From an uncultured delta proteobacterium (GTDB lineage Bacteria > Desulfobacterota > Desulfomonilia > Desulfomonilales > Desulfomonilaceae): a DNA stretch of 64,000 bases. Positions 1-64,000 of the stretch are shown here, piece by piece. The stretch spans positions 544,001-608,000 of the forward strand of contig CAWBKB010000003.1 of NCBI GenBank assembly GCA_963789265.1, given 5' to 3'. Both the position numbers and the translations under genes were made by a program. The notes below the pieces were generated by a model. That model did not search any database. It had not been told where the DNA came from and saw only the letters and a list, made by a program, of their open reading frames with translations. Numbering within the stretch: position 1 is the first letter of the stretch; each line of letters opens with the position of its first letter.

Positions 1-525
1 TCTCTCTTGAATCTGGATTCCGCTGCCGTATTTGTGGTACCGCTCCATCTGTTTGAGCAAATCGTCCTGAAAGCTCTGAACACCCACTGAAAGCCTGTTT
101 ACTCCTCCATCTTTTAGTATTGTCACAATTTCGTCGGTCAAATGATTCGGGTTGGTCTCGAGAGAAATCTCTTTGATGCTGAATTTCTTCCGTAGTTCCT
201 CAAGGAGGCCGCCGACCTCCCGAGGCAACACGGTGGGGGTTCCTCCTCCGACATACACAGACGAAAAATCGAAACCGATCTCATGGTACATTTCGATTTC
301 TCTAAGAAGGGCATTGAAATATTTGCGAGCCAAATCCTTATCCAGGGGGAAGCGATTAAACGAGCAGTACGGGCACAGTTCCTCGCAGAAGGGTACGTGC
401 ACGTAGAGAAGGTACTTGGTATCCTTCCTTGGGCGAGGAGGCCGGATGCGCTCAAAATCGGTCAGACGCAAGACATTCGCATACTGCCGTTTCAGGTAGG
501 TGGTGAGTAGACCTTCTACGATCAT
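1..525 (-). CDS. HemN/HemW-like radical SAM protein (coproporphyrinogen III oxidase family); 5' part only, runs off the window
   Basis: Manual translation from ATG 525 gives LYVHVPFCEELCPYCSF (CxxxCxxC), YVGGGTPT, ETNP and NRLSVGVQSF. Not in the ORF track because no stop lies inside the window. Confidence 0.85.
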   Translation of the reverse strand, partial: MIVEGLLTTYLKRQYANVLRLTDFERIRPPRPRKDTKYLLYVHVPFCEELCPYCSFNRFPLDKDLARKYFNALLREIEMYHEIGFDFSSVYVGGGTPTVLPREVGGLLEELRKKFSIKEISLETNPNHLTDEIVTILKDGGVNRLSVGVQSFQDDLLKQMERYHKYGSGIQIQER

Positions 526-672
526 ATTAGAGGCGCTCCCTCTATTGCCTTCACGCTGGTTTGGTTTGATTTAACATAGATAAAATGTAACATTTTGCCA
601 TACGAAGCAACCATTCGGTGACTTGATACCCTGAAGCACACCATACCAATCTTGGCCGCCACCGGCAAACAG

Positions 673-1395
673 TCATCGCAAGAATCGGCCCCGGTCATCA
701 TACCAGACGGAAGCTCTATAAACCGGCTTTTGGGGAAAGATCCACAGCAACAGAATCCCTAGCACAAATCCTCCCATATGGGCCCAATAGGCCACGCCTC
801 CCGCCTGGTGGTGCGCTGTCAATTGGGAAGTCCCGCTAAGAAATTGAAAAGCGAACCATACAATCAAGAAGAGGAACGCGGGAAACTCGACGATTTTGAT
901 AAAGATGAAGATAATTAGGAGCGTGGTCACCCGGGCGTTGGGGTAGCTCACGAGATAAGCCCCCAAAACACCCGAGATTGCACCACTTGCCCCCACCATG
1001 GGCAATCTTGAGCCGGCGCTGAATGTGACCTGGGCCAGGCCGGCCCCGATTCCGCACAGCAAGTAGAACAGCAGGAACGTGAAGTGACCGAGGCGCTCTT
1101 CGACATTGTCTCCGAAAATCCAGAGAAACCACATATTGCCGATAATATGGAGCCATCCGCCGTGTATGAATAGCGAAGCGACCATAGGTACAACAGCGTT
1201 GTCGAGGAATCCGCCCTTAAATCTGTAGAATTCCATAAAACGCAAGGGGATGAGGCCGTATTCCACAATAAATCGGTCGAGGCGTTCCCCCCCCAACGAG
1301 ACCTCGTAAAACCAGACAAAGGCGTTTATGGCAATTATCGCAATGGTGACAAGAGGCAACGTTCGGGAAGGAATGCTGTCTCGCAGCGGAATCAT
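673..1395 (-). CDS. Rhomboid family intramembrane serine protease
   Basis: HGGWLHIIGNM, GASG catalytic Ser and AHMGG catalytic His motifs; multiple TM segments. Confidence 0.95.
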   Translation of the reverse strand: MIPLRDSIPSRTLPLVTIAIIAINAFVWFYEVSLGGERLDRFIVEYGLIPLRFMEFYRFKGGFLDNAVVPMVASLFIHGGWLHIIGNMWFLWIFGDNVEERLGHFTFLLFYLLCGIGAGLAQVTFSAGSRLPMVGASGAISGVLGAYLVSYPNARVTTLLIIFIFIKIVEFPAFLFLIVWFAFQFLSGTSQLTAHHQAGGVAYWAHMGGFVLGILLLWIFPQKPVYRASVWYDDRGRFLR

Positions 1396-1639
1396 AGAAT
1401 GGCTCCTCTAGCGTAGGCCAATTAGTGCATACGGGCGCTACGTTCGGCCGCCATGCCTCATATCGCCCTCAGCCAATTTCAATTTCCTCTCTGGGGATCC
1501 TTATTGATAGAAGATATACAATCTTGTCTAAATTAACGTGTCTCAATTCTTGCACAGTGGTTTCGCGAACCAAAGCCATTTTTGTCAAGAAGACACTTCC
1601 CAAAAAGCAATTTGTCCGAAGCGAACAATTCCCAAAATT

Positions 1640-2510
1640 CTAATGTCTCTTCATCTTGAGCGGAGCCAGAGCAAGTATTGGAGCTATAATCTCATCGAAT
1701 GCCGAAGACGTTGGCGACGTCGGATACTCAAGGACAAAAGGGGTTCCCTCATCCGATGCGGCAACAAGTCGAGGGTCTATGGGAATCCTGCCCAAGAAAC
1801 GGAAGCCCGTCTCTCGTGCCAGTTTCTCTCCCCCGCCACTTTTGAAAAGGTCGTGTTTCGCGCCGCATTCAGGGCAGACGAAGCCGCTCATATTTTCTAC
1901 GATTCCGAATATCGGCATCTCGAGGCTTCTGCAAAACCGAATCGACTTCCTTACATCCTTCAGGGCTACCTTCTGTGGAGTCGTCACGATTATGGCTTGC
2001 GAACGCGGAGGAGCCATCTGACATATAGAAAGAGGCTCGTCGCCGGTTCCGGGCGGAGCATCCACAATGAGAAAATCAAGCTGCCCCCAGTCGACTTCTG
2101 CTATGAACTGCTTTATCATCTGGTGCTTCATCGGGCCACGCCAGATAACGGCCTCCTGGGCCTGATCTTTAACCACGAATTCGATGGACATTACCTTGAG
2201 GTGATCGTTGTACCGGACAGGGAGAAGACCCCTGACCGACCCTTGGGACGCCGATGCGCCTTCAAGCTTCAAAAGAGTAGGAATGCTCGGACCGTGAATA
2301 TCAATGTCCAGCAGCCCGACTTCCCGGTCCGCGGCTGCAAGGGCCGCGGCAAGATTTACCGCGACAGTGCTTTTCCCTACACCACCTTTGCCGGATAAAA
2401 TCATCAAGGTATTTTCGATGCGGGTAAGGCTGTCCGCGAGCATAAGGTCTTCACGAAGTTCCTGAATCTCTTCTTTGGAACGTGGGGGGGGTACTTCTTC
2501 GATCTGTCAT
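1640..2510 (-). CDS. mrp: Mrp/NBP35 (ApbC) Fe-S cluster carrier ATPase
   Basis: SGKGGVGKST, DIDIHGPS, VIWRGP, DAPPGTGD, ENMS..CPEC. The likely start at 2510 is 1 nt out of frame across a G8 run (2484-2491); the in-frame ORF starts at 2443. Confidence 0.93.
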
Positions 2511-2687
2511 TTGCGAGTCCATTTCCAGTTTTTTTGCTGATACTTATTTGAGAGTGACCCGCTGTGGCGGATATTTATCTTCTCGACCTGGGTGCCACGG
2601 ATCTGGGCCTTGGCAGATCCGTGCCGGATTTAGCCAGTGCCCATCGTCGGATCGCAAATTGGTATCGCATATGCGGCTGTTGTTGCT

Positions 2688-3581
2688 TCAGGCTATGTCT
2701 ATGCCTTCCAGCAGCTTTCTCGACTTGATGCGGTGCACATCGAGACCGACCTCTTTCGAGGTGAAGCCCATAGCCAACCCTAACAATTGGGTAAGATAAA
2801 AGGTCGGTATCTTCCGCTTTTCCTTGTTCTTGCGCGCCAACACGATTTGCCCCATGTCGAACTGCTCAAAACAAGACGGGCAGACAACCGAAAGCGCTTG
2901 TATCCCCCGTTCTCGAATGTACGAGAGTTTTTGGCTCGTGATGGCATAACCCGCGTCCTGATCCATGTTCGCACTCAGTGGCGACCCGCAACAGAGGAAT
3001 TTCCGGGAATATTCCATCGGTTCCACGCCAATGATGGAGAGGAGATGGTCCATCTTCACAGGAACGTATGATTCTGCCTCTGAAAGCTCCTCGGGATACA
3101 TCACCTTGGGGGGACGGAAATAATGGCAACCATAATGACATCCAACACGCAGCGGTACTTCCCGTACCTTCTCCTTGACGATCTTTTCCACCACAGTGTC
3201 CTGGTACAGAACGTCCAGTATGTGTGTTACCTGCACCGTACCTTTGAAGTGATGACCGTGTTCATCCAGGATCTTGTTTACTTTGCGTCTCTTGGCATCA
3301 CTTTGTTTCAGGACGTGATTGGCCTCTTTCAGAGTGTTTACGCATCCCGAACACAGAGTGAGCAGGTCCAACCCGGCTTCTTCAGCCAGGCAAAGATTGC
3401 GAGCTGCAAGGGCCAGCCACGAATCGTAATGCACCATCTTCATGCTCGTGGGGGGCGGGCAGCAGGAAAAAGGAAGATCCACCAGGTCTATGGCGAGACG
3501 TTCGCACACCAGGCGCGTCGCCGCTTCAAAGCCGGGATATTTTATCGGAATTGCGCATCCGAGAAAGAGAGCATACTTCAT
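2688..3581 (-). CDS. hdrB: Heterodisulfide reductase subunit B
   Basis: FLGC..P N-terminus, two CCG-type domains (CCPPP..CSGC; HYGCH..CCGSP..CPSC), QFD.GQ, QLLGLAMG. Confidence 0.93.
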   Translation of the reverse strand: MKYALFLGCAIPIKYPGFEAATRLVCERLAIDLVDLPFSCCPPPTSMKMVHYDSWLALAARNLCLAEEAGLDLLTLCSGCVNTLKEANHVLKQSDAKRRKVNKILDEHGHHFKGTVQVTHILDVLYQDTVVEKIVKEKVREVPLRVGCHYGCHYFRPPKVMYPEELSEAESYVPVKMDHLLSIIGVEPMEYSRKFLCCGSPLSANMDQDAGYAITSQKLSYIRERGIQALSVVCPSCFEQFDMGQIVLARKNKEKRKIPTFYLTQLLGLAMGFTSKEVGLDVHRIKSRKLLEGIDIA

Positions 3582-3620
3582 GGCAACCTTTTCATGGTAC
3601 TCAGTAGGGTCTACGGTAGG

Positions 3621-4085
3621 TCAAATCTCCAGCACCTCGGTCAGTCCCGTCTTAGCGAGGATTTCACGTACCTCGTCCACAGGCGCCGGCGGAAGTGGAA
3701 CCAGGCCGTGGTGGGCCCTCATCTCGTCAAGCTGGTGAACGATCATGGAGCGACCTGTCTTAGCCAACAGTTCTATGGCCATTCTGAGCCTGTCTGGGAT
3801 ATTTCCGCGCCGCGCTGCTGAATTACGCAGAGCGACTAGAAGATCGGAAATAGGGATCTTCTGAGGACAGCGATCCTCGCATACGCTGCAGGTGCAGCAG
3901 AGCCACAACCTTTCGTCTTCTACGACTTTGTCGTGGCCCAGATTGAGGCATTTCAGGATAGTCTCTCGAGGACCGAACGCGGGCGCCACCTCCCTTGCAG
4001 GGCAAGAGCCGGTGCAACGAGCGCATTGATAGCATTCGTACAAATCTTCTCTGGGGAAATGCTTCCAGATTTTGATGGCGGTCAT
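3621..4085 (-). CDS. hdrC: Heterodisulfide reductase subunit C
   Basis: CYQCARCTGSCP and WLCCTCSVCEDRCP 4Fe-4S motifs; ATG 4085 overlaps the hdrA stop (ATGA). Confidence 0.92.
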   Translation of the reverse strand: MTAIKIWKHFPREDLYECYQCARCTGSCPAREVAPAFGPRETILKCLNLGHDKVVEDERLWLCCTCSVCEDRCPQKIPISDLLVALRNSAARRGNIPDRLRMAIELLAKTGRSMIVHQLDEMRAHHGLVPLPPAPVDEVREILAKTGLTEVLEI

Positions 4086-6533
4086 GTCATATCGCTCTTC
4101 TTGGTCAGGGATTGTGCGAAACTCTCGGCATCGTCCCGGATCTGCTTGGGCGTCAACTTTCTCAGCGCCGTTTCCATCTCCTGAATTACCCGTGCGAACT
4201 GCGCCCCTTCTGCCGCGGAAACCCACGCAAGCCGGAGGCGATCCTTGTTGGCACCGAGCTTTTCCATACGCTTCCAGAAGCGATCAACCCGTGAAACTGT
4301 GTGCTGGTTGGCATTGTTGTAATGGCAATCCGAGGGATGGCAGCCGGACACCAGAACCGCTCCTGCCCCTTTGATGAAAGCCCTCTCGATCCATCGAGGT
4401 GAGACTCGAGCCGAGCACATCGTGCGGATGATACGGACGTTCGAGGGGTATTGTATCCGCGAGACTCCGGCAAAGTCCGCACCGGCGTAAGAGCACCAAT
4501 TGCAGGCGAAGGCTACTATTTTGTTATGCGGATCTCGCTCGAGTGCAGTGTCTATCTGACCCACGATCTGGCTCTCGGTAAAATGTGTCTGGTCGATCGC
4601 GCCAAACCTGCATTCCGGCACGCAGGCGCCGCACCCCTGGCATGCAGCCTCTACAACGCGATAGTATCCCTGTTCCTTGCTTCCTTCGATCGCGTGATAC
4701 GGACAAACTCTTGCGCAAAGGCCGCAAGCCGTGCAGGCGTCGGGATTGATCCTGGCGGTGATGGCCGGGACCTTCACCTCGCCTTTGCTCATGAGGATGT
4801 TAGCTCGGGACGCAGCGGCAGACGCTTGCGTGACCGAGTCTTTGATGTCCTTGGGGCCTTCAGCCGCGCCCGCGAGAAATACACCGCCGGTGGTGGTGTC
4901 AACCGGTCTTAGCTTGGGATGGGCCTCCATGTAGAAGCCATCTGTGTCCGTGGTGAGGTTCAAGAGGCGCTGGAGGACTTCCGAACCGCTGCGCGGCCTT
5001 ATCCCGACGGAAAGGATCACCATGTCCATCATATACCGATAATGAGATCCAAGGAGGGTGTTCTCCCCCAGCAGAGTAAGGTCCCCGGTATTGATGTCCT
5101 CGATGATTTCACCGGGAATTCCGCGAATGAACGTCACACCTTCGCGGCGAGCCCTCTGAAAAAGATCCTCGAAGCCCTTTCCAAACGCTCGAATGTCAAT
5201 GTAGAAAACGTAAATCTCGGTGTCAGGCCAGTGCTCTCTAATGAGAAGAGCATCTTTGATGGTGTTCATACAGCAGACATTGCTACAGTACGGATTGCTA
5301 CGCTTGCTGCGCGAGCCTATGCATTGGAGAAAAGCTACCTTCTTTGGCCGTCGGCGATCGGAAGGCCGGATCAATTCACCAGATGACGGCCCGCCTGCGT
5401 TTATCAGACGCTCGAACTCCAGCGTGGTGATAACGTTGGGGAATTTGCCGTATCCAAGTTCGGTCAGAGAAGTGGGATCGTAAACGTCCACCCCTGTGGC
5501 CACGACGATGGTGCCGACTTCTATTTCAATGATTTCGTCTCTGTCGGCAAAGTCTATACACTGGTGAGAGCAAGCCTGAAAGCACCTGTCGCATGCCACA
5601 ATTCCGTGGCTGTTCAGGCAATGGTTCATGTCTATAAGGAAGCTGGATGGTACCGCCTGAGCAAAAGGGATGTGAATTGCATGTCGAATCGAAAGACCCG
5701 CGTTGAACTCATCAGGGGCCAATTGCGGGCAGACCTGGATACAGTCTCCGCAGGCAGTGCATTCTTTCTTTACGTAACGGGCCTTCTTAAGAATCTTGAC
5801 CTTGAAATTGCCGATGTGGCCTTCTACACCGGCAACCTCGGACAGAGTCATCAGTTCTATGTTCGAATGGCGGCCCACTTCGCTCATCTTGGGGGCGAGT
5901 ATGCAGATAGAAACAGTCCATGGTAGGGAAAGTCTTGTCTATTTGAGCCATCCTGCCGCCGATGCTTCCGCTCCTCTCTACCAGATAGACCTGATATCCC
6001 GCGTCGGCCATATCCAATGAAGCCTGGATACCCGCGACGCCCCCGCCGATCACCATTGCCTTGCGAGTCACGGGCACAGTCAATTCGAATTGCGGGCTCA
6101 ACTTGGCAGCCTTGGTGACAGCCATTTCCACAAGATCCTTGGCTTTTTCAGTGGCGGCCTCTTTGTCATGAAGATGCACCCAGGAACAATGCTCACGTAT
6201 GTTGGCCATTTCAAGAAGGTAGGGATTGAGACCTGCGCTCTCGCACGCAGCCCGAAAGGTCGGCTCGTGAAGTCTCGGCGTGCACGAGGCCACGACCACC
6301 CTGTTCAGCTTGTGCTCCCTTATGTCCGCTTTGATCTGCTCCTGCCCGGGCTCAGAGCAGGTGTAAAGAGAATCCTTTGCGAGTACAACCCCGGCCAGAT
6401 CTTTAGCATATTCGGCTACTACCTCGCAGTTGACCGTGCCGCCGATGTTTTTTCCGCAATGGCAAACATAAACACCGATCCTCAGATCGTCGGAACTTAA
6501 TCCTTTGTCTGATGCTTCAGTTATATCTTTCAA
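4082..6533 (-). CDS. hdrA: Heterodisulfide reductase subunit A with C-terminal MvhD fusion (one apparent +1 frameshift near 5910)
   Basis: GVYVCHCG.NI, SCTPRLHE, NIREHCSWVH, GGGVAG, DKTFPTMDC[SICILAPKM], CSNVCC, EAHPKLRPV and ferredoxin repeats, then MvhD motifs CNWCSYAGAD, MCSARV, GCHPSDCHY, WVSAAEG. Confidence 0.93.
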
Positions 6534-7132
6534 TTGGACCGTTTCCTCCGGGAAGCCACCAGGCTTTGTGTCTTTGCACCGGCCTGATTTATCAGCCCTT
6601 GGCCGTACTCAAAGCCTTTGTCAAAAGCGGAAGTATTCAGATCTTCTGTGCCGGGCGGGATCGAAGCCAGAACGGACTCTTTCATGGATTCGTAAGTCAC
6701 CACTCCGCCCAGAGCTGCTACCGCGCCGAGCATAACGATGTTCGCTACAATGGTCCTTCCCAATTGCTCGGCAATTCGGGTACAGGGAACTCTGTAAATG
6801 GTTATGCCCTTTGGTTCCTCATCCAACAAGACAAGGTCTTCATCTAAAATCAGCGTCCCACCGGGACGGATAGAACCACCGTAGGTTTCCCAAGCTCCCT
6901 GACTCATCAGGACCAGTACGACCGGCTGTTCTACCTTAGGGTAATGGATTGCTCCATCCGATATCACAACGTCCGCGCTGCAAGATCCTCCGCGAGCTTC
7001 CGGACCGTAACTTTGAGTGAAGACCGCATTTTTTTCCTCGAAGAGCGCCGCGGCCTTACCCAGGATGTGCCCTGAGAGTATGATCCCTTGTCCGCCGAAC
7101 CCAGCCAGTCTTATTTCCTGTTTCGCGGTCAT
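6530..7132 (-). CDS. korC: 2-oxoacid:ferredoxin oxidoreductase gamma subunit
   Basis: GFGGQGII, QSYGPEARGG, NIVMLGA. Confidence 0.93.
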   Translation of the reverse strand: MTAKQEIRLAGFGGQGIILSGHILGKAAALFEEKNAVFTQSYGPEARGGSCSADVVISDGAIHYPKVEQPVVLVLMSQGAWETYGGSIRPGGTLILDEDLVLLDEEPKGITIYRVPCTRIAEQLGRTIVANIVMLGAVAALGGVVTYESMKESVLASIPPGTEDLNTSAFDKGFEYGQGLINQAGAKTQSLVASRRKRSN

Positions 7133-8052
7133 GCGGCTCTGCCCTTCTCCTTGCTTTTCCCTTTAGCCTTTACCCTGGCCACGACCTTGTTCTTATAATT
7201 CTCCGCAAAATCAGGTCGTTCCGTATCGATGAATGTTCCTACCAGGATCTTTTCCTTCAGGCGGATCTCGGCTCCACTGAGATCCGCTCCATTGCAGACC
7301 TCCGACATCTCCCGGTAATACCGCATCTCGTCGAGTCCGGAACCGAGCTTGTTTGGCCTCCCGTACCCGGTGGGACACGGTGCGATGGCCTCGATAAAGG
7401 TTAACCCTCTCTTGTCAAAGGTTTGGCTTATCGAATGAACGAGTTGTCTCGGATGGTACGTAGTCCACCGTGCTACGTAGATTGCTCCGGCCGCGTGGGC
7501 AAGATAAGGCAAATTGAAGCCGGGTTCGGCGTTTCCAGTAGGGGTAGTAGAGGTTCTCGCCTCGAGGGGAGTAGTAGGCGCAACCTGACCGCCTGTCATA
7601 CCGAAATTGAAGTTATTTACGCACAGGACTTTCAGATTGATATTGCGTCGGGCCGCATGGATCAGATGATTACCGCCGATCGCGAAGAGATCGCCATCTC
7701 CCGAAAAAACGGTCACATGGAGATCCGGCTTTGCCAGAGCTAAGCCGGTGGCAAAAGGTATGGCCCGACCATGTGTGGTATGGTACGTATCCATGTCAAG
7801 GTACCCGGCCACTCTGCCCGTACAACCGATGCCGGACACTACCGCACATTGATCCACGGGAATACCTTTGCGCCTGATGGCTTCGATAAAACAGGTCAGC
7901 ACGACTCCAAGGCCGCATCCGGGACACCAGATATGCGGGATCCTGCCCGGTTTTAAATACTTGTCGTCAGGGTGAAGGCCGTGTTCTCTCTGAATGGCCT
8001 CGTCCTCAGCCGCTTTGTCAAACGGTTGCAGCTCTCTGAGACGTATTTTCAT
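7129..8052 (-). CDS. korB: 2-oxoacid:ferredoxin oxidoreductase beta subunit (TPP-binding)
   Basis: WCPGCG, SGIGC, HTTHGRA, GDGD..IGGNH, NN.FGMTGGQ..PTT, CPT. Confidence 0.95.
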   Translation of the reverse strand: MKIRLRELQPFDKAAEDEAIQREHGLHPDDKYLKPGRIPHIWCPGCGLGVVLTCFIEAIRRKGIPVDQCAVVSGIGCTGRVAGYLDMDTYHTTHGRAIPFATGLALAKPDLHVTVFSGDGDLFAIGGNHLIHAARRNINLKVLCVNNFNFGMTGGQVAPTTPLEARTSTTPTGNAEPGFNLPYLAHAAGAIYVARWTTYHPRQLVHSISQTFDKRGLTFIEAIAPCPTGYGRPNKLGSGLDEMRYYREMSEVCNGADLSGAEIRLKEKILVGTFIDTERPDFAENYKNKVVARVKAKGKSKEKGRAA

Positions 8053-8091
8053 GGGGTCTCCAGGAAAACTGTAGTTAAACGGTAAAATTTA

Positions 8092-9240
8092 TTACAAGTA
8101 CTCGCCCGCAGCGTCGGCAATCTCCCGAGGCGTATGAATAGATCCGCCCATAAGGGCCATCAAAACTACTTCCGCGTTCCCTCCGGCGCTACGGTCCACT
8201 TCATAGGCCATTTGGCCGTAATTGATTTCCGGGACTATGAACGCTCTCACTCTCTCCGCAAGTTCCCGAATGAGTTTGGACGGGAAAGGCCACACCGTAA
8301 TGAGCCGCACCAGACCCACTTTGTGGCCTCGCGATCTCAAATCCTCAACAGCCTGGCGCGCAACCCTGGCTGTGCACCCATAAGCCACCACGACCACCTG
8401 CGCGTCATCCAGCCCGATTAATTCAACCTGAATGATCTTTTGCGCGTTCTTGCGAATCTTGTCTACGATATGACGAATGTTTCGTTCCTGGACCGTATCA
8501 GTTATCACAGGGTATCCACGTTCGTCATGAGTAAGGCCCGTGACGTGAACATGGTATCCTTGGCCTGCCACGGCCATCGGAGCCGGCAGCGGCCCCGAGC
8601 TGTCAAAGGGCAGATAATCCGCCGGTCTTTGTACGGGCTTTGGCCGCTCTACCACCTGAAGATCTTCCCGTCGGGGTATGACCACCTTTTCGGTCATGTG
8701 TCCAATTACTTCGTCTGCCATGACAAAGACTGGTTGTCTATAAATCTCCGCGAGGTTGAACGCCTGCACAGTAAGATCAAAGCAATCCTGGGGAGATGCC
8801 GGGGCAAGAGCAATGCATCCGTAATCTCCGTGGGCCCCCCATCTTGCTTGCATGATATCTGCCTGACCGACAAGTGTGGGCAGACCGGTGGAAGGCCCTC
8901 CGCGCTGAACATTGACCACCACGCAGGGGGTTTCGGTCATCATTCCCAGGCCTATATTCTCCATCATAAGAGAAAATCCCGGTCCCGATGTGGAAGTCAT
9001 AGACTTCATTCCACCCCACGAGGCGCCCAGAATCGCAGCCATCGAACCCATCTCATCTTCCATTTGTATGTAGACCCCACCTACCTCAGGTAGTCGGCGG
9101 GCCATGCGTTCGGCTATCTCGGTGGCTGGAGTAATGGGATATCCTGCAAAGAATCGGCATCCTGCGGCCAGGCCCCCTTCGGCGCATGCCGCGTCTCCGT
9201 GGAGAAAATGCTCACCTGTGAGGAGGTCTTTGTCATCCAT
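8092..9240 (-). CDS. korA: 2-oxoacid:ferredoxin oxidoreductase alpha subunit
   Basis: FFAGYPITPATE, QMEDE, TSGPGFSLMME, QRGGPSTGLPT. Confidence 0.95.
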   Translation of the reverse strand: MDDKDLLTGEHFLHGDAACAEGGLAAGCRFFAGYPITPATEIAERMARRLPEVGGVYIQMEDEMGSMAAILGASWGGMKSMTSTSGPGFSLMMENIGLGMMTETPCVVVNVQRGGPSTGLPTLVGQADIMQARWGAHGDYGCIALAPASPQDCFDLTVQAFNLAEIYRQPVFVMADEVIGHMTEKVVIPRREDLQVVERPKPVQRPADYLPFDSSGPLPAPMAVAGQGYHVHVTGLTHDERGYPVITDTVQERNIRHIVDKIRKNAQKIIQVELIGLDDAQVVVVAYGCTARVARQAVEDLRSRGHKVGLVRLITVWPFPSKLIRELAERVRAFIVPEINYGQMAYEVDRSAGGNAEVVLMALMGGSIHTPREIADAAGEYL

Positions 9241-9456
9241 GTATTAATCCTAGTGTTTCAGGGCCCAGCAGAAGTGAGGAAATTCATCGAACCGCGAACA
9301 GTCCTCCAGTGGGCCGCTCATGTCTTTACCGATCGGCTCCGGCACACTTCTGCTTCTGTCAGAAAGAGAACAGTCACAGCCCCGCGCGGTGATCAGTTAT
9401 TCGGCCTGCGCAAAGCGGGATAAGCTTGCGAAGGTGAATGAAAGCGAGGTGAACAG

Positions 9457-9795
9457 CTATCGCTTAACGTATCTTCTATCCTTCCGGGAGTATCTTGTGG
9501 TGACTCTTTGTATGTCATCTTCCGTGATCTTCTTGGCGTCCTTCAGTTCGGTCCAGATCGCGAATTCAGGACAGATGAGGCTACATAGTCCACATTCCAC
9601 ACAATCTTCAGCCTGGAAGATCAATTCCGGCGGGTGGTATCCCTTTGTGTTAAAGCCTTTGCTCTGCTTTAAACACTCGTTGGGGCAGAATTCGATGCAA
9701 AACCCGCAGCCTTTGCACCGATTCTGTATAATATGAACCCTGCCGTGAGGTATCGAATGGGCCTCAGCGTCCAACGGCAGCCGCCAGAACTTCAT
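9457..9795 (-). CDS. korD: 2-oxoacid:ferredoxin oxidoreductase delta subunit (2x4Fe-4S ferredoxin)
   Basis: CKGCGFCIEFCP and CVECGLCSLICPEFAI; N.KGYHPP; upstream of korA. Confidence 0.9.
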   Translation of the reverse strand: MKFWRLPLDAEAHSIPHGRVHIIQNRCKGCGFCIEFCPNECLKQSKGFNTKGYHPPELIFQAEDCVECGLCSLICPEFAIWTELKDAKKITEDDIQRVTTRYSRKDRRYVKR

Positions 9796-9984
9796 AGTTT
9801 ATCTCCACGGATAGGAATACGTGACTTTTCAGTATAGTCGATTTCGCTCAAGAGTCAATCTCCGGCCCAGCCGCGGCCCGAAGCAGGAAACTTCCAGTTC
9901 CGATCACAGGCCGGCGTTCTTCCGACCGTCCAAATATTATATTTGAATACGCGATCCCTGTTAGGTTAGGATGCTGCGATAATC

Positions 9985-10464
9985 TTGGGAAATTACGTAG
10001 AGCCTCAGAGGAGACGAGATTTGATTCGCTGGACAGCCATCTGCATAATCAGCACCGCTGTCTTCGCATGGGGAGCCGGCTCGGCCCGCTCCGTGACATG
10101 CGAAGAATGTCAAGACCTTGACAAGAACAAGGCCGTTGCTCAGCAGCAGTTGACAGAAAAAGAGAAGGCGCTGGAAACCGAGTTCAAGAAAAAGGCTTTT
10201 CAGAAGGTCACAGAAATAAGAAGTGACATCACCAACTTGAGAAAAAAACTCATGGAGTTGGAGGACAAGGGTAAAGGCTGCCAGGATGCTTGCAAGCCGG
10301 ATGTGATAAAGAAACTGGAGTGTCACAAGCTCAGAAGCAAAATCAATGCCTTGGAAACCGCAACTTCCGGCCGTGAAGCGGACACGAAGAAAGTGGATGA
10401 ACTTTACAGGGATCTTCGCCGGTGCAACAAGAATCTGCGAGAGTTAAAAAGCGGGCAGAAGTGA
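9985..10464 (+). CDS. Hypothetical exported coiled-coil protein with paired cysteines
   Basis: Signal-peptide-like N-terminus, CEEC and CQDAC, K/E-rich heptads. Confidence 0.7.
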   Translation: MGNYVEPQRRRDLIRWTAICIISTAVFAWGAGSARSVTCEECQDLDKNKAVAQQQLTEKEKALETEFKKKAFQKVTEIRSDITNLRKKLMELEDKGKGCQDACKPDVIKKLECHKLRSKINALETATSGREADTKKVDELYRDLRRCNKNLRELKSGQK

Positions 10465-10524
10465 TTCGCTCAGTACCAGAATTTCATAATTACGGTACCA
10501 ACTGCACGGTAGCGCCGACGTCCC

Positions 10525-10731
10525 GAAACTGTCTCAAAATTAAACCGTGAATGAAATTCGTAGCACGATGCTCCCTTTTCCCGGCAATGAATTGCCGGGC
10601 TACTATCTGCCGTCCCTACGGGACGCTTGCATTTAAGCCCCATCGGGGCGATAGAAAGTAGCCTGGTGCTTCAGCGCCAGGCTGCCATCGTGCCACGATT
10701 CCGAGCATCAAAATAGTTTTGAGACACTTTC
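10525..10731. mobile_element. MITE family 1, copy A (IS1182/IS5-like ends)
   Basis: 15-bp TIR GAAACTGTCTCAAAA / TTTTGAGACACTTTC (1 mismatch), TCCC direct repeat on both sides, homologous to 26722 and 49685. Confidence 0.8.
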
Positions 10732-10855
10732 TCCCTGCCGGCGTTTGGCGAAAACCGGCACGGAGGCTGGATTCCCACGTGCGCGAGAATGACGGCTACA
10801 TACCGGAATACGTGACCGTATTTATGAAAACGACTACTCAGTTGTCCGCTGTTGA

Positions 10856-11665
10856 TCAGTATTCGGTGTCGTCGGGGGGAACGGCCAGACCGTGACCGGG
10901 AATGAAAGGAATCGGCGCCACCGGATATCCCTGCACCCATCTGATCCCGCAGCGCAGCACGGTTTTGACCGGAGCAGGGTATAGTAATTTGTCCGGATCC
11001 TGCTTCGCGGCCTGCTCCTCCAATATTGAAGGGATTATTCGGATGCAGTGCCCCTTGTCGGGAAGATACGTGTAGAACGGCTTCAGCCCGTCGGGAATGG
11101 GTTCAGGATAGTCCTCTATATCGCGAATCCGGTCGGGGTCACTTTCCGGAACGTCCGGCCGAAATTTGATCATGTCCCACAGATTCTCCTTTGGATAGGA
11201 TTGCGCGCAGAAGCCCCTTACAGCTCGATCAAACTCAATGTCCGTCCAATGGGTAGACTTTTTGATGACGTCGGGAACGGAACCGAAGAACTTTCGGAAG
11301 CCATTTTCTCGGTTGACTGAAAAGGCTTGTGCTTCTTCATTGTAGAAGTGTATCGTTATTTCTTCCTGTTCCGACATGCGGCGAAAGTGGTCCAATCCTC
11401 CGCGGGCATAATAATTCCACCAGATGTCGAAAAGCTCTTCCTCATCGCCGTCTATTCTGAGCATGGTGAGCACGAGGAATACGTCGTCAAACTTGATGAG
11501 ACCGGCACGCTGCCCGATTTCCAGGTCCCCGTTTCGTCGTATGAGCCCGGATGATGAACGTATGAAAAAGCCTACCTCGCCGGGATTGTTCGGACGCGGC
11601 GTAAACATGGCCTCGATGCTCTGGCCTGGAACCAGGCGAATCTTATTCGGATTGACAAAGTCCAT
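10856..11665 (-). CDS. Hypothetical protein
   Basis: 269-aa ORF with GGAG RBS and globular composition; no motif recognised. Confidence 0.75.
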   Translation of the reverse strand: MDFVNPNKIRLVPGQSIEAMFTPRPNNPGEVGFFIRSSSGLIRRNGDLEIGQRAGLIKFDDVFLVLTMLRIDGDEEELFDIWWNYYARGGLDHFRRMSEQEEITIHFYNEEAQAFSVNRENGFRKFFGSVPDVIKKSTHWTDIEFDRAVRGFCAQSYPKENLWDMIKFRPDVPESDPDRIRDIEDYPEPIPDGLKPFYTYLPDKGHCIRIIPSILEEQAAKQDPDKLLYPAPVKTVLRCGIRWVQGYPVAPIPFIPGHGLAVPPDDTEY

Positions 11666-11972
11666 AATCCACTCCTTCAGATTCCGTTCTACCAGAAAGC
11701 TGAAAAGTCATCCAGTTCATTTTCGCCTTGTATCGGGGGCCGTCGAACTCCAGAAAACTCATCTTAACTTCTGCTCGTAGTTTGCGTACATTAAGAAATG
11801 GAGCTTCGGCAAAAAGTTCCACTGTTCTGACAACTTTTTCGGGAGCCTGTGCAAGGCCCGAACGATCAGCTCGATTTTGCCACCCCGACTTGGGAATGGC
11901 TAAAGCCCAGTGAAAGACCTTGACCATAAGCCTCAGAATTGATAATTAAATCCAAGGCAAAGGAGAAGAATC

Positions 11973-12155
11973 ATGGATAGCGGACATACTATATGCGTAA
12001 CGTGTGCGTGGAGGCAGACATGCAACAAAAAATTCTCCATGGACGGCTCCACAACAACACGGTGTCCCGATTATACACGGGATGTTTCCCTGAAGCCTCC
12101 ATCCTCACAGGAAGAAACAAAGAAGCGAGAGGAGAAGGAGCCACAACCGGAGTAG
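11973..12155 (+). CDS. Small Cys-rich protein upstream of argS
   Basis: AAGGAG RBS; CVTCAWRQTC.KKFS...CPDYTRD (4 Cys). Confidence 0.75.
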   Translation: MDSGHTICVTCAWRQTCNKKFSMDGSTTTRCPDYTRDVSLKPPSSQEETKKREEKEPQPE

Positions 12156-12250
12156 CGAACGTGATAAGATACGCGCCCTTATTTAGGGAAAATTGCATTA
12201 AATTACGATATCATGCCATGATAGTTAAAAATAGTTGAGGTAGGCTCTTA

Positions 12251-13921
12251 ATGAAAGAAGTCATACGGACCCTGGTCCGAAAGGCTATAGCCAAAGCAGA
12301 TAAGCAAAATGGAGTATCTCTGCCGAATGCGGGAGCCATAAATGTGGAAGTCTCACGTAGCAAGGATCCTCGTTTTGGCGATTACGCCACCAATGCCGCG
12401 CTTGTGCTGGCAAATGCAGCGGGTCTTAAGCCTCGCGAGTTGGCCGCGACGATCAAGGACAATTTGACAAAGGACTCTGAGGTTCTGGCAGGATGCGAGA
12501 TAGCCGGACCCGGCTTCATGAATTTCTTTCTCGCTCCTAATGTATGGCATCAGGTTCTCCATACTATTCACAGGGAGAAGGAGCGATATGGGTGCGCCGT
12601 AGAGCTGGACGGACCTCGAGTGCTGCTCGAATTTGTCAGCGCGAACCCCACGGGGCCTCTCCATGTAGGACACGGCAGAGGAGCCGCAGTCGGCGACACT
12701 TTGGCTCGACTTCTCAAAACTTGCGGGTATAAGCTGGAAACTGAATACTACGTTAATGATTCGGGTAACCAGATGAAGATCCTGGGGAAGTCCTTGCTGG
12801 TCCGCTACAGAGAATTGTTGGGGGAAGAGATCGAGTTTCCCGAGAATCATTATCGAGGAGATTACATACGAGAGATGGCCGCACAGCTCCTCGAGACTTC
12901 CCTAGGCAAGAGGCTGCTGGAAGTTCCGGAAAATGAGGCGATAGATCTTGCGGCACAATATGCATGCGAGCGTATACTACGGGGTATCAAGGACGATCTT
13001 AGCCTTTTCGGAGTCAGGTACGATCGATATTTCAGCGAAAAGGATCTGCATCAGAGCGGGGCTATCGCGGCCACACTGGACGAACTTCGCCGACGAGGGA
13101 GAGTGGAAGAGCATGAAGGCGCCATTTGGTTCGGTATGGACGAAAACCAGGACGAAAAGGACAGAGTCCTGGTCAGAGCCACCGGCGAGCCCACCTATTT
13201 CGCGGCGGATGCCGCTTATCATCAGAACAAACTGGGCAGAGGTTTCGACCTTTTGGTCGATATATGGGGATCGGATCACCACGGATATGTGCCCAGGGTT
13301 CGCGCTGCAATCGAGGCCCTTGGTTACCCGCCTGATGTGCTGAAAGTGCTCTTGGTTCAGTTTGTGAATCTCGTTCGAGAAGGCCAAAAAATCTCGATGT
13401 CAACACGCTCCGCGGAATTCATAACCTTGCGGGAGGTTTTGGAAGAGGTAGGACCAGATGCGGCCCGTTTCTTCTTCTTAACCAAGCGCTGCGATAGCCA
13501 CCTTGACTTCGACCTGGACCTGGCCAAGAAGCAAACTCGTGACAACCCGGTTTACTACGTCCAGTACGTTCATGCGCGTGTGGCCAGTATTTTCCGAATT
13601 GCCCAGGAAAGGAACATAGACGCGGAAATGACCGACCCCGATCTTACCGCGCTATCGCTGCCGGAAGAGCAGAAAATAATGAAACATCTCGCCGACTTCC
13701 CCGATACGCTCTCCGAAGCAGCCGAAGCATTGGAACCTCATAGAATAACGTTCTATCTCATGGAACTGGCGGAGCTCTTTCACCCCTACTACCATGACAA
13801 CAGAGTGTTGACAGAGGATACACGACTGAAAAAGGCCCGGCTCTACCTTGTGGAGGCTGTCCGCCAAGTGGTGGCCAACGGCCTGAGCATCCTCGGGGTG
13901 TCCGCTCCGGATCGGATGTGA
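12251..13921 (+). CDS. argS: Arginine--tRNA ligase
   Basis: FGDYATN, EFVSANPTGPLHVGHGR, MSTRS, NPVYYVQYVHAR, APDRM C-terminus. Confidence 0.98.
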   Translation: MKEVIRTLVRKAIAKADKQNGVSLPNAGAINVEVSRSKDPRFGDYATNAALVLANAAGLKPRELAATIKDNLTKDSEVLAGCEIAGPGFMNFFLAPNVWHQVLHTIHREKERYGCAVELDGPRVLLEFVSANPTGPLHVGHGRGAAVGDTLARLLKTCGYKLETEYYVNDSGNQMKILGKSLLVRYRELLGEEIEFPENHYRGDYIREMAAQLLETSLGKRLLEVPENEAIDLAAQYACERILRGIKDDLSLFGVRYDRYFSEKDLHQSGAIAATLDELRRRGRVEEHEGAIWFGMDENQDEKDRVLVRATGEPTYFAADAAYHQNKLGRGFDLLVDIWGSDHHGYVPRVRAAIEALGYPPDVLKVLLVQFVNLVREGQKISMSTRSAEFITLREVLEEVGPDAARFFFLTKRCDSHLDFDLDLAKKQTRDNPVYYVQYVHARVASIFRIAQERNIDAEMTDPDLTALSLPEEQKIMKHLADFPDTLSEAAEALEPHRITFYLMELAELFHPYYHDNRVLTEDTRLKKARLYLVEAVRQVVANGLSILGVSAPDRM

Positions 13922-14700
13922 GAATGGGGATGGAATTAAGAAAACGCCTGACAAAAATCTTCAGGCCGGCGGAAGGGAAGCCCCTCAGACCGATCCCCGG
14001 CGACGACAATCGGCCCCTAAAGAACGGTCCGTTGGCATTGGCCGTGGCAGGCTCTGTCATGATCATGATAGTTTTGGGCATTCTGGACGTGAAGCTCATC
14101 CGTCACCGTTCCAACAAGGGTGTAAGTGTCGGCCCCGCAATTCCGGCTCAACCTAGCCCTGCTACATTCGGGGCTCCTGTGGTGGGCAACAAGAGTGGCG
14201 GAGACGTTCCCCCTGAAGTGACTTTCTATAGGCAACTGACCATGCAGGACGATCAAAGCCCTGCGAATGGAAAAGGCAAATCCGATCCGAACCAAGAAAC
14301 CGGAGCTAGTCCTTCTCAGCCGAGCACGAAGGCCGGTGAAATTTCCAAAGCGCCCGGAAAGCCTGAAGAACAAGATCGAAAGCAATCAAGAACGACCGTG
14401 GCCAAACCTGCGTGCGCGCCGATTCGGCAGAATGTTCTGCCAAAGGCTGGTTCCGGAGGGAAGACCTACACTGTTCAGGTCGGCGCTTTCACACAGCCTG
14501 CCATAGCACAGCAGTGGGCGCTCAGGTGGAAAGTCCGCGGGTATGATGTCACATTGAGGCCCGTGGCAAGACCTAACGCGGGCGTCATTTATCGCCTGTA
14601 CCTGGGGAAATTTTCTTCGGAAAAGAAGGCGGACGAACTGGTGAAACATCTCAAGTCAAAAGAAGGTATCAGCGCATTGAGGCTCGTTCTTCGTAATTAG
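13918..14700 (+). CDS. SPOR domain cell-division protein (FtsN/DedD-like)
   Basis: N-terminal TM, low-complexity linker, C-terminal YTVQVGAF...YRLYLGKF; follows argS. Confidence 0.85.
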   Translation: MRMGMELRKRLTKIFRPAEGKPLRPIPGDDNRPLKNGPLALAVAGSVMIMIVLGILDVKLIRHRSNKGVSVGPAIPAQPSPATFGAPVVGNKSGGDVPPEVTFYRQLTMQDDQSPANGKGKSDPNQETGASPSQPSTKAGEISKAPGKPEEQDRKQSRTTVAKPACAPIRQNVLPKAGSGGKTYTVQVGAFTQPAIAQQWALRWKVRGYDVTLRPVARPNAGVIYRLYLGKFSSEKKADELVKHLKSKEGISALRLVLRN

Positions 14701-15012
14701 ATTATTTTTCTCGTTCTTAAGGCTCTGCCTCAACTATCATAGTGAAATAAAGGTGGTTTGCGGGCAGAGCCCGCGAGACGCGGGATTGGGAACCAGAACG
14801 CCAAAATTTTGCCATTTGTTCCAAAAACTACTTCCCCCTGTGGCCGCAGCTTCCTTGAAAATATCGCCATGACCGTGTAACATTCATGGCCTTATTGCTG
14901 TAGAAAATAGTAACCAATTCAGCAAGATAAACCTTACAGGGGGAGACGCACCCCCCTCGGTTCGTCGAATCGCAAAGTGCTCGCATTAACGAACTAGAGA
15001 AGGAACAAGCAT

Positions 15013-17532
15013 TTGGCAGTGCTTCACGAGAAGACCACCGTCGGAATAGAAGAGGAAATCCAGAAATCTTATCTGGACTATGCCATGAGTGTGATCATAG
15101 GCCGGGCTCTACCCGATTTGCGGGATGGCTTGAAGCCGGTTCACCGCAGGATCCTCTATGCCATGCACAGGAGCGGCAACGTTTGGAATAGGGCTTACCG
15201 CAAAGCCGCTCGAGTCGTCGGCGACGTCATCGGTCAATATCATCCCCACGGCGATACTGCTGTTTACGACTCGGTCGTGCGAATGGCTCAGCCATTTTCC
15301 ATGCGTTATCCCTTCATCGACGGGCAAGGGAACTTCGGCAGTGTGGACGGCGACGCGCCGGCAGCTATGCGGTACACGGAAGTTCGCATGGATCGCATCT
15401 GCCAGTCGGCTCTCGAGGACCTGGACAAACAAACCGTGGATTTCATCGCCAATTATGACAACACTCTTGAAGAGCCTGTTGTCTTGCCGGCTAGATTTCC
15501 GATCCTTCTAGTAAACGGCTCGCAAGGAATAGCTGTCGGAATGGCCACGAACATACCGCCCCATAACCTGGGAGAGACAATCGACGCGACAATATTCCTG
15601 GTAAGAAATCCGGACGCGTCCATCGCTGACCTCATGCGGTTTATGCCCGGGCCTGATTTCCCGACCGCGGGATTCATATACGGAAAACAGGGAATCCTGG
15701 ACGCTTACACCACAGGGCGCGGATCGGTGCGTATGAGGGCCAGAGCCGAAGTGGAAGACGCTGAGAGGGGCTACCAGCGGATTGTCGTCACTGAAATCCC
15801 TTACATGGTGAACAAGGCCAGGATGGTTGAAAACGTTGCAGAGCTCGTTAAAGACAAGAAGATTCCCGGTATTCGAGATCTGAGGGACGAGTCAGACCGG
15901 CACGGCATGCGAGTGGTCTTTGAGCTGAAGAGGGACGAGAACCCGGATGTGGTTCTCAACCAGCTTTTCAGGCACACACAGCTTCAATCCACCTTCGGAA
16001 TCCAACTCCTCGCTGTGGACAACCAACGGCCAAAGCAGATGAACGTCAAAGAAATTCTGCAACGGTTCATCGACTTCCGCAAAGAGGTGGTAATCCGCAG
16101 GACACGGTTCGAGATTGCGCGCGCTCGCGAGAGAGCCCACATTCTCGATGGCCTGAAAATTGCGCTGGATAATCTGGATGAGGTGATCGCGCTCATCAAG
16201 GCAGCAGAGAACCCTGCTGTTGCCCGGCAAGATCTGATGGACACATTCCAACTCAGTCAGGTGCAGGCTCAAGCAATTTTGGACATGCGACTTCAGCGGC
16301 TGACGGGCTTGGAAAGGGATAAGATCCTCCAGGAACTCAAGGAAGTACTGGCCAAAATCGCGGAACTTGAAGGCATACTCGCTTCGGAACAGAAGATCCT
16401 GGACATCATTATCGCGGAACTCGAAGAGGTGAAAGCACAGCACGGAGACTCACGGCGTACGCAAATTCTGGACGCGCAAACGGACATGCTGGATGAAGAT
16501 CTTATCCCTCGAGGAGACATGGTAGTGACGTTTTCCAGCAAGGGCTATGTCAAAAGGGTTCCTGCGAATCTTTACAAGAGCCAGCGACCCGGCGGAAAAG
16601 GGAGAATCGGCACCAAAGTCGGGACGGAAGATGTAGTCAACCAGATGCTATACGCGTCCTCCCATGACGTGCTCCTGTGCTTCTCCAATCGCGGACGCAT
16701 TTATTGGATCAGGGTGTTTGAAATCCCGGAAGAGGGACCTTATGCCAAGGGCAGGGCAATAATCAACCTGTTGCGCCTCGACCCGAGCGAAAAAATCAGA
16801 AAGATCCTCCCCCTTCAGGAACTGAGCACCGAAGGGTACGTGGTGATGGTTTCGGCCAAGGGCAAAATCAAGAAAACGGCCATAGGAGAATTTTCAAGGC
16901 CAAGACCATCGGGGCTAATCGCTCTGACCATCGACCCCGATGATGAACTCATAGGTGTGAACTTTACCGCAGGTGACAACGATATTCTCCTAGCTACTGC
17001 CAAAGGCAAGGCAATCAGATTTCATGAAAGTCAAGTGCGGCCGATGGGGCGGCAAGCCCGCGGCGTTACGGGCATCCGGATGAAGGCCGACGACGCGGTT
17101 ATCGGCATGGAGGTAATTTCTAACGGGAACGGCACGCTTCTCACGATAACCTATAGCGGGCACGGAAAACGAACCGCTCTAGCGGAATACCCTGTGAAGC
17201 ATCGCGGCGGCCAGGGTGTAATCACAATCAAGAATACCACCAGGATAGGGGACGTTGTCGGGATTCAGATGGTTGAGGACACAGACCATCTGCTGATAGT
17301 GACCTCGGGCGGTAGGATCATCAGGCTGAGAATGGAGGAGATTTCCGTTATAGGACGCAACACGATGGGCCGGACTCTGGTTCGGATGGAACCCGGTGAA
17401 TACGTGGTGGACGTGGCCAGGGCCGAGACCTCGGAGGATGAAGACAAAGATTCCGATGCGGTTGAGCCCCAAGTCGGCTCAGAAAGCGAGGCGACTCTGT
17501 CGGACCATGACGAAGGAGACAACGGAGATTGA
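15013..17532 (+). CDS. gyrA: DNA gyrase subunit A
   Basis: SYLDYAMSVI, DGLKPVHRR, YHPHGD, AAMRYTE, GyrA-box-like QRPGGKG, C-terminal beta-pinwheel repeats. Confidence 0.97.
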   Translation: MAVLHEKTTVGIEEEIQKSYLDYAMSVIIGRALPDLRDGLKPVHRRILYAMHRSGNVWNRAYRKAARVVGDVIGQYHPHGDTAVYDSVVRMAQPFSMRYPFIDGQGNFGSVDGDAPAAMRYTEVRMDRICQSALEDLDKQTVDFIANYDNTLEEPVVLPARFPILLVNGSQGIAVGMATNIPPHNLGETIDATIFLVRNPDASIADLMRFMPGPDFPTAGFIYGKQGILDAYTTGRGSVRMRARAEVEDAERGYQRIVVTEIPYMVNKARMVENVAELVKDKKIPGIRDLRDESDRHGMRVVFELKRDENPDVVLNQLFRHTQLQSTFGIQLLAVDNQRPKQMNVKEILQRFIDFRKEVVIRRTRFEIARARERAHILDGLKIALDNLDEVIALIKAAENPAVARQDLMDTFQLSQVQAQAILDMRLQRLTGLERDKILQELKEVLAKIAELEGILASEQKILDIIIAELEEVKAQHGDSRRTQILDAQTDMLDEDLIPRGDMVVTFSSKGYVKRVPANLYKSQRPGGKGRIGTKVGTEDVVNQMLYASSHDVLLCFSNRGRIYWIRVFEIPEEGPYAKGRAIINLLRLDPSEKIRKILPLQELSTEGYVVMVSAKGKIKKTAIGEFSRPRPSGLIALTIDPDDELIGVNFTAGDNDILLATAKGKAIRFHESQVRPMGRQARGVTGIRMKADDAVIGMEVISNGNGTLLTITYSGHGKRTALAEYPVKHRGGQGVITIKNTTRIGDVVGIQMVEDTDHLLIVTSGGRIIRLRMEEISVIGRNTMGRTLVRMEPGEYVVDVARAETSEDEDKDSDAVEPQVGSESEATLSDHDEGDNGD

Positions 17533-17944
17533 TCCGGGGTGGCGACTCCTGGAACACACGGCGGATGTCCGCATGGCCGTTTATGGGGCTACTCTGAAGG
17601 AGCTTTTCCTCAACGCGGCCCGAGGATTTACTAGTCTTCTGGTGCCGGAAACTCAGGGGCACCCGCAAACCGAACTTGAGCTGTCTCTGCAAGCCGACGA
17701 CACTGAAGAGCTTCTCGTGGACTGGCTTAGAGAGCTTCTCTTCTATCATCAGACAAGAGGTTTCATTCTTATCTCCGCGGATATTGAAGAGCTTTCCGAC
17801 ACTTCATTGACGGCCAAATTAGCCGGCCGGACACGCGGTCGCGACGAAGAACCGGAAATCGAAATAAAGGGCGTTACCTATCACGCGCTGTCTATCGAGA
17901 AAAACGATGCCGGATATTCCGTCACGATTGTTTTCGACATCTGA
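17507..17944 (+). CDS. Archease (RtcB activator)
   Basis: LEHTADV, LLVDWLRELL, EIKGVTYH and FDI C-terminus. Confidence 0.93.
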   Translation: MTKETTEIDPGWRLLEHTADVRMAVYGATLKELFLNAARGFTSLLVPETQGHPQTELELSLQADDTEELLVDWLRELLFYHQTRGFILISADIEELSDTSLTAKLAGRTRGRDEEPEIEIKGVTYHALSIEKNDAGYSVTIVFDI

Positions 17945-18731
17945 ATCCCCGCGGGCAACAAAATCGCCATTCATCCTATCAGTCGCGCTCATCATCTCAA
18001 TTCTTGCTCTGGTTCCAGCCTTTGTGTTCAATAGCTCGCTCTTCTTATCTATCAACAGCCTGTATTCCTCTGCAACAGATCCGGTTTGGTTGGCTTTCAC
18101 GACCCTTGGGGACGGGCTGATCCTTGGGATCGTTGTCGGTGCATTTCTCCTGGTAAACCCGCGTATCACAATTATGGGGCTGTTGGTAATGATACTGTCG
18201 TCGATCGTGATAAATCTCGTGAAGGCCGTTTATCCGCACCTGCGACCCATGGAGCTTTTGCAATCCGTACACGTGGTCGGGCCGCTGCTCAGGGCCGGCT
18301 CTTTCCCGTCCGGCCACGCTGCGGCGGGTATGTCTGCGGGGTTGACAATAGCTCACTTCGGTTCGTCCAGGACGATCGGTGCGGTGGCGATAGCAATTGC
18401 CTTACTCATCGGTTTGTCGAGGATCTTCGTGGGCGCTCACTTTCCGGCAGACGTGGTGGGAGGGATGATGTGCGCTTTGGGCGTGTTTCTTATCCTCCTG
18501 CTAACGGCCTGGCCGGGCCTTGAAGCGCGTATACCTGACCGCGCATCTCTTTCGCTGCGGTGGTTCCGATTACTGCTTGGTCTGGAAGTTTTGACGGTCT
18601 TGTTCGCGCTATTCGTGTACGCACCGCTCTTTGCGGAACTCCCTTCATTCGGCATGTTTGTTGCTCTCGCGGTCCTGGTCTTCCTTGCGATCAGGTATCG
18701 GCGAATATCTTGCAGTCAATCACATGAATGA
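17907..18731 (+). CDS. PAP2 family membrane phosphatase
   Basis: K......RP, SFPSGH and SRIFVGAHFPADV motifs; start uncertain. Confidence 0.9.
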   Translation: MPDIPSRLFSTSESPRATKSPFILSVALIISILALVPAFVFNSSLFLSINSLYSSATDPVWLAFTTLGDGLILGIVVGAFLLVNPRITIMGLLVMILSSIVINLVKAVYPHLRPMELLQSVHVVGPLLRAGSFPSGHAAAGMSAGLTIAHFGSSRTIGAVAIAIALLIGLSRIFVGAHFPADVVGGMMCALGVFLILLLTAWPGLEARIPDRASLSLRWFRLLLGLEVLTVLFALFVYAPLFAELPSFGMFVALAVLVFLAIRYRRISCSQSHE

Positions 18732-18896
18732 ACAGACTATTTTTAGTATTGTCGAGGACTATGAGGAGCAAATCATACCGGAAACTTCCTTATGGCTGAT
18801 CGAAATAACGAAGGAAAGACGCTTACACTCAATTACATTGTCAGACGTGGGGCGGTAAATTTCAAAGATACAAGCGCCCTACGAAGGAGTAGACAA

Positions 18897-19400
18897 ATGC
18901 GCTCTCGAATCGAATACATTAAAGCAGCCCCCGAGCTGTTGAAAGCCATTCAACCGTTGGACAATTACGTGCGCAAATGCGGCCTGGAAGACTCTTTGAT
19001 CGACCTTGTGTTGATCAGGGCTTCACAGATCAACGGATGCGCCTATTGCATTGACATGCACACAAAAGATGCACGCGCACGAGGTGAAACCGAACAACGT
19101 ATCTACGAGTTGAACGCCTGGAGAGAAACCCCGTTTTATACCGACCGGGAAATGGCGGCCTTAGCCTGGACAGAAGCCGTGACATTGCTAACCCACGGGC
19201 ACGTTCCCGATGATGTGTACAAAGTAGCGCGAAAGTGGTTCAGCGAGTTGGAGTTGGTAAATCTCACAGTTGCCATCGGGATGATCAATACCTGGAATCG
19301 CTTGAGTATTGCCTTCCGGTCGGTTCCCGGCGAATATCGGGCGAGACGGGCGGCCGGCGTTGAAAAGGAGTCGGGTAGAGTCGAAGCGGAATATCACTGA
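18897..19400 (+). CDS. Carboxymuconolactone decarboxylase / AhpD-like protein
   Basis: RASQINGCAYCIDMH, AWRETPFYT.RE.AALAWTE, IN.WNRL; AAGGAG RBS. Confidence 0.93.
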   Translation: MRSRIEYIKAAPELLKAIQPLDNYVRKCGLEDSLIDLVLIRASQINGCAYCIDMHTKDARARGETEQRIYELNAWRETPFYTDREMAALAWTEAVTLLTHGHVPDDVYKVARKWFSELELVNLTVAIGMINTWNRLSIAFRSVPGEYRARRAAGVEKESGRVEAEYH

Positions 19401-19445
19401 CTTGGTGGGCTGCGAGCCGCCGTCCGGTCAATAAGTGTATTTCCT

Positions 19446-19670
19446 GGTTACCAGGCTCTGCCTGGTAACCGGTTCTTCCGGACTCTGCCCGGTAAACCTT
19501 GCGTTTCCGCGGGATTGATACCATGCGCCATCAAACAAGTGACAATCCCGGCGAGTATATGGTGGGGCAGGCATCCTGCCTGCCATTCGTCATCCCGGAC
19601 TTCGATACGGGGTCCAGTCTGGATGCCCGCGTACGCGGGCATGACGACAGGCAAGATGCCTGTCCCACTA
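19446..19670. repeat. Cluster of REP-like palindromes
   Basis: GGTTACCAGGC-TCT-GCCTGGTAACC; GGCAGGCATCCTGCCTG/GGCAAGATGCCTGTCCC pair enclosing a GTCATCCCGG..CCAG / CTGGAT..GCGGGCATGAC pair. Confidence 0.8.
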
Positions 19671-19881
19671 AAAACACGGTGTCCACTCGTGTGAAAGCGA
19701 ATCCGTGTGACATGTCTGTAAAGCAGGTTTTCCGGCTGTGAGGTGGAGCCTTCGGATAGGCGTTCCGGGCCTAAGCTGAGAACGATAATAGAAATGTCGA
19801 GGCATGCACGGATCATTGGGATTCACGGTAGGAAAATTGGAACCACGTTGCCAGTACCTGAGGAATTAGAAGCAATAGTGC

Positions 19882-20109
19882 CTACCGCCACTTCAAATAA
19901 TCATTCACTGTAAACCCCGCATCTTTGAGGATGCGGACAGCTAAACCCCGACCAATGTCACATCCCGTGTGAACTGGAACGGTCAACGTCACTTCGCTCT
20001 GTTCGTGCTTCAAGGTGAGATGGCTTCTCGACTGACGATCTTCTACAAATCCATGAGCTTCGAGAAATCTTATGAGATGGCGAGCGCTGACTTGCGGCAT
20101 GCGACTCAT
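19882..20109 (-). CDS. hicA: HicA family toxin (mRNA interferase)
   Basis: LEAHGF..RQSRSH, TVPVH, ILKDAG; overlaps the upstream hicB stop. Confidence 0.88.
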   Translation of the reverse strand: MSRMPQVSARHLIRFLEAHGFVEDRQSRSHLTLKHEQSEVTLTVPVHTGCDIGRGLAVRILKDAGFTVNDYLKWR

Positions 20110-20345
20110 TCGGGTACCCCGACTGTGAGTTCTTCAACGTGTACGATGCGATCTTTTTGCGGTATGACTTCATTGTGGGCTCGCAGAGAGTCTATGTCTT
20201 GCGAGATAGCGTCCCGGATGTTGCGTTTGGCCTGCTCAATGGTCTTTCCATTGCTGAAGCAGCCGGGAAGCGTGGGACTATAGGCGAAGTACCCGTCATC
20301 TTCCGGTTCTTTCTCAATTACTATCTCGAAGGAAAAATATTTCAT
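20106..20345 (-). CDS. hicB: HicB family antitoxin (short form)
   Basis: IEKEPEDDGYFAYSPTLPGCFSNGKTIEQAKRNIRDAI. Confidence 0.9.
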   Translation of the reverse strand: MKYFSFEIVIEKEPEDDGYFAYSPTLPGCFSNGKTIEQAKRNIRDAISQDIDSLRAHNEVIPQKDRIVHVEELTVGVPE

Positions 20346-20567
20346 CGTAGTGTGCCTTTCCCTGACAGACCGACAATCTCGCCATAGTACAGCCTCTGGA
20401 TGCATTCTTTTCGTTGATTTTATTACCCTGCCGCCAGGTCCGCAATGCTTTCCCGAAAGTCCTCTATATTGATTCTCGAAAGCGGTCATCTGAGCCCAGG
20501 ATTTAGGACAATATCAGCACATTGTACTCGTAGGCGGGTCTTTACCGGCGCGCCAGTGGCCATTTTC

Positions 20568-20765
20568 TTATTCCCCCACTGCGAACTGAATTTCTCGCGT
20601 CTTTTGGACAAATTTTGCGGCCGACAGTATCTCAATCCCAACGACCCCGCCGTCATGACCGAAATCCACTATTGTCCCCGGCCGAACTTCGTCGCGTTCA
20701 CGTATCCGTGCCTCGCGGAACGTGATGGTCAGCGTATCGGTTTCTCCGTCGTACTGAATTTTCAT
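20568..20765 (-). CDS. DUF2283 family small protein
   Basis: MKIQYDGETDTLTITF...VDFGHDGGVVGIEILSA; GGAGG RBS. Confidence 0.88.
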   Translation of the reverse strand: MKIQYDGETDTLTITFREARIRERDEVRPGTIVDFGHDGGVVGIEILSAAKFVQKTREIQFAVGE

Positions 20766-20814
20766 GTTGTTTTCACCTCCGGTATTTGTCCAACCGGGAA
20801 GTCGAAACAGTACA

Positions 20815-21016
20815 ATTAACCGCAGAGCTCGCAGAGGACGCAGAGAAAAAAGATAACTTATACAATTCCACGTGAACCACCGCCGCGTAAAGTCAGTTCG
20901 AGATTGCTCTTCCCGCATCTCCCGGGATCACATATTCGGAATCTACCGCATCCGGTTCGCATAGACGTTCGGAGAAAACAGGATTCTCCGCGGCCTCTGC
21001 GTTCTCCGCGGCGAAC
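20815..21016. repeat. Approximately 185-200 bp element bounded by inverted (CGCAGAG)-type repeats, copy 1
   Basis: ACCGCAGAG.CGCAGAG left end and CTCTGCG..CTCCGCGG right end; interior matches the copies at 29591 and 51082 in reverse orientation. Confidence 0.75.
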
Positions 21017-21173
21017 AACTACATTAGAGTTTCGTCCGTCTCAGCCTGTTCCACTTCTCTCTTGGACAGCATGAGACGGGCGTGAGGAACGCGTGATGGA
21101 ATTATGCCCGGAATAGAGGAGTTCGAGTGTTAAGACGCCTTTATTTGGACGGGAAGAGGGGATACGATTTTAC

Positions 21174-21203
21174 TTGACAGGTATAGTTTATGGGCTATAC
21201 CAT
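21174..21203 (+). promoter_or_regulatory. Sigma70-like promoter overlapping a putative MarR operator
   Basis: TTGACA (21174) and TACCAT (21198); inverted repeat GGTATAG-N8-CTATACC at 21180-21201. Confidence 0.65.
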
Positions 21204-21210
21204 ACGTGCT

Positions 21211-21675
21211 ATGAGCAAAGAGAGGATTCTGGCACTCAAGGAGATATTTCTCAGGATCGTCAGAAAGTTTATCCAAATCGATGCGCTGGCGCGTGACTAT
21301 GGCAGTGGTGATATCCTATTTCCGGCCGAAATCCATCTCTTGGACCTTATCGGACGCAATCCGGGCATCACGGTGACCGGGCTGGCCAGAAGACAGCGTG
21401 TGACCAAGGGCGCTGTCTCCCAGGTGGTTAAGAAACTGGGGAACAAAGGGCTGGTCAGGAAATGCCGAGCTCTCGACAGTGAGAAATCGATACTTCTGAT
21501 CCTGACTGAAAGAGGAACATTAGCTTTCGTAGGGCATGGCCGTTTCCACGCGAAGCACGATCAGCAGATGCTGGAGGCATTGCTAGGGATGCCTGAAGAG
21601 CGGATAGTTGCAGTGGAGCGGTTCATGCAGCTACTTGAAGAGACTTCGGACGCGTATCTGAAAGACCCTCAGTAA
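21211..21675 (+). CDS. MarR family transcriptional regulator
   Basis: AEIHLLDLIG, TVTGLA....VTKGAVSQVVKKL..KGLV wHTH, LTERG; start chosen downstream of the promoter. Confidence 0.92.
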   Translation: MSKERILALKEIFLRIVRKFIQIDALARDYGSGDILFPAEIHLLDLIGRNPGITVTGLARRQRVTKGAVSQVVKKLGNKGLVRKCRALDSEKSILLILTERGTLAFVGHGRFHAKHDQQMLEALLGMPEERIVAVERFMQLLEETSDAYLKDPQ

Positions 21676-22215
21676 TTTTTTTTGTGACGATGGTTTAGAT
21701 CCTATACTTTACTGCTGAGGGGCGGAATCGGAATCTATGGGTTACATCCTGGAAACGGAATACCGTAACAGCCTTTCTCGGTATTGTCACGGATAGACTG
21801 AAGCTTCTGGACCCTCCCGCAAGAGCGGGTCTAAATGAATGCGAAGAAAGCTAAGATGAAGCTGCGATCACGCCCATGAGGTCATGGTGCAGCGGGCTGG
21901 GAACGGTGCGGTCCCCAAGGTGGGGTAATAATCAAGCATGTCCGATGCCGCACATCCCGAAGTCCCTTCGCCACATGCTTGTGCCAATCAGGGTACGGCG
22001 TCCGAACGATCCGGGAACCTTCCGGCCACAAAGAGGTCTGCACGACCTGGATTCAGACCGGTTCATTGAACAGCCGCGACCGCGGCGTTCGTGAGGCGGT
22101 TGACGGACTCTCAGCTCGGGAGCAGGACTACTATCCAGAGAATAAGCGCCAGTCCGCATCTTATGCGAGTCAATCTAATGAGTGTCATGACAAAAAAAAT
22201 GAAAGATCTACCATT

Positions 22216-22725
22216 ATGTGGTTTGCAGCCAAGATCACAGGATTTACAATCCTCGTGCCGGGTGTTGAAACTGTGCTGGTTCCCTCCCTTCTGGCAAAGA
22301 GCGGCCTTCTTGGTCTAATCAGTTCGGCACGCGGGTGGCATTTGTCAGGGTGGCTATTCGTAGGCTCAGGGACAATCCTATACGTTTTGTGTGCCGTGGG
22401 TTTTGCAGTCCGTGGCAGTGGCACCCCGGCACCGATTGATCCGCCGAAACGACTGGTTGTTCAAGGCGTATATTCATTCACACGAAATCCCATGTACGTG
22501 GCGATTTTATCCTTCGTGTTCGGTCTCGCCACTTTATCCGGCCTGTGGATGCTGTTTTTCTACAGCGTGGTTCTCTTTCTGTTTTTCCATTTGGTTGTAG
22601 TGCTCTATGAGGAACCTACATTGAGAGCGAAATATGGTGGATCCTACGAGGACTACTGCCATACGGTTCCGCGATGGTCGCTTCGGACACTGCCCTTTTC
22701 GACGGAACGACAGACCAAGACATAA
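22216..22725 (+). CDS. Isoprenylcysteine carboxylmethyltransferase / phospholipid methyltransferase family protein
   Basis: GTPAPIDPP..LV..G.Y..TRNPMY, EEP.LR..YG..Y..YC..VPRW. Confidence 0.9.
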   Translation: MWFAAKITGFTILVPGVETVLVPSLLAKSGLLGLISSARGWHLSGWLFVGSGTILYVLCAVGFAVRGSGTPAPIDPPKRLVVQGVYSFTRNPMYVAILSFVFGLATLSGLWMLFFYSVVLFLFFHLVVVLYEEPTLRAKYGGSYEDYCHTVPRWSLRTLPFSTERQTKT

Positions 22726-22815
22726 TGGATAATAGTGCTGCTTATAGCCTGAGCCCTGACGGGCTATTCTTGTATGTTAGAACAATGGTGTCGAACATAG
22801 AAAGGAGGAGGTTCA

Positions 22816-23199
22816 GTGAAAGAAACACTTGTTATAATCGGTGGGGTAGCCTGCGTGGCATGGGTGATATTTCATATCCTGTTCTGGAAGATCTTCGACT
22901 GGAAAAATAGTTTAAGTTCTCTTTCTCATCAACAACGCTCCATCATGTATATCCTTAACATTACAATGGCTTATGTACTATCCGTATTTGCATATCTGTC
23001 GATTGTTCATAGAGGCCCTCTAATATCAACATCCTTCGGAAAGGTGGTCCTAGTAAGCATCGGCCTTTTCTGGTTGATTCGAGCCGTACAACAAGGAATT
23101 TTTGGCTTTCACGAGAAAGAATCTGTAAGAAGATCAATAGCCATAATCATGGCGTGCTTCATTATGGCGCTGTTGTATCTGATTCCTCTCTGGATATGA
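22816..23199 (+). CDS. Hypothetical 4-TM membrane protein
   Basis: AGGAGG RBS with GTG start; FH..FWK.FDW and FW..RA..Q motifs; hydrophobic helices. Confidence 0.75.
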   Translation: MKETLVIIGGVACVAWVIFHILFWKIFDWKNSLSSLSHQQRSIMYILNITMAYVLSVFAYLSIVHRGPLISTSFGKVVLVSIGLFWLIRAVQQGIFGFHEKESVRRSIAIIMACFIMALLYLIPLWI

Positions 23200-23572
23200 A
23201 TGTGTAATACCATAGTCTATCTCGCTGTGCTGCCAGAGAAACAAATAGCCGGTGCTCCAGCACGATGACGGAGTCAGGGGAGTCTTGGTGCCCTGGAAGA
23301 ATCCGGTTACAACACTTGGCGCACACTTCAAATTCGTTATTGAGCGGCGCGTGACAGACCGGACATTCCCATTTGGTTGTGGGAGGTTTCTCGCCAGCAG
23401 GTTCCCGGTTGTACAGTTCGGTTACCTGCAAAGAGCCGTTTTTGACCAGCTCTTCAAATACCGTTTTCAATTGCTGGGCAGAAAGCTGGTACTTATCTTT
23501 CAGGGCGGCATCATCCATCCCGGCTTTGATGTCTGCCAAGATCTCTTTTACGTTTATTGTTTTGTTGCCCAT
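23162..23572 (-). CDS. Hypothetical protein with lineage-expanded helical N-domain and zinc ribbon; C-terminus possibly disrupted
   Basis: INVKEILADIKAGMDDAALKDKYQLS..QLKTVFEELV followed by CPVC...CAKC. Confidence 0.6.
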   Translation of the reverse strand: MGNKTINVKEILADIKAGMDDAALKDKYQLSAQQLKTVFEELVKNGSLQVTELYNREPAGEKPPTTKWECPVCHAPLNNEFEVCAKCCNRILPGHQDSPDSVIVLEHRLFVSLAAQRDRLWYYTFISREESDTTAP

Positions 23573-23973
23573 AGGAAGCCCCCCGGAGCAGGAGTGTGCT
23601 GGCAATATATCACAAGAGATCACCAAATGAGGAGAACATTCCGCTTTGCCACGCAGTAGTTCGTTAACGAAGGCGAAGACTCTCATTGGGAGTACCGACG
23701 GACGAAGCAATCTCGGGGAGCATGGGCCTCCCGCCCGTCGAATTCCGGGAAAATTCCTGTGACAGAGAATTCCGGAGACGCCATACCTAATTCCCTCCCC
23801 GGGGCCTTTATTTTGCGGTCAAGGTGGCGCTCTCTTTCTCTGGTGGCTGGAGTGCCTGATAACGAGTCTGATGCATAGTCAGTCCTAGACCCGACACCGA
23901 AACACAGCTATGAAGATTGAAGCTCACGAAGAATGCACCGCCTTTCCACAATTCGAGCGATTGACCTCCCTCC

Positions 23974-24550
23974 GTGTATGAGTGCAAAACCTCACCCATA
24001 TCTTCCAGAAAGGCCAAACGAGTCATAAATGAAGCCCACAGGCTGATCAGGCAGTGGCGAGGTGAATTACGGGGTTCCAGGCCGTATGTAAGAGTGCGGT
24101 TCATGGGAAGAAGGGGCCGCGTTTTCATAGATGATTTTCATTACCACCTAGAATCCAGGCCCTTTAAGGATATGATAGGCAGACATCGACTTCTCCCCTG
24201 TGTGAAAGAGTTGCTCAAAAAACACCACAGACGTTCCAACTCAAACCGAACACGGTAACTTGATGCTGGAGGGTATGACGCCACAGGGTGAAAGGTTTCA
24301 GCTCATCATTCGCCCTGAGAAGACAGGGCGCTGTTTACAGAGCTTTTTCCCTGTTTGGAACAAAGAAAAGCCCATGCCCTTCATACCGTGGTCAAAAACT
24401 CTCGGGTTGGCCGCGTTGGCTTCCGCCTCGTCTTACGTTACCCCTCAAACGGCAAAGCCTGGGGCGCTTGCGTCCCCGGACATGGACTCTCTCCTGGACA
24501 GCCGGACCCGCCACAGTTCATCTGAGCTTGAGCGACCTGCCATTCAGTAG
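23974..24550 (+). CDS. Putative RNase-toxin-like hypothetical protein (frameshift at the A-run near 24218)
   Basis: GGAGG is on the opposite strand here, so the start is uncertain. The two ORFs join by -1 at AAAAAA to give RPYVR..F...VFIDDF..HL...RHRLLPCVKELL...G.TPQGERF...LQSFFP. Confidence 0.5.
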
Positions 24551-24686
24551 TTTCATCGTACGTAGACACCCCACTTCTTGTCAAGTTCAAAACTACAATC
24601 CCCGTAAGCATTCACTTATGCGGGGGAGGATCTTTTGAGTCGGCTGTATGTCTTCCTTCACCTACGCGGGGAATCTTCGGGCTCCT

Positions 24687-24828
24687 GTCATTGCGAGGAG
24701 TGCTTGGTGGGACAGGCTTCCAGCCTGTCTATTAGGGATGACGGGCAAGATGCCCGTCCCACCGGCAATCTAAGCGCCGTATGAAGGAAGAGATTGCTTT
24801 CCCGCGTCCAGCGGGACTCGCAATGACA
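24687..24828. repeat. Nested REP composite
   Basis: GTCATTGCGAG...GCAATCT...AGATTGC...CTCGCAATGAC encloses a GGTGGGACAGGC..GCCTGTC / GACGGGCAAGATGCCCGTCCCACC pair and a mini-hairpin. Confidence 0.8.
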
Positions 24829-25188
24829 ATTCTTGCCGCACGCAAGTGAGTGGTTACCCCTCAACATTCTATCGCATTCCTTCTCAACGGACATTTTCTG
24901 TCTTATCCTTCTTTAAGGGTTCGTTAGGCTCGCGGAGAGCGGTAGCGCTCGGGATCAATTTCTGTCGATTGTTTTTTCATATTTGGAGCAAATCTCGAAA
25001 TCGTTGAGAGATTCTCGTGCGCCGTACCGATGGACCATAGATCTTAGACCGGTAGGGTGGGCGTCTCGCCCGCCGATTTATCAAGGTGGTGAACATTCGG
25101 CTCGCCATCAAGCAACGATGGGCTAGGTGGCGGGCAGGATGCCCACCCTGCTGGCGGCTGCCAAAATCAGATCGACCGGGGGAGAACC

Positions 25189-26640
25189 ATGTCCGCAGCA
25201 AGGCCATTCAAATTGATACAGATTGACGAGGTTCGTTGGGAAATTCCGAAGACTGGTGGAATGCGGGTTCCCGGTCTGATCTTTACCGATTCCAAAATAT
25301 TGCCGGACATCGAGAAGGACCAGAGTGCCGAACAAGTTTACAACGTTGCGCACTTGCCGGGAATAGTCGGCCGATCCCTGGCAATGCCGGACGTTCACTG
25401 GGGGTACGGTTTTCCCATAGGTGGTGTCGCGGCCTTCGATCTGGATGAAGGGGTGATATCTCCCGGCGGGGTCGGGTACGACATTAATTGCGGGGTCCGT
25501 CTCGTAACCACGGGCTTGGATCGGGAAGCGCTCATGCCGAAGATCAGGCCGTTGATCGATCTCCTCTTCGCACACGTTCCCAGCGGGCTAGGGTCAAGAG
25601 GCGGCATACGATTGAATCGGAAGGAGCTGTCGCAGGTCCTCAAGAAAGGCGCGGCCTGGGCTGTTGAAAACGGTATGGGAGACGCGACGGATCTGGATCA
25701 TATTGAGGATCATGGCGTTATTGAAGGCGCGGACCCCGGCGTGATAAGCGATCGAGCTTTTGAACGGGGCAAGGACCAGCTCGGCACTCTCGGGTCGGGT
25801 AATCATTTTCTTGAGATCGGTTTCATCGAGGAGATCTTCGATGAAGATACTGCCGGCCAGTGGGGCCTGTTCACAGACCAGGCCACGGTGATGATCCATA
25901 CCGGCTCAAGAGGATTTGGATACCAGGTCTGCGACGATTTCCTCGCTCGAATGGTGAAGAGCGTTAGGCTGGAGGGGATCGAGCTTCCCGACAGGCAGCT
26001 CGCATGCACCCGCTTGAACACGGGTCTTGCCAGGGAATACTTAGCGGCAATGCGGTCGGCCGCGAATTTTGCCTTTGCCAACCGCCAAATACTCACGCAC
26101 CTGGCCCTTGGCGCCTGGGAAGAGACTCTGGGACTTTCTCCGCGTGAGCTGAAATTCCGATTGCTCTATGATGTCTGCCACAATATAGCCAAAATCGAGT
26201 CTCACACAGTCAATGGTGAAAAGAAAAAGCTGTGCGTTCATCGCAAGGGCGCGACTCGGGCCTTCCCCCCGCATCATCCAGTGCTCCCCGAGGTGTATCG
26301 GACCAGCGGGCAACCCGTGCTTATACCGGGAGACATGGGACGCGCCTCCTACATTCTGGCAGGGCAGGAAGGGTCGATGATAGAGGCATTCGGCTCCGCT
26401 TGCCACGGCGCGGGGCGTCTCCTGTCCAGACACGAAGCCCTGAGGCGAACCAAAGGACGATCGATCGAACGCGAACTACAAGATAATAACGTTTATCCCA
26501 GGTGGGTCGGGAGAAGGACGCTCCGAGAGGAGTTCCCCGAAGCATACAAAGATGTAAGCATGGTTGTGGATGTCGTTCACAGAGTAGGCTTGGCAAGAAA
26601 GGTTGCTAGAATCCGGCCAGTTGGAGTGGTGAAGGGCTAG
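25189..26640 (+). CDS. rtcB: RNA-splicing ligase RtcB (long, archaeal-type)
   Basis: MPDVHWGYGFPIGGV, GVGYDINCG, GTLGSGNHFLE, HTGSRG, HNIAK, HRKGAT, PGDMG, SACHGAGR, AYKDV. Confidence 0.97.
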   Translation: MSAARPFKLIQIDEVRWEIPKTGGMRVPGLIFTDSKILPDIEKDQSAEQVYNVAHLPGIVGRSLAMPDVHWGYGFPIGGVAAFDLDEGVISPGGVGYDINCGVRLVTTGLDREALMPKIRPLIDLLFAHVPSGLGSRGGIRLNRKELSQVLKKGAAWAVENGMGDATDLDHIEDHGVIEGADPGVISDRAFERGKDQLGTLGSGNHFLEIGFIEEIFDEDTAGQWGLFTDQATVMIHTGSRGFGYQVCDDFLARMVKSVRLEGIELPDRQLACTRLNTGLAREYLAAMRSAANFAFANRQILTHLALGAWEETLGLSPRELKFRLLYDVCHNIAKIESHTVNGEKKKLCVHRKGATRAFPPHHPVLPEVYRTSGQPVLIPGDMGRASYILAGQEGSMIEAFGSACHGAGRLLSRHEALRRTKGRSIERELQDNNVYPRWVGRRTLREEFPEAYKDVSMVVDVVHRVGLARKVARIRPVGVVKG

Positions 26641-26721
26641 TGCCTGATCGTGTTTCGCTATATATTGGTGGGACAGTCTCGCGAGGCGCGGGACAGCCTG
26701 TCGCTAGAGGACGGGCAGGAT

Positions 26722-26880
26722 GAAACTGTTTCAAAATGGAGGCGTGAACGAAATTCCTAGTACAATGCGCCATTTTCCCGGCAATGAATTAGAGGGCTAC
26801 TATCGCCGGTCCCTCCGGGACGCTTGATATTTAAGCCCCATCGGGGTGATCGAGAGTAGGCCGGTGCTTCAGCGCCGGTG
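26722..26880. mobile_element. MITE family 1, copy B (right end not evident)
   Basis: GAAACTGTTTCAAAA left end and interior colinear with the 10525 copy; starts inside a GACGGGCAGGAT REP. Confidence 0.7.
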
Positions 26881-27084
26881 ACCATTTCCAGCCACTAACG
26901 GCCAAATTAAGACCCAAGCAGGCTTCAAAGCCTGCCCCCCTGGTCGAAGGATCACGAAAGTCCCACTAGAAGTATGTTGACCGATTATCATTAGTCATGA
27001 TAGAATTATTATGTAAAGCTCTGAGCTCAACGGGAGGGGAGCGGTGAATTTCGACTCCGAGCGAATAGACATAAGGAGTGTAGC

Positions 27085-27693
27085 ATGAAACGATTGTTGT
27101 TACTGGGAGTTATGATTTTCGTGGTCTGCTCTCCTCTGATAGTCAGTTATGCAGACGATGTCTACTGGGACAGAAACCCACCCGAAGAACCAACGATCAC
27201 GAACAAGGATTTCGACCTGAATTTCGGGGCGCCGGCTGCCAAGTCTTTTGGAGACATGGAAATTTACGATCAGCCGAAAGACATTTTCGAGAATGAGGAA
27301 TCGGCCACGCCGGCCACCTCGGCAACCCCGACTACGGCTGCCGAACCGGGAACTCCGATTGCTCCGACTGAGCCTGCGATTCGCGGTCCCATACAACAAC
27401 CCCGCAGCGTGACTCGTCGTTCAAGAGAGGGGTCTGTAGGTGCCCCGGGCTTCACACCGAAACCCTCCGAGATTATCCCACAGGCCACTGAAACCGCCCC
27501 GGGCAAGAAACAATCCGTTGTTAAGCCCCACAGGGAATCGCCTGCCACTCAGGTCCAGCCCAGCAATGTCAACAAGGCGGCGCCTGCTTCCGTGGAAGAA
27601 GAGGCCAAACCCGGCAAGAAGAAGCTGAAGTGGGGACAGTTGGACGTGCAGTCAGCGGAGCCTAAAACCAAGTTGAAGTGGGGAGAACGATAA
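27085..27693 (+). CDS. Hypothetical exported protein, Pro/Thr/Ala-rich
   Basis: TAAGGAG RBS, signal peptide, low-complexity core, duplicated KLKWG motif at the C-terminus. Confidence 0.75.
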   Translation: MKRLLLLGVMIFVVCSPLIVSYADDVYWDRNPPEEPTITNKDFDLNFGAPAAKSFGDMEIYDQPKDIFENEESATPATSATPTTAAEPGTPIAPTEPAIRGPIQQPRSVTRRSREGSVGAPGFTPKPSEIIPQATETAPGKKQSVVKPHRESPATQVQPSNVNKAAPASVEEEAKPGKKKLKWGQLDVQSAEPKTKLKWGER

Positions 27694-27797
27694 TCGGCCG
27701 AATTGGCTTCTCTGAGGGGGGCAAAAGAAAAGGATTCCTCGTCGTCCAGCCATTTCGGGCGCTTAGTACAGGTTTTCATAAATACGGACGCGGATTT

Positions 27798-27868
<71 letters not shown>

Positions 27869-27983
27869 AACCAAAGGCGATTATCCCCACACGAGCTGGT
27901 ATTTCGTGTAACCCTATTTAGGAAATAGAGTACTTAGGATTTCATGTTCGCCGTACTGTTACGCAGGTGAAACGAAACGAGGA

Positions 27984-28703
27984 TCATTCTCTTCTAGCAC
28001 CCAACTTGATATGGCCGTCTTTTTGGAGCCGCATAAGAGCCACTTCTATATTATAGTCCCGGATATTAAGCCCTTTGGAGATCGCGACGATTTCGCCATC
28101 CTCAACCCCGACCTCCATAGCCATGATCTCCTTTGCTTGTTGAAGCCCTGCCAGGTTTACCGGGAAGCCCGACCAGAGATTCCAGGATCTGAAGTACACG
28201 ATCCAGTGGAGCTTGTTCTCCATGATGCGGGTGTCTACCAATCTCATGCACGGGCTGGAGCCGTCGGATTGATCGTAGAAAAAAATGTCCTCCGGCCGAC
28301 CGACTTCCATGCACATACGATTGGTACGGGGTCCGTGCTTCTTGTAGTAATCAATCACATATTGCCAGGCGATCTGTAATCGTTCTCCATAAGTATAATG
28401 CTCGCCGGGCGCTTTCTGCGATGAGAGGAGGTAAGGCATGTATTCAGCCAGATACTTCTCGTCCGCCACGGGGGGGAGGTTAAGATGCTCCGGGATTTGA
28501 GGCAGAAGAGGCCGAGCTCCGGGTTGTTTGATATGGATTGTGGCCATGTCGAATTCGATGCGGTCTGCACCCGGGTTGGATCCTGTCTGGACAGTATACC
28601 GCCGGGCAGCACCGTCAGGTTTGCGGGACTCTTCGATAAGTGTGTACAAGCATTGGAACCAAGCATCCGGTATGGTGGTGGCCTCGATGAAAATTGGCTT
28701 CAT
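27984..28703 (-). CDS. Divergent thymidylate synthase-family protein (archaeal-like)
   Basis: YTYGERL, SPCMR (catalytic Cys), YFRSWNLWSGFPVNLAG, SKGLNI. Confidence 0.8.
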   Translation of the reverse strand: MKPIFIEATTIPDAWFQCLYTLIEESRKPDGAARRYTVQTGSNPGADRIEFDMATIHIKQPGARPLLPQIPEHLNLPPVADEKYLAEYMPYLLSSQKAPGEHYTYGERLQIAWQYVIDYYKKHGPRTNRMCMEVGRPEDIFFYDQSDGSSPCMRLVDTRIMENKLHWIVYFRSWNLWSGFPVNLAGLQQAKEIMAMEVGVEDGEIVAISKGLNIRDYNIEVALMRLQKDGHIKLGARRE

Positions 28704-28859
28704 GGTGCTACTCCAAGCAAAAACTCAGGTCTCTGTCGAATTCCGACGTCCGCAACGCGGACTAATGGTTTGATGATTCGGCCATTCCCTATATCCGATT
28801 CGTTTCGCTAATGCCAGATTTTTCCGATGATTTGGACAGCGGTCCAACATCTGGTATAG

Positions 28860-29546
28860 GTGACGTGTGGCTCGGATTTCCGGAAAGACGAGGCGAAGTT
28901 GACTTTCAGTGCAGCGCCATTGAGAAATGATCATGATTCCGCCGGCTCTTCCAAAGAGACTTCGCAGAGTCAGCCCGGTCGAGGGAGTCGTAGCATATTT
29001 GGAAGATATTTCATTGAGCCGTTCACAGGCTCCAATAGTCCCCCGTGGTTCGATGCACGCGGAGTTGCCGTAGGGCTTTTCATAGGACTGGGCCTTCCCA
29101 TCGGCATCCAGACGGTGGTGCTCGGCGTGCTCAGATTGTTGTTCAGGTTCAATACGATCATCGCTTTTGCCTGCACTTGCGTCAACAATCCAATTTCCAT
29201 TATCCCGATGTATTATGGATACTACTGCTTGGGCTCTTTCATGCTTGAAAAGCATGCTGTCGTCAGCGCGGAACACTTTCGAAGCATGATGGGTCCTGTT
29301 TTACACGCCCATCATTTCTGGCAGTCAGTGGAGGCATTTGTGTACCTGGGTTGGGACATAGTAGTTAGATGGTTTCTCGCGGCCCTAATCGTTGCCTCGA
29401 TATGTTCGCTCATCGGATATGTAGCCAGCTTCCGGGTTTGGGAGGGCCGGTGTAGAACAAAGGCCAAAAAACTTGGATTAACATACGAGAAGCTTCTCGC
29501 GAAGCTTGAAGAACCGATGGAAAAAAATGGAGAAGCTCAAGACTGA
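28860..29546 (+). CDS. DUF2062 family membrane protein
   Basis: ARGVAVGLFIG, P.GIQT, NNPISIIPMYY..Y.LG; start uncertain. Confidence 0.85.
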   Translation: MTCGSDFRKDEAKLTFSAAPLRNDHDSAGSSKETSQSQPGRGSRSIFGRYFIEPFTGSNSPPWFDARGVAVGLFIGLGLPIGIQTVVLGVLRLLFRFNTIIAFACTCVNNPISIIPMYYGYYCLGSFMLEKHAVVSAEHFRSMMGPVLHAHHFWQSVEAFVYLGWDIVVRWFLAALIVASICSLIGYVASFRVWEGRCRTKAKKLGLTYEKLLAKLEEPMEKNGEAQD

Positions 29547-29590
29547 ATTCATAATCCCCGCCCGATGCAATAGTTAACCGCGGGCAGGAG

Positions 29591-29776
29591 TTCACCGCGG
29601 AGAGCGCAGAGGCCGCAGAGAATTATAGTTTCGCTGCACGTCTATTCGACGGAGCACTCTAAATTCCGGCATGCAATGGTGAGGACAATGCCGGCTTGAC
29701 TATACGCACCCACGACTCGCGTGGCTCTGAATAAGCATCTTTTCCCTCTGGGTTCTCGGCGGACTCTGAGGTGAAT
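29591..29776. repeat. (CGCAGAG)-bounded element, copy 2
   Basis: TTCACCGCGGAGAGCGCAGAG...CTCTGAGGTGAAT; interior homologous to the 51082 copy. Confidence 0.8.
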
Positions 29777-29827
29777 CTTGACCGCCCCTGAAATGCCCGC
29801 TGCCGAATTTTCCGGTTGGTACTAGTC

Positions 29828-30166
29828 CTAATCCGGCATCCCTGCATCAATCCATTCAGCTATCTCCTCGATTTGGTCGCTCGACAGGTACGGGCCACCT
29901 GACGGCATTCTGCGATAGCCTCCAATGGGGCCTCTGAGAATTCTGACCAGATTGGTTTCCTGAGACTGTCCGTTCCCCACCTTCTCCGCGTCTATGAGAC
30001 GCTTTCCATAAGGCTCGCTTGCCGCCAACTCCTCCTTTGTCTCCCATCCGATTTGTCCTTCATGGCTAGCTTTCATTTTTGGTTGGCGGCCGTTCTCAGC
30101 CTCCCACCGCTGCAATGCACTATCCAACAGCTCTTTAATTCTCGGCCAGTGTACATCCGCCATCAA
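29828..30166 (-). CDS. Hypothetical protein with cytochrome-c-like C-terminal motif but no CxxCH
   Basis: GGAGG RBS; RMP.GGPYLS..QI..IA.WI..G motif. Confidence 0.65.
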   Translation of the reverse strand: MMADVHWPRIKELLDSALQRWEAENGRQPKMKASHEGQIGWETKEELAASEPYGKRLIDAEKVGNGQSQETNLVRILRGPIGGYRRMPSGGPYLSSDQIEEIAEWIDAGMPD

Positions 30167-30212
30167 TTACCTCCCGCCCGCAATAGACCAATCTAAAAAT
30201 AATATGTGGCAT

Positions 30213-30888
30213 TCATCGGTTTCGGACCACGCCCACCTGTCGGCAGTAGGGCAGCACAGCGCATCGAGAGCAGAAAGGCGAAATGGGTCTACAGATGTTC
30301 TGGCCCCAGGTTACAAGAAGGTCGTTGTATTCTATCCAGGTACTCTTTGGGCAGTTTTGCCCTCAGAGCAAGCTCAGTCAGTTCCGGCGTTTTCGTACTG
30401 ACATATCCAAGCCTGTTGCTGACCCTGTGAACATGAGTGTCCACGCAAATGCCAGGCTTTTGAAAACCGAGTGTTAACACAAGATTGGCGGTCTTCCGTC
30501 CCACCCCCTTCAGTTTCAAGAGCACTTCCAGATCGTCCGGGACTTTCCCTCCATGCTTGCCGATCAGCTCCTTACTGATATGTCTTAGTGTTCGGGCTTT
30601 GGTTTTGTAGAAACCCACGGGAAAAATCAGCCGAGCTATCTCTTCTTCCGGCAGGCGCAGTATTTCTTCAGGGCTCCCGCCTTTCGCGAGCAGCCTGGCC
30701 GCGGCCTGACGTGTGACCTCGTCCTTTGTGCGCAGAGAAAGAATCGTGGAGACGAGCACGTGGAAAGGGTCTCGGCTTCGATGAGAGATTTCCGTCACTA
30801 TCGGAACAGCCATGCGGCGGATTTCTCTCCGAAGAATTGCAATTATCTTATGGATGTCGGGTACTCGCTGGTCACGCTGCAATGTCAA
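30213..30888 (-). CDS. nth: Endonuclease III (frameshift near 30340)
   Basis: [31 protein letters not shown]; the shifted frame gives [21 protein letters not shown] (Fe-S loop) with stop at 30213. Confidence 0.92.
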
Positions 30889-31850
30889 TACTTCACTCCC
30901 ACTCTTTCCCTCACTAAATCCAGAGTCTCAACCGCGATTGCCCGGGCCTTTTCCGCCCCCGCGGCCAGGATTTGTCGAATATGACCCGGATCTGAGACAA
31001 GTCTCTGCCTTTCCGCTCGCGCGTCTCCAAAGAAATCCCATAGGATTGCGGCCAGTTCTTTTTTTATGGCGCCATAGGAGGCTCCTCCCTGCCTGTAAAG
31101 CACCTCCACCTCGCGTATTCTCTCGGGTGGGGCAAAATGGCGGTAAATCTGGAACAAGTTGCAGGTCTCGGGGTTTTTCGGCTGATCGACAGGGGTGGAA
31201 TCAGTCAGTATGCTCATGACCTTCTTCTTCAGGGTCTTTTCGTCCAAGAAGATTTCGATGGTGTTGTAGTACGACTTGGACATCTTTTGTCCGTCAATTC
31301 CCGGGATCACAGCAACGTCATCGCTGATCTCGCCTTCCGGGATAACAAAGGTCTCGCCGTAAATATGGTTGAATTTCAGAGCGACATCGCGAGTGACCTC
31401 AATGTGCTGCTTTTGATCTTTTCCCACCGGCACAAGGTTTGACTGGTAAAGCAGGATGTCCGCAGCCATGAGCACAGGATAGGCAAACAGCCCATGATTA
31501 GGAGAAATTCCCTTGGCTATCTTGTCCTTGTACGAATGGCAGCGTTCCAACAAGCCCATCGGAGTGATGCAAGTCAAGATCCATGCCAACTCCACCACTT
31601 CGGGAACGTCCGACTGGACCCAAAAGAAACATCGATCAGGGTCCAGACCCAGGGCAAGGAAGTCCGCCGCAGCTTCCAATGTGCCTCGAGCCAGCTTCTC
31701 TCTATCACTTACGCTGGTTAAGGCGTGGTAATTGACGATGAATACAAAAAGCTCCTCGCGATTCATATAAGAAAGCATCGGTTTCATCATACCCAAGTAG
31801 TTGCCGATGTGCAGAGAACCACTAGGTTGAATACCTGACAGAACTCTCAA
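30885..31850 (-). CDS. trpS: Tryptophan--tRNA ligase
   Basis: [42 protein letters not shown] start at 31850 with GGAGG RBS. Confidence 0.97.
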
Positions 31851-32127
31851 GGCGGCCTCCTTTCTCTCTTTCAGCCTTGGACCGAACTGCCTGTTGTGAC
31901 TATGGCAATTGCCGGGCCATTCGACCAATTCTTGATAACGCAATCGTCACCCTGCAAGCTCGATGGGCGGTTCGCCGGGATGACTGTAATTTGCAATTCG
32001 GAAAGAACCTTGGAAGAATACCACAAGTGGCAGGTTCTGAGAACTACTGTAGGGGCGGTTTCAAACCCGCCCCTACCAACTTCATCTTCCAAATTTCGGC
32101 GTGGCTATACAAAGTGAGTAGATAGGC

Positions 32128-32958
32128 TCAGGCAGGATTGGTGTGGTCGGAAATGTTGAACCGCATAAGGACGGCTTCCAGCACAGACCCACCTATTGCG
32201 CGGGCCTTTTCCGAGATGGTGTTGCAGTAAGAGGGATTCCCTCGTGGGTCAATGTCTCCGATCTTCAGCCGCCGACTCACTAAAGTGCCGGGCCTTATCA
32301 ATCCGCGGATTATCCCGTTGATTTCCGCCCTCACAGGCTCGCCCGCCACCTGTCCTATTTGTTGCCCTTTCTCCACCAAAGTTCCTATGTGCTCGGCGGA
32401 TTCAAAAATTCCGTCTGCGGGTGATCGAAGGACTCTGAGAGTAGTGTACCCGCCGATGTTACCAGGGGTTCCTGTATCGGGAGCCGCCTCTCCCTGCACG
32501 ATCAGACGACCCAAATCGTGTCCCCTGTTGGTCTCTATGACGCAGTGAGCATCTTTCCCGGCGCAGAACCCCGGTCCCAAAGCTATCACCAGTGGTGCAT
32601 CGTCTATCGAGGTGCCAAGGTTCTTTTTTGCCAGAATTGCGTCCACGACCACATCAGGCTGGAAAGCGGTCTTGAAAGCACCGTCAGGATCAACAAAAAT
32701 CGGAATTTGCCCCGATTGCCATAGTGCCTGCGCTTGGTCCAGGGTCTGGACTCTGGCTGCCTCTATTCCCTCGACACCCCAATTTCCTTCGTGCAGCGCT
32801 TCGCTGAAGCTAACCATGCGCCGCACAGTCAGCGGCTGGTCAATTTCGGTCATAAGAAGTCGGCGGAATCCTGCGTTGTAGATACGACACGCTGTTCCCG
32901 TGGCCATTTCGCCGGCTCCACGAATGACGATTTTCAGTTTGGCCAGACAGGGTGGCAT
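32128..32958 (-). CDS. yqeB: Selenium-dependent molybdenum hydroxylase system protein YqeB family
   Basis: RGAGEMATG, VRR.VSFSEA, DAILAKKN, LGPGF, ETNRGHDLG, KIGDIDPR, ISEKARAIGGSVLEA. Confidence 0.92.
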   Translation of the reverse strand: MPPCLAKLKIVIRGAGEMATGTACRIYNAGFRRLLMTEIDQPLTVRRMVSFSEALHEGNWGVEGIEAARVQTLDQAQALWQSGQIPIFVDPDGAFKTAFQPDVVVDAILAKKNLGTSIDDAPLVIALGPGFCAGKDAHCVIETNRGHDLGRLIVQGEAAPDTGTPGNIGGYTTLRVLRSPADGIFESAEHIGTLVEKGQQIGQVAGEPVRAEINGIIRGLIRPGTLVSRRLKIGDIDPRGNPSYCNTISEKARAIGGSVLEAVLMRFNISDHTNPA

Positions 32959-32974
32959 TATGGAGCGCGCTTTC

Positions 32975-33415
32975 TTACTTATCGAACTCTTCTAGGGCCT
33001 TGATCATAGTCTCTTTGGGGATGACCCCATAAAATGCATTCTTTATCTCACCATCCCGAATGATGAAGATAGCCGGTATCTTGTTGATTCCAAACCGACG
33101 CGTGATCAGATTCTGATCGGTGTTGACCCTGCCTATCACAGCTCGGCCCTTGAGGTCTTTAGCTACTTCCCGGAGTACCGGATCGAGCATCCGGCACGGA
33201 AAGCACCACTCGGCGTAGAAGTCCACCAATATGGGGCGCTTCTTCGACGCTTCCACCACGTTGGACTGAAAGTTTTCATCGGTGAAGCTCTGGACGTTAG
33301 AAGCAACCAGAGGCTCGGTAGCCCCTTTCTTCTCATGGACCGACCACAAAATTATCAGTCCTCCCGCTAAACAGAACGCTATCAACGTGATTATTATTAT
33401 ACCTGTCTTATTCAT
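32975..33415 (-). CDS. Membrane-anchored thioredoxin
   Basis: N-terminal TM; VDFYAEWCFPC. Confidence 0.9.
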   Translation of the reverse strand: MNKTGIIIITLIAFCLAGGLIILWSVHEKKGATEPLVASNVQSFTDENFQSNVVEASKKRPILVDFYAEWCFPCRMLDPVLREVAKDLKGRAVIGRVNTDQNLITRRFGINKIPAIFIIRDGEIKNAFYGVIPKETMIKALEEFDK

Positions 33416-33493
33416 GCTGCCTCCGCAGTCTACCGCCTCTTTTATGTAATTTACTCCACCTCGGATGTAATGAGAACCATTATTTCATTTTCT

Positions 33494-35732
33494 TCACATG
33501 AGATCCATTGGATCGACATCTACAACGATCTTTAGCCCATGACCTTTCAGGTAACCTTCTGAAATTAGCCCCTTGACAAGGGACCGCACAGGACTTCGTG
33601 TGGCGGCTTTGAAGAGAACTTGCCAGCGAAATCTCCCCAGAATCTTTTTTCTGGGCGACGGGGCCGGGCCCATAACCATTATGTCCCTGGATTCACCTTT
33701 CAAGAGCCTAGCGGCCCTACTGATCATTATAGCTTTCTTTTCGACCCGCTTTTCGTTATTCCCCTCCACACGCACCAGAATCAGGTGCCCATAGGGAGGG
33801 TACAACAGTTCGCGGCGCAGCGTTGAATCCAGTTCGAAAAAACGTTCATACGCGTGGGACGCCGCGCACTGAATCGCCTCATGTTTTGGATCAAAGGTCT
33901 GAAGGATCACTCGGCCCGAATCCGTCTCCCTGCCGGTGCGACCTGCAACCTGCGTAAGCATCTGGAAGGTTCTCTCCGCTGCTCTGAAATCCGGAAAGTG
34001 TAAGGAGAGATCGCCGCAGAGCACCCCGACGAGGGAAATACCCGGAAAGTCGTGACCTTTGACAATCATCTGAGTCCCTGTAAGGATGTCGATCTCCTGT
34101 TTCCTGAAACGGTCCAAAATGCCCTCAAGCTGATCCCTCCGGCGTGTAGTGTCCCGATCGAGTCTTTCGATGCGTGCCTCCGGGAATACCTCTGCCAACT
34201 CCTCCTCCACTTTCTGCGTGCCCACACCTCCAAAGAAGAGCTTTCCTCCGGAGCACTGCGGGCACAAAGGGGGAGCAGCCTGAGAAAAACCGCACAGATG
34301 GCACCGGAAATCCCCGCTCGCTTGTGATGAGTGAGGCTGATATCGCAATTCGGGCATTTGAAAACGTTGCCGCACGATCGGCACTGAGCAAATGTATCAA
34401 ATCCTCTGCGATTAAGAAAAAGGACCACCTGCTCTTGTCGTGCCAGTGCTATTTTTATGGAGTCAATCAGTTTAGGCGTAAGAAACGCCCCTTTGCTGCA
34501 CTTATTCTCGGGCGACTTGAGATCTACTAATTCCACCGCGGGGAGCGCGCCGCCATGATGGCGGCACGGCAGGTCCACGCGAGCAATTTTGCCTCTCTGA
34601 GCGTTGACGAACGTCTCAAAAGAGGGCGTTGCACTTCCCAGGATGACACATGCATTTTCCAGTTTTGCTCGGGCCAGCGCCATGTCACGAGCATTATACG
34701 GACAACTGTCCTCCTGTTTGTAAGATGAATCATGCTCTTCATCCACGATAATCAGACCGAGGTCCCGTACCGGCAAGAAGATACCCGATCGAGCCCCTAT
34801 GGCTACGTTCACCTTTCCCTCTTGCACACGGCGCCATTCGTCGAGCCTCTGAGAAGGCGTCAACCCGCTGTGAAAGATCCCCACGCCTCCGCCAATGCGT
34901 CTCAAGAAGCGGCGGGCAAGTTGCGGTGTCAGCGCTATCTCCGGGACCAGTACCAGTGCCCGTTTTCCTTTTTTCAGAATTTCATGGATTACTCTGAGGT
35001 AGACTTCCGTCTTTCCCGATCCGGTAACTCCAAAGAGGAGAAAGGGATGAAATCCTCCCTTCAGGACAGCCTCTGTAATTAGCGTGACTGCGGAATTCTG
35101 ATCGGGCGTCAGTTCGGGAGGCTGTTCGGCAGGCAAAACACGCGTCCCCGCGGGATCGAGAAGCTCGGGTAGCTTTTTTTTGCGCAAGCTAATTCTGGGG
35201 CGAGCGATTCGTTCCTCAATTCGGATCCATTTTTTCTGCAGGGCTTCTTTGCAGCCGTCTTTGCCGATGAGGGCTTCAAGTTCGCTTTGGGCCATCACTC
35301 CCGCCTTGAGAACTTTTGTCGGAAGGGTCAGTTTCGACTGTTTTCCCGATCCGCAAACCACGCACGTCCTTCAGGGGTCAAAATCGCCCAGGGTCGCGAT
35401 TTCCTGTCCGAACCCGGAGGAAGAGCAGTCTTGAGCACCAACCCTGTCGAGATCAAATAGTATTCTGCGATCCACCGGATGAAGGTCCAAAGCTCCGGAG
35501 TCAGATATGGCTCTTCTTCAGGGATGTCTACAACATACTTGATTTCCTGGCTGCCTGGGTCGGAAGCGCATATTCCGACAATGAAACCTGCCCGTATCTT
35601 ATTTCTGAAGGGAACGAGGACCCGGCGGCCTATCTCAGCGCGGGACACGAGCTCAGTCGGGATCCTATAGGTAAAAGGGCCTTCCAGTGGAAGAGGAATG
35701 GCCACGTCTATGAGGTTGTCCGAGTCGTTCAT
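33494..35732 (-). CDS. priA: Primosomal protein N' (two apparent frameshifts)
   Basis: GVTGSGKTEVY, LVPEIALT, VDEEHD, GSATPS, zinc-finger Cys pairs, GTQMIVKGHDFP, QVAGRTGR, DVDP; spread over three frames. Confidence 0.93.
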
Positions 35733-35777
35733 GCCGAGTCGCTTTCAGGAGGACAAGATCAGATCTTCCAAGAGAAA

Positions 35778-36315
35778 GTAGGGGCAGGTTTCAAACCTGC
35801 CCCTACCTAACAGAGGCAGTTTTGTACCATGTGCTGAGCGAAGCGAAGCGCATCAATTGCGTAAGACCGAGCGGGGACGCGAACGATACACTTTCCCTGC
35901 CTTCGCAGAGTTCGGCACATCCTACATGCTGGATAGTAGGACGGGCATCCTGCCCGTCATTGGCAGGCAAGATGCCTGCCCCACTATTCCAAATGGGCAG
36001 GTTTCAAACCTACCCCTACCTAACAGAGGCAGTCACCATTGACAAGATCTCTTTGGAAAGGCAGGGTAACGGCGCGCGAAGCATATTTGTAGGGGCAGCT
36101 CACGTAGCGATATGGTGAATCCCGCAGGATGCGCGTACCCGGGAATCGGTAGGACCGGCCTCCGTGCCGGTCGTTTCGCAGTTTTGTAGGATGCGCTGAG
36201 CGAAGCGAAGCGCATCACAATTGCGTAAGACCGAGCGGGGACGCGAACGATGCGCTTCCCCCGCCTTGGCAGGGTTCAGCACATCCTACATGCTGGCCCC
36301 CCTTTACCAAGGGGG
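35778..36315. repeat. REP array with duplicated units
   Basis: GGGCAGGTTTCAAACCT(G/A)CCCCTACCTAACAGAGGCAG twice; an approximately 100-bp GCTGAGCGAAGCGAAGCGCATC...CACATCCTACATGCTGG unit twice (about 35826 and 36186). Confidence 0.85.
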
Positions 36316-36398
36316 AATAAATAGTTAAGTTTGCACCCATCGACAAATGACCGGCAGTCCCGCGTTCCGCGTGGGATGGTCCTACTGGCGTTCTCTTC

Positions 36399-38057
36399 AT
36401 GACCGGACCGACGACCATACCGAGGTTTTGGCTCGCATTTTTGTGCTGCTGTCTCCTGGCAACGCCTTTTTTGTGCGTCACGTTTCCTCCCATAACAGAT
36501 CTACCGCAACAGTCGGCCCAGATTCGCCTCTTTCTCGAAACACTGCACGACCCTTCGGCAAGTCCATACAAGATACAGTGGTTCACCCCGTACAGTCTAT
36601 CCTACCTGATGTTGGGAGTCTCGTGGGCCCTGTTCGGCCCGCAAAGCGCAGGCCGGATCGCTATGCTCGCCATTGCGCTGCTGTGGGCAGTGTCAATCCA
36701 CATTACGGCAGCCAGGCGGGACCGATCTGCGGCTGCGGCGACTCTGGCGTGTTTGTTCGTTTTGAACCATACGGTCTACTGGGGCTTTTACAGCTTCGTA
36801 ATAGGCTTGCCTGCCTTTCTCGTCTGGTTTTCTCTCAGGTACTGAAGATCCGCCTGAACGATTCTCAGCGCGAGATGCCTTCTTATGGCTCGCCTGCGCC
36901 ATTCTCCTTTATATGTGTCATGTGCTCTGGTTCATTGCCGGCATGGCATGGCCCTGGCTCAGGGGATAGTTTTCCGAAAGCCTGTCAGAAAAACACTAAC
37001 CAGATTGGCTTATGTTGCGCCTCTCGTTGTGGTGGTTGGGATCTGGTACCCGTCGCTTTCGGGCTCTTCGATGGCAACACCGCCATTGTGGGGGTCCAAC
37101 CCGATCTGGCGTCTCTCTTTCTCATGGCTTTCAGACGCGGCTCTGGGGGGAATCCGGGGCCCTGCGATACCTGTATTCTTCGCAGCGGCCCTTGTGTGGG
37201 TTCTTATGTCAGTGGTGCAGCACCGCAAGAGCCTATACCGGTTGCGCCCTCACCCCAGCCCTCTCCCAGATTTTCGTCATTCCCGCGAACGCGGGAATCC
37301 AGACTGGACCCCGGATCAAGTCCGGGGTGACGGAATAATCGATAAGGGTCCGGCCTCCGTGCCGGTTGCAAATTCGCCGGCAGGGACGCCGGCGATACAG
37401 CCGGATCGAGTCCGGGCTGACGGAGTAATCGACAAAGAGCTGCTTCTTGCAGCGGGTCTCTTCTTTGCGTTCGCTTTGATCCTCCCTGACAAGTACATGA
37501 ACACGATCAGGTTCAGCCAACGATGGATGCCGCCGGCTATGATAATGTTGCTCTTGGCTGTGCCCGCGCCGGTACTCAGGCCGGTACTCAGGCAAGTAGC
37601 AGCCCTGGTGATCGTGGCCGCGTTTTGTTTGGCTACAACCGCCACGTGGGAGAGATTCGAAAGGGACGAACTCTCCGGTCTCAAGGAAGCCCTGGCCGCG
37701 CTGCCCGCCTCCCCGAAAGTGCTGGGACTGGCCCTGGTTCATAGGAGCAATCTCATTAAGGGGGTCCCGTTTATCCAGATTTTTGCTTATTCTCAGGTGC
37801 TAAAGGGCGGGATGTTGAATTTTTCGTTTGCCGAGTTTTCGCCGTGTCTGGTGGTGTTCAAGGACAGTTCCCCGAAGCCTTGGACCGGGGGTTTGGAATG
37901 GTTCCCGAGGCTCGTCAAGGAATCAGATCTCCAGTATTTTGATTATGCGCTAATCAATGGAACCGACCAAATGCATTCGGTCACTAGAGCCCAATCTCGG
38001 CTTGTTCCGGTAACTACGAAGGGCCGCTGGAGGCTGTATCGTGTGAAGGCGCCGTAG
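36399..38057 (+). CDS. Polytopic membrane protein, GT-C-like (frameshifted near 36840-36960; contains an in-frame repeat insertion)
   Basis: PPITDLPQQ.AQ first-loop motif, WGFYSF, many TM helices. Confidence 0.6.
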
Positions 38058-38118
38058 GAGTCATTGTCCGGCCCACAAGACACAATCCGGACATAAACGA
38101 GCTGAAAAGCAACGGGCT

Positions 38119-38272
38119 TATAGCTATTGCCAAAAGTAATGACCTGTTCACCACCCGTCACCCCGGCGAAAGCCGGGGTCCAGAACATATTGAAAAGACT
38201 GGATTCCGGCCTCCGCCGGAATGACGGTGTCAGGCTATCTCCAATCGCACAGAACTTTTGGCAATGGGAATA
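38119..38272. mobile_element. MITE family 2, copy A, carrying a REP pair
   Basis: TATAGCTATTGCCAAAAGT / ACTTTTGGCAATGGGAATA ends; internal GTCACCCCGG..CCAG / CTGGATTCCGG..GAATGAC. Confidence 0.7.
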
Positions 38273-38276
38273 TCAC

Positions 38277-38425
38277 TTACGTCTCTTCGTGATATTCTTC
38301 TTCGGTGTTCATCGACCAAATATTTTCTTTCTGGCTGATCCCTGCCTTGATATTGTCTACAGCGGTCATTGCGGTCAGCATGGAACAATCCGCGTTGTTG
38401 TATTTGTGGATGCCGTTTCTTCCCT
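38277..38425 (-). pseudogene. C-terminal remnant of an FAD-dependent oxidoreductase typical of glycan clusters
   Basis: GRNGIHKYNNADCSMLTAM.AV.NI...NIWSMNTEEEYHEE; no upstream body of the gene. Confidence 0.75.
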
Positions 38426-38792
38426 TCTTTTTTGTCTGCCGTTGCCAGGAGTGATTGCTGTAATGGCCCGACCATCGCACGCCTTTCGCCTTTAGCTTCC
38501 ACTCGGGTGAGGTCACCAGGAATTTCCCCAGGAGTGGATGAGAGATGTAGAATTTAGGACTTGAGGGTGCGGCTTCATAGTCTTTCTCAACATGAAATGA
38601 CTAAGGTTCTTCGCGCCTTCCTGTCTACTTGGTGGAGACCAGTAATATAATGCAGGGCGAAAATCAATCTGCCGTTCCAGTGGAAACGATTCCCACAATC
38701 GTATAAAGTTAGTATAATATCACTGAGCGTGGCACGTCGTCGCGGAATAAATCGCAACTATTTTGAATAGCTTATGAGATAGGGAGCACCGT

Positions 38793-39537
38793 TTGAAAGC
38801 GGGAACTCAGCGAATTATGATCGTGATCCCGGCTTATAACGAAGCTGGCAGAATTGGAAAGGTAGTGAGTTGTGCCAGATCAGGTACTACCTGGCGCAAC
38901 TGTTGTTGTGGTCGATGATTCGTCTGTGGACTCGACCAGCAAAGAGGCCTGTGAGGCGGGCTCGATCGTGCTTCGCCACCCTATAAATCTCGGCTATGGA
39001 TCTGCGCTGCATACAGGGTTCATCTTCGCATTACGAAACAACTTCGACATCCTTCTCCAGATGGATGGCGACGGGCAACATTTGGCATCTGAATTACCGA
39101 AATTGCTTGATCCGATATTGGCGGACCATGCTGACTTAGTCATAGGTTCCCGCTATCTCAATGGAGGATGCGGATACGACTGCGGTATTGCACGACGCAT
39201 CGGGCAGAGGATGTTCGAATGGATCGCCTTGGGCGCGACAAGTAGGCGCTTCACCGATCCGACTTCCGGGTTTCAAGGCATGAATATCAGAGCGACCAAA
39301 TTCTTTAGCGGAGACGACTACCCGGACGACTATCCCGACGCGGATGTCCTTATAATGGCTCATTACGCGGGGCTCAGAGTAAAAGAGGTTCCTGTCAGGA
39401 TGAACCCTCGATCGGATGGACAATCAATGCACGTGGGCCTCAAGCCCTTGTATTATGTCATTAAAATGCTCTTTTCGATGTTTCTTGTTATACTTGATTT
39501 TGGAAGGTGGAGAAGACATGACTCCCAGGCAGATTGA
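38793..39537 (+). CDS. GT2 polyprenol-phosphate glycosyltransferase (DPM1/GacI-like; frameshift near 38870)
   Basis: IVIPAYNEA in one frame; VVDDSS.D, N.GYG.A..TG, MDGDGQH, IGSR, DPTSGF in the next. Confidence 0.88.
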
Positions 39538-39910
39538 AGCATCCATTATAATCAGCATCAGTCTTCTGGTGTTGATCGTCACCCTGATCAGGAAGAAGAA
39601 GCTTGAGGTGGCCTATTCCTGGGTGTGGCTTTTCATCGGGATCGGTATGGTAATGGTGGTAGTCTTTTACAAGGGCCTGGTCGCACTTTCGGATCTGATC
39701 GGTTCAGTGACACCGACCACGACCTTATTCTTGTGCGCAATCTTAGTCATTATGCTCTTGTGTCTCCAATTCTCCATTGTGACTTCCCAGCACAAATGGC
39801 AAATCAGAAAGATGGCACAAGAGATAGCGATGTTAACTGCAAAATCTGAGACTGTCGCATCCCAATCTTATTCAGATAACTGTGGCGGCACGGGCAAGGA
39901 CTCCACCTGA
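39518..39910 (+). CDS. DUF2304 family membrane protein (GacJ-like)
   Basis: IRKKKL...YS..W, three TMs, S......I..MAQEIA; overlaps the GT2 stop. Confidence 0.85.
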   Translation: MTPRQIEASIIISISLLVLIVTLIRKKKLEVAYSWVWLFIGIGMVMVVVFYKGLVALSDLIGSVTPTTTLFLCAILVIMLLCLQFSIVTSQHKWQIRKMAQEIAMLTAKSETVASQSYSDNCGGTGKDST

Positions 39911-41388
39911 TGTCGTGCCGTGTATTCTTAACAACTGCACCAACAAGCCTTGAGAATCGATATGGTCGATTCGCATTTGCCGGAAGCACCCAACCGTCAT
40001 TTGGACTAGTATGCTTGGCTGCAATGGCCCTCAGTCAGGGGCACGAAGTGAGAGTTGTTGATGCCGCGGCCGAAAATCTCAGTGTCTATCAAACCCTCCA
40101 AGAAGCTGAGCGGTTCTCTCCACAAGTCATTGGGATAAGCGCTACTACCGCTGGAATCGTCGTTGCCGGAGAGTTGGCATTATCGGCAAAAAAGCGTCTG
40201 CCGAATGTGTTGACGATTGTCGGCGGACCCCACCTGAGTGCTTTGCCAGTCGAAACATTGCAAGAATTCCCAGGTTTCGACATCGGGATCCTTGGCGAGG
40301 GCGAGGAAACCTTGGCAGATTTGCTGTCAGTTTTCAGCGTAACGAAAAAAGTTGACCGGCCAGTTCTTGGAACTGTGGTTCGTGATGAAAGTGGGATCAG
40401 TCTGCAACCGAGGCGTCCATTCATTGCAGATCTCGATCAGTTGCCGCTGCCAGCGTGGCGACTACTGCGAAGCTTTCCAGGGGGCTTTCGACCGACGCTG
40501 GCTCGCATGAATCGCCTTCCCTGCGCTTCCGTTGTGCTTACTAGAGGTTGCCCCAACCGCTGTCTGTTCTGTGACAGATCCGTGTTCGGGAATCGGTGTC
40601 GATCCTACAGCCCCTCTTATGCACTGAACATAATTAAGGATCTCAGATACAACTTTGGCGTGAAGGAAATCCTGATTGAAGACGATACCTTTATAGTGGA
40701 CCGCAAAAGAGTGGAAGAGTTCTGTCAGCTCCTTATCGACGAGAAAGTCGATATAACCTGGTCTTGCCTGGGCCGTGCCGATCGTGTCAACCCCGAGTTG
40801 TTGCGCCTCATGAAAAGGGCTGGGTGCTGGAGCATAGCCTACGGCATCGAGAGCGGCGATGAGGGAATTCTTAAGGCCGTGGCCAAAAGGCTTACAATAG
40901 AACAAATAGAACAAGCGGTCGCGTGGAGTAAGAACGTGGGTCTGATGACGAAGGGGTTCTTCATGGTGGGATTCCCAGGTGAAACGCACAGCTCCATGAA
41001 GGCGACTTTGGACATCGCTAAACGCTTGCCTCTCCATGACATCTCCGTGATGCAATTGACGCCGTTTCCTGGAAGCGATTTGTATCAACGCGCGGAAGAA
41101 TTTGGGACATTCGACAAGGACTGGAAAAAAATGAACGCACTCAACACAGTGTTTGTCCCGTTTGGACTCACAGCGGAGGATCTGGCACGAGCTAGATTCA
41201 GGATGATCAAATCATTTTATCTTCGCCCCCGAATCATACTTTCTAAACTGCTTCAAATAGTTAGCACGCCTAGGCTCATGTTGGCTTTGCCGAGAAGCAT
41301 CCTGGCTCTGGTGAAAGGGCGTTCTTTAGGAAAAGCCTCGCGGACAAGAAATCAAAACTCAGCACACGACCTGCCAAGTGGAGAGTAG
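39910..41388 (+). CDS. Cobalamin-dependent radical SAM protein 1
   Basis: B12-binding N-domain (GGPH, GEGE), TRGCPNRCLFC, DDTF, GIESG, GFPGET, TPFPGS. Confidence 0.92.
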   Translation: MSCRVFLTTAPTSLENRYGRFAFAGSTQPSFGLVCLAAMALSQGHEVRVVDAAAENLSVYQTLQEAERFSPQVIGISATTAGIVVAGELALSAKKRLPNVLTIVGGPHLSALPVETLQEFPGFDIGILGEGEETLADLLSVFSVTKKVDRPVLGTVVRDESGISLQPRRPFIADLDQLPLPAWRLLRSFPGGFRPTLARMNRLPCASVVLTRGCPNRCLFCDRSVFGNRCRSYSPSYALNIIKDLRYNFGVKEILIEDDTFIVDRKRVEEFCQLLIDEKVDITWSCLGRADRVNPELLRLMKRAGCWSIAYGIESGDEGILKAVAKRLTIEQIEQAVAWSKNVGLMTKGFFMVGFPGETHSSMKATLDIAKRLPLHDISVMQLTPFPGSDLYQRAEEFGTFDKDWKKMNALNTVFVPFGLTAEDLARARFRMIKSFYLRPRIILSKLLQIVSTPRLMLALPRSILALVKGRSLGKASRTRNQNSAHDLPSGE

Positions 41389-41622
41389 GAGGATAAGGTT
41401 TTCAGGAGCATCCGTCGATCAGTAACTTAAGTCCTAATTGGGACAAATTCTAATCCTCTTGGCAGACAGCGGTGATCATCGGATAGACTGAGAACCTTTT
41501 GCCGGGACTGACGCCATGGCATGATTCGCAAGGCAGAATGTTGGCCTTGGTATCTCTCCAAGAAGGGAGGTGTCCTTGGGGCCGGAAAGGATGCATTCAC
41601 AGTGCAAAATGGAACGACTCTT

Positions 41623-42646
41623 ATGCCGAGGGGTCCACTGGTTTCTGTGGTCGTGGCGACTTACAATCAGCAGCAATTGGTACTGGCTCAGTGTCTGGAA
41701 AGCATCTCCTGCCAGAAACTATGAGCCTATTGAAGTCATTGTAGTCGACAATGGGGCAAGTCGAGATGTTCGCTCCGTGGTGAAGACCTGTGTTCCTGAT
41801 GCCAGGATGATCAGGTTGCCAAAGAATGTGGGGTTTGCCGGAGGGTACAATGCTGGGATCCGGGCAGCCGTTGGACGGTACGTGGCGATTTTGAATGACG
41901 ATGCCGTGGCATGTTCAAATTGGCTTAATGCCATGCTCACCATCGTAGAAAATGATAAGTCCATAGGGGTGGTCGGATCAATTATCCTCGACTGCAATCG
42001 GCCTGGGCTTCTTGACTCGTGCGGGGTCGGTGTGGCTTTCGATGGGATGTCTCGGCAGGCCATGAGGGGACGAATCCCTCCGGTATTGAAAGGCCCGAAA
42101 GAAGTGTTGTTGGTTAGCGGGTGTGCGTGTCTCTTTAGGACACAGGCCCTCCAAGAAGTCGGCCTCTTTGATGAAGACTTCTTCGCCTACTGTGAGGATA
42201 CGGATCTTGGGTTACGATTGCAATGGGCCGGATGGAAGGCGGTAATCGCTCCGGAATGCTCTGTGAATCATAACTATTCGATGACTACCGGGAGACTTTC
42301 GCTCCAAAAGCTTTACTGGGTCGAGAGAAACCATCTGTGGGTTGCACTCAAGAACTTTCCACTTGCGCTTCTTCCTCTCGTCCCACTGGTAACCTTGTGG
42401 CGATATTTTGTACAATTTTTTATGGCTCAATTCGGCCCGGCAGAATTTCGGGCATTCAGGGACGACGCGGGCATACTGAAGATTATTTCTAGTGTCGTTC
42501 GTGCCAATCTGGATGCGGTGTCCCGAATGCCCGTGATGTTGCGGAAGAGAAAAGCCGCCGCGAATTTGCGTCGCACCAGCGGCCGCGACATGTGTAAGCT
42601 GCTGTTTACTTTCAGTCTTTCCATCTCTGATATCGTGAGAGGTTGA
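41623..42646 (+). CDS. GT2 glycosyltransferase (rhamnosyltransferase-like; frameshift near 41718)
   Basis: VSVVVATYN in one frame; VIVVDNG, N.GFAGGYN, LNDD, GLFDEDFFAYCEDTDL, ERNH in the next. Confidence 0.88.
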
Positions 42647-43296
42647 AGATGCCGGTAACAAATAAACCTAGCACCCAAGAAGCGTTGTTTCAGAGAACTC
42701 AGTACGCGAAAGGAGGTCTGACTCGTTGGTACTGGGACTTTAGAGATGCAGAAATTCTTACTTTGCTCGACGAGGATGATCGAAAAATCATCGATCTTGG
42801 ATGCGGGGAAGGGCTCACTCTACAAAAACTGATTCACCGATTTCCCTTGAGTGAGATCATGGGGATTGATCTGTTCGAAGAGAACGTTGCGATTTGTCAT
42901 GAGAATGATCTGCCGGTTAGGAAGGGTGATGTGTATGCGCTTGATGTGCCCGACAATAGCCTAGATGCGGTATTATTTTTGGAGGTCCTGGAACACTTGG
43001 ATCGGCCGGAAATGGCAATAGCGGAGATCCACAGGATTCTGAAACCAGGCGGAAAACTTGTGGTCCTCTTTCCGAACGATAGCTTCTTTAAGCTGGCGAG
43101 ACTCATGACATTCAAGTTCACAGAGGCTTTTTACGATCCAGGCCACGTAAAGCAGTGGACCCCAAGAGAGGCTCGAAAATTCTTGACAAAGGCCAATTTC
43201 TACGTCTACAGATCGAAATCAATTCCGTTTCTCTTCTGGCCGATTTGCCTGCACTGTCTCGTCGCTGCAAGAAAAACGCTTTTGACAGGTGGATAA
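42643..43296 (+). CDS. Class I SAM-dependent methyltransferase
   Basis: IDLGCGEG, EVLEHL, RILKPGG. Confidence 0.9.
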   Translation: MKMPVTNKPSTQEALFQRTQYAKGGLTRWYWDFRDAEILTLLDEDDRKIIDLGCGEGLTLQKLIHRFPLSEIMGIDLFEENVAICHENDLPVRKGDVYALDVPDNSLDAVLFLEVLEHLDRPEMAIAEIHRILKPGGKLVVLFPNDSFFKLARLMTFKFTEAFYDPGHVKQWTPREARKFLTKANFYVYRSKSIPFLFWPICLHCLVAARKTLLTGG

Positions 43297-43420
43297 GCGT
43301 TACTACGGATTCCTGTATGAAGGAATCGCTAGACCGCTTATTCTTACACTCTAAACCAATATAGCATAGCCCGGCTGACCCGGCGCCTCGGAAAACCGAG
43401 TCTGATTGGAGTAACATTTT

Positions 43421-44800
43421 TTGAAAGTTCTTTTTGTCAATGCGGTCGATCCTGCGTCAGAGGTTGAGAATCGTTTCAAACCGCTATGGCCTGCTTATTT
43501 GGCAGCCTACTGCAACGGGTTCCTCGCGAAGGGACAGGTTGAATTCCGGTTCCTAAGTGGAAAACTCGAAGAGCAACTCCAGACTTACGGGCCTGATGTA
43601 GTGGCGATAGGAGGAGTCACTCAGAATTTTCATCATGCGGTTCGGTGCGCGGCTGAGAGCAAGACCCGCGGGGCCGTGGTTATTGTCGGCGGCCCTCACA
43701 TATCCGCGTTGCCATCGTGTCTGTCTAACCACATGGACGTAGGCTGCATCGGGGAAGGCGAACAAACTTTCTTAGAATTGATGCAGATAGTCTTGAAGCA
43801 CGGCGGGCTTCCGGTCGACGCTCTCAGGGGTGTGAGAGGAATAGTGTTCCGCGCAGGCGATAGGCTGTCGAAGACTCCCGCTCGACCTCTTCTGGAAAAA
43901 ATCGATGCTATTCCACACCCTGATCGGTCGCTGGTCAAGGCATTCCAACCTCACTCTTACATGTTCACTTCGCGCGGTTGTCCGTACAAGTGCGTATTCT
44001 GCGCGTCATCTCGATTCTGGCAAAAAGTACGCTTTGCGTCAGCAGAATACATCTTGGAGGAAATCGAGCTACTCGCAGAAAAGGGCGCACGGACAATCAG
44101 CTTCTACGATGACCTGTTTGCCGTAAACAAACAAAGGCTCGAACGATTAGCAGATCTGCTTTCGAGCACCGGCGTAAATCGCAATCTGAGATTCACCTGC
44201 AGCCTCAGAGCCAATGTCGTTACCCGAGATTTGGTTGAGTTACTCAAGCGAATCAATATCGTATCCGTAGGTATGGGGCTAGAAAGCGGCTCGGACCGTA
44301 CACTTTCCTTCCTGAAAGGGAATGTGACCGTAGCGGATAACGACAAAGCGGTGAGACTACTCAAGGAGGCTGGCATCCAGGTCAACGCTTCTTTCGTGAT
44401 CGGGTCCCCCGACGAGACAGGAGCCGAAGTCATGGATACCTTCAGATTTATACGGCACAGCAGCCTCGACTTCGTTGACACATACGTGCTGACTCCATTG
44501 CCGGGGACCCCAATTTGGACTTTGGCGGCGAAACGGGGACTCGTGTCGGACGATATGGACTGGAGTCGCCTCAACGTAAACTTCGAGTATAGTTGGCGAA
44601 AAGCGGTCATAGTCTCGGAGAGGCTGAGCCGTGAGGACATTCGTAGGCTTTATATGAGGTTCCGACGTCAGAGGGTTTATCGCATCTTGAAAGCTCTGCC
44701 GAGGTCACCATGGCTTTCGGATGTTCCACGGGTAGCCTTTGGCATAATTCTGGAGAAGGCCCTCAGACTGGGCAGAAAGCTGTGGGGAACCGATGAATAG
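43421..44800 (+). CDS. Cobalamin-dependent radical SAM protein 2
   Basis: GGPHIS, GEGE, TSRGCPYKCVFC, DDLF, GLESG, GSPDET, TPLPGT. Confidence 0.92.
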   Translation: MKVLFVNAVDPASEVENRFKPLWPAYLAAYCNGFLAKGQVEFRFLSGKLEEQLQTYGPDVVAIGGVTQNFHHAVRCAAESKTRGAVVIVGGPHISALPSCLSNHMDVGCIGEGEQTFLELMQIVLKHGGLPVDALRGVRGIVFRAGDRLSKTPARPLLEKIDAIPHPDRSLVKAFQPHSYMFTSRGCPYKCVFCASSRFWQKVRFASAEYILEEIELLAEKGARTISFYDDLFAVNKQRLERLADLLSSTGVNRNLRFTCSLRANVVTRDLVELLKRINIVSVGMGLESGSDRTLSFLKGNVTVADNDKAVRLLKEAGIQVNASFVIGSPDETGAEVMDTFRFIRHSSLDFVDTYVLTPLPGTPIWTLAAKRGLVSDDMDWSRLNVNFEYSWRKAVIVSERLSREDIRRLYMRFRRQRVYRILKALPRSPWLSDVPRVAFGIILEKALRLGRKLWGTDE

Positions 44801-44952
44801 GCATTTAATCATCGGTCCTGGGGCAACGACCTGAAAGTCAGTTTGAAAATCACACTTCGATCTGTCTCCCTACCTTGCACCATTGTTTCACCTTTTGGGT
44901 ACGACCTTGACTGCCTCAGCGGAATGGATATGGGCTTCTCAACATCATTAAT

Positions 44953-44999
44953 ACCCATCTTCGACAGTGCCCCATTTTGGGGCACTGTCGAAGATGGGT
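44953..44999. repeat. Perfect 22-bp inverted repeat (hairpin)
   Basis: ACCCATCTTCGACAGTGCCCCA-TTT-TGGGGCACTGTCGAAGATGGGT. Confidence 0.9.
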
Positions 45000-45303
45000 C
45001 AGAAACATGCAAATAAGTTCCGCTCTTAGAGCTGTCACTGGAACTGAGGCTGTGGAACGCCGGATGACTTCTCTTTAATTCGCCAGCAAGAGATCCCGGG
45101 ACAAGCGTGATTATGTTTTCGGAATAAGAATTTCGGCAACTTGAAAGTCCGGGCCGGAAAACAGAATGTGAATACTGTACTTCGACAAAGAATTTGCGGC
45201 GAGCACCGCCCGGAGTTTTTCATGAAGCACGCAGAGAACTCGGTCATCGGCAGACTGTGGTTTATCAAGGTGTAATAAATAGAAAAGTAGAAAGTCATTC
45301 GGC

Positions 45304-47307
45304 ATGATGAATAAAGAATTTTCTAAAGAACAAATCAAGACCTATCTGCTCGTCGGACTGGCAGGGATTCACATCCTCATTTCTCTGTTCACTATTGTTC
45401 CAGGCTATCTTTCAATTGATGAGGCAATATACCATTGGATGGCAAGGGATTTCTCGGCCTCACGGACATTCGAGCTGTGGAACGGGTACCGGGAATTTCC
45501 TTCAGTAGAACTCGTGCACCATCATTTCCGCATTTTTGGGGATCATATAGTTCCTGCAACGCCCTATCTGTGGCCCCTCTTGAACCTTCCTCTGTACAGG
45601 CTCGTGGGCTTTTTCGGCCTGTTCGTTTTAAACAGCATCGCTTTCATAGTTTTGGTGGCAGTATGTTTTGCTTTGGCGAAAAAGATACTGAATGACCTAA
45701 ACTTGGCTCTCAATGCATCTCTCATCTTCATTTTCGGCACTTTTGCCTGGGAATACTCCCAGGCTGCCTGGCCCCACATTACTTCGATGCTATTTGCGAC
45801 TTCGGGATTCTATTTCGGAGTTTGCGGCTTCTATGCTGACACCCGAAGGCACGCTGTCCTGTACTCCCTTGCCGCAGGTTTACTTCTAGGATTGTCGCCC
45901 GGAATACGACTTGACGCAATAATTTTCCTCCCCTGCCTTCTTATGATTCTGCTTTTTGCCAAACCTTGCCGTTTTATGGAGGCAGCAGCGGTCTGTCTGG
46001 CCTCCGTCCCTGGATTGGCTGCGTTGAGTTTGACCAATTATTCTAAATTTGGGATGTTTGCACCTCTTTCTGTAGGAGGACCATCGATTTTCGGGGAGGT
46101 TGCCCCTTTTCCCGCAGCCTTAGCGACCATTTTAGGAATATTGCTCGTAATTGTTTGGCTGGTAAGCCGTTCGTCTGTAGATTTATTCGATTGGAACAAT
46201 CAAAAGAAATTCGCAATAGGTTTGCTGTCCCTTCTAGTATTGGCGCTTGCGATTCCTTACACGCGCAATATCCTTTTGAAGGAAGCTTCTCAGGCATACA
46301 CGATGATCGTTGATTTGCGAATTCTCGACTTGAGCATCGTTAAGCCGGCATTGACCCGCTCCGCCGGGGGTGGAGTGGTCTATATTGGAGGGCAAAAGAA
46401 AGCACTGTTGCAAAGCCTTCCATACCTTGTCATCTTGCTGATTCCACTTCTAAAGATGGTACGCGGAGATAGCGATTTCTCTCGACTCTGCATTCTTGCC
46501 ATTGTTCCTGTTGCATTTGTCGTTTTCTTCACCCACTATAACGATAATGGCGGTCTGTGCCTCAATTTGCGTTACCTGCTGCCTATATTGCCATTCACCT
46601 CTATTCTGACTGCGTACACTTTACGCGATTTATTTCGTCAAACTGACAGGAAGTTTCATTTTATTACTTTTGAGTTAATCGGTTTGGTCACAGCCTTTAT
46701 TTTCTTCCTTTTCACCCGGCGAATTTTCATTACAATTGACCAACAGGAATTCCCCATTTTGATCATTCCGCTGATCTTGGCCGGACTGTTGACCCTTTTG
46801 CTTGCTACAAGGGTAGTGTCTAAACGCGAAACATGGAAATTGATACCTGCGGTGGCGGTTGTCGTCTTCTTTATTGCCCTGGAGTGGGCCGGCTTGATGG
46901 CCTTTTTTTATGATTTTCCGCATCATCGACAACAACGTATACAAAATTTCACATTCGGCGGGGAAGTTGCACAAATTATCCCCAGCGATTCAATCTTCTT
47001 TACATATCCTTACATAGACGGGGTGTTGCGGCTCATTGACAGCAAACGAGTTCGTATTGCCTTTCCGGGCCAGGACGGATTCAGAGACGTTCCAAAGCTG
47101 GTTGCATTTCATCTGAACGCGGGACGACGAGTATTCGCGATGTTTCCACAGTCTTTGTGGAAACAACTGGAGAAGGGACCTCTGGCCATGTACCGCGTTC
47201 GGGCGTTGCGTCCCGCCGGTTATCTTCTACTTGCGGAGATCTCTCCTCGAGAACCAAGAAGTTCCTCCAAAGCTGGAGCGCCAGACGCAAACAATGCAGG
47301 ACGCTAG
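45304..47307 (+). CDS. Large polytopic membrane protein, GT-C/ArnT-PMT-like
   Basis: SIDEAIY acidic first loop, more than 12 TM helices, RYLLP motif, soluble C-terminal tail. Confidence 0.7.
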   Translation: MMNKEFSKEQIKTYLLVGLAGIHILISLFTIVPGYLSIDEAIYHWMARDFSASRTFELWNGYREFPSVELVHHHFRIFGDHIVPATPYLWPLLNLPLYRLVGFFGLFVLNSIAFIVLVAVCFALAKKILNDLNLALNASLIFIFGTFAWEYSQAAWPHITSMLFATSGFYFGVCGFYADTRRHAVLYSLAAGLLLGLSPGIRLDAIIFLPCLLMILLFAKPCRFMEAAAVCLASVPGLAALSLTNYSKFGMFAPLSVGGPSIFGEVAPFPAALATILGILLVIVWLVSRSSVDLFDWNNQKKFAIGLLSLLVLALAIPYTRNILLKEASQAYTMIVDLRILDLSIVKPALTRSAGGGVVYIGGQKKALLQSLPYLVILLIPLLKMVRGDSDFSRLCILAIVPVAFVVFFTHYNDNGGLCLNLRYLLPILPFTSILTAYTLRDLFRQTDRKFHFITFELIGLVTAFIFFLFTRRIFITIDQQEFPILIIPLILAGLLTLLLATRVVSKRETWKLIPAVAVVVFFIALEWAGLMAFFYDFPHHRQQRIQNFTFGGEVAQIIPSDSIFFTYPYIDGVLRLIDSKRVRIAFPGQDGFRDVPKLVAFHLNAGRRVFAMFPQSLWKQLEKGPLAMYRVRALRPAGYLLLAEISPREPRSSSKAGAPDANNAGR

Positions 47308-47488
47308 TTAGTTTGAGAAAGGAAATGTCTGTGGTACCAAAAGCCGCATCTTCTTGACTATCACCCCAAACGGGAAAAGTGACGTCTCAGAGCCTTATAT
47401 AGTCCTTGTAAACGGCGAGCAGCCTGGTTGGCACCGATCAGGAGAGATCTAATACCATTTCGCTTTCGAACAAGTGACACGTCTTTCC

Positions 47489-47660
47489 AGTGGGACAGGC
47501 ATCCTGCCTGTCGTTATGCCCGCGGACGCGGCTGTAGGGGCGAATGGCATTCACCCCAGGCGACCGCCGGTCGCCCCTACCATCCCGGGATCGGAGTCCG
47601 GGGTGATCCCACGGAACGCGGGACAGGCAATCCCGCGTTTTGCGCGGGATGCCTCACCAT
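47489..47660. repeat. Nested REP composite with two mini-hairpins
   Basis: GTGGGACAGGCATCCTGCCTGTC, GTAGGGGCG..CGCCCCTAC, CCGGGATCGGAGTCCGGGGTGA, TCCCACGGAACGCGGGA, TCCCGCGTTTTGCGCGGGA. Confidence 0.8.
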
Positions 47661-47874
47661 GCCTTGTCCATGATGGTTACTTGTTTGATAGCGCATTAGT
47701 ATAAGCTGGCTCGAGGCATTTCACATGGCACAGGTGTGAACCCGGAACAGCGAGATTTCCTTGAAAATCGCCATTGCAACTTCCTGCTTTCCATTGTAGC
47801 CTTACACAAAATTGTCTGACGTGAAATTCGTATGTCATGCATTTGTTGTCACTTTCCCTACAAGGAGGGGATTT

Positions 47875-48195
47875 ATGGCCGCAGACACCGTAAAGTGCCC
47901 ACATTGCTTTGGTGATAAACCCGCGGCAGCTAAAGTGTGTCTTCATTGTGGGCGGGACGAGCAGGGATTCGGCCCCATGCTGCCAAGCTCAGCGGTAGGG
48001 GGATCGGGCCACGCCTTCCCAAAGAGGAAAAGGTTAGCGGCCGATCTGAGAACCCACGTGATTCTCGCCGCTATTGTGGCTGCTGTAGGTTTTTTAATTA
48101 TGCTGTCGTCAGGTCTTGGGGCTCTGTTGTTTATTGTTGGGGTTGTTTGGCTCTTGACTACGAGAGTCCGAATCTGGTGGCGGCAACAACAATGA
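47875..48195 (+). CDS. Small zinc-ribbon membrane protein
   Basis: AGGAGG RBS; CPHC...CLHC followed by two TMs. Confidence 0.75.
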   Translation: MAADTVKCPHCFGDKPAAAKVCLHCGRDEQGFGPMLPSSAVGGSGHAFPKRKRLAADLRTHVILAAIVAAVGFLIMLSSGLGALLFIVGVVWLLTTRVRIWWRQQQ

Positions 48196-48280
48196 AGAAG
48201 TCATTCACCGCAGAGATTCCAGAGAATTTCATCAACCGCAGATGACACAGATGAAGATACTGGAGAATTTTGTTTTTCTT

Positions 48281-48477
48281 CCTGTCTTTGCCAAAAGTTG
48301 ACTGATTGACACCGTCACCCCGGACTCCGATCCGGGGTCCAGCCAAGAGCGGCGCGGAGGCAGGTTCTACTGGATTCCCGCGTACGCGAGAATGACGGCA
48401 AGACGTCCGTCGCGACGCGTGTTCGGCATTATTGGGGTTGGGCGGCCAAAAAGGACATTACTTTTGGCAAAGCTATA
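48281..48477. mobile_element. MITE family 2, copy B (inverted relative to A), inside a CGCAGAG-bounded element spanning about 48203-48557
   Basis: TTTGCCAAAAGT / ACTTTTGGCAAAGCTATA ends; internal REP pair. Confidence 0.7.
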
Positions 48478-48660
48478 AATACCCCAGGGTTTGCAAGCTA
48501 TATAACTGCTACCATTTATTTCTCTGCGGTCTCAGCGTATCCTGCGTCTCGCCGAACCGCAATCCCGCGCGGACCGCGGGATTGATTGCCCGCGGCAACG
48601 CTGGAATGTTATGGTGCGCCGAAGAATTGGCGGCTTGTCTGATGCGCTGGAGGTGTAGGC

Positions 48661-49653
48661 TTGACCGGTAAGAGGATTCTCGTCATAGGGGGAGCCGGAT
48701 ACGTCGGGTCACATTTCGCCCTGTACGCTGTGAAATCCGGATTCGAGGTTACAGTTCTGGACAATCTCTCGACCGGGCATCGGGCCGCGGTGCGGGGAAC
48801 CGGCTTTGTAAAAGGTGATCTGAATGAAAGCGGCTTCCTCCGAGAGCGCCTTTCGCGAAACTCGTACGCGGCTATTTTTCATTTTGCGGCAAGCTGCCTT
48901 GTCGGCGAATCGGTTTCCAATCCCGCGCAATACTATCAAAACAATGTGGTAGCCGCGTTTAACATGCTGGAAGCAATGCGGGCCACGGGTCACGATCGGC
49001 TGATCTTTTCGTCTAGCTGCGCGGTATACGGCGAACCGTCCAAACTTCCGCTCAGGGAGGATCATCCAAAGAACCCCATTTCGCCTTATGGCCGCACGAA
49101 GCTGGCGATCGAATGGATGCTCGAAGATTATCAGAGGGCTTATGGTATCCGCTTTGCAAGCCTCAGATACTTCAATGCAGCCGGCTGCGAACCCGGTGAG
49201 GGGCTGGGAGAATGTCACCGACCGGAAACACATCTGATCCCGAATATCGTTCGATATGCCTTAAAGCTGGACAAAGAACTCGTAATCTTTGGAAACGATT
49301 ACCCCACCTCAGACGGGACATGCATACGAGATTACATTCATGTTACGGACCTTGCCGAGGCCCATATCAAAGCATTGCGGAAACTCGACGATCTGCCCTT
49401 CCTTCAGCTAAACCTCGGTACAGGGGCCGGATTTTCGAATTTCGAACTGGTCAACGCGGTGGGCTGTGCCGCAGGGGTTGAACTAACACCGGCCATCGGA
49501 CCGAGACGGCCCGGTGACCCGCCTGAACTGGTCGCGGACCCGAGCGAAGCGCGTCGTTTGCTGGACTGGCGTCCTACGAGATCAGCCATCAATGACATTG
49601 TGACAGAGGTCTTGCATTGGGTGTCAGTTCATCCGGACGGGTACTCGGGTTGA
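48661..49653 (+). CDS. galE: UDP-glucose 4-epimerase
   Basis: GGAGYVGSH, HFAA...VGES, SSSCAVYG, YGRTK, LRYFNAAG, DGTCIRDYIHV. Confidence 0.95.
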   Translation: MTGKRILVIGGAGYVGSHFALYAVKSGFEVTVLDNLSTGHRAAVRGTGFVKGDLNESGFLRERLSRNSYAAIFHFAASCLVGESVSNPAQYYQNNVVAAFNMLEAMRATGHDRLIFSSSCAVYGEPSKLPLREDHPKNPISPYGRTKLAIEWMLEDYQRAYGIRFASLRYFNAAGCEPGEGLGECHRPETHLIPNIVRYALKLDKELVIFGNDYPTSDGTCIRDYIHVTDLAEAHIKALRKLDDLPFLQLNLGTGAGFSNFELVNAVGCAAGVELTPAIGPRRPGDPPELVADPSEARRLLDWRPTRSAINDIVTEVLHWVSVHPDGYSG

Positions 49654-49684
49654 AGCGATACGTGCAACTGCAATTGATGTTTTG

Positions 49685-50055
49685 GAAACTGTCTCAAAAT
49701 CAAACCATGAACGAAATTCGTAGCACGATGCTCCCCTATTCTCGGCAATCCCGCGTTCCGCGTGGGACCGGGCTACTATCTGCGGTCCCTCCGGGACGCT
49801 TGCATTTAGGCCCCGTCGGGGCGATAGAAAGTAGACCGATGCTTCAGAAAGTGTCTTAAAAACAATGAAGCGGTCGGAATCGTAGCACGAATCCCTCACC
49901 CTGTGTCCCTCTCCCAGAGGGCGAGGGAAGTGCAAAACTGCCCTGGATCTGCTCCCTCTCCCTCTGGGAGAGGGTTGGGGTGAGGGCGACGACTATACGA
50001 ATGAGCCTGAATCGTGGCACGATTTCGGGCATCAAAATAGTTTTGAGACACTTTC
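49685..50055. mobile_element. MITE family 1 composite (copy C with a second left end at 49847)
   Basis: GAAACTGTCTCAAAA at 49685, GAAAGTGTCTTAAAA at 49847, TTTTGAGACACTTTC at 50041-50055; cargo includes a CCCTCTCCC..GGGAGAGGG REP pair. Confidence 0.8.
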
Positions 50056-50073
50056 TTTAACTCCAGGAGAAAT

Positions 50074-51072
50074 ATGGCTGTTATTCTTGTTACCGGGACT
50101 GCGGGCTTCATCGGATTTCATGTGGCAAAGGCCCTGCTGGCAGGCGGTGAAACCGTGGTAGGTCTGGACAATTTCAATTCTTATTATGCTCCGGAATTGA
50201 AACGGGCACGCACCGAAGTCCTTTCCCGGGAAAAGAATTTCTTCTCTGTTGAGAGAGATTTGACGGACCGTGACGCTATTCAGCAGATCTTCAAGGAATT
50301 CTTGCCCGAATTGGTTTGCCACTTGGCCGCGCAGGCCGGCGTGAGGTATTCCCTTAGGAACCCTTATTCTTATCAGCAATCCAATCTCGAAGGATTTGTG
50401 AACCTGATTGAAGAGGCGCGTTTATTGCCCGTAAAGCGGTTTGTGTACGCGTCCAGCTCAAGCGTATACGGTGGAAACACGAAAATGCCGTATTCCGAAG
50501 ACGATCCCGTCAACACACCGATAAGCCTCTACGCGGCCACCAAACGGGCGAACGAACTTATCGCCTACACTTATACTCATCTTTGGGGACTTCAAACGGT
50601 CGGGTTGAGATTCTTTACCGTTTATGGCCCCTGGGGACGGCCCGATATGGCCTATTGGTCTTTCCTGGAGGCGATTGTCAACTCCGAGCCGATAAGAGTC
50701 TATAACTACGGGAAGAACAGCCGCGATTTCACTTATATCGACGACATAATCCCGGGAGTTACGGCTGCTTTATATCATGACAATCTTGGAGCGTACGAAA
50801 TTATCAACCTGGGAAACAACCATCCGGTGCAGGTGATGGAATTTATAGGGGCCCTGGAAGATCTTTCGGGAGCGATTGCCATAAAGGAAATGGTGCCTCC
50901 TCAGCCTGGAGACGTGGTGGCCACCTACGCAGATATCAGCAAGGCCAAAGCCAAACTCGGCTTTTCTCCTGGAACATCTTTGAAAGACGGGCTGAAGCAC
51001 TTCGTAGACTGGTATCGGCATAAGCCGGAACTCGTCCGCGCGGTCCGACGGTTTCGTTCATCAAAAATATAA
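50074..51072 (+). CDS. UDP-glucuronate 4-epimerase-like NAD-dependent epimerase
   Basis: TGTAGFIGFH, HLAAQAGVRYS, YAATK, RFFTVYGPWGRPDMA, RDFTYIDDI. Confidence 0.93.
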   Translation: MAVILVTGTAGFIGFHVAKALLAGGETVVGLDNFNSYYAPELKRARTEVLSREKNFFSVERDLTDRDAIQQIFKEFLPELVCHLAAQAGVRYSLRNPYSYQQSNLEGFVNLIEEARLLPVKRFVYASSSSVYGGNTKMPYSEDDPVNTPISLYAATKRANELIAYTYTHLWGLQTVGLRFFTVYGPWGRPDMAYWSFLEAIVNSEPIRVYNYGKNSRDFTYIDDIIPGVTAALYHDNLGAYEIINLGNNHPVQVMEFIGALEDLSGAIAIKEMVPPQPGDVVATYADISKAKAKLGFSPGTSLKDGLKHFVDWYRHKPELVRAVRRFRSSKI

Positions 51073-51081
51073 TGCTAAAAG

Positions 51082-51266
51082 TCATCGCGGAGAACGCAGA
51101 GACCGCAGAGAATTCTGATTTCGGTGCACGTTTATCCGACGGAGCACGGCACATTCCGGTCTATGACAGCGAAAGCAATCCTCGCTTGGTTATACCCGGC
51201 TGTGACTCACATGAAGCTGAATAAGCCATCTTTTTCTCCGCGTTCTCGGCGCACTCTGCGGTGAAT
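51082..51266. repeat. (CGCAGAG)-bounded element, copy 3
   Basis: Ends and interior (TGCACGT..CGACGGAGCAC..ATTCCGG..CTGAATAAG) match 29591. Confidence 0.8.
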
Positions 51267-51283
51267 ATGTTCTCTTGAAGGCG

Positions 51284-52064
51284 CTATGCGTCCAACGCGT
51301 ACAGCGCGGCCCCCAGAGCTCCTGTTATCTGAGGATGCGGCGGGACCAACACGGGCTTACCGATCTCCTCTTTTATTAGTTCCGCCAGGAACGGGTTGTG
51401 CTGTATCACACCTCCGGTGAGGACTACTGTGTCGGTGAGGGTGTCCATTTCCAGTATTCGCTTGACGACGGAACGAAAAAGTCCGCGGACTATTCTAGGC
51501 ACGGGGTGCCCAGCTTTTATCTTCTCAAGGACCTCGGTCGCGGAAAACACAGGTACAATAGCTTCCAAGAGCCACCTCGCCATCTGCGGTTCGTGCCAGA
51601 TCGTCCAATTGTTCCAGGGGCAACCGCAGACGAAGGGCCATCTCTTCAAGAAAGGCTCCTGTTCCTGCCGCGCACTTTCTGTTCATCTTGAAGCTGACTC
51701 GCTGTCCGTGCACATCCAATTTGATGATCTTGTTGTCTTGCCCCCCTATGTCCACCACGGTAATCGGACCGGGAAAGAAATAGAGGCAGCCACGGCCGTG
51801 ACATGAGATCTCAGTAAGATTCCCCGTGGAGATCGAAACGCTCTTTCTGCCATAACCTGTGGACACGATGGATGTGACTTGTCCATTGCTGAGACCCGTT
51901 TCTCTTAGGCACACTTCCCACGCCCGCTGCGACGCGGCCTGAAAATCGGTTCCGGAATAGATGACGCTGCTCGCGAGCACTCGGAGCTCACGGTCAATGA
52001 TGACTGCCTTGGTTGTGCAGGAGCCGACGTCAACTCCGCCGGCAAATTTGTGGTTCGAATTCAT
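51284..52064 (-). CDS. 2-hydroxyacyl-CoA dehydratase activase (HgdC/BadF family; frameshift near 55 codons from 51550 region)
   Basis: GVDVGS.TTK, STGYGR, TEISCH, DIGGQD.K, MNRKCAAGTG.FLE, CTVF, TGGV..N, GALGAA; frame changes at about 51550. Confidence 0.9.
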
Positions 52065-52067
52065 GGC

Positions 52068-52252
52068 TCACCGCAGAAACCGCAGAGATCGCGGAGCATT
52101 CTTCTTTTCTATGAAATTCTCTCGATGAAAACATGGTGCATCCGGATCTGCGACAATGAAATCATGCCGGGCTGAGTGCGCGGCCACGTGGATGATGCTG
52201 CAATGTGCAAACCGTATTTTTCTCAGCGTTCTCCGCGCGCTCTGCGGTGAAT
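52068..52252. repeat. (CGCAGAG)-bounded element, copy 4 (more divergent interior)
   Basis: TCACCGCAGAAACCGCAGAG...CTCTGCGGTGAAT; same length class. Confidence 0.7.
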
Positions 52253-52279
52253 CTTGCTTACCCCATGAAGGATTACGTT

Positions 52280-53525
52280 TCAGCACCTTTCGTCCAGTTG
52301 CTCTATGAAAGCTTCGATATTCGTCCTGGTCTGTTCCTCCGAATAGCATCTGAGATCGTTGAGGTCGCCGTTTATCACCAGAGTCGGCACATGCAGACGG
52401 TTGCTCATCCGCTGGGGCATGCAGTAGCGACTGTTTGAGTTGTTGGGGCATGTCCTGGAATCGTGGAATATCACGCCGTCCACCGAGAAATTCTTTATCC
52501 ATTCATCCATGTAGGCCTCTTTGTAGGATTCGTCGCGAACGATGAAAAGTTCGGTGTATGCCCGTGCCATCGACTCGAATGGTCGCGCGGGATCGAATGA
52601 ATCGAAGATCCAACTGTTACAGTATGTAGAGGCCACAATACTGGTTTTCAGCGACGCAAACTGATCGCTCAGGTCCCGCAGTTTCCCCCAAATGGGCATC
52701 CCGTCCCAATAGATCCTATGGCGTTCGTCTTCCACGGCCCCAACCTTGTCTTGAATGCGTTCCCGGAGTTCCTTCAGGAGTAGCTTGTAGTAATCGACAG
52801 CCGCGGGTAATCCCCTGAGCACCACGGCAGGCGCCATGTGTATGGTTGCGTCGAAAAAAGTGAGAGGCGCCGGCTTGACAGCCCCGCATTCCAGTACTTG
52901 CCGCCAGAGGTTGGTGCACTCCAGCGATAGGCCTACGATTTCCCGAAGCTTGTCAATATCGAAACGGTTGCCTGAGATCTCCTCCAGCACAGGTATCATG
53001 GCTTTCATCTGGGCTGTCAGATCCGCGATGTGGTAATCCTCGACAGCCTTGATGTTACGGTGAGTATGCACGCCCAGCAAGGGCACGTTCCATTCTCTGG
53101 CATAAAAAGCAAACCAGTCCTGGACGTCACGGCACTGATTGGTGTTGTAAACCAGCAAGTCGGCCTTTGGTATTGATGCGATACCGTAGACTTTGGTCAG
53201 CGGGGTGGCTCCCTTAAGGGTACGCTCCCACATCGGAGGTAAGGTATGAGCATATATCCGGTGAGTATCCGATCGAATTGGCCACCGGGATGTAGTCTGT
53301 CGCCATTCTGGTGGCGCCTAGCAGCGCTCCATGGTTTTCAGGATAATAGACCAGGAAACCCATTGCATGCAGCAGCTCAGCGGGACCTACCGAGGTGCAC
53401 CATGCGATCTTCGGCTTTCCTTCCTTCCTTGCTTGATTCAACGCCAGGAAGTGGTCGGCCATGAGCTTCTTCATCTGAGACGCAGCAGCAATGGTCTTCC
53501 GGGTCTTAAATTCTGATTGGGACAT
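52280..53525 (-). CDS. 2-hydroxyacyl-CoA dehydratase / benzoyl-CoA reductase-type subunit (HgdB/FldB family; frameshift near 53218)
   Basis: PAELL.AMG...YPEN, GYSPDICSY, NTNQC, DGVIFH..RTC, GDL.D......TNIEAFIE. Confidence 0.88.
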
Positions 53526-53631
53526 GCCTTATCTCCAAGGGCAAAGATTTTTCACCTAATTAGTATAATAAGGCCTTGCGGAAAAATCTGGAACTCGTGC
53601 AGGTCTTTAGAAGAGATTTTTTGAGGATGGA

Positions 53632-54444
53632 CTATTTCTTTTGCCCATCTAACTCTTCGGCTCGTAGTACTGCGGCTTGAACCGTATCCATGAGGATTCC
53701 TCGCAAACCGGCCTGTTCCATGATCTGTAATCCCGCTATGGTTGTGCCACCGGGGGAGGTTATACGATCCTTGAGGCCGCTGAAAGGCTCACTTCCGGAA
53801 AGCGCCATGATGGAGGCTCCCTTAAAGGTCTGAACCGCTAGGGCTCTGGCAGTGGGTCTGTCCAGGCCCATAAGCACTGCCCCGTCAGTCAACGCCTCCA
53901 TGATGGGGAAAAGATAGCCGGGCCCGCTCCCCGAAAGCGCGGTCACGACATTCATCATTTTTTCTTCTACGGGTAACGCCAGCCCGATGGCGGAGAAGAT
54001 ATCGAGTGCCTTCTGTAAGTCTCCATCGTCGGCAATGCCGGCCTTACAGACTGCCGTAGCACTCTCGCCTACCATAGCCGCAGCATTGGGCATGGCCCTG
54101 ATGACTCTGGCGGGGAAGTTCAGGCGAGAAAGGATGAAACCGGTTGAAATGCCTGCGGCGATAGAGATGATTATCAGCGCGTCGTGGATCTCGCCGGCTA
54201 TGGAATCGATGACATCTCCGACGATCTGAGGTTTAACCGCCAGGATAAGGATCTCGGTGTCGGATTCTATGGTTCCTCCGATTTCCCTGGCCGAGTGAAT
54301 TTTTAATTCTTGCTGGAGCATGAGTGCCTTGGTCGGATCGACGTCGAAGATGGAAATCATTTCAGGAATTGTTTTTCCCGATCCGATCAATCCACGTACA
54401 AGAGCCGATCCCATGTTTCCTGCACCGATAATTCCTATCCTCAT
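53632..54444 (-). CDS. proC: Pyrroline-5-carboxylate reductase
   Basis: GAGNMG, LAVKPQ, SIAAG, RAMPN, SGSGP, TSPGGTT. Confidence 0.96.
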   Translation of the reverse strand: MRIGIIGAGNMGSALVRGLIGSGKTIPEMISIFDVDPTKALMLQQELKIHSAREIGGTIESDTEILILAVKPQIVGDVIDSIAGEIHDALIIISIAAGISTGFILSRLNFPARVIRAMPNAAAMVGESATAVCKAGIADDGDLQKALDIFSAIGLALPVEEKMMNVVTALSGSGPGYLFPIMEALTDGAVLMGLDRPTARALAVQTFKGASIMALSGSEPFSGLKDRITSPGGTTIAGLQIMEQAGLRGILMDTVQAAVLRAEELDGQKK

Positions 54445-54618
54445 GAACTGCTTCCCCTGTGCCGTTGCATTTGTCAACGGCAAATTAAATACTTCTAATA
54501 GACAAACCCGATGACTTTGCCGCTGGAATATGATAAAGGAATACTATCATGGATAAAACCAACCCGGCACATAAATATTGAACAGAGGAGCGCATTGTGA
54601 CTCCTGGAGGAAAGCACC

Positions 54619-55249
54619 ATGTCGGAAATCTTGACGGTTGATGCACGTGGACTCTCGTGTCCTCAGCCCGTACTCGAGACAAAGAAGGTTCTGGATGAAA
54701 CCGCTCCAAGTGCCCTGAAGGTTCTTGTCCAGGGGTACGCTTCACGGGAAAACGTGAGCAGGTTTGCCCGCAACCGGGGATATGAGGTAGAGGTGCAGGA
54801 AAAGGACGGGGATGAATTCGAGATCGCGCTAAAGCGGATTGAGAGCGAAATCGTTCAAAAGGTCCAGGAGGAGATTTTGGCCTGCTCCGTGCCCGAACAG
54901 TCTCAGGACTCCAAAATAGTGGTTTATGTCGGCAATAACTGCATGGGAAGAGGTGACGACGAACTGGGAAAGAAACTCATGCCGCGGATTCCTTCGCACA
55001 TGGATTGACATCAGCCCGAAACCCTGGCGCATGATCTTCATCAATTCAGGAGTTAAATTGACCACCATAGATGAAGAGGCAGCCGAGGCAGTATCACTTT
55101 TGGAAGAAAAGGGCGTACAGGTACTCTCCTGCGGCACCTGCCTGCAACACTATGGCATAGAAGACAAATTGAGGGTGGGAAAAGTCACGAATATGTTCGA
55201 AATCATCGAATCGCTCAACGCGGCCGCAAAGGTGGTGTCGCCGGATTGA
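54619..55249 (+). CDS. yedF: Selenium metabolism protein YedF (TusA + DsrE-like; frameshift near 54982)
   Basis: DARGLSCPQPV, MGRGDDELG.KLM, F.NSGVKL, SCGTCL..Y, VG.VTNM. Confidence 0.88.
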
Positions 55250-55714
55250 GCAATACTTTTCTCATTTGCCCGAAATAATATGCTTGGTCAGGCTAATACC
55301 GTGACTTCTTAAGCATTCGGCACGACGGGTGTTTGCCCATTATTCCTGTAAACGCAGGAATCCATCCCTCGGGACCGGGCCTTGGGCCAATGCCGCGAAA
55401 CGCAGGACCGCCCCGGTCTGAATCCGGATTCCGGGGTGACAGTCTCATTCCCCCCAAATAAGACAAAATTTCTGACAATTGTTGTAAGCGGTGCTATGAA
55501 GCAACTCGCTTGAATGCACAATGTCATTAGGCTATCTTCTGGTGTCGCGAGGCCGGCCGAAACGTCGGCCTCGGGGGACAAGTAAGAGGCCTGATAGATG
55601 AATTCCCTTTACACTACAATTAACCGACACGCAGCAAAGTCGGTGGTATGTCGGGGGCAAGTGGATGCTATTGACAAGACTACCCGGGAGATCCCAATGG
55701 ATACGTTGCGCATC

Positions 55715-55789
55715 TGGAGGCGGCTGGCGGATTCGAACCGCCGTATAACGGTTTTGCAGACCGTCGCCTTACCACTTGGCTAAGCCGCC
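55715..55789 (-). tRNA. tRNA-Cys(GCA)
   Basis: GGCGGCTTAGCCAAGTGGTAAGGCGACGGTCTGCAAAACCGTTATACGGCGGTTCGAATCCGCCAGCCGCCTCCA: full cloverleaf, GCA anticodon, encoded CCA. Confidence 0.97.
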
Positions 55790-56071
55790 CCTTAATGAAC
55801 GATGATTGTAGGCCAGCGTTAGATCAGATGTCAAGATAAGCAATGGCTACGTTGTCTCGTCTCGTGCGTGGGTGACCTGCACTGACAAAGACTTGCCTGG
55901 CCAAATGTTGGCGAAACCGATTAACCGAATAATATGGAGCTTCTTTAACCGCAACATGGCGAACTGGGAATAGCGATCGTTCTTTCAAGAGAGACCGACC
56001 AAGGTCACGCACTACCAAATCTAACCTTTTCATGTTGACTGGCGAGAAGTACAGTTGCGAGGGTTCATGCC

Positions 56072-56968
56072 ATGTTTTTACAATACCCTAAGAGAAGTCT
56101 GTTGCGAGCATCGAATGAAGTTTGGCTCTTTCTGAGGGAAACTGTTCATTCTTTCTTTGACGACCACGCTATGCGGATGGCGGCTGCATTGGCTTTCTAC
56201 ATGACATTCTCGATTACACCGGCGCTGCTAATCGGTTTGAGCATTGCCGGCATCGTCATCGGCAACACGCGAGCCGAATCGGAGCTAGCGGCAAGAATAG
56301 GGCAACTTATTAACCCTCAAGCGGCTAGTTACGTTTTCGCTCTGGTGGAAGGTTTTAGCGCGGAACTCAAAGGAAGACACTTGCCTGTAATGGGCATTTT
56401 GGGCGCCTTAGTGGCCGCTACCGCCGTGTTTGTCGAACTCCATTCCTCTCTCAATGTGATTTGGGGAGAATCGTCAACCAAGCGTCAAGGACTTTTGAGA
56501 ATCATTCGTTCCAGGGTGATATCATTCGTATTTGTGGTAGGGATAGGGATTCTCTTGCTGGTATCGGTGGTCACAAGCACCGTACTGACCGCGATAAACA
56601 GCTTGCTCATGAGCACACTACCGCTCTTGCAAAACTTGGTACACTGGCTGCAAATTCTCGTCCAATTTGGGATCCTCCCGCTTTTACTGGCACTCACTTA
56701 CAAACTGGTGCCTGATGCGACCGTTGAATGGAAGGACGTGGTGCCGGGAGCCCTGATAACAGCGGTCTTGTTTCTCCTGGGCAAGTGGGCGTTTGGAATG
56801 TACCTGCGCGTCAGCGTTTTAGCATCAGTCTATGGAGCGGCCGCGTCGCTGTTTATTTTGCTCGTGTGGGTGTATTATTCTGCCCAAGTCTTTTTTCTCG
56901 GCGCTGAGATGACGAAAGTCTACGCCAGAAGTTATGGTTCCCATTCTAAGGAGCGTCAAGAAACTTGA
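56072..56968 (+). CDS. YihY/virulence factor BrkB family membrane protein
   Basis: AAALAFY..FS, LN.IW, YK.VP, SVYGAA.S...LL.WVYYSAQ....GAE. Confidence 0.92.
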   Translation: MFLQYPKRSLLRASNEVWLFLRETVHSFFDDHAMRMAAALAFYMTFSITPALLIGLSIAGIVIGNTRAESELAARIGQLINPQAASYVFALVEGFSAELKGRHLPVMGILGALVAATAVFVELHSSLNVIWGESSTKRQGLLRIIRSRVISFVFVVGIGILLLVSVVTSTVLTAINSLLMSTLPLLQNLVHWLQILVQFGILPLLLALTYKLVPDATVEWKDVVPGALITAVLFLLGKWAFGMYLRVSVLASVYGAAASLFILLVWVYYSAQVFFLGAEMTKVYARSYGSHSKERQET

Positions 56969-57071
56969 CGCTCCAATGTTTGTGGACAACACTGAAAAGC
57001 TTTAAGTTTATAAACAATTCCGTTGAAATTTTCATGTATTTCTTTATAACCATAGACAGGTTGACGGTTCC

Positions 57072-59769
57072 GTGTTAGAGTTGAGGACCGGAGCCGGAGA
57101 AAGGAGGCAAAAGGTGAACCCGTCGGCTGGAAACAGACTCCCCAAGGACCCGTTCCGAGAATTGTATGCTCGCGCCCAAACCGGGAAAAACAGGGGATCT
57201 TTTTTCGCCGGGATCGCCCGCTTCGTATTGTTGGTTTTTATCGGGTGCACGGCCGGCATGGCTGGGGTCGCGGCCCAAGGTTACGTGTACTTCACTCATA
57301 ATTTGCCCAGCATTCAAAAACTCAAAAAATACTCCCCTTCCACAGTCACACAGGTTTATGCCGACAAAGGTGAGTTGATCGGCGAATTCTTTTATCAGTA
57401 CCGCTTCGTAGTCCCCATAGAGCAGATCCCCAAAGTCCTTCAGAATGCATTTGTGGCTGCGGAGGATAAGAATTTTTGGACTCACGGCGGTTTGGATAAA
57501 GAGGCCATAGTTAGAGCGATCAAGACGAATATTCTTCACGGCCGAGTGACGGTTGGAGGCAGTACCATTACTCAGCAAGTGGCTAAGACTTTTTTGCTCA
57601 CTCCTGAGAGGACGTTCGTTCGTAAAATCAAAGAAGCGCTTCTATCCAAACAGATAGAAAGGTCCCTTACAAAAGAACAAATTTTGTACCTGTATCTCAA
57701 CCAAATTTTCCTGGGCAGCGGGGCTTACGGCGTTGAAGCTGCGGCACGAACATATTTCGATAAGCACGTCCAGGACTTGACGATTGCCGAATGTGCCATG
57801 CTGGCAGGTCTTCCCAAGAAGCCCTCATCGTTGTCCCCGAAAAAAAACCTGGAAGGAGCGTTGGACCGCCGTGCGTACGTTCTCAAGAGGATGCTCGAGG
57901 ATCGGTATATTACCGAGGCCCAGTATGAAGAGGCGAGCCAGGAAGAGCCGAAGATCGTCACACACAATAACCCTTATTTGAAAGCCGCTCCTGACTTTGT
58001 CGAGTACGTTCGCAAGAGCTTGGAAAAAAGATACGGCGCAGATGTGTTGTACAAAGGAGGTCTCCAGGTTTGCACCACTGTAGATTTGGCCTTGACGAAG
58101 TCGGCCCGGGAAGCTATGGACAGGGGCCTGCGTGAATTGGACAAGCGACAGGGATATCGAGGGCCGGTAAAGACTTTGAATGTAAAAGGGGTGGCGGAAT
58201 TTCTCGAAGACCAAACCCGTAACAGGCAAGGACCTCCGCGATTCGGGCAAATCACGGAGGCTGTCGTCACTCATATAGATAACGAAAATATTTACATGCG
58301 CATGGGCGGCTACTCCGGGGCCAAGAGCAAGAAGGAATATGTAGGCCAGATCAAGATCGATCCGAACCCTAAATGGTGGGTACGCACTCCCTACATAAGA
58401 CCGGAGATGCGCACCCGCAATTTTGCACAGGGCGACCTCCCCTACCAGGTAGGTGATCTTATTGAGGTTCGTGTCCAAGACCCAAACATTAAACGGCGTG
58501 AATTGTATCTCAAAAAGTACGGCAAGACGGATCCTACACTAAAGAACTACAAGCAATATACAGAGGATATGCTGGCATATTTTCCCTTGGAGCCGGAACA
58601 GGAGCCTCTAGCCCAGTCAGCGCTCATGATGCGCGAAAACAGGTCCGGGTACATTAGGGTCATCGTGGGTGGTTACAGTTACGCGGAGTCCAAATTCAAC
58701 CGAGCTATCCAATCTAGGCGTCAGGCGGGGTCCTCGTTCAAGCCGGTGATTTACTCCGCTGCGCTAAATAAAGGCTTTACGTGCGCGGATATCATTCTAG
58801 ATTCTCCGTTGGCACTTGCAATTCCTGGAACCGGGGAAGTGTGGAGGCCCAAAAATTACAGAGGGGGCTATCAAGGGCCTGTCACCTTCAGGGATGCAAT
58901 TGTAAAATCGAGAAATATCCCCACCATCAAAATCCTCCAACAGATCGGAATCGAGCAGGCCAAGGCGTATGCTCGGAAGCTGGGATACACCTCTCCTTTG
59001 GTGGATAATCTTACATTAGCTTTGGGTTCCACTGGCGTCTCGCTCGACGAACAGCTCACAGCGTACTCCGTTTTCCCCAACAAAGGCTATTTGGTGCCTG
59101 GAGTCTATGTGAAGAAAATTGTGGACCGCAATGGAAAGATTCTCGAGGAACATGATCCACCGATTCTCCTGGACGACCCCGTGAGCGGTGAAGATCCCAA
59201 GATTCAGAAGGTCTCCCGCGAAACGCCGCAAGGCGAGATTACGTCAGAAGGCGAAGTCTCCGAAAAGGGCGCGCCTCTTGTCCGAAGAGCACTCGATGAT
59301 GGAACCGCCTACATCATGACATCGCTTTTGCAGGGAGTGATCCAAGAAGGCACAGCGACTAATTTGAAGAAGATCGTCGGGCGGCCCGACATAGGGGGCA
59401 AGACCGGCACCACAAATGACAATATAGATGCATGGTTCATGGGCTTTTCCCCGGACTACACCTGCGGTGTCTGGGTGGGGTTCGATAAGGAGGTGTCACT
59501 CGGTGATGGAGAAACAGGAGGCAAAGCTGCGGCCCCCATTTGGGGGTATTTTATGCGAGAAACGCTGAAGAACAAGCCGATGAAAGAATTTCCCATGCCG
59601 CAGTCGGTCGAAATTCGACGCATTGACCGCAGAAACCGGCCTTCTGACCTCCGCGGCCAACGGGTTTCCTGAAGTGTTTAAGGTGGGTAGCAGCCCTGCC
59701 GACGCCGGCCCCAAACTAATAAAGGGTTCCAGGTGGGATTACTCCGGCTCCGATCTCGATCAATTCTAG
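57072..59769 (+). CDS. mrcA: Penicillin-binding protein 1A (bifunctional transglycosylase/transpeptidase; frameshift near 59630)
   Basis: EDKNF..H.G, GSTITQQ, RKIKE, YLNQI, GSSFKP (SxxK), SRN, KTGT; the shifted frame continues TGLL...EVFK to stop 59769. Confidence 0.92.
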
Positions 59770-60195
59770 CCTACTAGTTCCCACCGCGTTGATTCCTGCC
59801 GAGGTGCGCGTAAGCCCCGATGTTGTTGGAGTAGCGCCCAATTTCATAAATTCGGTACGGAATTGCGAGCAGAATTATTGGAGCAGGCATTCCGCCACAT
59901 CAATGCAGTGAGTGCCCTCGCACTTTCCCTCATTATCCTTAGTCGGCGATTTTTTCACCCGAACCACGAATCGGGCTAATTAGTCGCTTGCCGCTGACGT
60001 CCTGCCGCCGGGGCTTCCTTTGTCCGCCGAGGCGTTTTCGAAAGCCTGGGGCCAATGGGCTTCGTACTGAAACTTTCTTTACAGAGCCACTGCACTTTTG
60101 CAAGTGTAGGCATATTCGGTACGATCATTCGTGACAGCACGTCCCTAATTTTTTGAGAGACCCTCGGTAACCGCGGCTTTTTCCGACTTTGGAGC

Positions 60196-60223
60196 TTGAC
60201 ACCGGGACTTTATCGCATATATT
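60196..60223 (+). promoter_or_regulatory. Putative sigma70 promoter of lon
   Basis: TTGACA-N16-TATATT about 120 nt upstream of the lon start. Confidence 0.45.
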
Positions 60224-60339
60224 TATATCTTTGGAGGGTAATTTCGTGGAAATGTCAGGTTGCGAATGGACAGCTTGCCGTCTTTTGCCACGATTTAGCA
60301 TGAAACCCTATTATCTTTTTTGTCAGATAAAGGACAACG

Positions 60340-62871
60340 ATGATGGCCGATGAGATTGAAAAGAAGGATGACTTCGATCAAGACGACCCCCCTAAGACCC
60401 AGCAGATAAACTTCGCCGACATCCCCGAGGTACTGCCCCTTCTGCCCGTGCGGGACGTGGTAATATACTCCTACATGATTCTTCCTCTGATGGTAGGCAG
60501 GGAGAGATCCATAAGGGCTGTGGACGAGGCCCTGTCTCAAGACCGGCTCATATTTCTCGCCGCGCAAAAGATTTCCACCGAAGAGGACCCCACCCCGGAC
60601 AACATTTACAGCGTGGGCACAGTGGCCATGGTGGTCAAGCAGCTCAAATTGCCGGACGGCAGGGTCAAGATCCTCGTCCAAGGCCTAGCCAAGGCACGCG
60701 TTGTAACCTTTCTTGAGTCGCGCGAATTCTTTAAGGTGAAGATCCAAAAGATTCCGGAACCTGTGGCGGCTCCGGTGACTATTGAGGTCGAAGCCTTGAT
60801 GAGGTCCATAAAGGAGAATTCGGAAAAGATACTCCAACTCCGTGGAATAATATCCCCCGATGCCGTGGCCATCCTGGATTCTATCGAGGATCCCGGCAGG
60901 CTTGCTGACCTCGTTGCATCGAACCTGAAACTCCATGTGGAAGAGTCCCAAGCCATACTGGAAGTCACTGACCCTGTGGAGAGACTCAAAAGGGTCAATG
61001 AACTGCTTTCCAAAGAACTCGAGCTATCGGCCATGCAAGCTAAGATTCAGACGCAGGCCAAGGAAGAAATGGGTAAGACCCACCGGGAGTACTTCCTCAG
61101 AGAGCAACTGAAAGCCATTCAGAGCGAACTTGGCGAGATTGACGAAAAAACCAAAGAAATAGAGGAGTTTCGAGAAAAGATCGCCAAAGCAAAGATACCT
61201 AAAGATGTCGAGAAAGAAGCCGAAAAGCAGCTCAGCAGGCTCGGTCAAATGCACCCGGACGCGGCCGAAGCGTCCATCATTCGGACCTATTTGGACTGGA
61301 TCGTTGAACTCCCTTGGTCCAAAGGGACTCGGGATAGGCTCGACATAAAGAATGCCAAGACCATCCTTGATGAAGACCACTACAATCTGGAAAAGGTGAA
61401 AGACCGTATCCTCGAATATTTGGGGGTCCGCAAACTCAACAAGCAGATGAAAGGCCCCATTCTGTGCTTTGTAGGCCCTCCGGGTGTAGGGAAGACTTCC
61501 CTCGGTCGATCTATAGCCCGAGCTTTGGGACGCAAGTTCACGAGGATCTCCCTGGGCGGGGTAAGAGACGAGGCCGAAATTCGCGGCCACCGTCGTACCT
61601 ACATCGGTGCCTTGCCGGGCCGCATAATTCAGGGGCTTAAGAATGCGGGGTCTAACAACCCGGTATTTATGCTCGACGAGATCGACAAGGTGGGGGCTGA
61701 TTTCCGCGGCGATCCGTCGGCCGCTTTGCTGGAAGTTCTGGACCCGGAGCAGAATCATGCTTTCAGCGATCACTACCTCAATGTGCCCTTTGACCTTTCC
61801 AAGGTCATGTTTATAACTACAGCAAACGTCGCGGATACCATTCTTCCCGCCCTGAAGGACAGAATGGAAATCATCGAACTGTCCGGTTATATCGATGAAG
61901 AAAAATTGAAGATCGCCCGGCAGTACCTGATCCCCAGGCAGATCAAAGAAAACGGCATAAGGGAAGACGATTTCCACATAACCGATGAAGCAATACTCGG
62001 TATTGTCAATCAGTACACTCGAGAGGCGGGTCTGCGCAATCTCGAACGGGAAATTGCAAATCTCTGCCGCAAAATCGCTCGCAAGATAGCGGAAGGCGAA
62101 AAGAAGGTCCCAAGGATTACCGCCAAGAATCTGAACAAGTTTCTGGGCGTCCCGAGGTTCCTCCCGGACCAGGAACAGAGAACCGATGAGGTGGGGGTAG
62201 CCACCGGACTTGCATGGACCCCTTATGGCGGCGATGTTCTTCACATAGAGGCCACGCCTATGGAAGGGAAAGGCAGCCTTCTCTTAACCGGACAGTTGGG
62301 CGATGTGATGAAGGAGTCAGGCCAGGCGGCTCTCTCGTACTTTCGTTCGTGTGCCGCACTGTTCGGCATGAAGGAGAAATTCTACTTCTCTAAAGACATT
62401 CACGTGCATGTTCCGGCCGGAGCAATCCCCAAAGACGGACCGTCAGCCGGTGTCACGATGGCCACAGCCCTGGTGAGCGCTCTCACAGGCATCCCCGTGC
62501 GATCGGACGTAGCCATGACAGGAGAAATCACTCTTAGAGGAAGAGTCTTACCTGTGGGAGGACTGCGGGAGAAATCTTTAGCCGCACTGCGGGCCCGCAT
62601 ATATACGGTGATTGCCCCGGAACAGAACGAAAAGGACCTTGACGAAATACCCCGGCATATACGCCGAAGGCTTGAATTCAAGTTTGTCAAACACATGGAC
62701 GAAGTTCTCAAGCTGGCCCTGAAAGATGCTCCTGGGATCGGCGGGAAAAAGGCCGGAACCGCCGGAGTGAAGAGTTCGCCAAGGAACTCGGCCGTAAAGG
62801 GCAAGGTCGCAAGGCCTGTCAGTGCGAGACGTCATTCAAGGACTGAATCCTCGGCCGAAAGAGAAGCCTAA
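60340..62871 (+). CDS. lon: ATP-dependent Lon protease
   Basis: LON N-domain, [33 protein letters not shown]. Confidence 0.98.
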
Positions 62872-62884
62872 TTCCGGGTTTTTT

Positions 62885-63139
62885 ATGAGAATGATCGGAA
62901 TTACCGCGATCTATGTCGGTGTAATGGTCCTGGGACTCTTTTGGATTGTATTCAGGGTGAAGTCCTACCTTCGAAGTCAGAAGGAAACGGAATATAAATG
63001 GAACGAAGCAATGTACAAGGATGAATTCAGTGTCTATCCGGACAAGTTGAAGGAGCAATTAATCGAGAAGGATGATGTGGATAACACGAGCAAAACTGCT
63101 CCGTTGAGCACTAATGCCGATTCGCTTTCCAAAAAGTGA
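62885..63139 (+). CDS. Small hypothetical membrane-anchored protein
   Basis: One TM followed by a charged tail; directly after lon. Confidence 0.55.
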   Translation: MRMIGITAIYVGVMVLGLFWIVFRVKSYLRSQKETEYKWNEAMYKDEFSVYPDKLKEQLIEKDDVDNTSKTAPLSTNADSLSKK

Positions 63140-63484
63140 GAATGGGCCGATAGCAAACGGCACTGACCTGGGGCCATGACGGCGCCCAGGTCAGTGGCAC
63201 CCAACATCCACTCATGGGGTCCTGGGTGCCATCCAGCGTCCCGCGGGAGGCTCTGTCAGATCTGTGCTGTATTCCCTTGATTGTTCACCGTTTCATCGCG
63301 CACTCCTATGAAAACTTCCTTTATCGACCGGCATCTTGCAGTGGCGACGCCCCGCGGAACGCGGGGTTGCCCGTCATCCCCCATCGACAGCCTGTCCCGC
63401 TAATCTAAACCAGGGTCCAACACTCGTCACTCATGACGAATTACTATGACAAGAAGTGCCGGGGGCCACGAACTTGGGACTTGC

Positions 63485-64000
63485 CTACGGGGTTGGTGCT
63501 TCCCCTTTTAATTCTCTGACTTTGTCCTCACATTGCTTCGAAGCGGCCACCATGTTGTCTTCAATTTCCTGGCGGATCTTTTCGTAATCATCGCTGCTAA
63601 GGCCATGTGGAATGTGCGTAGGTTTTCCGAAAGCCATTACAATAGTGCTGAAGGGCAAAGGCAATATCATCCTGTCCCAGGAGCCGAACTGGATCTGGCG
63701 CGTGGCCCAACTTACAAATGGGACAACCGGAATCTGAGCTTCACGGCTGACAATAACAGTCCCTATTTTCACTTTCCTGGATGGGCCTCTAGGGGCATCC
63801 ACCGCAAGCCCCGAACAGTAATTTTTCTCCTTTATCATGGCGATCATCTCGGCCAGGGCTTCCTTGCCGCCGCGTGAAGACGATCCTCTCGTAGTATCGT
63901 ACCCCCACCGGCGGAGGCATCGATCGATAAGCTCCCCGTCCCAAGATCGGCTCACCATGACCACTCCGGGATAGCGGCCACAATAATAGACCGGGAAAAG
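63485..64000 (-). CDS. DUF374 / lysophospholipid acyltransferase family protein (5' end outside the window)
   Basis: MVSRS.DGE, RGSSSRGG, VDAPRGP, SWDR..LPLPF. Confidence 0.88.
   Translation of the reverse strand, partial: LFPVYYCGRYPGVVMVSRSWDGELIDRCLRRWGYDTTRGSSSRGGKEALAEMIAMIKEKNYCSGLAVDAPRGPSRKVKIGTVIVSREAQIPVVPFVSWATRQIQFGSWDRMILPLPFSTIVMAFGKPTHIPHGLSSDDYEKIRQEIEDNMVAASKQCEDKVRELKGEAPTP

Follow-up and report, generated by a model that had tools for sequence, protein, structure and literature searches.

The analysed stretch of DNA (64 kb, hereafter the window) carries seven genes on its minus strand, from position 9795 to 2688, that were assigned with Pfam and NCBIfam profiles. The order korD-korA-korB-korC-hdrA-hdrC-hdrB, with mvhD fused to hdrA, had been proposed in an earlier reading of the sequence alone and held in the profile searches, as did the Mrp gene placed after hdrB, an Mrp/NBP35-type ATPase gene by both profile sets. 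The features, from upstream to downstream, are as follows.

9831..9858, minus strand: putative promoter, a sigma-70-like sequence (TTGACT-16 nt-TATACT) that agrees with the consensus at 10 of 12 positions and lies about 36 nt ahead of korD
9457..9795, minus strand: korD, delta subunit, 2x[4Fe-4S] ferredoxin, 112 aa (Pfam Fer4 families)
8092..9240, minus strand: korA, alpha subunit, 382 aa (POR_N 238.4 bits, PFOR_II 83.9 bits)
7129..8052, minus strand: korB, beta subunit, TPP-binding, 307 aa (TPP_enzyme_C 104 bits)
6530..7132, minus strand: korC, gamma subunit, 200 aa (POR domain 117.7 bits), with an ATGA overlap with korB
5913..6533, minus strand: N-terminal part of hdrA2, 207 codons, with the N-terminal Fe-S domain and the start of the FAD domain (NF040770 positions 1-190, 325.3 bits)
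5911..5913, minus strand: one-base insertion in a T run, a +1 shift of hdrA (DNA alignment with six close relatives)
4082..5911, minus strand: C-terminal part of hdrA2, 609 codons plus stop (NF040770 positions 191-775, 892.7 bits)
3621..4085, minus strand: hdrC, 2x[4Fe-4S], 154 aa (Fer4_17/8/9), with an ATGA overlap with hdrA
2688..3581, minus strand: hdrB, disulfide-reducing subunit with two CCG domains, 297 aa (CCG 80 bits, two stretches)
1640..2443, minus strand: mrp/NBP35-type Fe-S cluster carrier ATPase (ParA/NUBPL 330 bits), 244 nt downstream of hdrB

The genes are tightly coupled. Reading of the junction sequences revealed all three of the 4-nt overlaps reported earlier (7129-7132, 6530-6533 and 4082-4085): ATGA at korB/korC (7132-7129), TTGA at korC/hdrA (6533-6530), where GGAGG lies 9-10 nt upstream of the hdrA TTG start, and ATGA at hdrA/hdrC (4085-4082). 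The putative promoter at 9831..9858 is a consensus match only. Upstream of the operon lie an unknown 269-aa gene, argS, a SPOR-domain gene and gyrA, and downstream lie mrp, a rhomboid gene and a gene at 1-525 that runs past the window end. A scan of the window flanks, the gene at 1-525 excepted, agreed with the earlier statement that no hydrogenase, Fdh or Flx gene stands beside the operon. NADH-module (flx) genes were absent within 10 kb on either side and from the flanks of the relatives sampled. The 1640-2443 product scored 375.6 against MrpORP (cut-off 450), covering profile positions 2-251 of 365. Of 12 Desulfomonilaceae-type loci with the necessary flank, nine have mrp 1.5-1.7 kb downstream of hdrA2 and one has it 5.7 kb downstream; the search found no mrp in the other two. 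The mrp gene is associated with the operon in the family and lies outside its core.

The Kor subunits carry the domains of a four-subunit Kor/Oor-type enzyme: POR_N and PFOR core domain II, a TPP domain, a POR domain and two [4Fe-4S] motifs. KorA scored 567.8 against NF006412 (2-oxoacid:acceptor oxidoreductase alpha), above the cut-off of 411, and its best solved relative was the 2-keto acid:ferredoxin oxidoreductase alpha subunit 1yd7/4wbx (411.7 bits), compared with 273 bits for the 2-oxoglutarate synthase 8ys5. The best NCBIfam match of KorB was PRK09628, 2-oxoglutarate ferredoxin oxidoreductase beta (239 bits, cut-off 364); KorC scored 224.7 against PRK08537 (cut-off 235), and KorD reached 57 bits against OGOR_delta (NCBIfam; cut-off 125). 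All 2-oxoglutarate-specific models stayed under their cut-offs (OorA 388 versus 579, OorC 90 versus 216). The substrate is probably 2-oxoglutarate/succinyl-CoA, with the beta, gamma and delta subunits under the cut-offs of the 2-oxoglutarate-specific models. KorD bears a conserved N-terminal W-R-x-P-L-D motif, and in all 42 Hdr-linked KorD sequences eight Cys residues and W4, R5 and P7 were invariant. The genome holds two further Kor-like sets, neither of them next to hdr genes. The motif was absent from two KorD paralogs of this genome.

On the Hdr side, HdrB aligned over its whole length to PDB 5odc_B (234 bits, residues 1-292) and scored 277.8 against TIGR03288 (cut-off 345), while HdrC scored 99.5 bits against TIGR03290 (cut-off 160). 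Both therefore fall under the CoB-CoM Hdr equivalog cut-offs, and both possess the expected architecture of two CCG domains and two [4Fe-4S] clusters, respectively.

The sequence-only reading had described hdrA as a single gene with mvhD fused to it. The fusion, which marks HdrA2B2C2-type enzymes, was confirmed by a FlpD/MvhD domain in the C-terminal part (159.7 bits, residues 465-586), whereas the intact frame was not found in the assembly, where an extra T splits the gene. In addition to the fused MvhD, the C-terminal part contains the rest of the FAD domain and the inserted and C-terminal ferredoxin domains, and it matched HdrA 8rvu_a (509 bits) and MvhD 9sw2_D (138 bits) in the PDB. The two parts abut on the HdrA2 profile (1-190 and 191-775) with zero residues missing. 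The sum of their scores on NF040770 (325.3 + 892.7), a rough measure, exceeds the cut-off of 1100; the intact orthologs L008, L001 and L013 scored 1240.5, 1234.9 and 1235.4. At the insertion, the minus strand of the window reads TGT-T-TCT, versus TG[T/C]-TC[C/G] in six close relatives, and the site falls two codons ahead of a Cys, at a position where most relatives have Sec. The open frames of full-length-matching Desulfomonilaceae orthologs run to about 800-930 aa, compared with 618 in the window.

The most likely cause of the split is an error in sequencing or assembly, because two other genes in the 64-kb window carry one-base homopolymer insertions of the same kind. The organism therefore probably has an intact 816-aa HdrA2. 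The assembly comprises 9 contigs and is 95.6% complete with 6% estimated contamination; two more apparent gene splits were seen elsewhere in it. We consider it very improbable that the frameshift is real, with the Hdr part a recent pseudogene in a decaying operon or, as a remote variant, with a programmed +1 shift. The extra T does stand in the assembly. However, apart from the split each half is undamaged and shares 92-95% identity with orthologs from the same genus, and at least two other genes within 64 kb share the insertion type. Moreover, the frame was unbroken in 75 of 75 relatives covering the site, which disfavours a conserved programmed shift.

The linkage of kor and hdrA2 was surveyed in the best 80 loci of 630 confirmed relatives, 46 of which had at least 9 kb of upstream sequence. 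The korA and korB genes lay upstream of HdrA2 on the same strand in 42 of these 46 loci, which span more than ten phyla and both domains; in one further locus (L026), kor lies 234 bp downstream of hdrA2. An HdrA2 ortholog was present in 55 of 60 other Desulfomonilaceae genomes, and in 47 of the 55 korA lay 2.1-3.2 kb upstream of it on the same contig and strand. Every Desulfomonilaceae-type locus with the needed flank had the same gene order. This conservation is very strong, and the linkage is far above chance. The survey supports the earlier pairing of Kor with HdrA-MvhD/HdrC/HdrB as a unit with no hydrogenase, Fdh or Flx adjacent, and shows the unit to be conserved. The korC-hdrA2 gap ranges between lineages from an overlap to 7.6 kb, and it measures 66-604 nt in several Desulfomonilaceae-type loci, so translational coupling is not universal. 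The clusters of other phyla contain an HdrD-like gene (45/53), a separate MvhD (39/42) and a GltD-like NAD(P)H module (24/42). Flanking genes vary by lineage and name no pathway among the relatives sampled. Only scattered links to 2-oxoglutarate or nitrogen metabolism were seen in these flanks, namely citrate synthase with malate dehydrogenase, an aminotransferase and GlnD-like genes.

These other-phyla clusters, of the type korDABC-(HdrL or double HdrA)-mvhD-hdrD-hdrA2(Sec), resemble the window in order and strand; their KorDABC and HdrA2 belong to the same clades as those of the window, with KorA 57-66% and HdrA2 53-63% identical. They differ in inserts of 3.5-7.6 kb that hold the separate MvhD, an HdrCB-fusion gene and, in over half, the GltD-like module, and most have Sec in HdrA2. 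The family of the window lacks such inserts, has Cys in HdrA2 and retains classical split hdrC and hdrB genes after hdrA2.

Among characterized enzymes, HdrA2B2C2 of Methanosarcina acetivorans is described as reducing the heterodisulfide with reduced ferredoxin and as bifurcating from F420H2 (Yan, Wang and Ferry 2017, PMC5296606). The window shares with it the HdrA-MvhD fusion, two-CCG HdrB, dicluster HdrC, soluble character and lack of an adjacent hydrogenase. In contrast to the M. acetivorans system, the window genes form one operon with korDABC, and F420 is an unlikely donor in this organism. CofH, the only F420 biosynthesis gene queried, was not found in the 95.6%-complete assembly (best match 25.4 bits, cut-off 374.1). 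Nor should CoM-S-S-CoB be assumed as the disulfide. For the bacterial FlxABCD-HdrABC of Desulfovibrio vulgaris, DsrC was proposed as the disulfide (Ramos et al. 2015, as cited in PMC6315080 and PMC5296606). That system, as described there, has a similar bacterial HdrABC-type core, whereas the window has no adjacent flx and its HdrA is of the MvhD-fused HdrA2 type. The nearest idea in print to a Kor-Hdr unit is the korABCD-tfrAB-flxABCD-hdrABC rTCA cluster carried by tubeworm symbionts and by Thioflavicoccus mobilis (Rubin-Blum et al. 2019, PMC6315080; restated in PMC13147460). There, the interspersion of korABCD with flx-hdr led to the proposal that OGOR receives the electrons for reductive carboxylation directly (PMC6315080). 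Compared by description only, that cluster likewise has a four-subunit Kor among hdr genes; it also has Flx, an NADH module, and thiol:fumarate reductase, neither of which occurs in the window.

We propose that the seven genes encode one soluble Kor-HdrA2BC redox unit with Kor on the low-potential branch, and we give this even chances. A four-subunit Kor/Oor-type 2-oxoacid:ferredoxin oxidoreductase would be joined to an HdrA2-HdrC-HdrB core, and from the gene content, the tight coupling and the linkage we infer a physical complex, whose docking site, direction, substrate and disulfide are likewise predictions. Through KorD, Kor would serve the HdrA flavin on its low-potential branch, the position that free ferredoxin or polyferredoxin-linked CO2 reductases have in methanogen Hdr. 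HdrC and HdrB would form the high-potential branch, ending at a candidate disulfide, either DsrC or a small thiol; the genome has three DsrC-family genes, whose products are candidate alternative disulfide carriers. Electrons might flow in either of two directions. Disulfide reduction could be paid for by 2-oxoacid oxidation, or disulfide reduction together with a mid-potential donor at the fused MvhD could push electrons to the lower potential of Kor, which would use them in reductive carboxylation. A donor module for the MvhD domain is absent from the operon in Desulfomonilaceae. The oxidation of 2-oxoacids lies near -500 mV, about equal to ferredoxin, which makes Kor a better fit to the low-potential side of HdrA than to that of the mid-potential donor. 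In the other phyla, the separate MvhD (39/42) and the GltD-like module (24/42), which would act as a mid-potential donor, leave Kor as the low-potential partner. A role in reductive carboxylation is a fair reading. Citrate synthase and an Iso_dh-family protein are both encoded in the genome, which means that 2-oxoglutarate need not be made reductively.

A more specific form of this proposal, which we hold only tentatively and consider rather doubtful, is that KorDABC-HdrA2BC is a bacterial equivalent of the Hdr-Fwd assemblies found in methanogens. In the account of those super-assemblies in PMC13518236, ferredoxin-type subunits dock on the HdrA ferredoxin domain and wire HdrA to the CO2 reductase. 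The window has in common with the Hdr-Vhu/Fdh-Fwd(Fmd) structures (PDB 7bkb, 8rvu and 9sw2) the HdrABC core (HdrA 407-509 bits). It may also share their principle of a ferredoxin-type subunit on HdrA that passes low-potential electrons to a CO2-fixing enzyme (PMC13518236). Where Hdr-Fwd has formylmethanofuran dehydrogenase, the window unit would have a TPP-dependent 2-oxoacid synthase as its CO2 partner, and it lacks a hydrogenase or Fdh input as well as a polyferredoxin gene. KorD would hand over the low-potential electron directly, with its W-R-x-P-L-D arm as the docking element, and disulfide reduction would drive CO2 into 2-oxoglutarate by flavin-based bifurcation that would need no free ferredoxin. 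The mid-potential donor would come in trans, for example from the HdrL-MvhD-HdrD genes located about 170 kb from the operon on the same contig.

The sequence-only reading had placed Kor at the opposite end, as the electron-input module: KorD would sit on the MvhD domain, and 2-oxoacid electrons would pass through the HdrA flavin to the disulfide and, by bifurcation, to ferredoxin. In Mvh/Fdh-Hdr complexes, solved examples of which were among the PDB matches, input modules connect through MvhD as adaptor, and the operon lacks any other input module. Ferredoxin-dependent heterodisulfide reduction by HdrA2B2C2, as described in PMC5296606, offers a precedent for flow from low potential to a disulfide. 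However, a donor near -500 mV reduces the disulfide without bifurcation, and the separate MvhD beside the fused one and the GltD-like module of the other phyla (39/42 and 24/42) point to a different donor. We know of no acceptor of lower potential for such a bifurcation, and Kor as the input module seems to us decidedly unlikely.

Another explanation is that two separate enzymes share a promoter, Kor reducing and HdrA2BC oxidizing the free ferredoxin pool, in which case the genes would be co-regulated and form no complex. Since the characterized HdrA2B2C2 works with soluble ferredoxin (PMC5296606), co-regulation alone could account for the linkage, and the variable korC-hdrA2 spacing, both across lineages and within Desulfomonilaceae-type loci, fits this view. 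On the other hand, linkage that extends over more than ten phyla and into both domains (42/46) exceeds what is usual for a shared cofactor pool, an invariant N-terminal motif sets the Hdr-linked KorD apart, and the two other Kor-like sets of the genome are not beside hdr. These observations make separate enzymes an unlikely explanation and are in line with the preferred reading of a single Kor-HdrA2BC unit.

The source of the low-potential electrons for running 2-oxoacid synthases backwards, in rTCA-type or anaplerotic CO2 fixation, is an open question (PMC10052474). If the single-unit reading is true, a Kor wired to the Hdr bifurcation core would answer it directly, and a new class would join the known HdrABC partners (hydrogenase, formate dehydrogenase, Flx module, F420H2). 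The Kor-HdrA2 pairing is spread over many uncultured phyla, and the Desulfomonilaceae hold its simplest, seven-gene form. Because this family includes cultivable Desulfomonile strains, the Kor-Hdr hypothesis is testable at the bench.

The kor and hdr genes form a tightly packed operon of seven co-directional genes on the minus strand, running from 9795 down to 2688 of the window. Subunits were assigned by Pfam and NCBIfam profile matches, and the genes are given here in order, followed by the neighboring ATPase gene.

KorD, minus strand: two [4Fe-4S] motifs
KorA, minus strand: POR_N and PFOR_II domains; passes NCBIfam NF006412 (567.8 bits against a cut-off of 411)
KorB, minus strand: TPP-binding domain
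KorC, minus strand: POR domain
HdrA, minus strand: fused MvhD (FlpD) domain
HdrC, minus strand: dicluster protein
HdrB, minus strand: two CCG domains
1640-2443, 244 nt beyond hdrB: Mrp/NBP35-type ATPase gene

The junction sequences confirmed the start/stop overlaps described in the sequence-only reading, namely ATGA at 7132-7129, TTGA at 6533-6530, with GGAGG 9-10 nt ahead of the TTG start, and ATGA at 4085-4082. The spacers measured 216 nt for korD-korA and 39 nt for both korA-korB and hdrC-hdrB. A sigma-70-like promoter match was located approximately 36 nt upstream of korD. A terminator scan gave weak consensus matches only, all within coding sequence, and an Rfam scan of window positions 1-12500 gave no match within the operon. 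No hydrogenase, formate dehydrogenase, or Flx genes were present in the operon flanks in the window, in line with the earlier claim that such a partner is absent. The operon is real as had been described; its hdrA, previously taken as a single open frame, is split by a frameshift that had been overlooked.

The two parts of hdrA lie in different frames, an N-part at 5913-6533 (207 codons) and a C-part at 4085-5911 (609 codons), because the T run at 5911-5913 is one base too long. DNA alignment with six close relatives indicated an insertion of exactly one base. On the NCBIfam HdrA2 profile the N-part matched positions 1-190 and the C-part positions 191-775, so the rest of the gene is complete. 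A genuine split, which would make hdrA a true pseudogene, is unlikely. Each of the 75 related loci spanning the break site reads the motif D-C-S-I-[C/U]-I-L in one frame, and full-length orthologous matches in genomes of the Desulfomonilaceae, the family of the window, had open frames of approximately 800-930 aa compared with 618 aa here. Two further genes in the window are split by a one-base homopolymer insertion, near 53217-53233 and 51530-51560:

53190-53260, minus strand: 2-hydroxyacyl-CoA dehydratase-like (HGD-D) gene, CCC where CC preserves the frame
51500-51590, minus strand: BcrAD/BadFG-type activase, one base too many within or next to a T run

These two genes adjoin each other at approximately 51.5-53.5 kb. 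Two more apparent splits were found elsewhere in the genome, in an Iso_dh-family gene and an HdrA paralog (G000:C3:706951-707971 and C1:2240609-2241728, where G000 is the genome of the window and C1 and C3 are its contigs); each appeared as two overlapping matches in different frames, and they are probably further assembly frameshift errors. The assembly comprises 9 contigs and is 95.6% complete, with a contamination of 6.1%. Because the insertion is a single base, the relatives and orthologs are unbroken, other homopolymer splits occur, and the assembly is of this quality, the hdrA frameshift is probably an assembly error as well. Selenocysteine was rejected as the reason for the split reading frames: the codon at the Sec/Cys position in the window is TGC, and the frame changes two codons upstream of it. 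A programmed +1 frameshift was rejected as unlikely, with none of the 75 relatives shifting at the site.

To survey synteny, as had been suggested in the sequence-only reading, the HdrA C-part was searched against a species-level genome collection. From the 630 confirmed relatives that this yielded, the 80 best loci (L001-L080) were kept and searched with all window proteins by tblastn. Among these best 80 of 630 loci, 46 had an upstream flank of at least 9 kb before hdrA, and in 42 of the 46 korA and korB lay upstream on the same strand. Locus L026 carries korDABC 234 bp downstream instead, and tblastn found no kor genes within 10 kb in L066, L072, and L078. The bacterial taxa among the best 80 of 630 were Thermodesulfobacteriota (several orders), Zixibacteria, Neomarinimicrobiota, KSB1, Planctomycetota, Eisenbacteria, WOR-3, Armatimonadetes, and Anaerolineae, joined by Thermoplasmata archaea. 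Within the family, 55 of 60 other genomes had an HdrA2 ortholog (77-95% identity) and 56 of 60 a KorA ortholog. In 47 of the 55 genomes with HdrA2, korA shared contig and strand with hdrA2 and lay 2.1-3.2 kb upstream of it; 7 were fragmented assemblies with the two genes on different contigs, and one genome had no korA at the threshold used. The Kor-HdrA2 linkage is thus very strongly conserved, and this conservation gives good support to a predicted functional link between Kor and Hdr.

Among 60 ORFs flanking the cluster in relatives, selected from 147 candidates, no common partner emerged. Citrate synthase and malate dehydrogenase flank the cluster in L025, an aminotransferase in L031, and GlnD-like genes in L019, L061, and L080; these are scattered hints of links to 2-oxoglutarate or nitrogen metabolism. 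In L010 (2350-4881), from one genome of the family, the Hdr-linked korD is directly preceded by another kor set, which is divergent (KorA 51% identical). The region upstream of the operon holds a 269-aa protein (10856-11665, minus strand) with no Pfam or NCBIfam match; L007 and L008, the two closest loci, have it at the corresponding position upstream of korD (82-83% identity). The intergenic region upstream of the operon's neighbors contains two Rfam Acido-Lenti-1 RNA motif matches on opposite strands, at 10580-10625 (plus strand, 52.5 bits) and 10636-10681 (minus strand, 42.7 bits), both above the gathering score of 37. Elsewhere in the window are a HicA/HicB toxin-antitoxin pair (19885-20489, minus strand) and, 7 kb apart on the plus strand, archease (17396-17941) and RtcB RNA ligase (25189-26637).

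Two architectures were observed. The family of the window has the minimal form korDABC-hdrA2-hdrC-hdrB, and classical hdrB adjoins hdrA2 in all 12 family loci with a downstream flank. Outside the family, an insert of 3.5-7.6 kb lies between korC and hdrA2, and its content was determined by Pfam scans of two examples (L048, L070) and tblastn counts. An HdrCB-fusion (HdrD-like) gene was found no more than 1.5 kb upstream of hdrA2 in 45 of 53 such loci, a separate MvhD in 39 of 42, and a GltD-like NAD(P)H module (Fer4_20 and Pyr_redox_2) in 24 of 42; this module is of the 'HdrL' type known from Desulfobacterium autotrophicum (PMC2702500). In the genome of the window, HdrL-, MvhD-, and HdrD-like genes are not neighbors of kor but occur on the same contig at a distance of approximately 170 kb. 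This 16-kb cluster (G000:C3:722800-738700), which holds several HdrA genes and some in-frame TGA codons, resembles the insert that parts kor from hdrA2 in other phyla. At the Cys of D-C-S-I-C-I-L (window 5903-5905), corresponding to position 3 of the HdrA C-part (loci L014-L080), 58 of 75 relatives have TGA (selenocysteine); Cys codons occur in the window's family, three Thermoplasmata loci, L018, L024, and L072.

Intact orthologs of the window HdrA passed the HdrA2 model. They were scored in place of the window gene joined by a four-letter step, because the candidate four-letter words recur in frame elsewhere in hdrA. HdrA and HdrB aligned over most of their length with the solved methanogen subunits 8rvu_a (509 bits) and 5odc_B (234 bits), respectively. 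The closest solved chain to KorA was the alpha subunit of a Pyrococcus '2-keto acid:ferredoxin oxidoreductase' (1yd7, 412 bits), followed by 2-oxoglutarate synthase 8ys5 (273 bits) and the Magnetococcus-type enzyme 6n2n (235 bits). The best NCBIfam matches of KorB, KorC, and KorD were 2-oxoglutarate models, with scores under the cut-offs. These profiles suggest that the substrate is probably 2-oxoglutarate. Two further Kor-like sets in the genome lie away from hdr genes. KorD carries an N-terminal W-R-x-P-L-D motif (within residues 1-17; 9745-9795, minus strand), of which W4, R5, and P7 are invariant in all 42 aligned KorD proteins of Hdr-linked operons from many phyla; two KorD paralogs of the same genome have no W-R-x-P motif. 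The motif may be a docking arm.

We infer that the Kor and HdrA2BC proteins would work as a single unit in which Kor occupies the low-potential side of the HdrA flavin. The sequence-only reading had placed Kor as the electron input at MvhD, which is fused to HdrA here. The potential of 2-oxoglutarate/succinyl-CoA is near that of ferredoxin, not near those of the mid-potential donors that feed MvhD, and this argues for the low-potential side. So does the finding that the cluster in most other phyla has a separate MvhD of its own and in more than half of cases the GltD-like module. The solved Hdr-Vhu-Fwd assemblies, in which ferredoxin-type subunits dock on the HdrA ferredoxin domain and pass low-potential electrons to the CO2-reducing enzyme (PMC13518236), also favor this placement. 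Less probably, Kor and Hdr are instead co-regulated and linked via free ferredoxin; the conserved linkage and the KorD motif point to the single unit.

For such a unit, both directions are plausible because the characterized HdrA2B2C2 runs both the ferredoxin-to-heterodisulfide reaction and F420H2-driven bifurcation (PMC5296606). Disulfide reduction could be paid for by 2-oxoacid oxidation, or disulfide reduction and an in-trans donor could pull electrons to Kor, which would then carry out reductive carboxylation. The genome encodes both citrate synthase and an Iso_dh-family protein, and these do not favor one direction. The genome has three DsrC-family genes. No CofH was found in the 95.6%-complete assembly, and F420 is therefore an unlikely donor.

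The Kor-Hdr idea is already partly in print. In tubeworm symbionts, Rubin-Blum et al. 2019 described flxABCD-hdrABC interspersed with korABCD and tfrAB and proposed that electrons are delivered directly to OGOR (PMC6315080), a proposal that a 2026 survey restates, citing co-expression (PMC13147460). Yan et al. 2017 reported that bacteria have HdrA2B2C2 homologs that possibly use NADH and DsrC; their passages on these homologs do not mention Kor (PMC5296606). The literature searched yielded no biochemical work on a Kor-Hdr unit and no description of korDABC-hdrA2-hdrCB without Flx or Tfr, though Pereira et al. 2011 (PMC3119410) and Appel et al. 2021 may mention linkages. The operon adds another representative, the simplest in form, to a type of Kor-Hdr operon that is conserved yet uncharacterized, and the family of the window offers a tractable seven-gene version of it.
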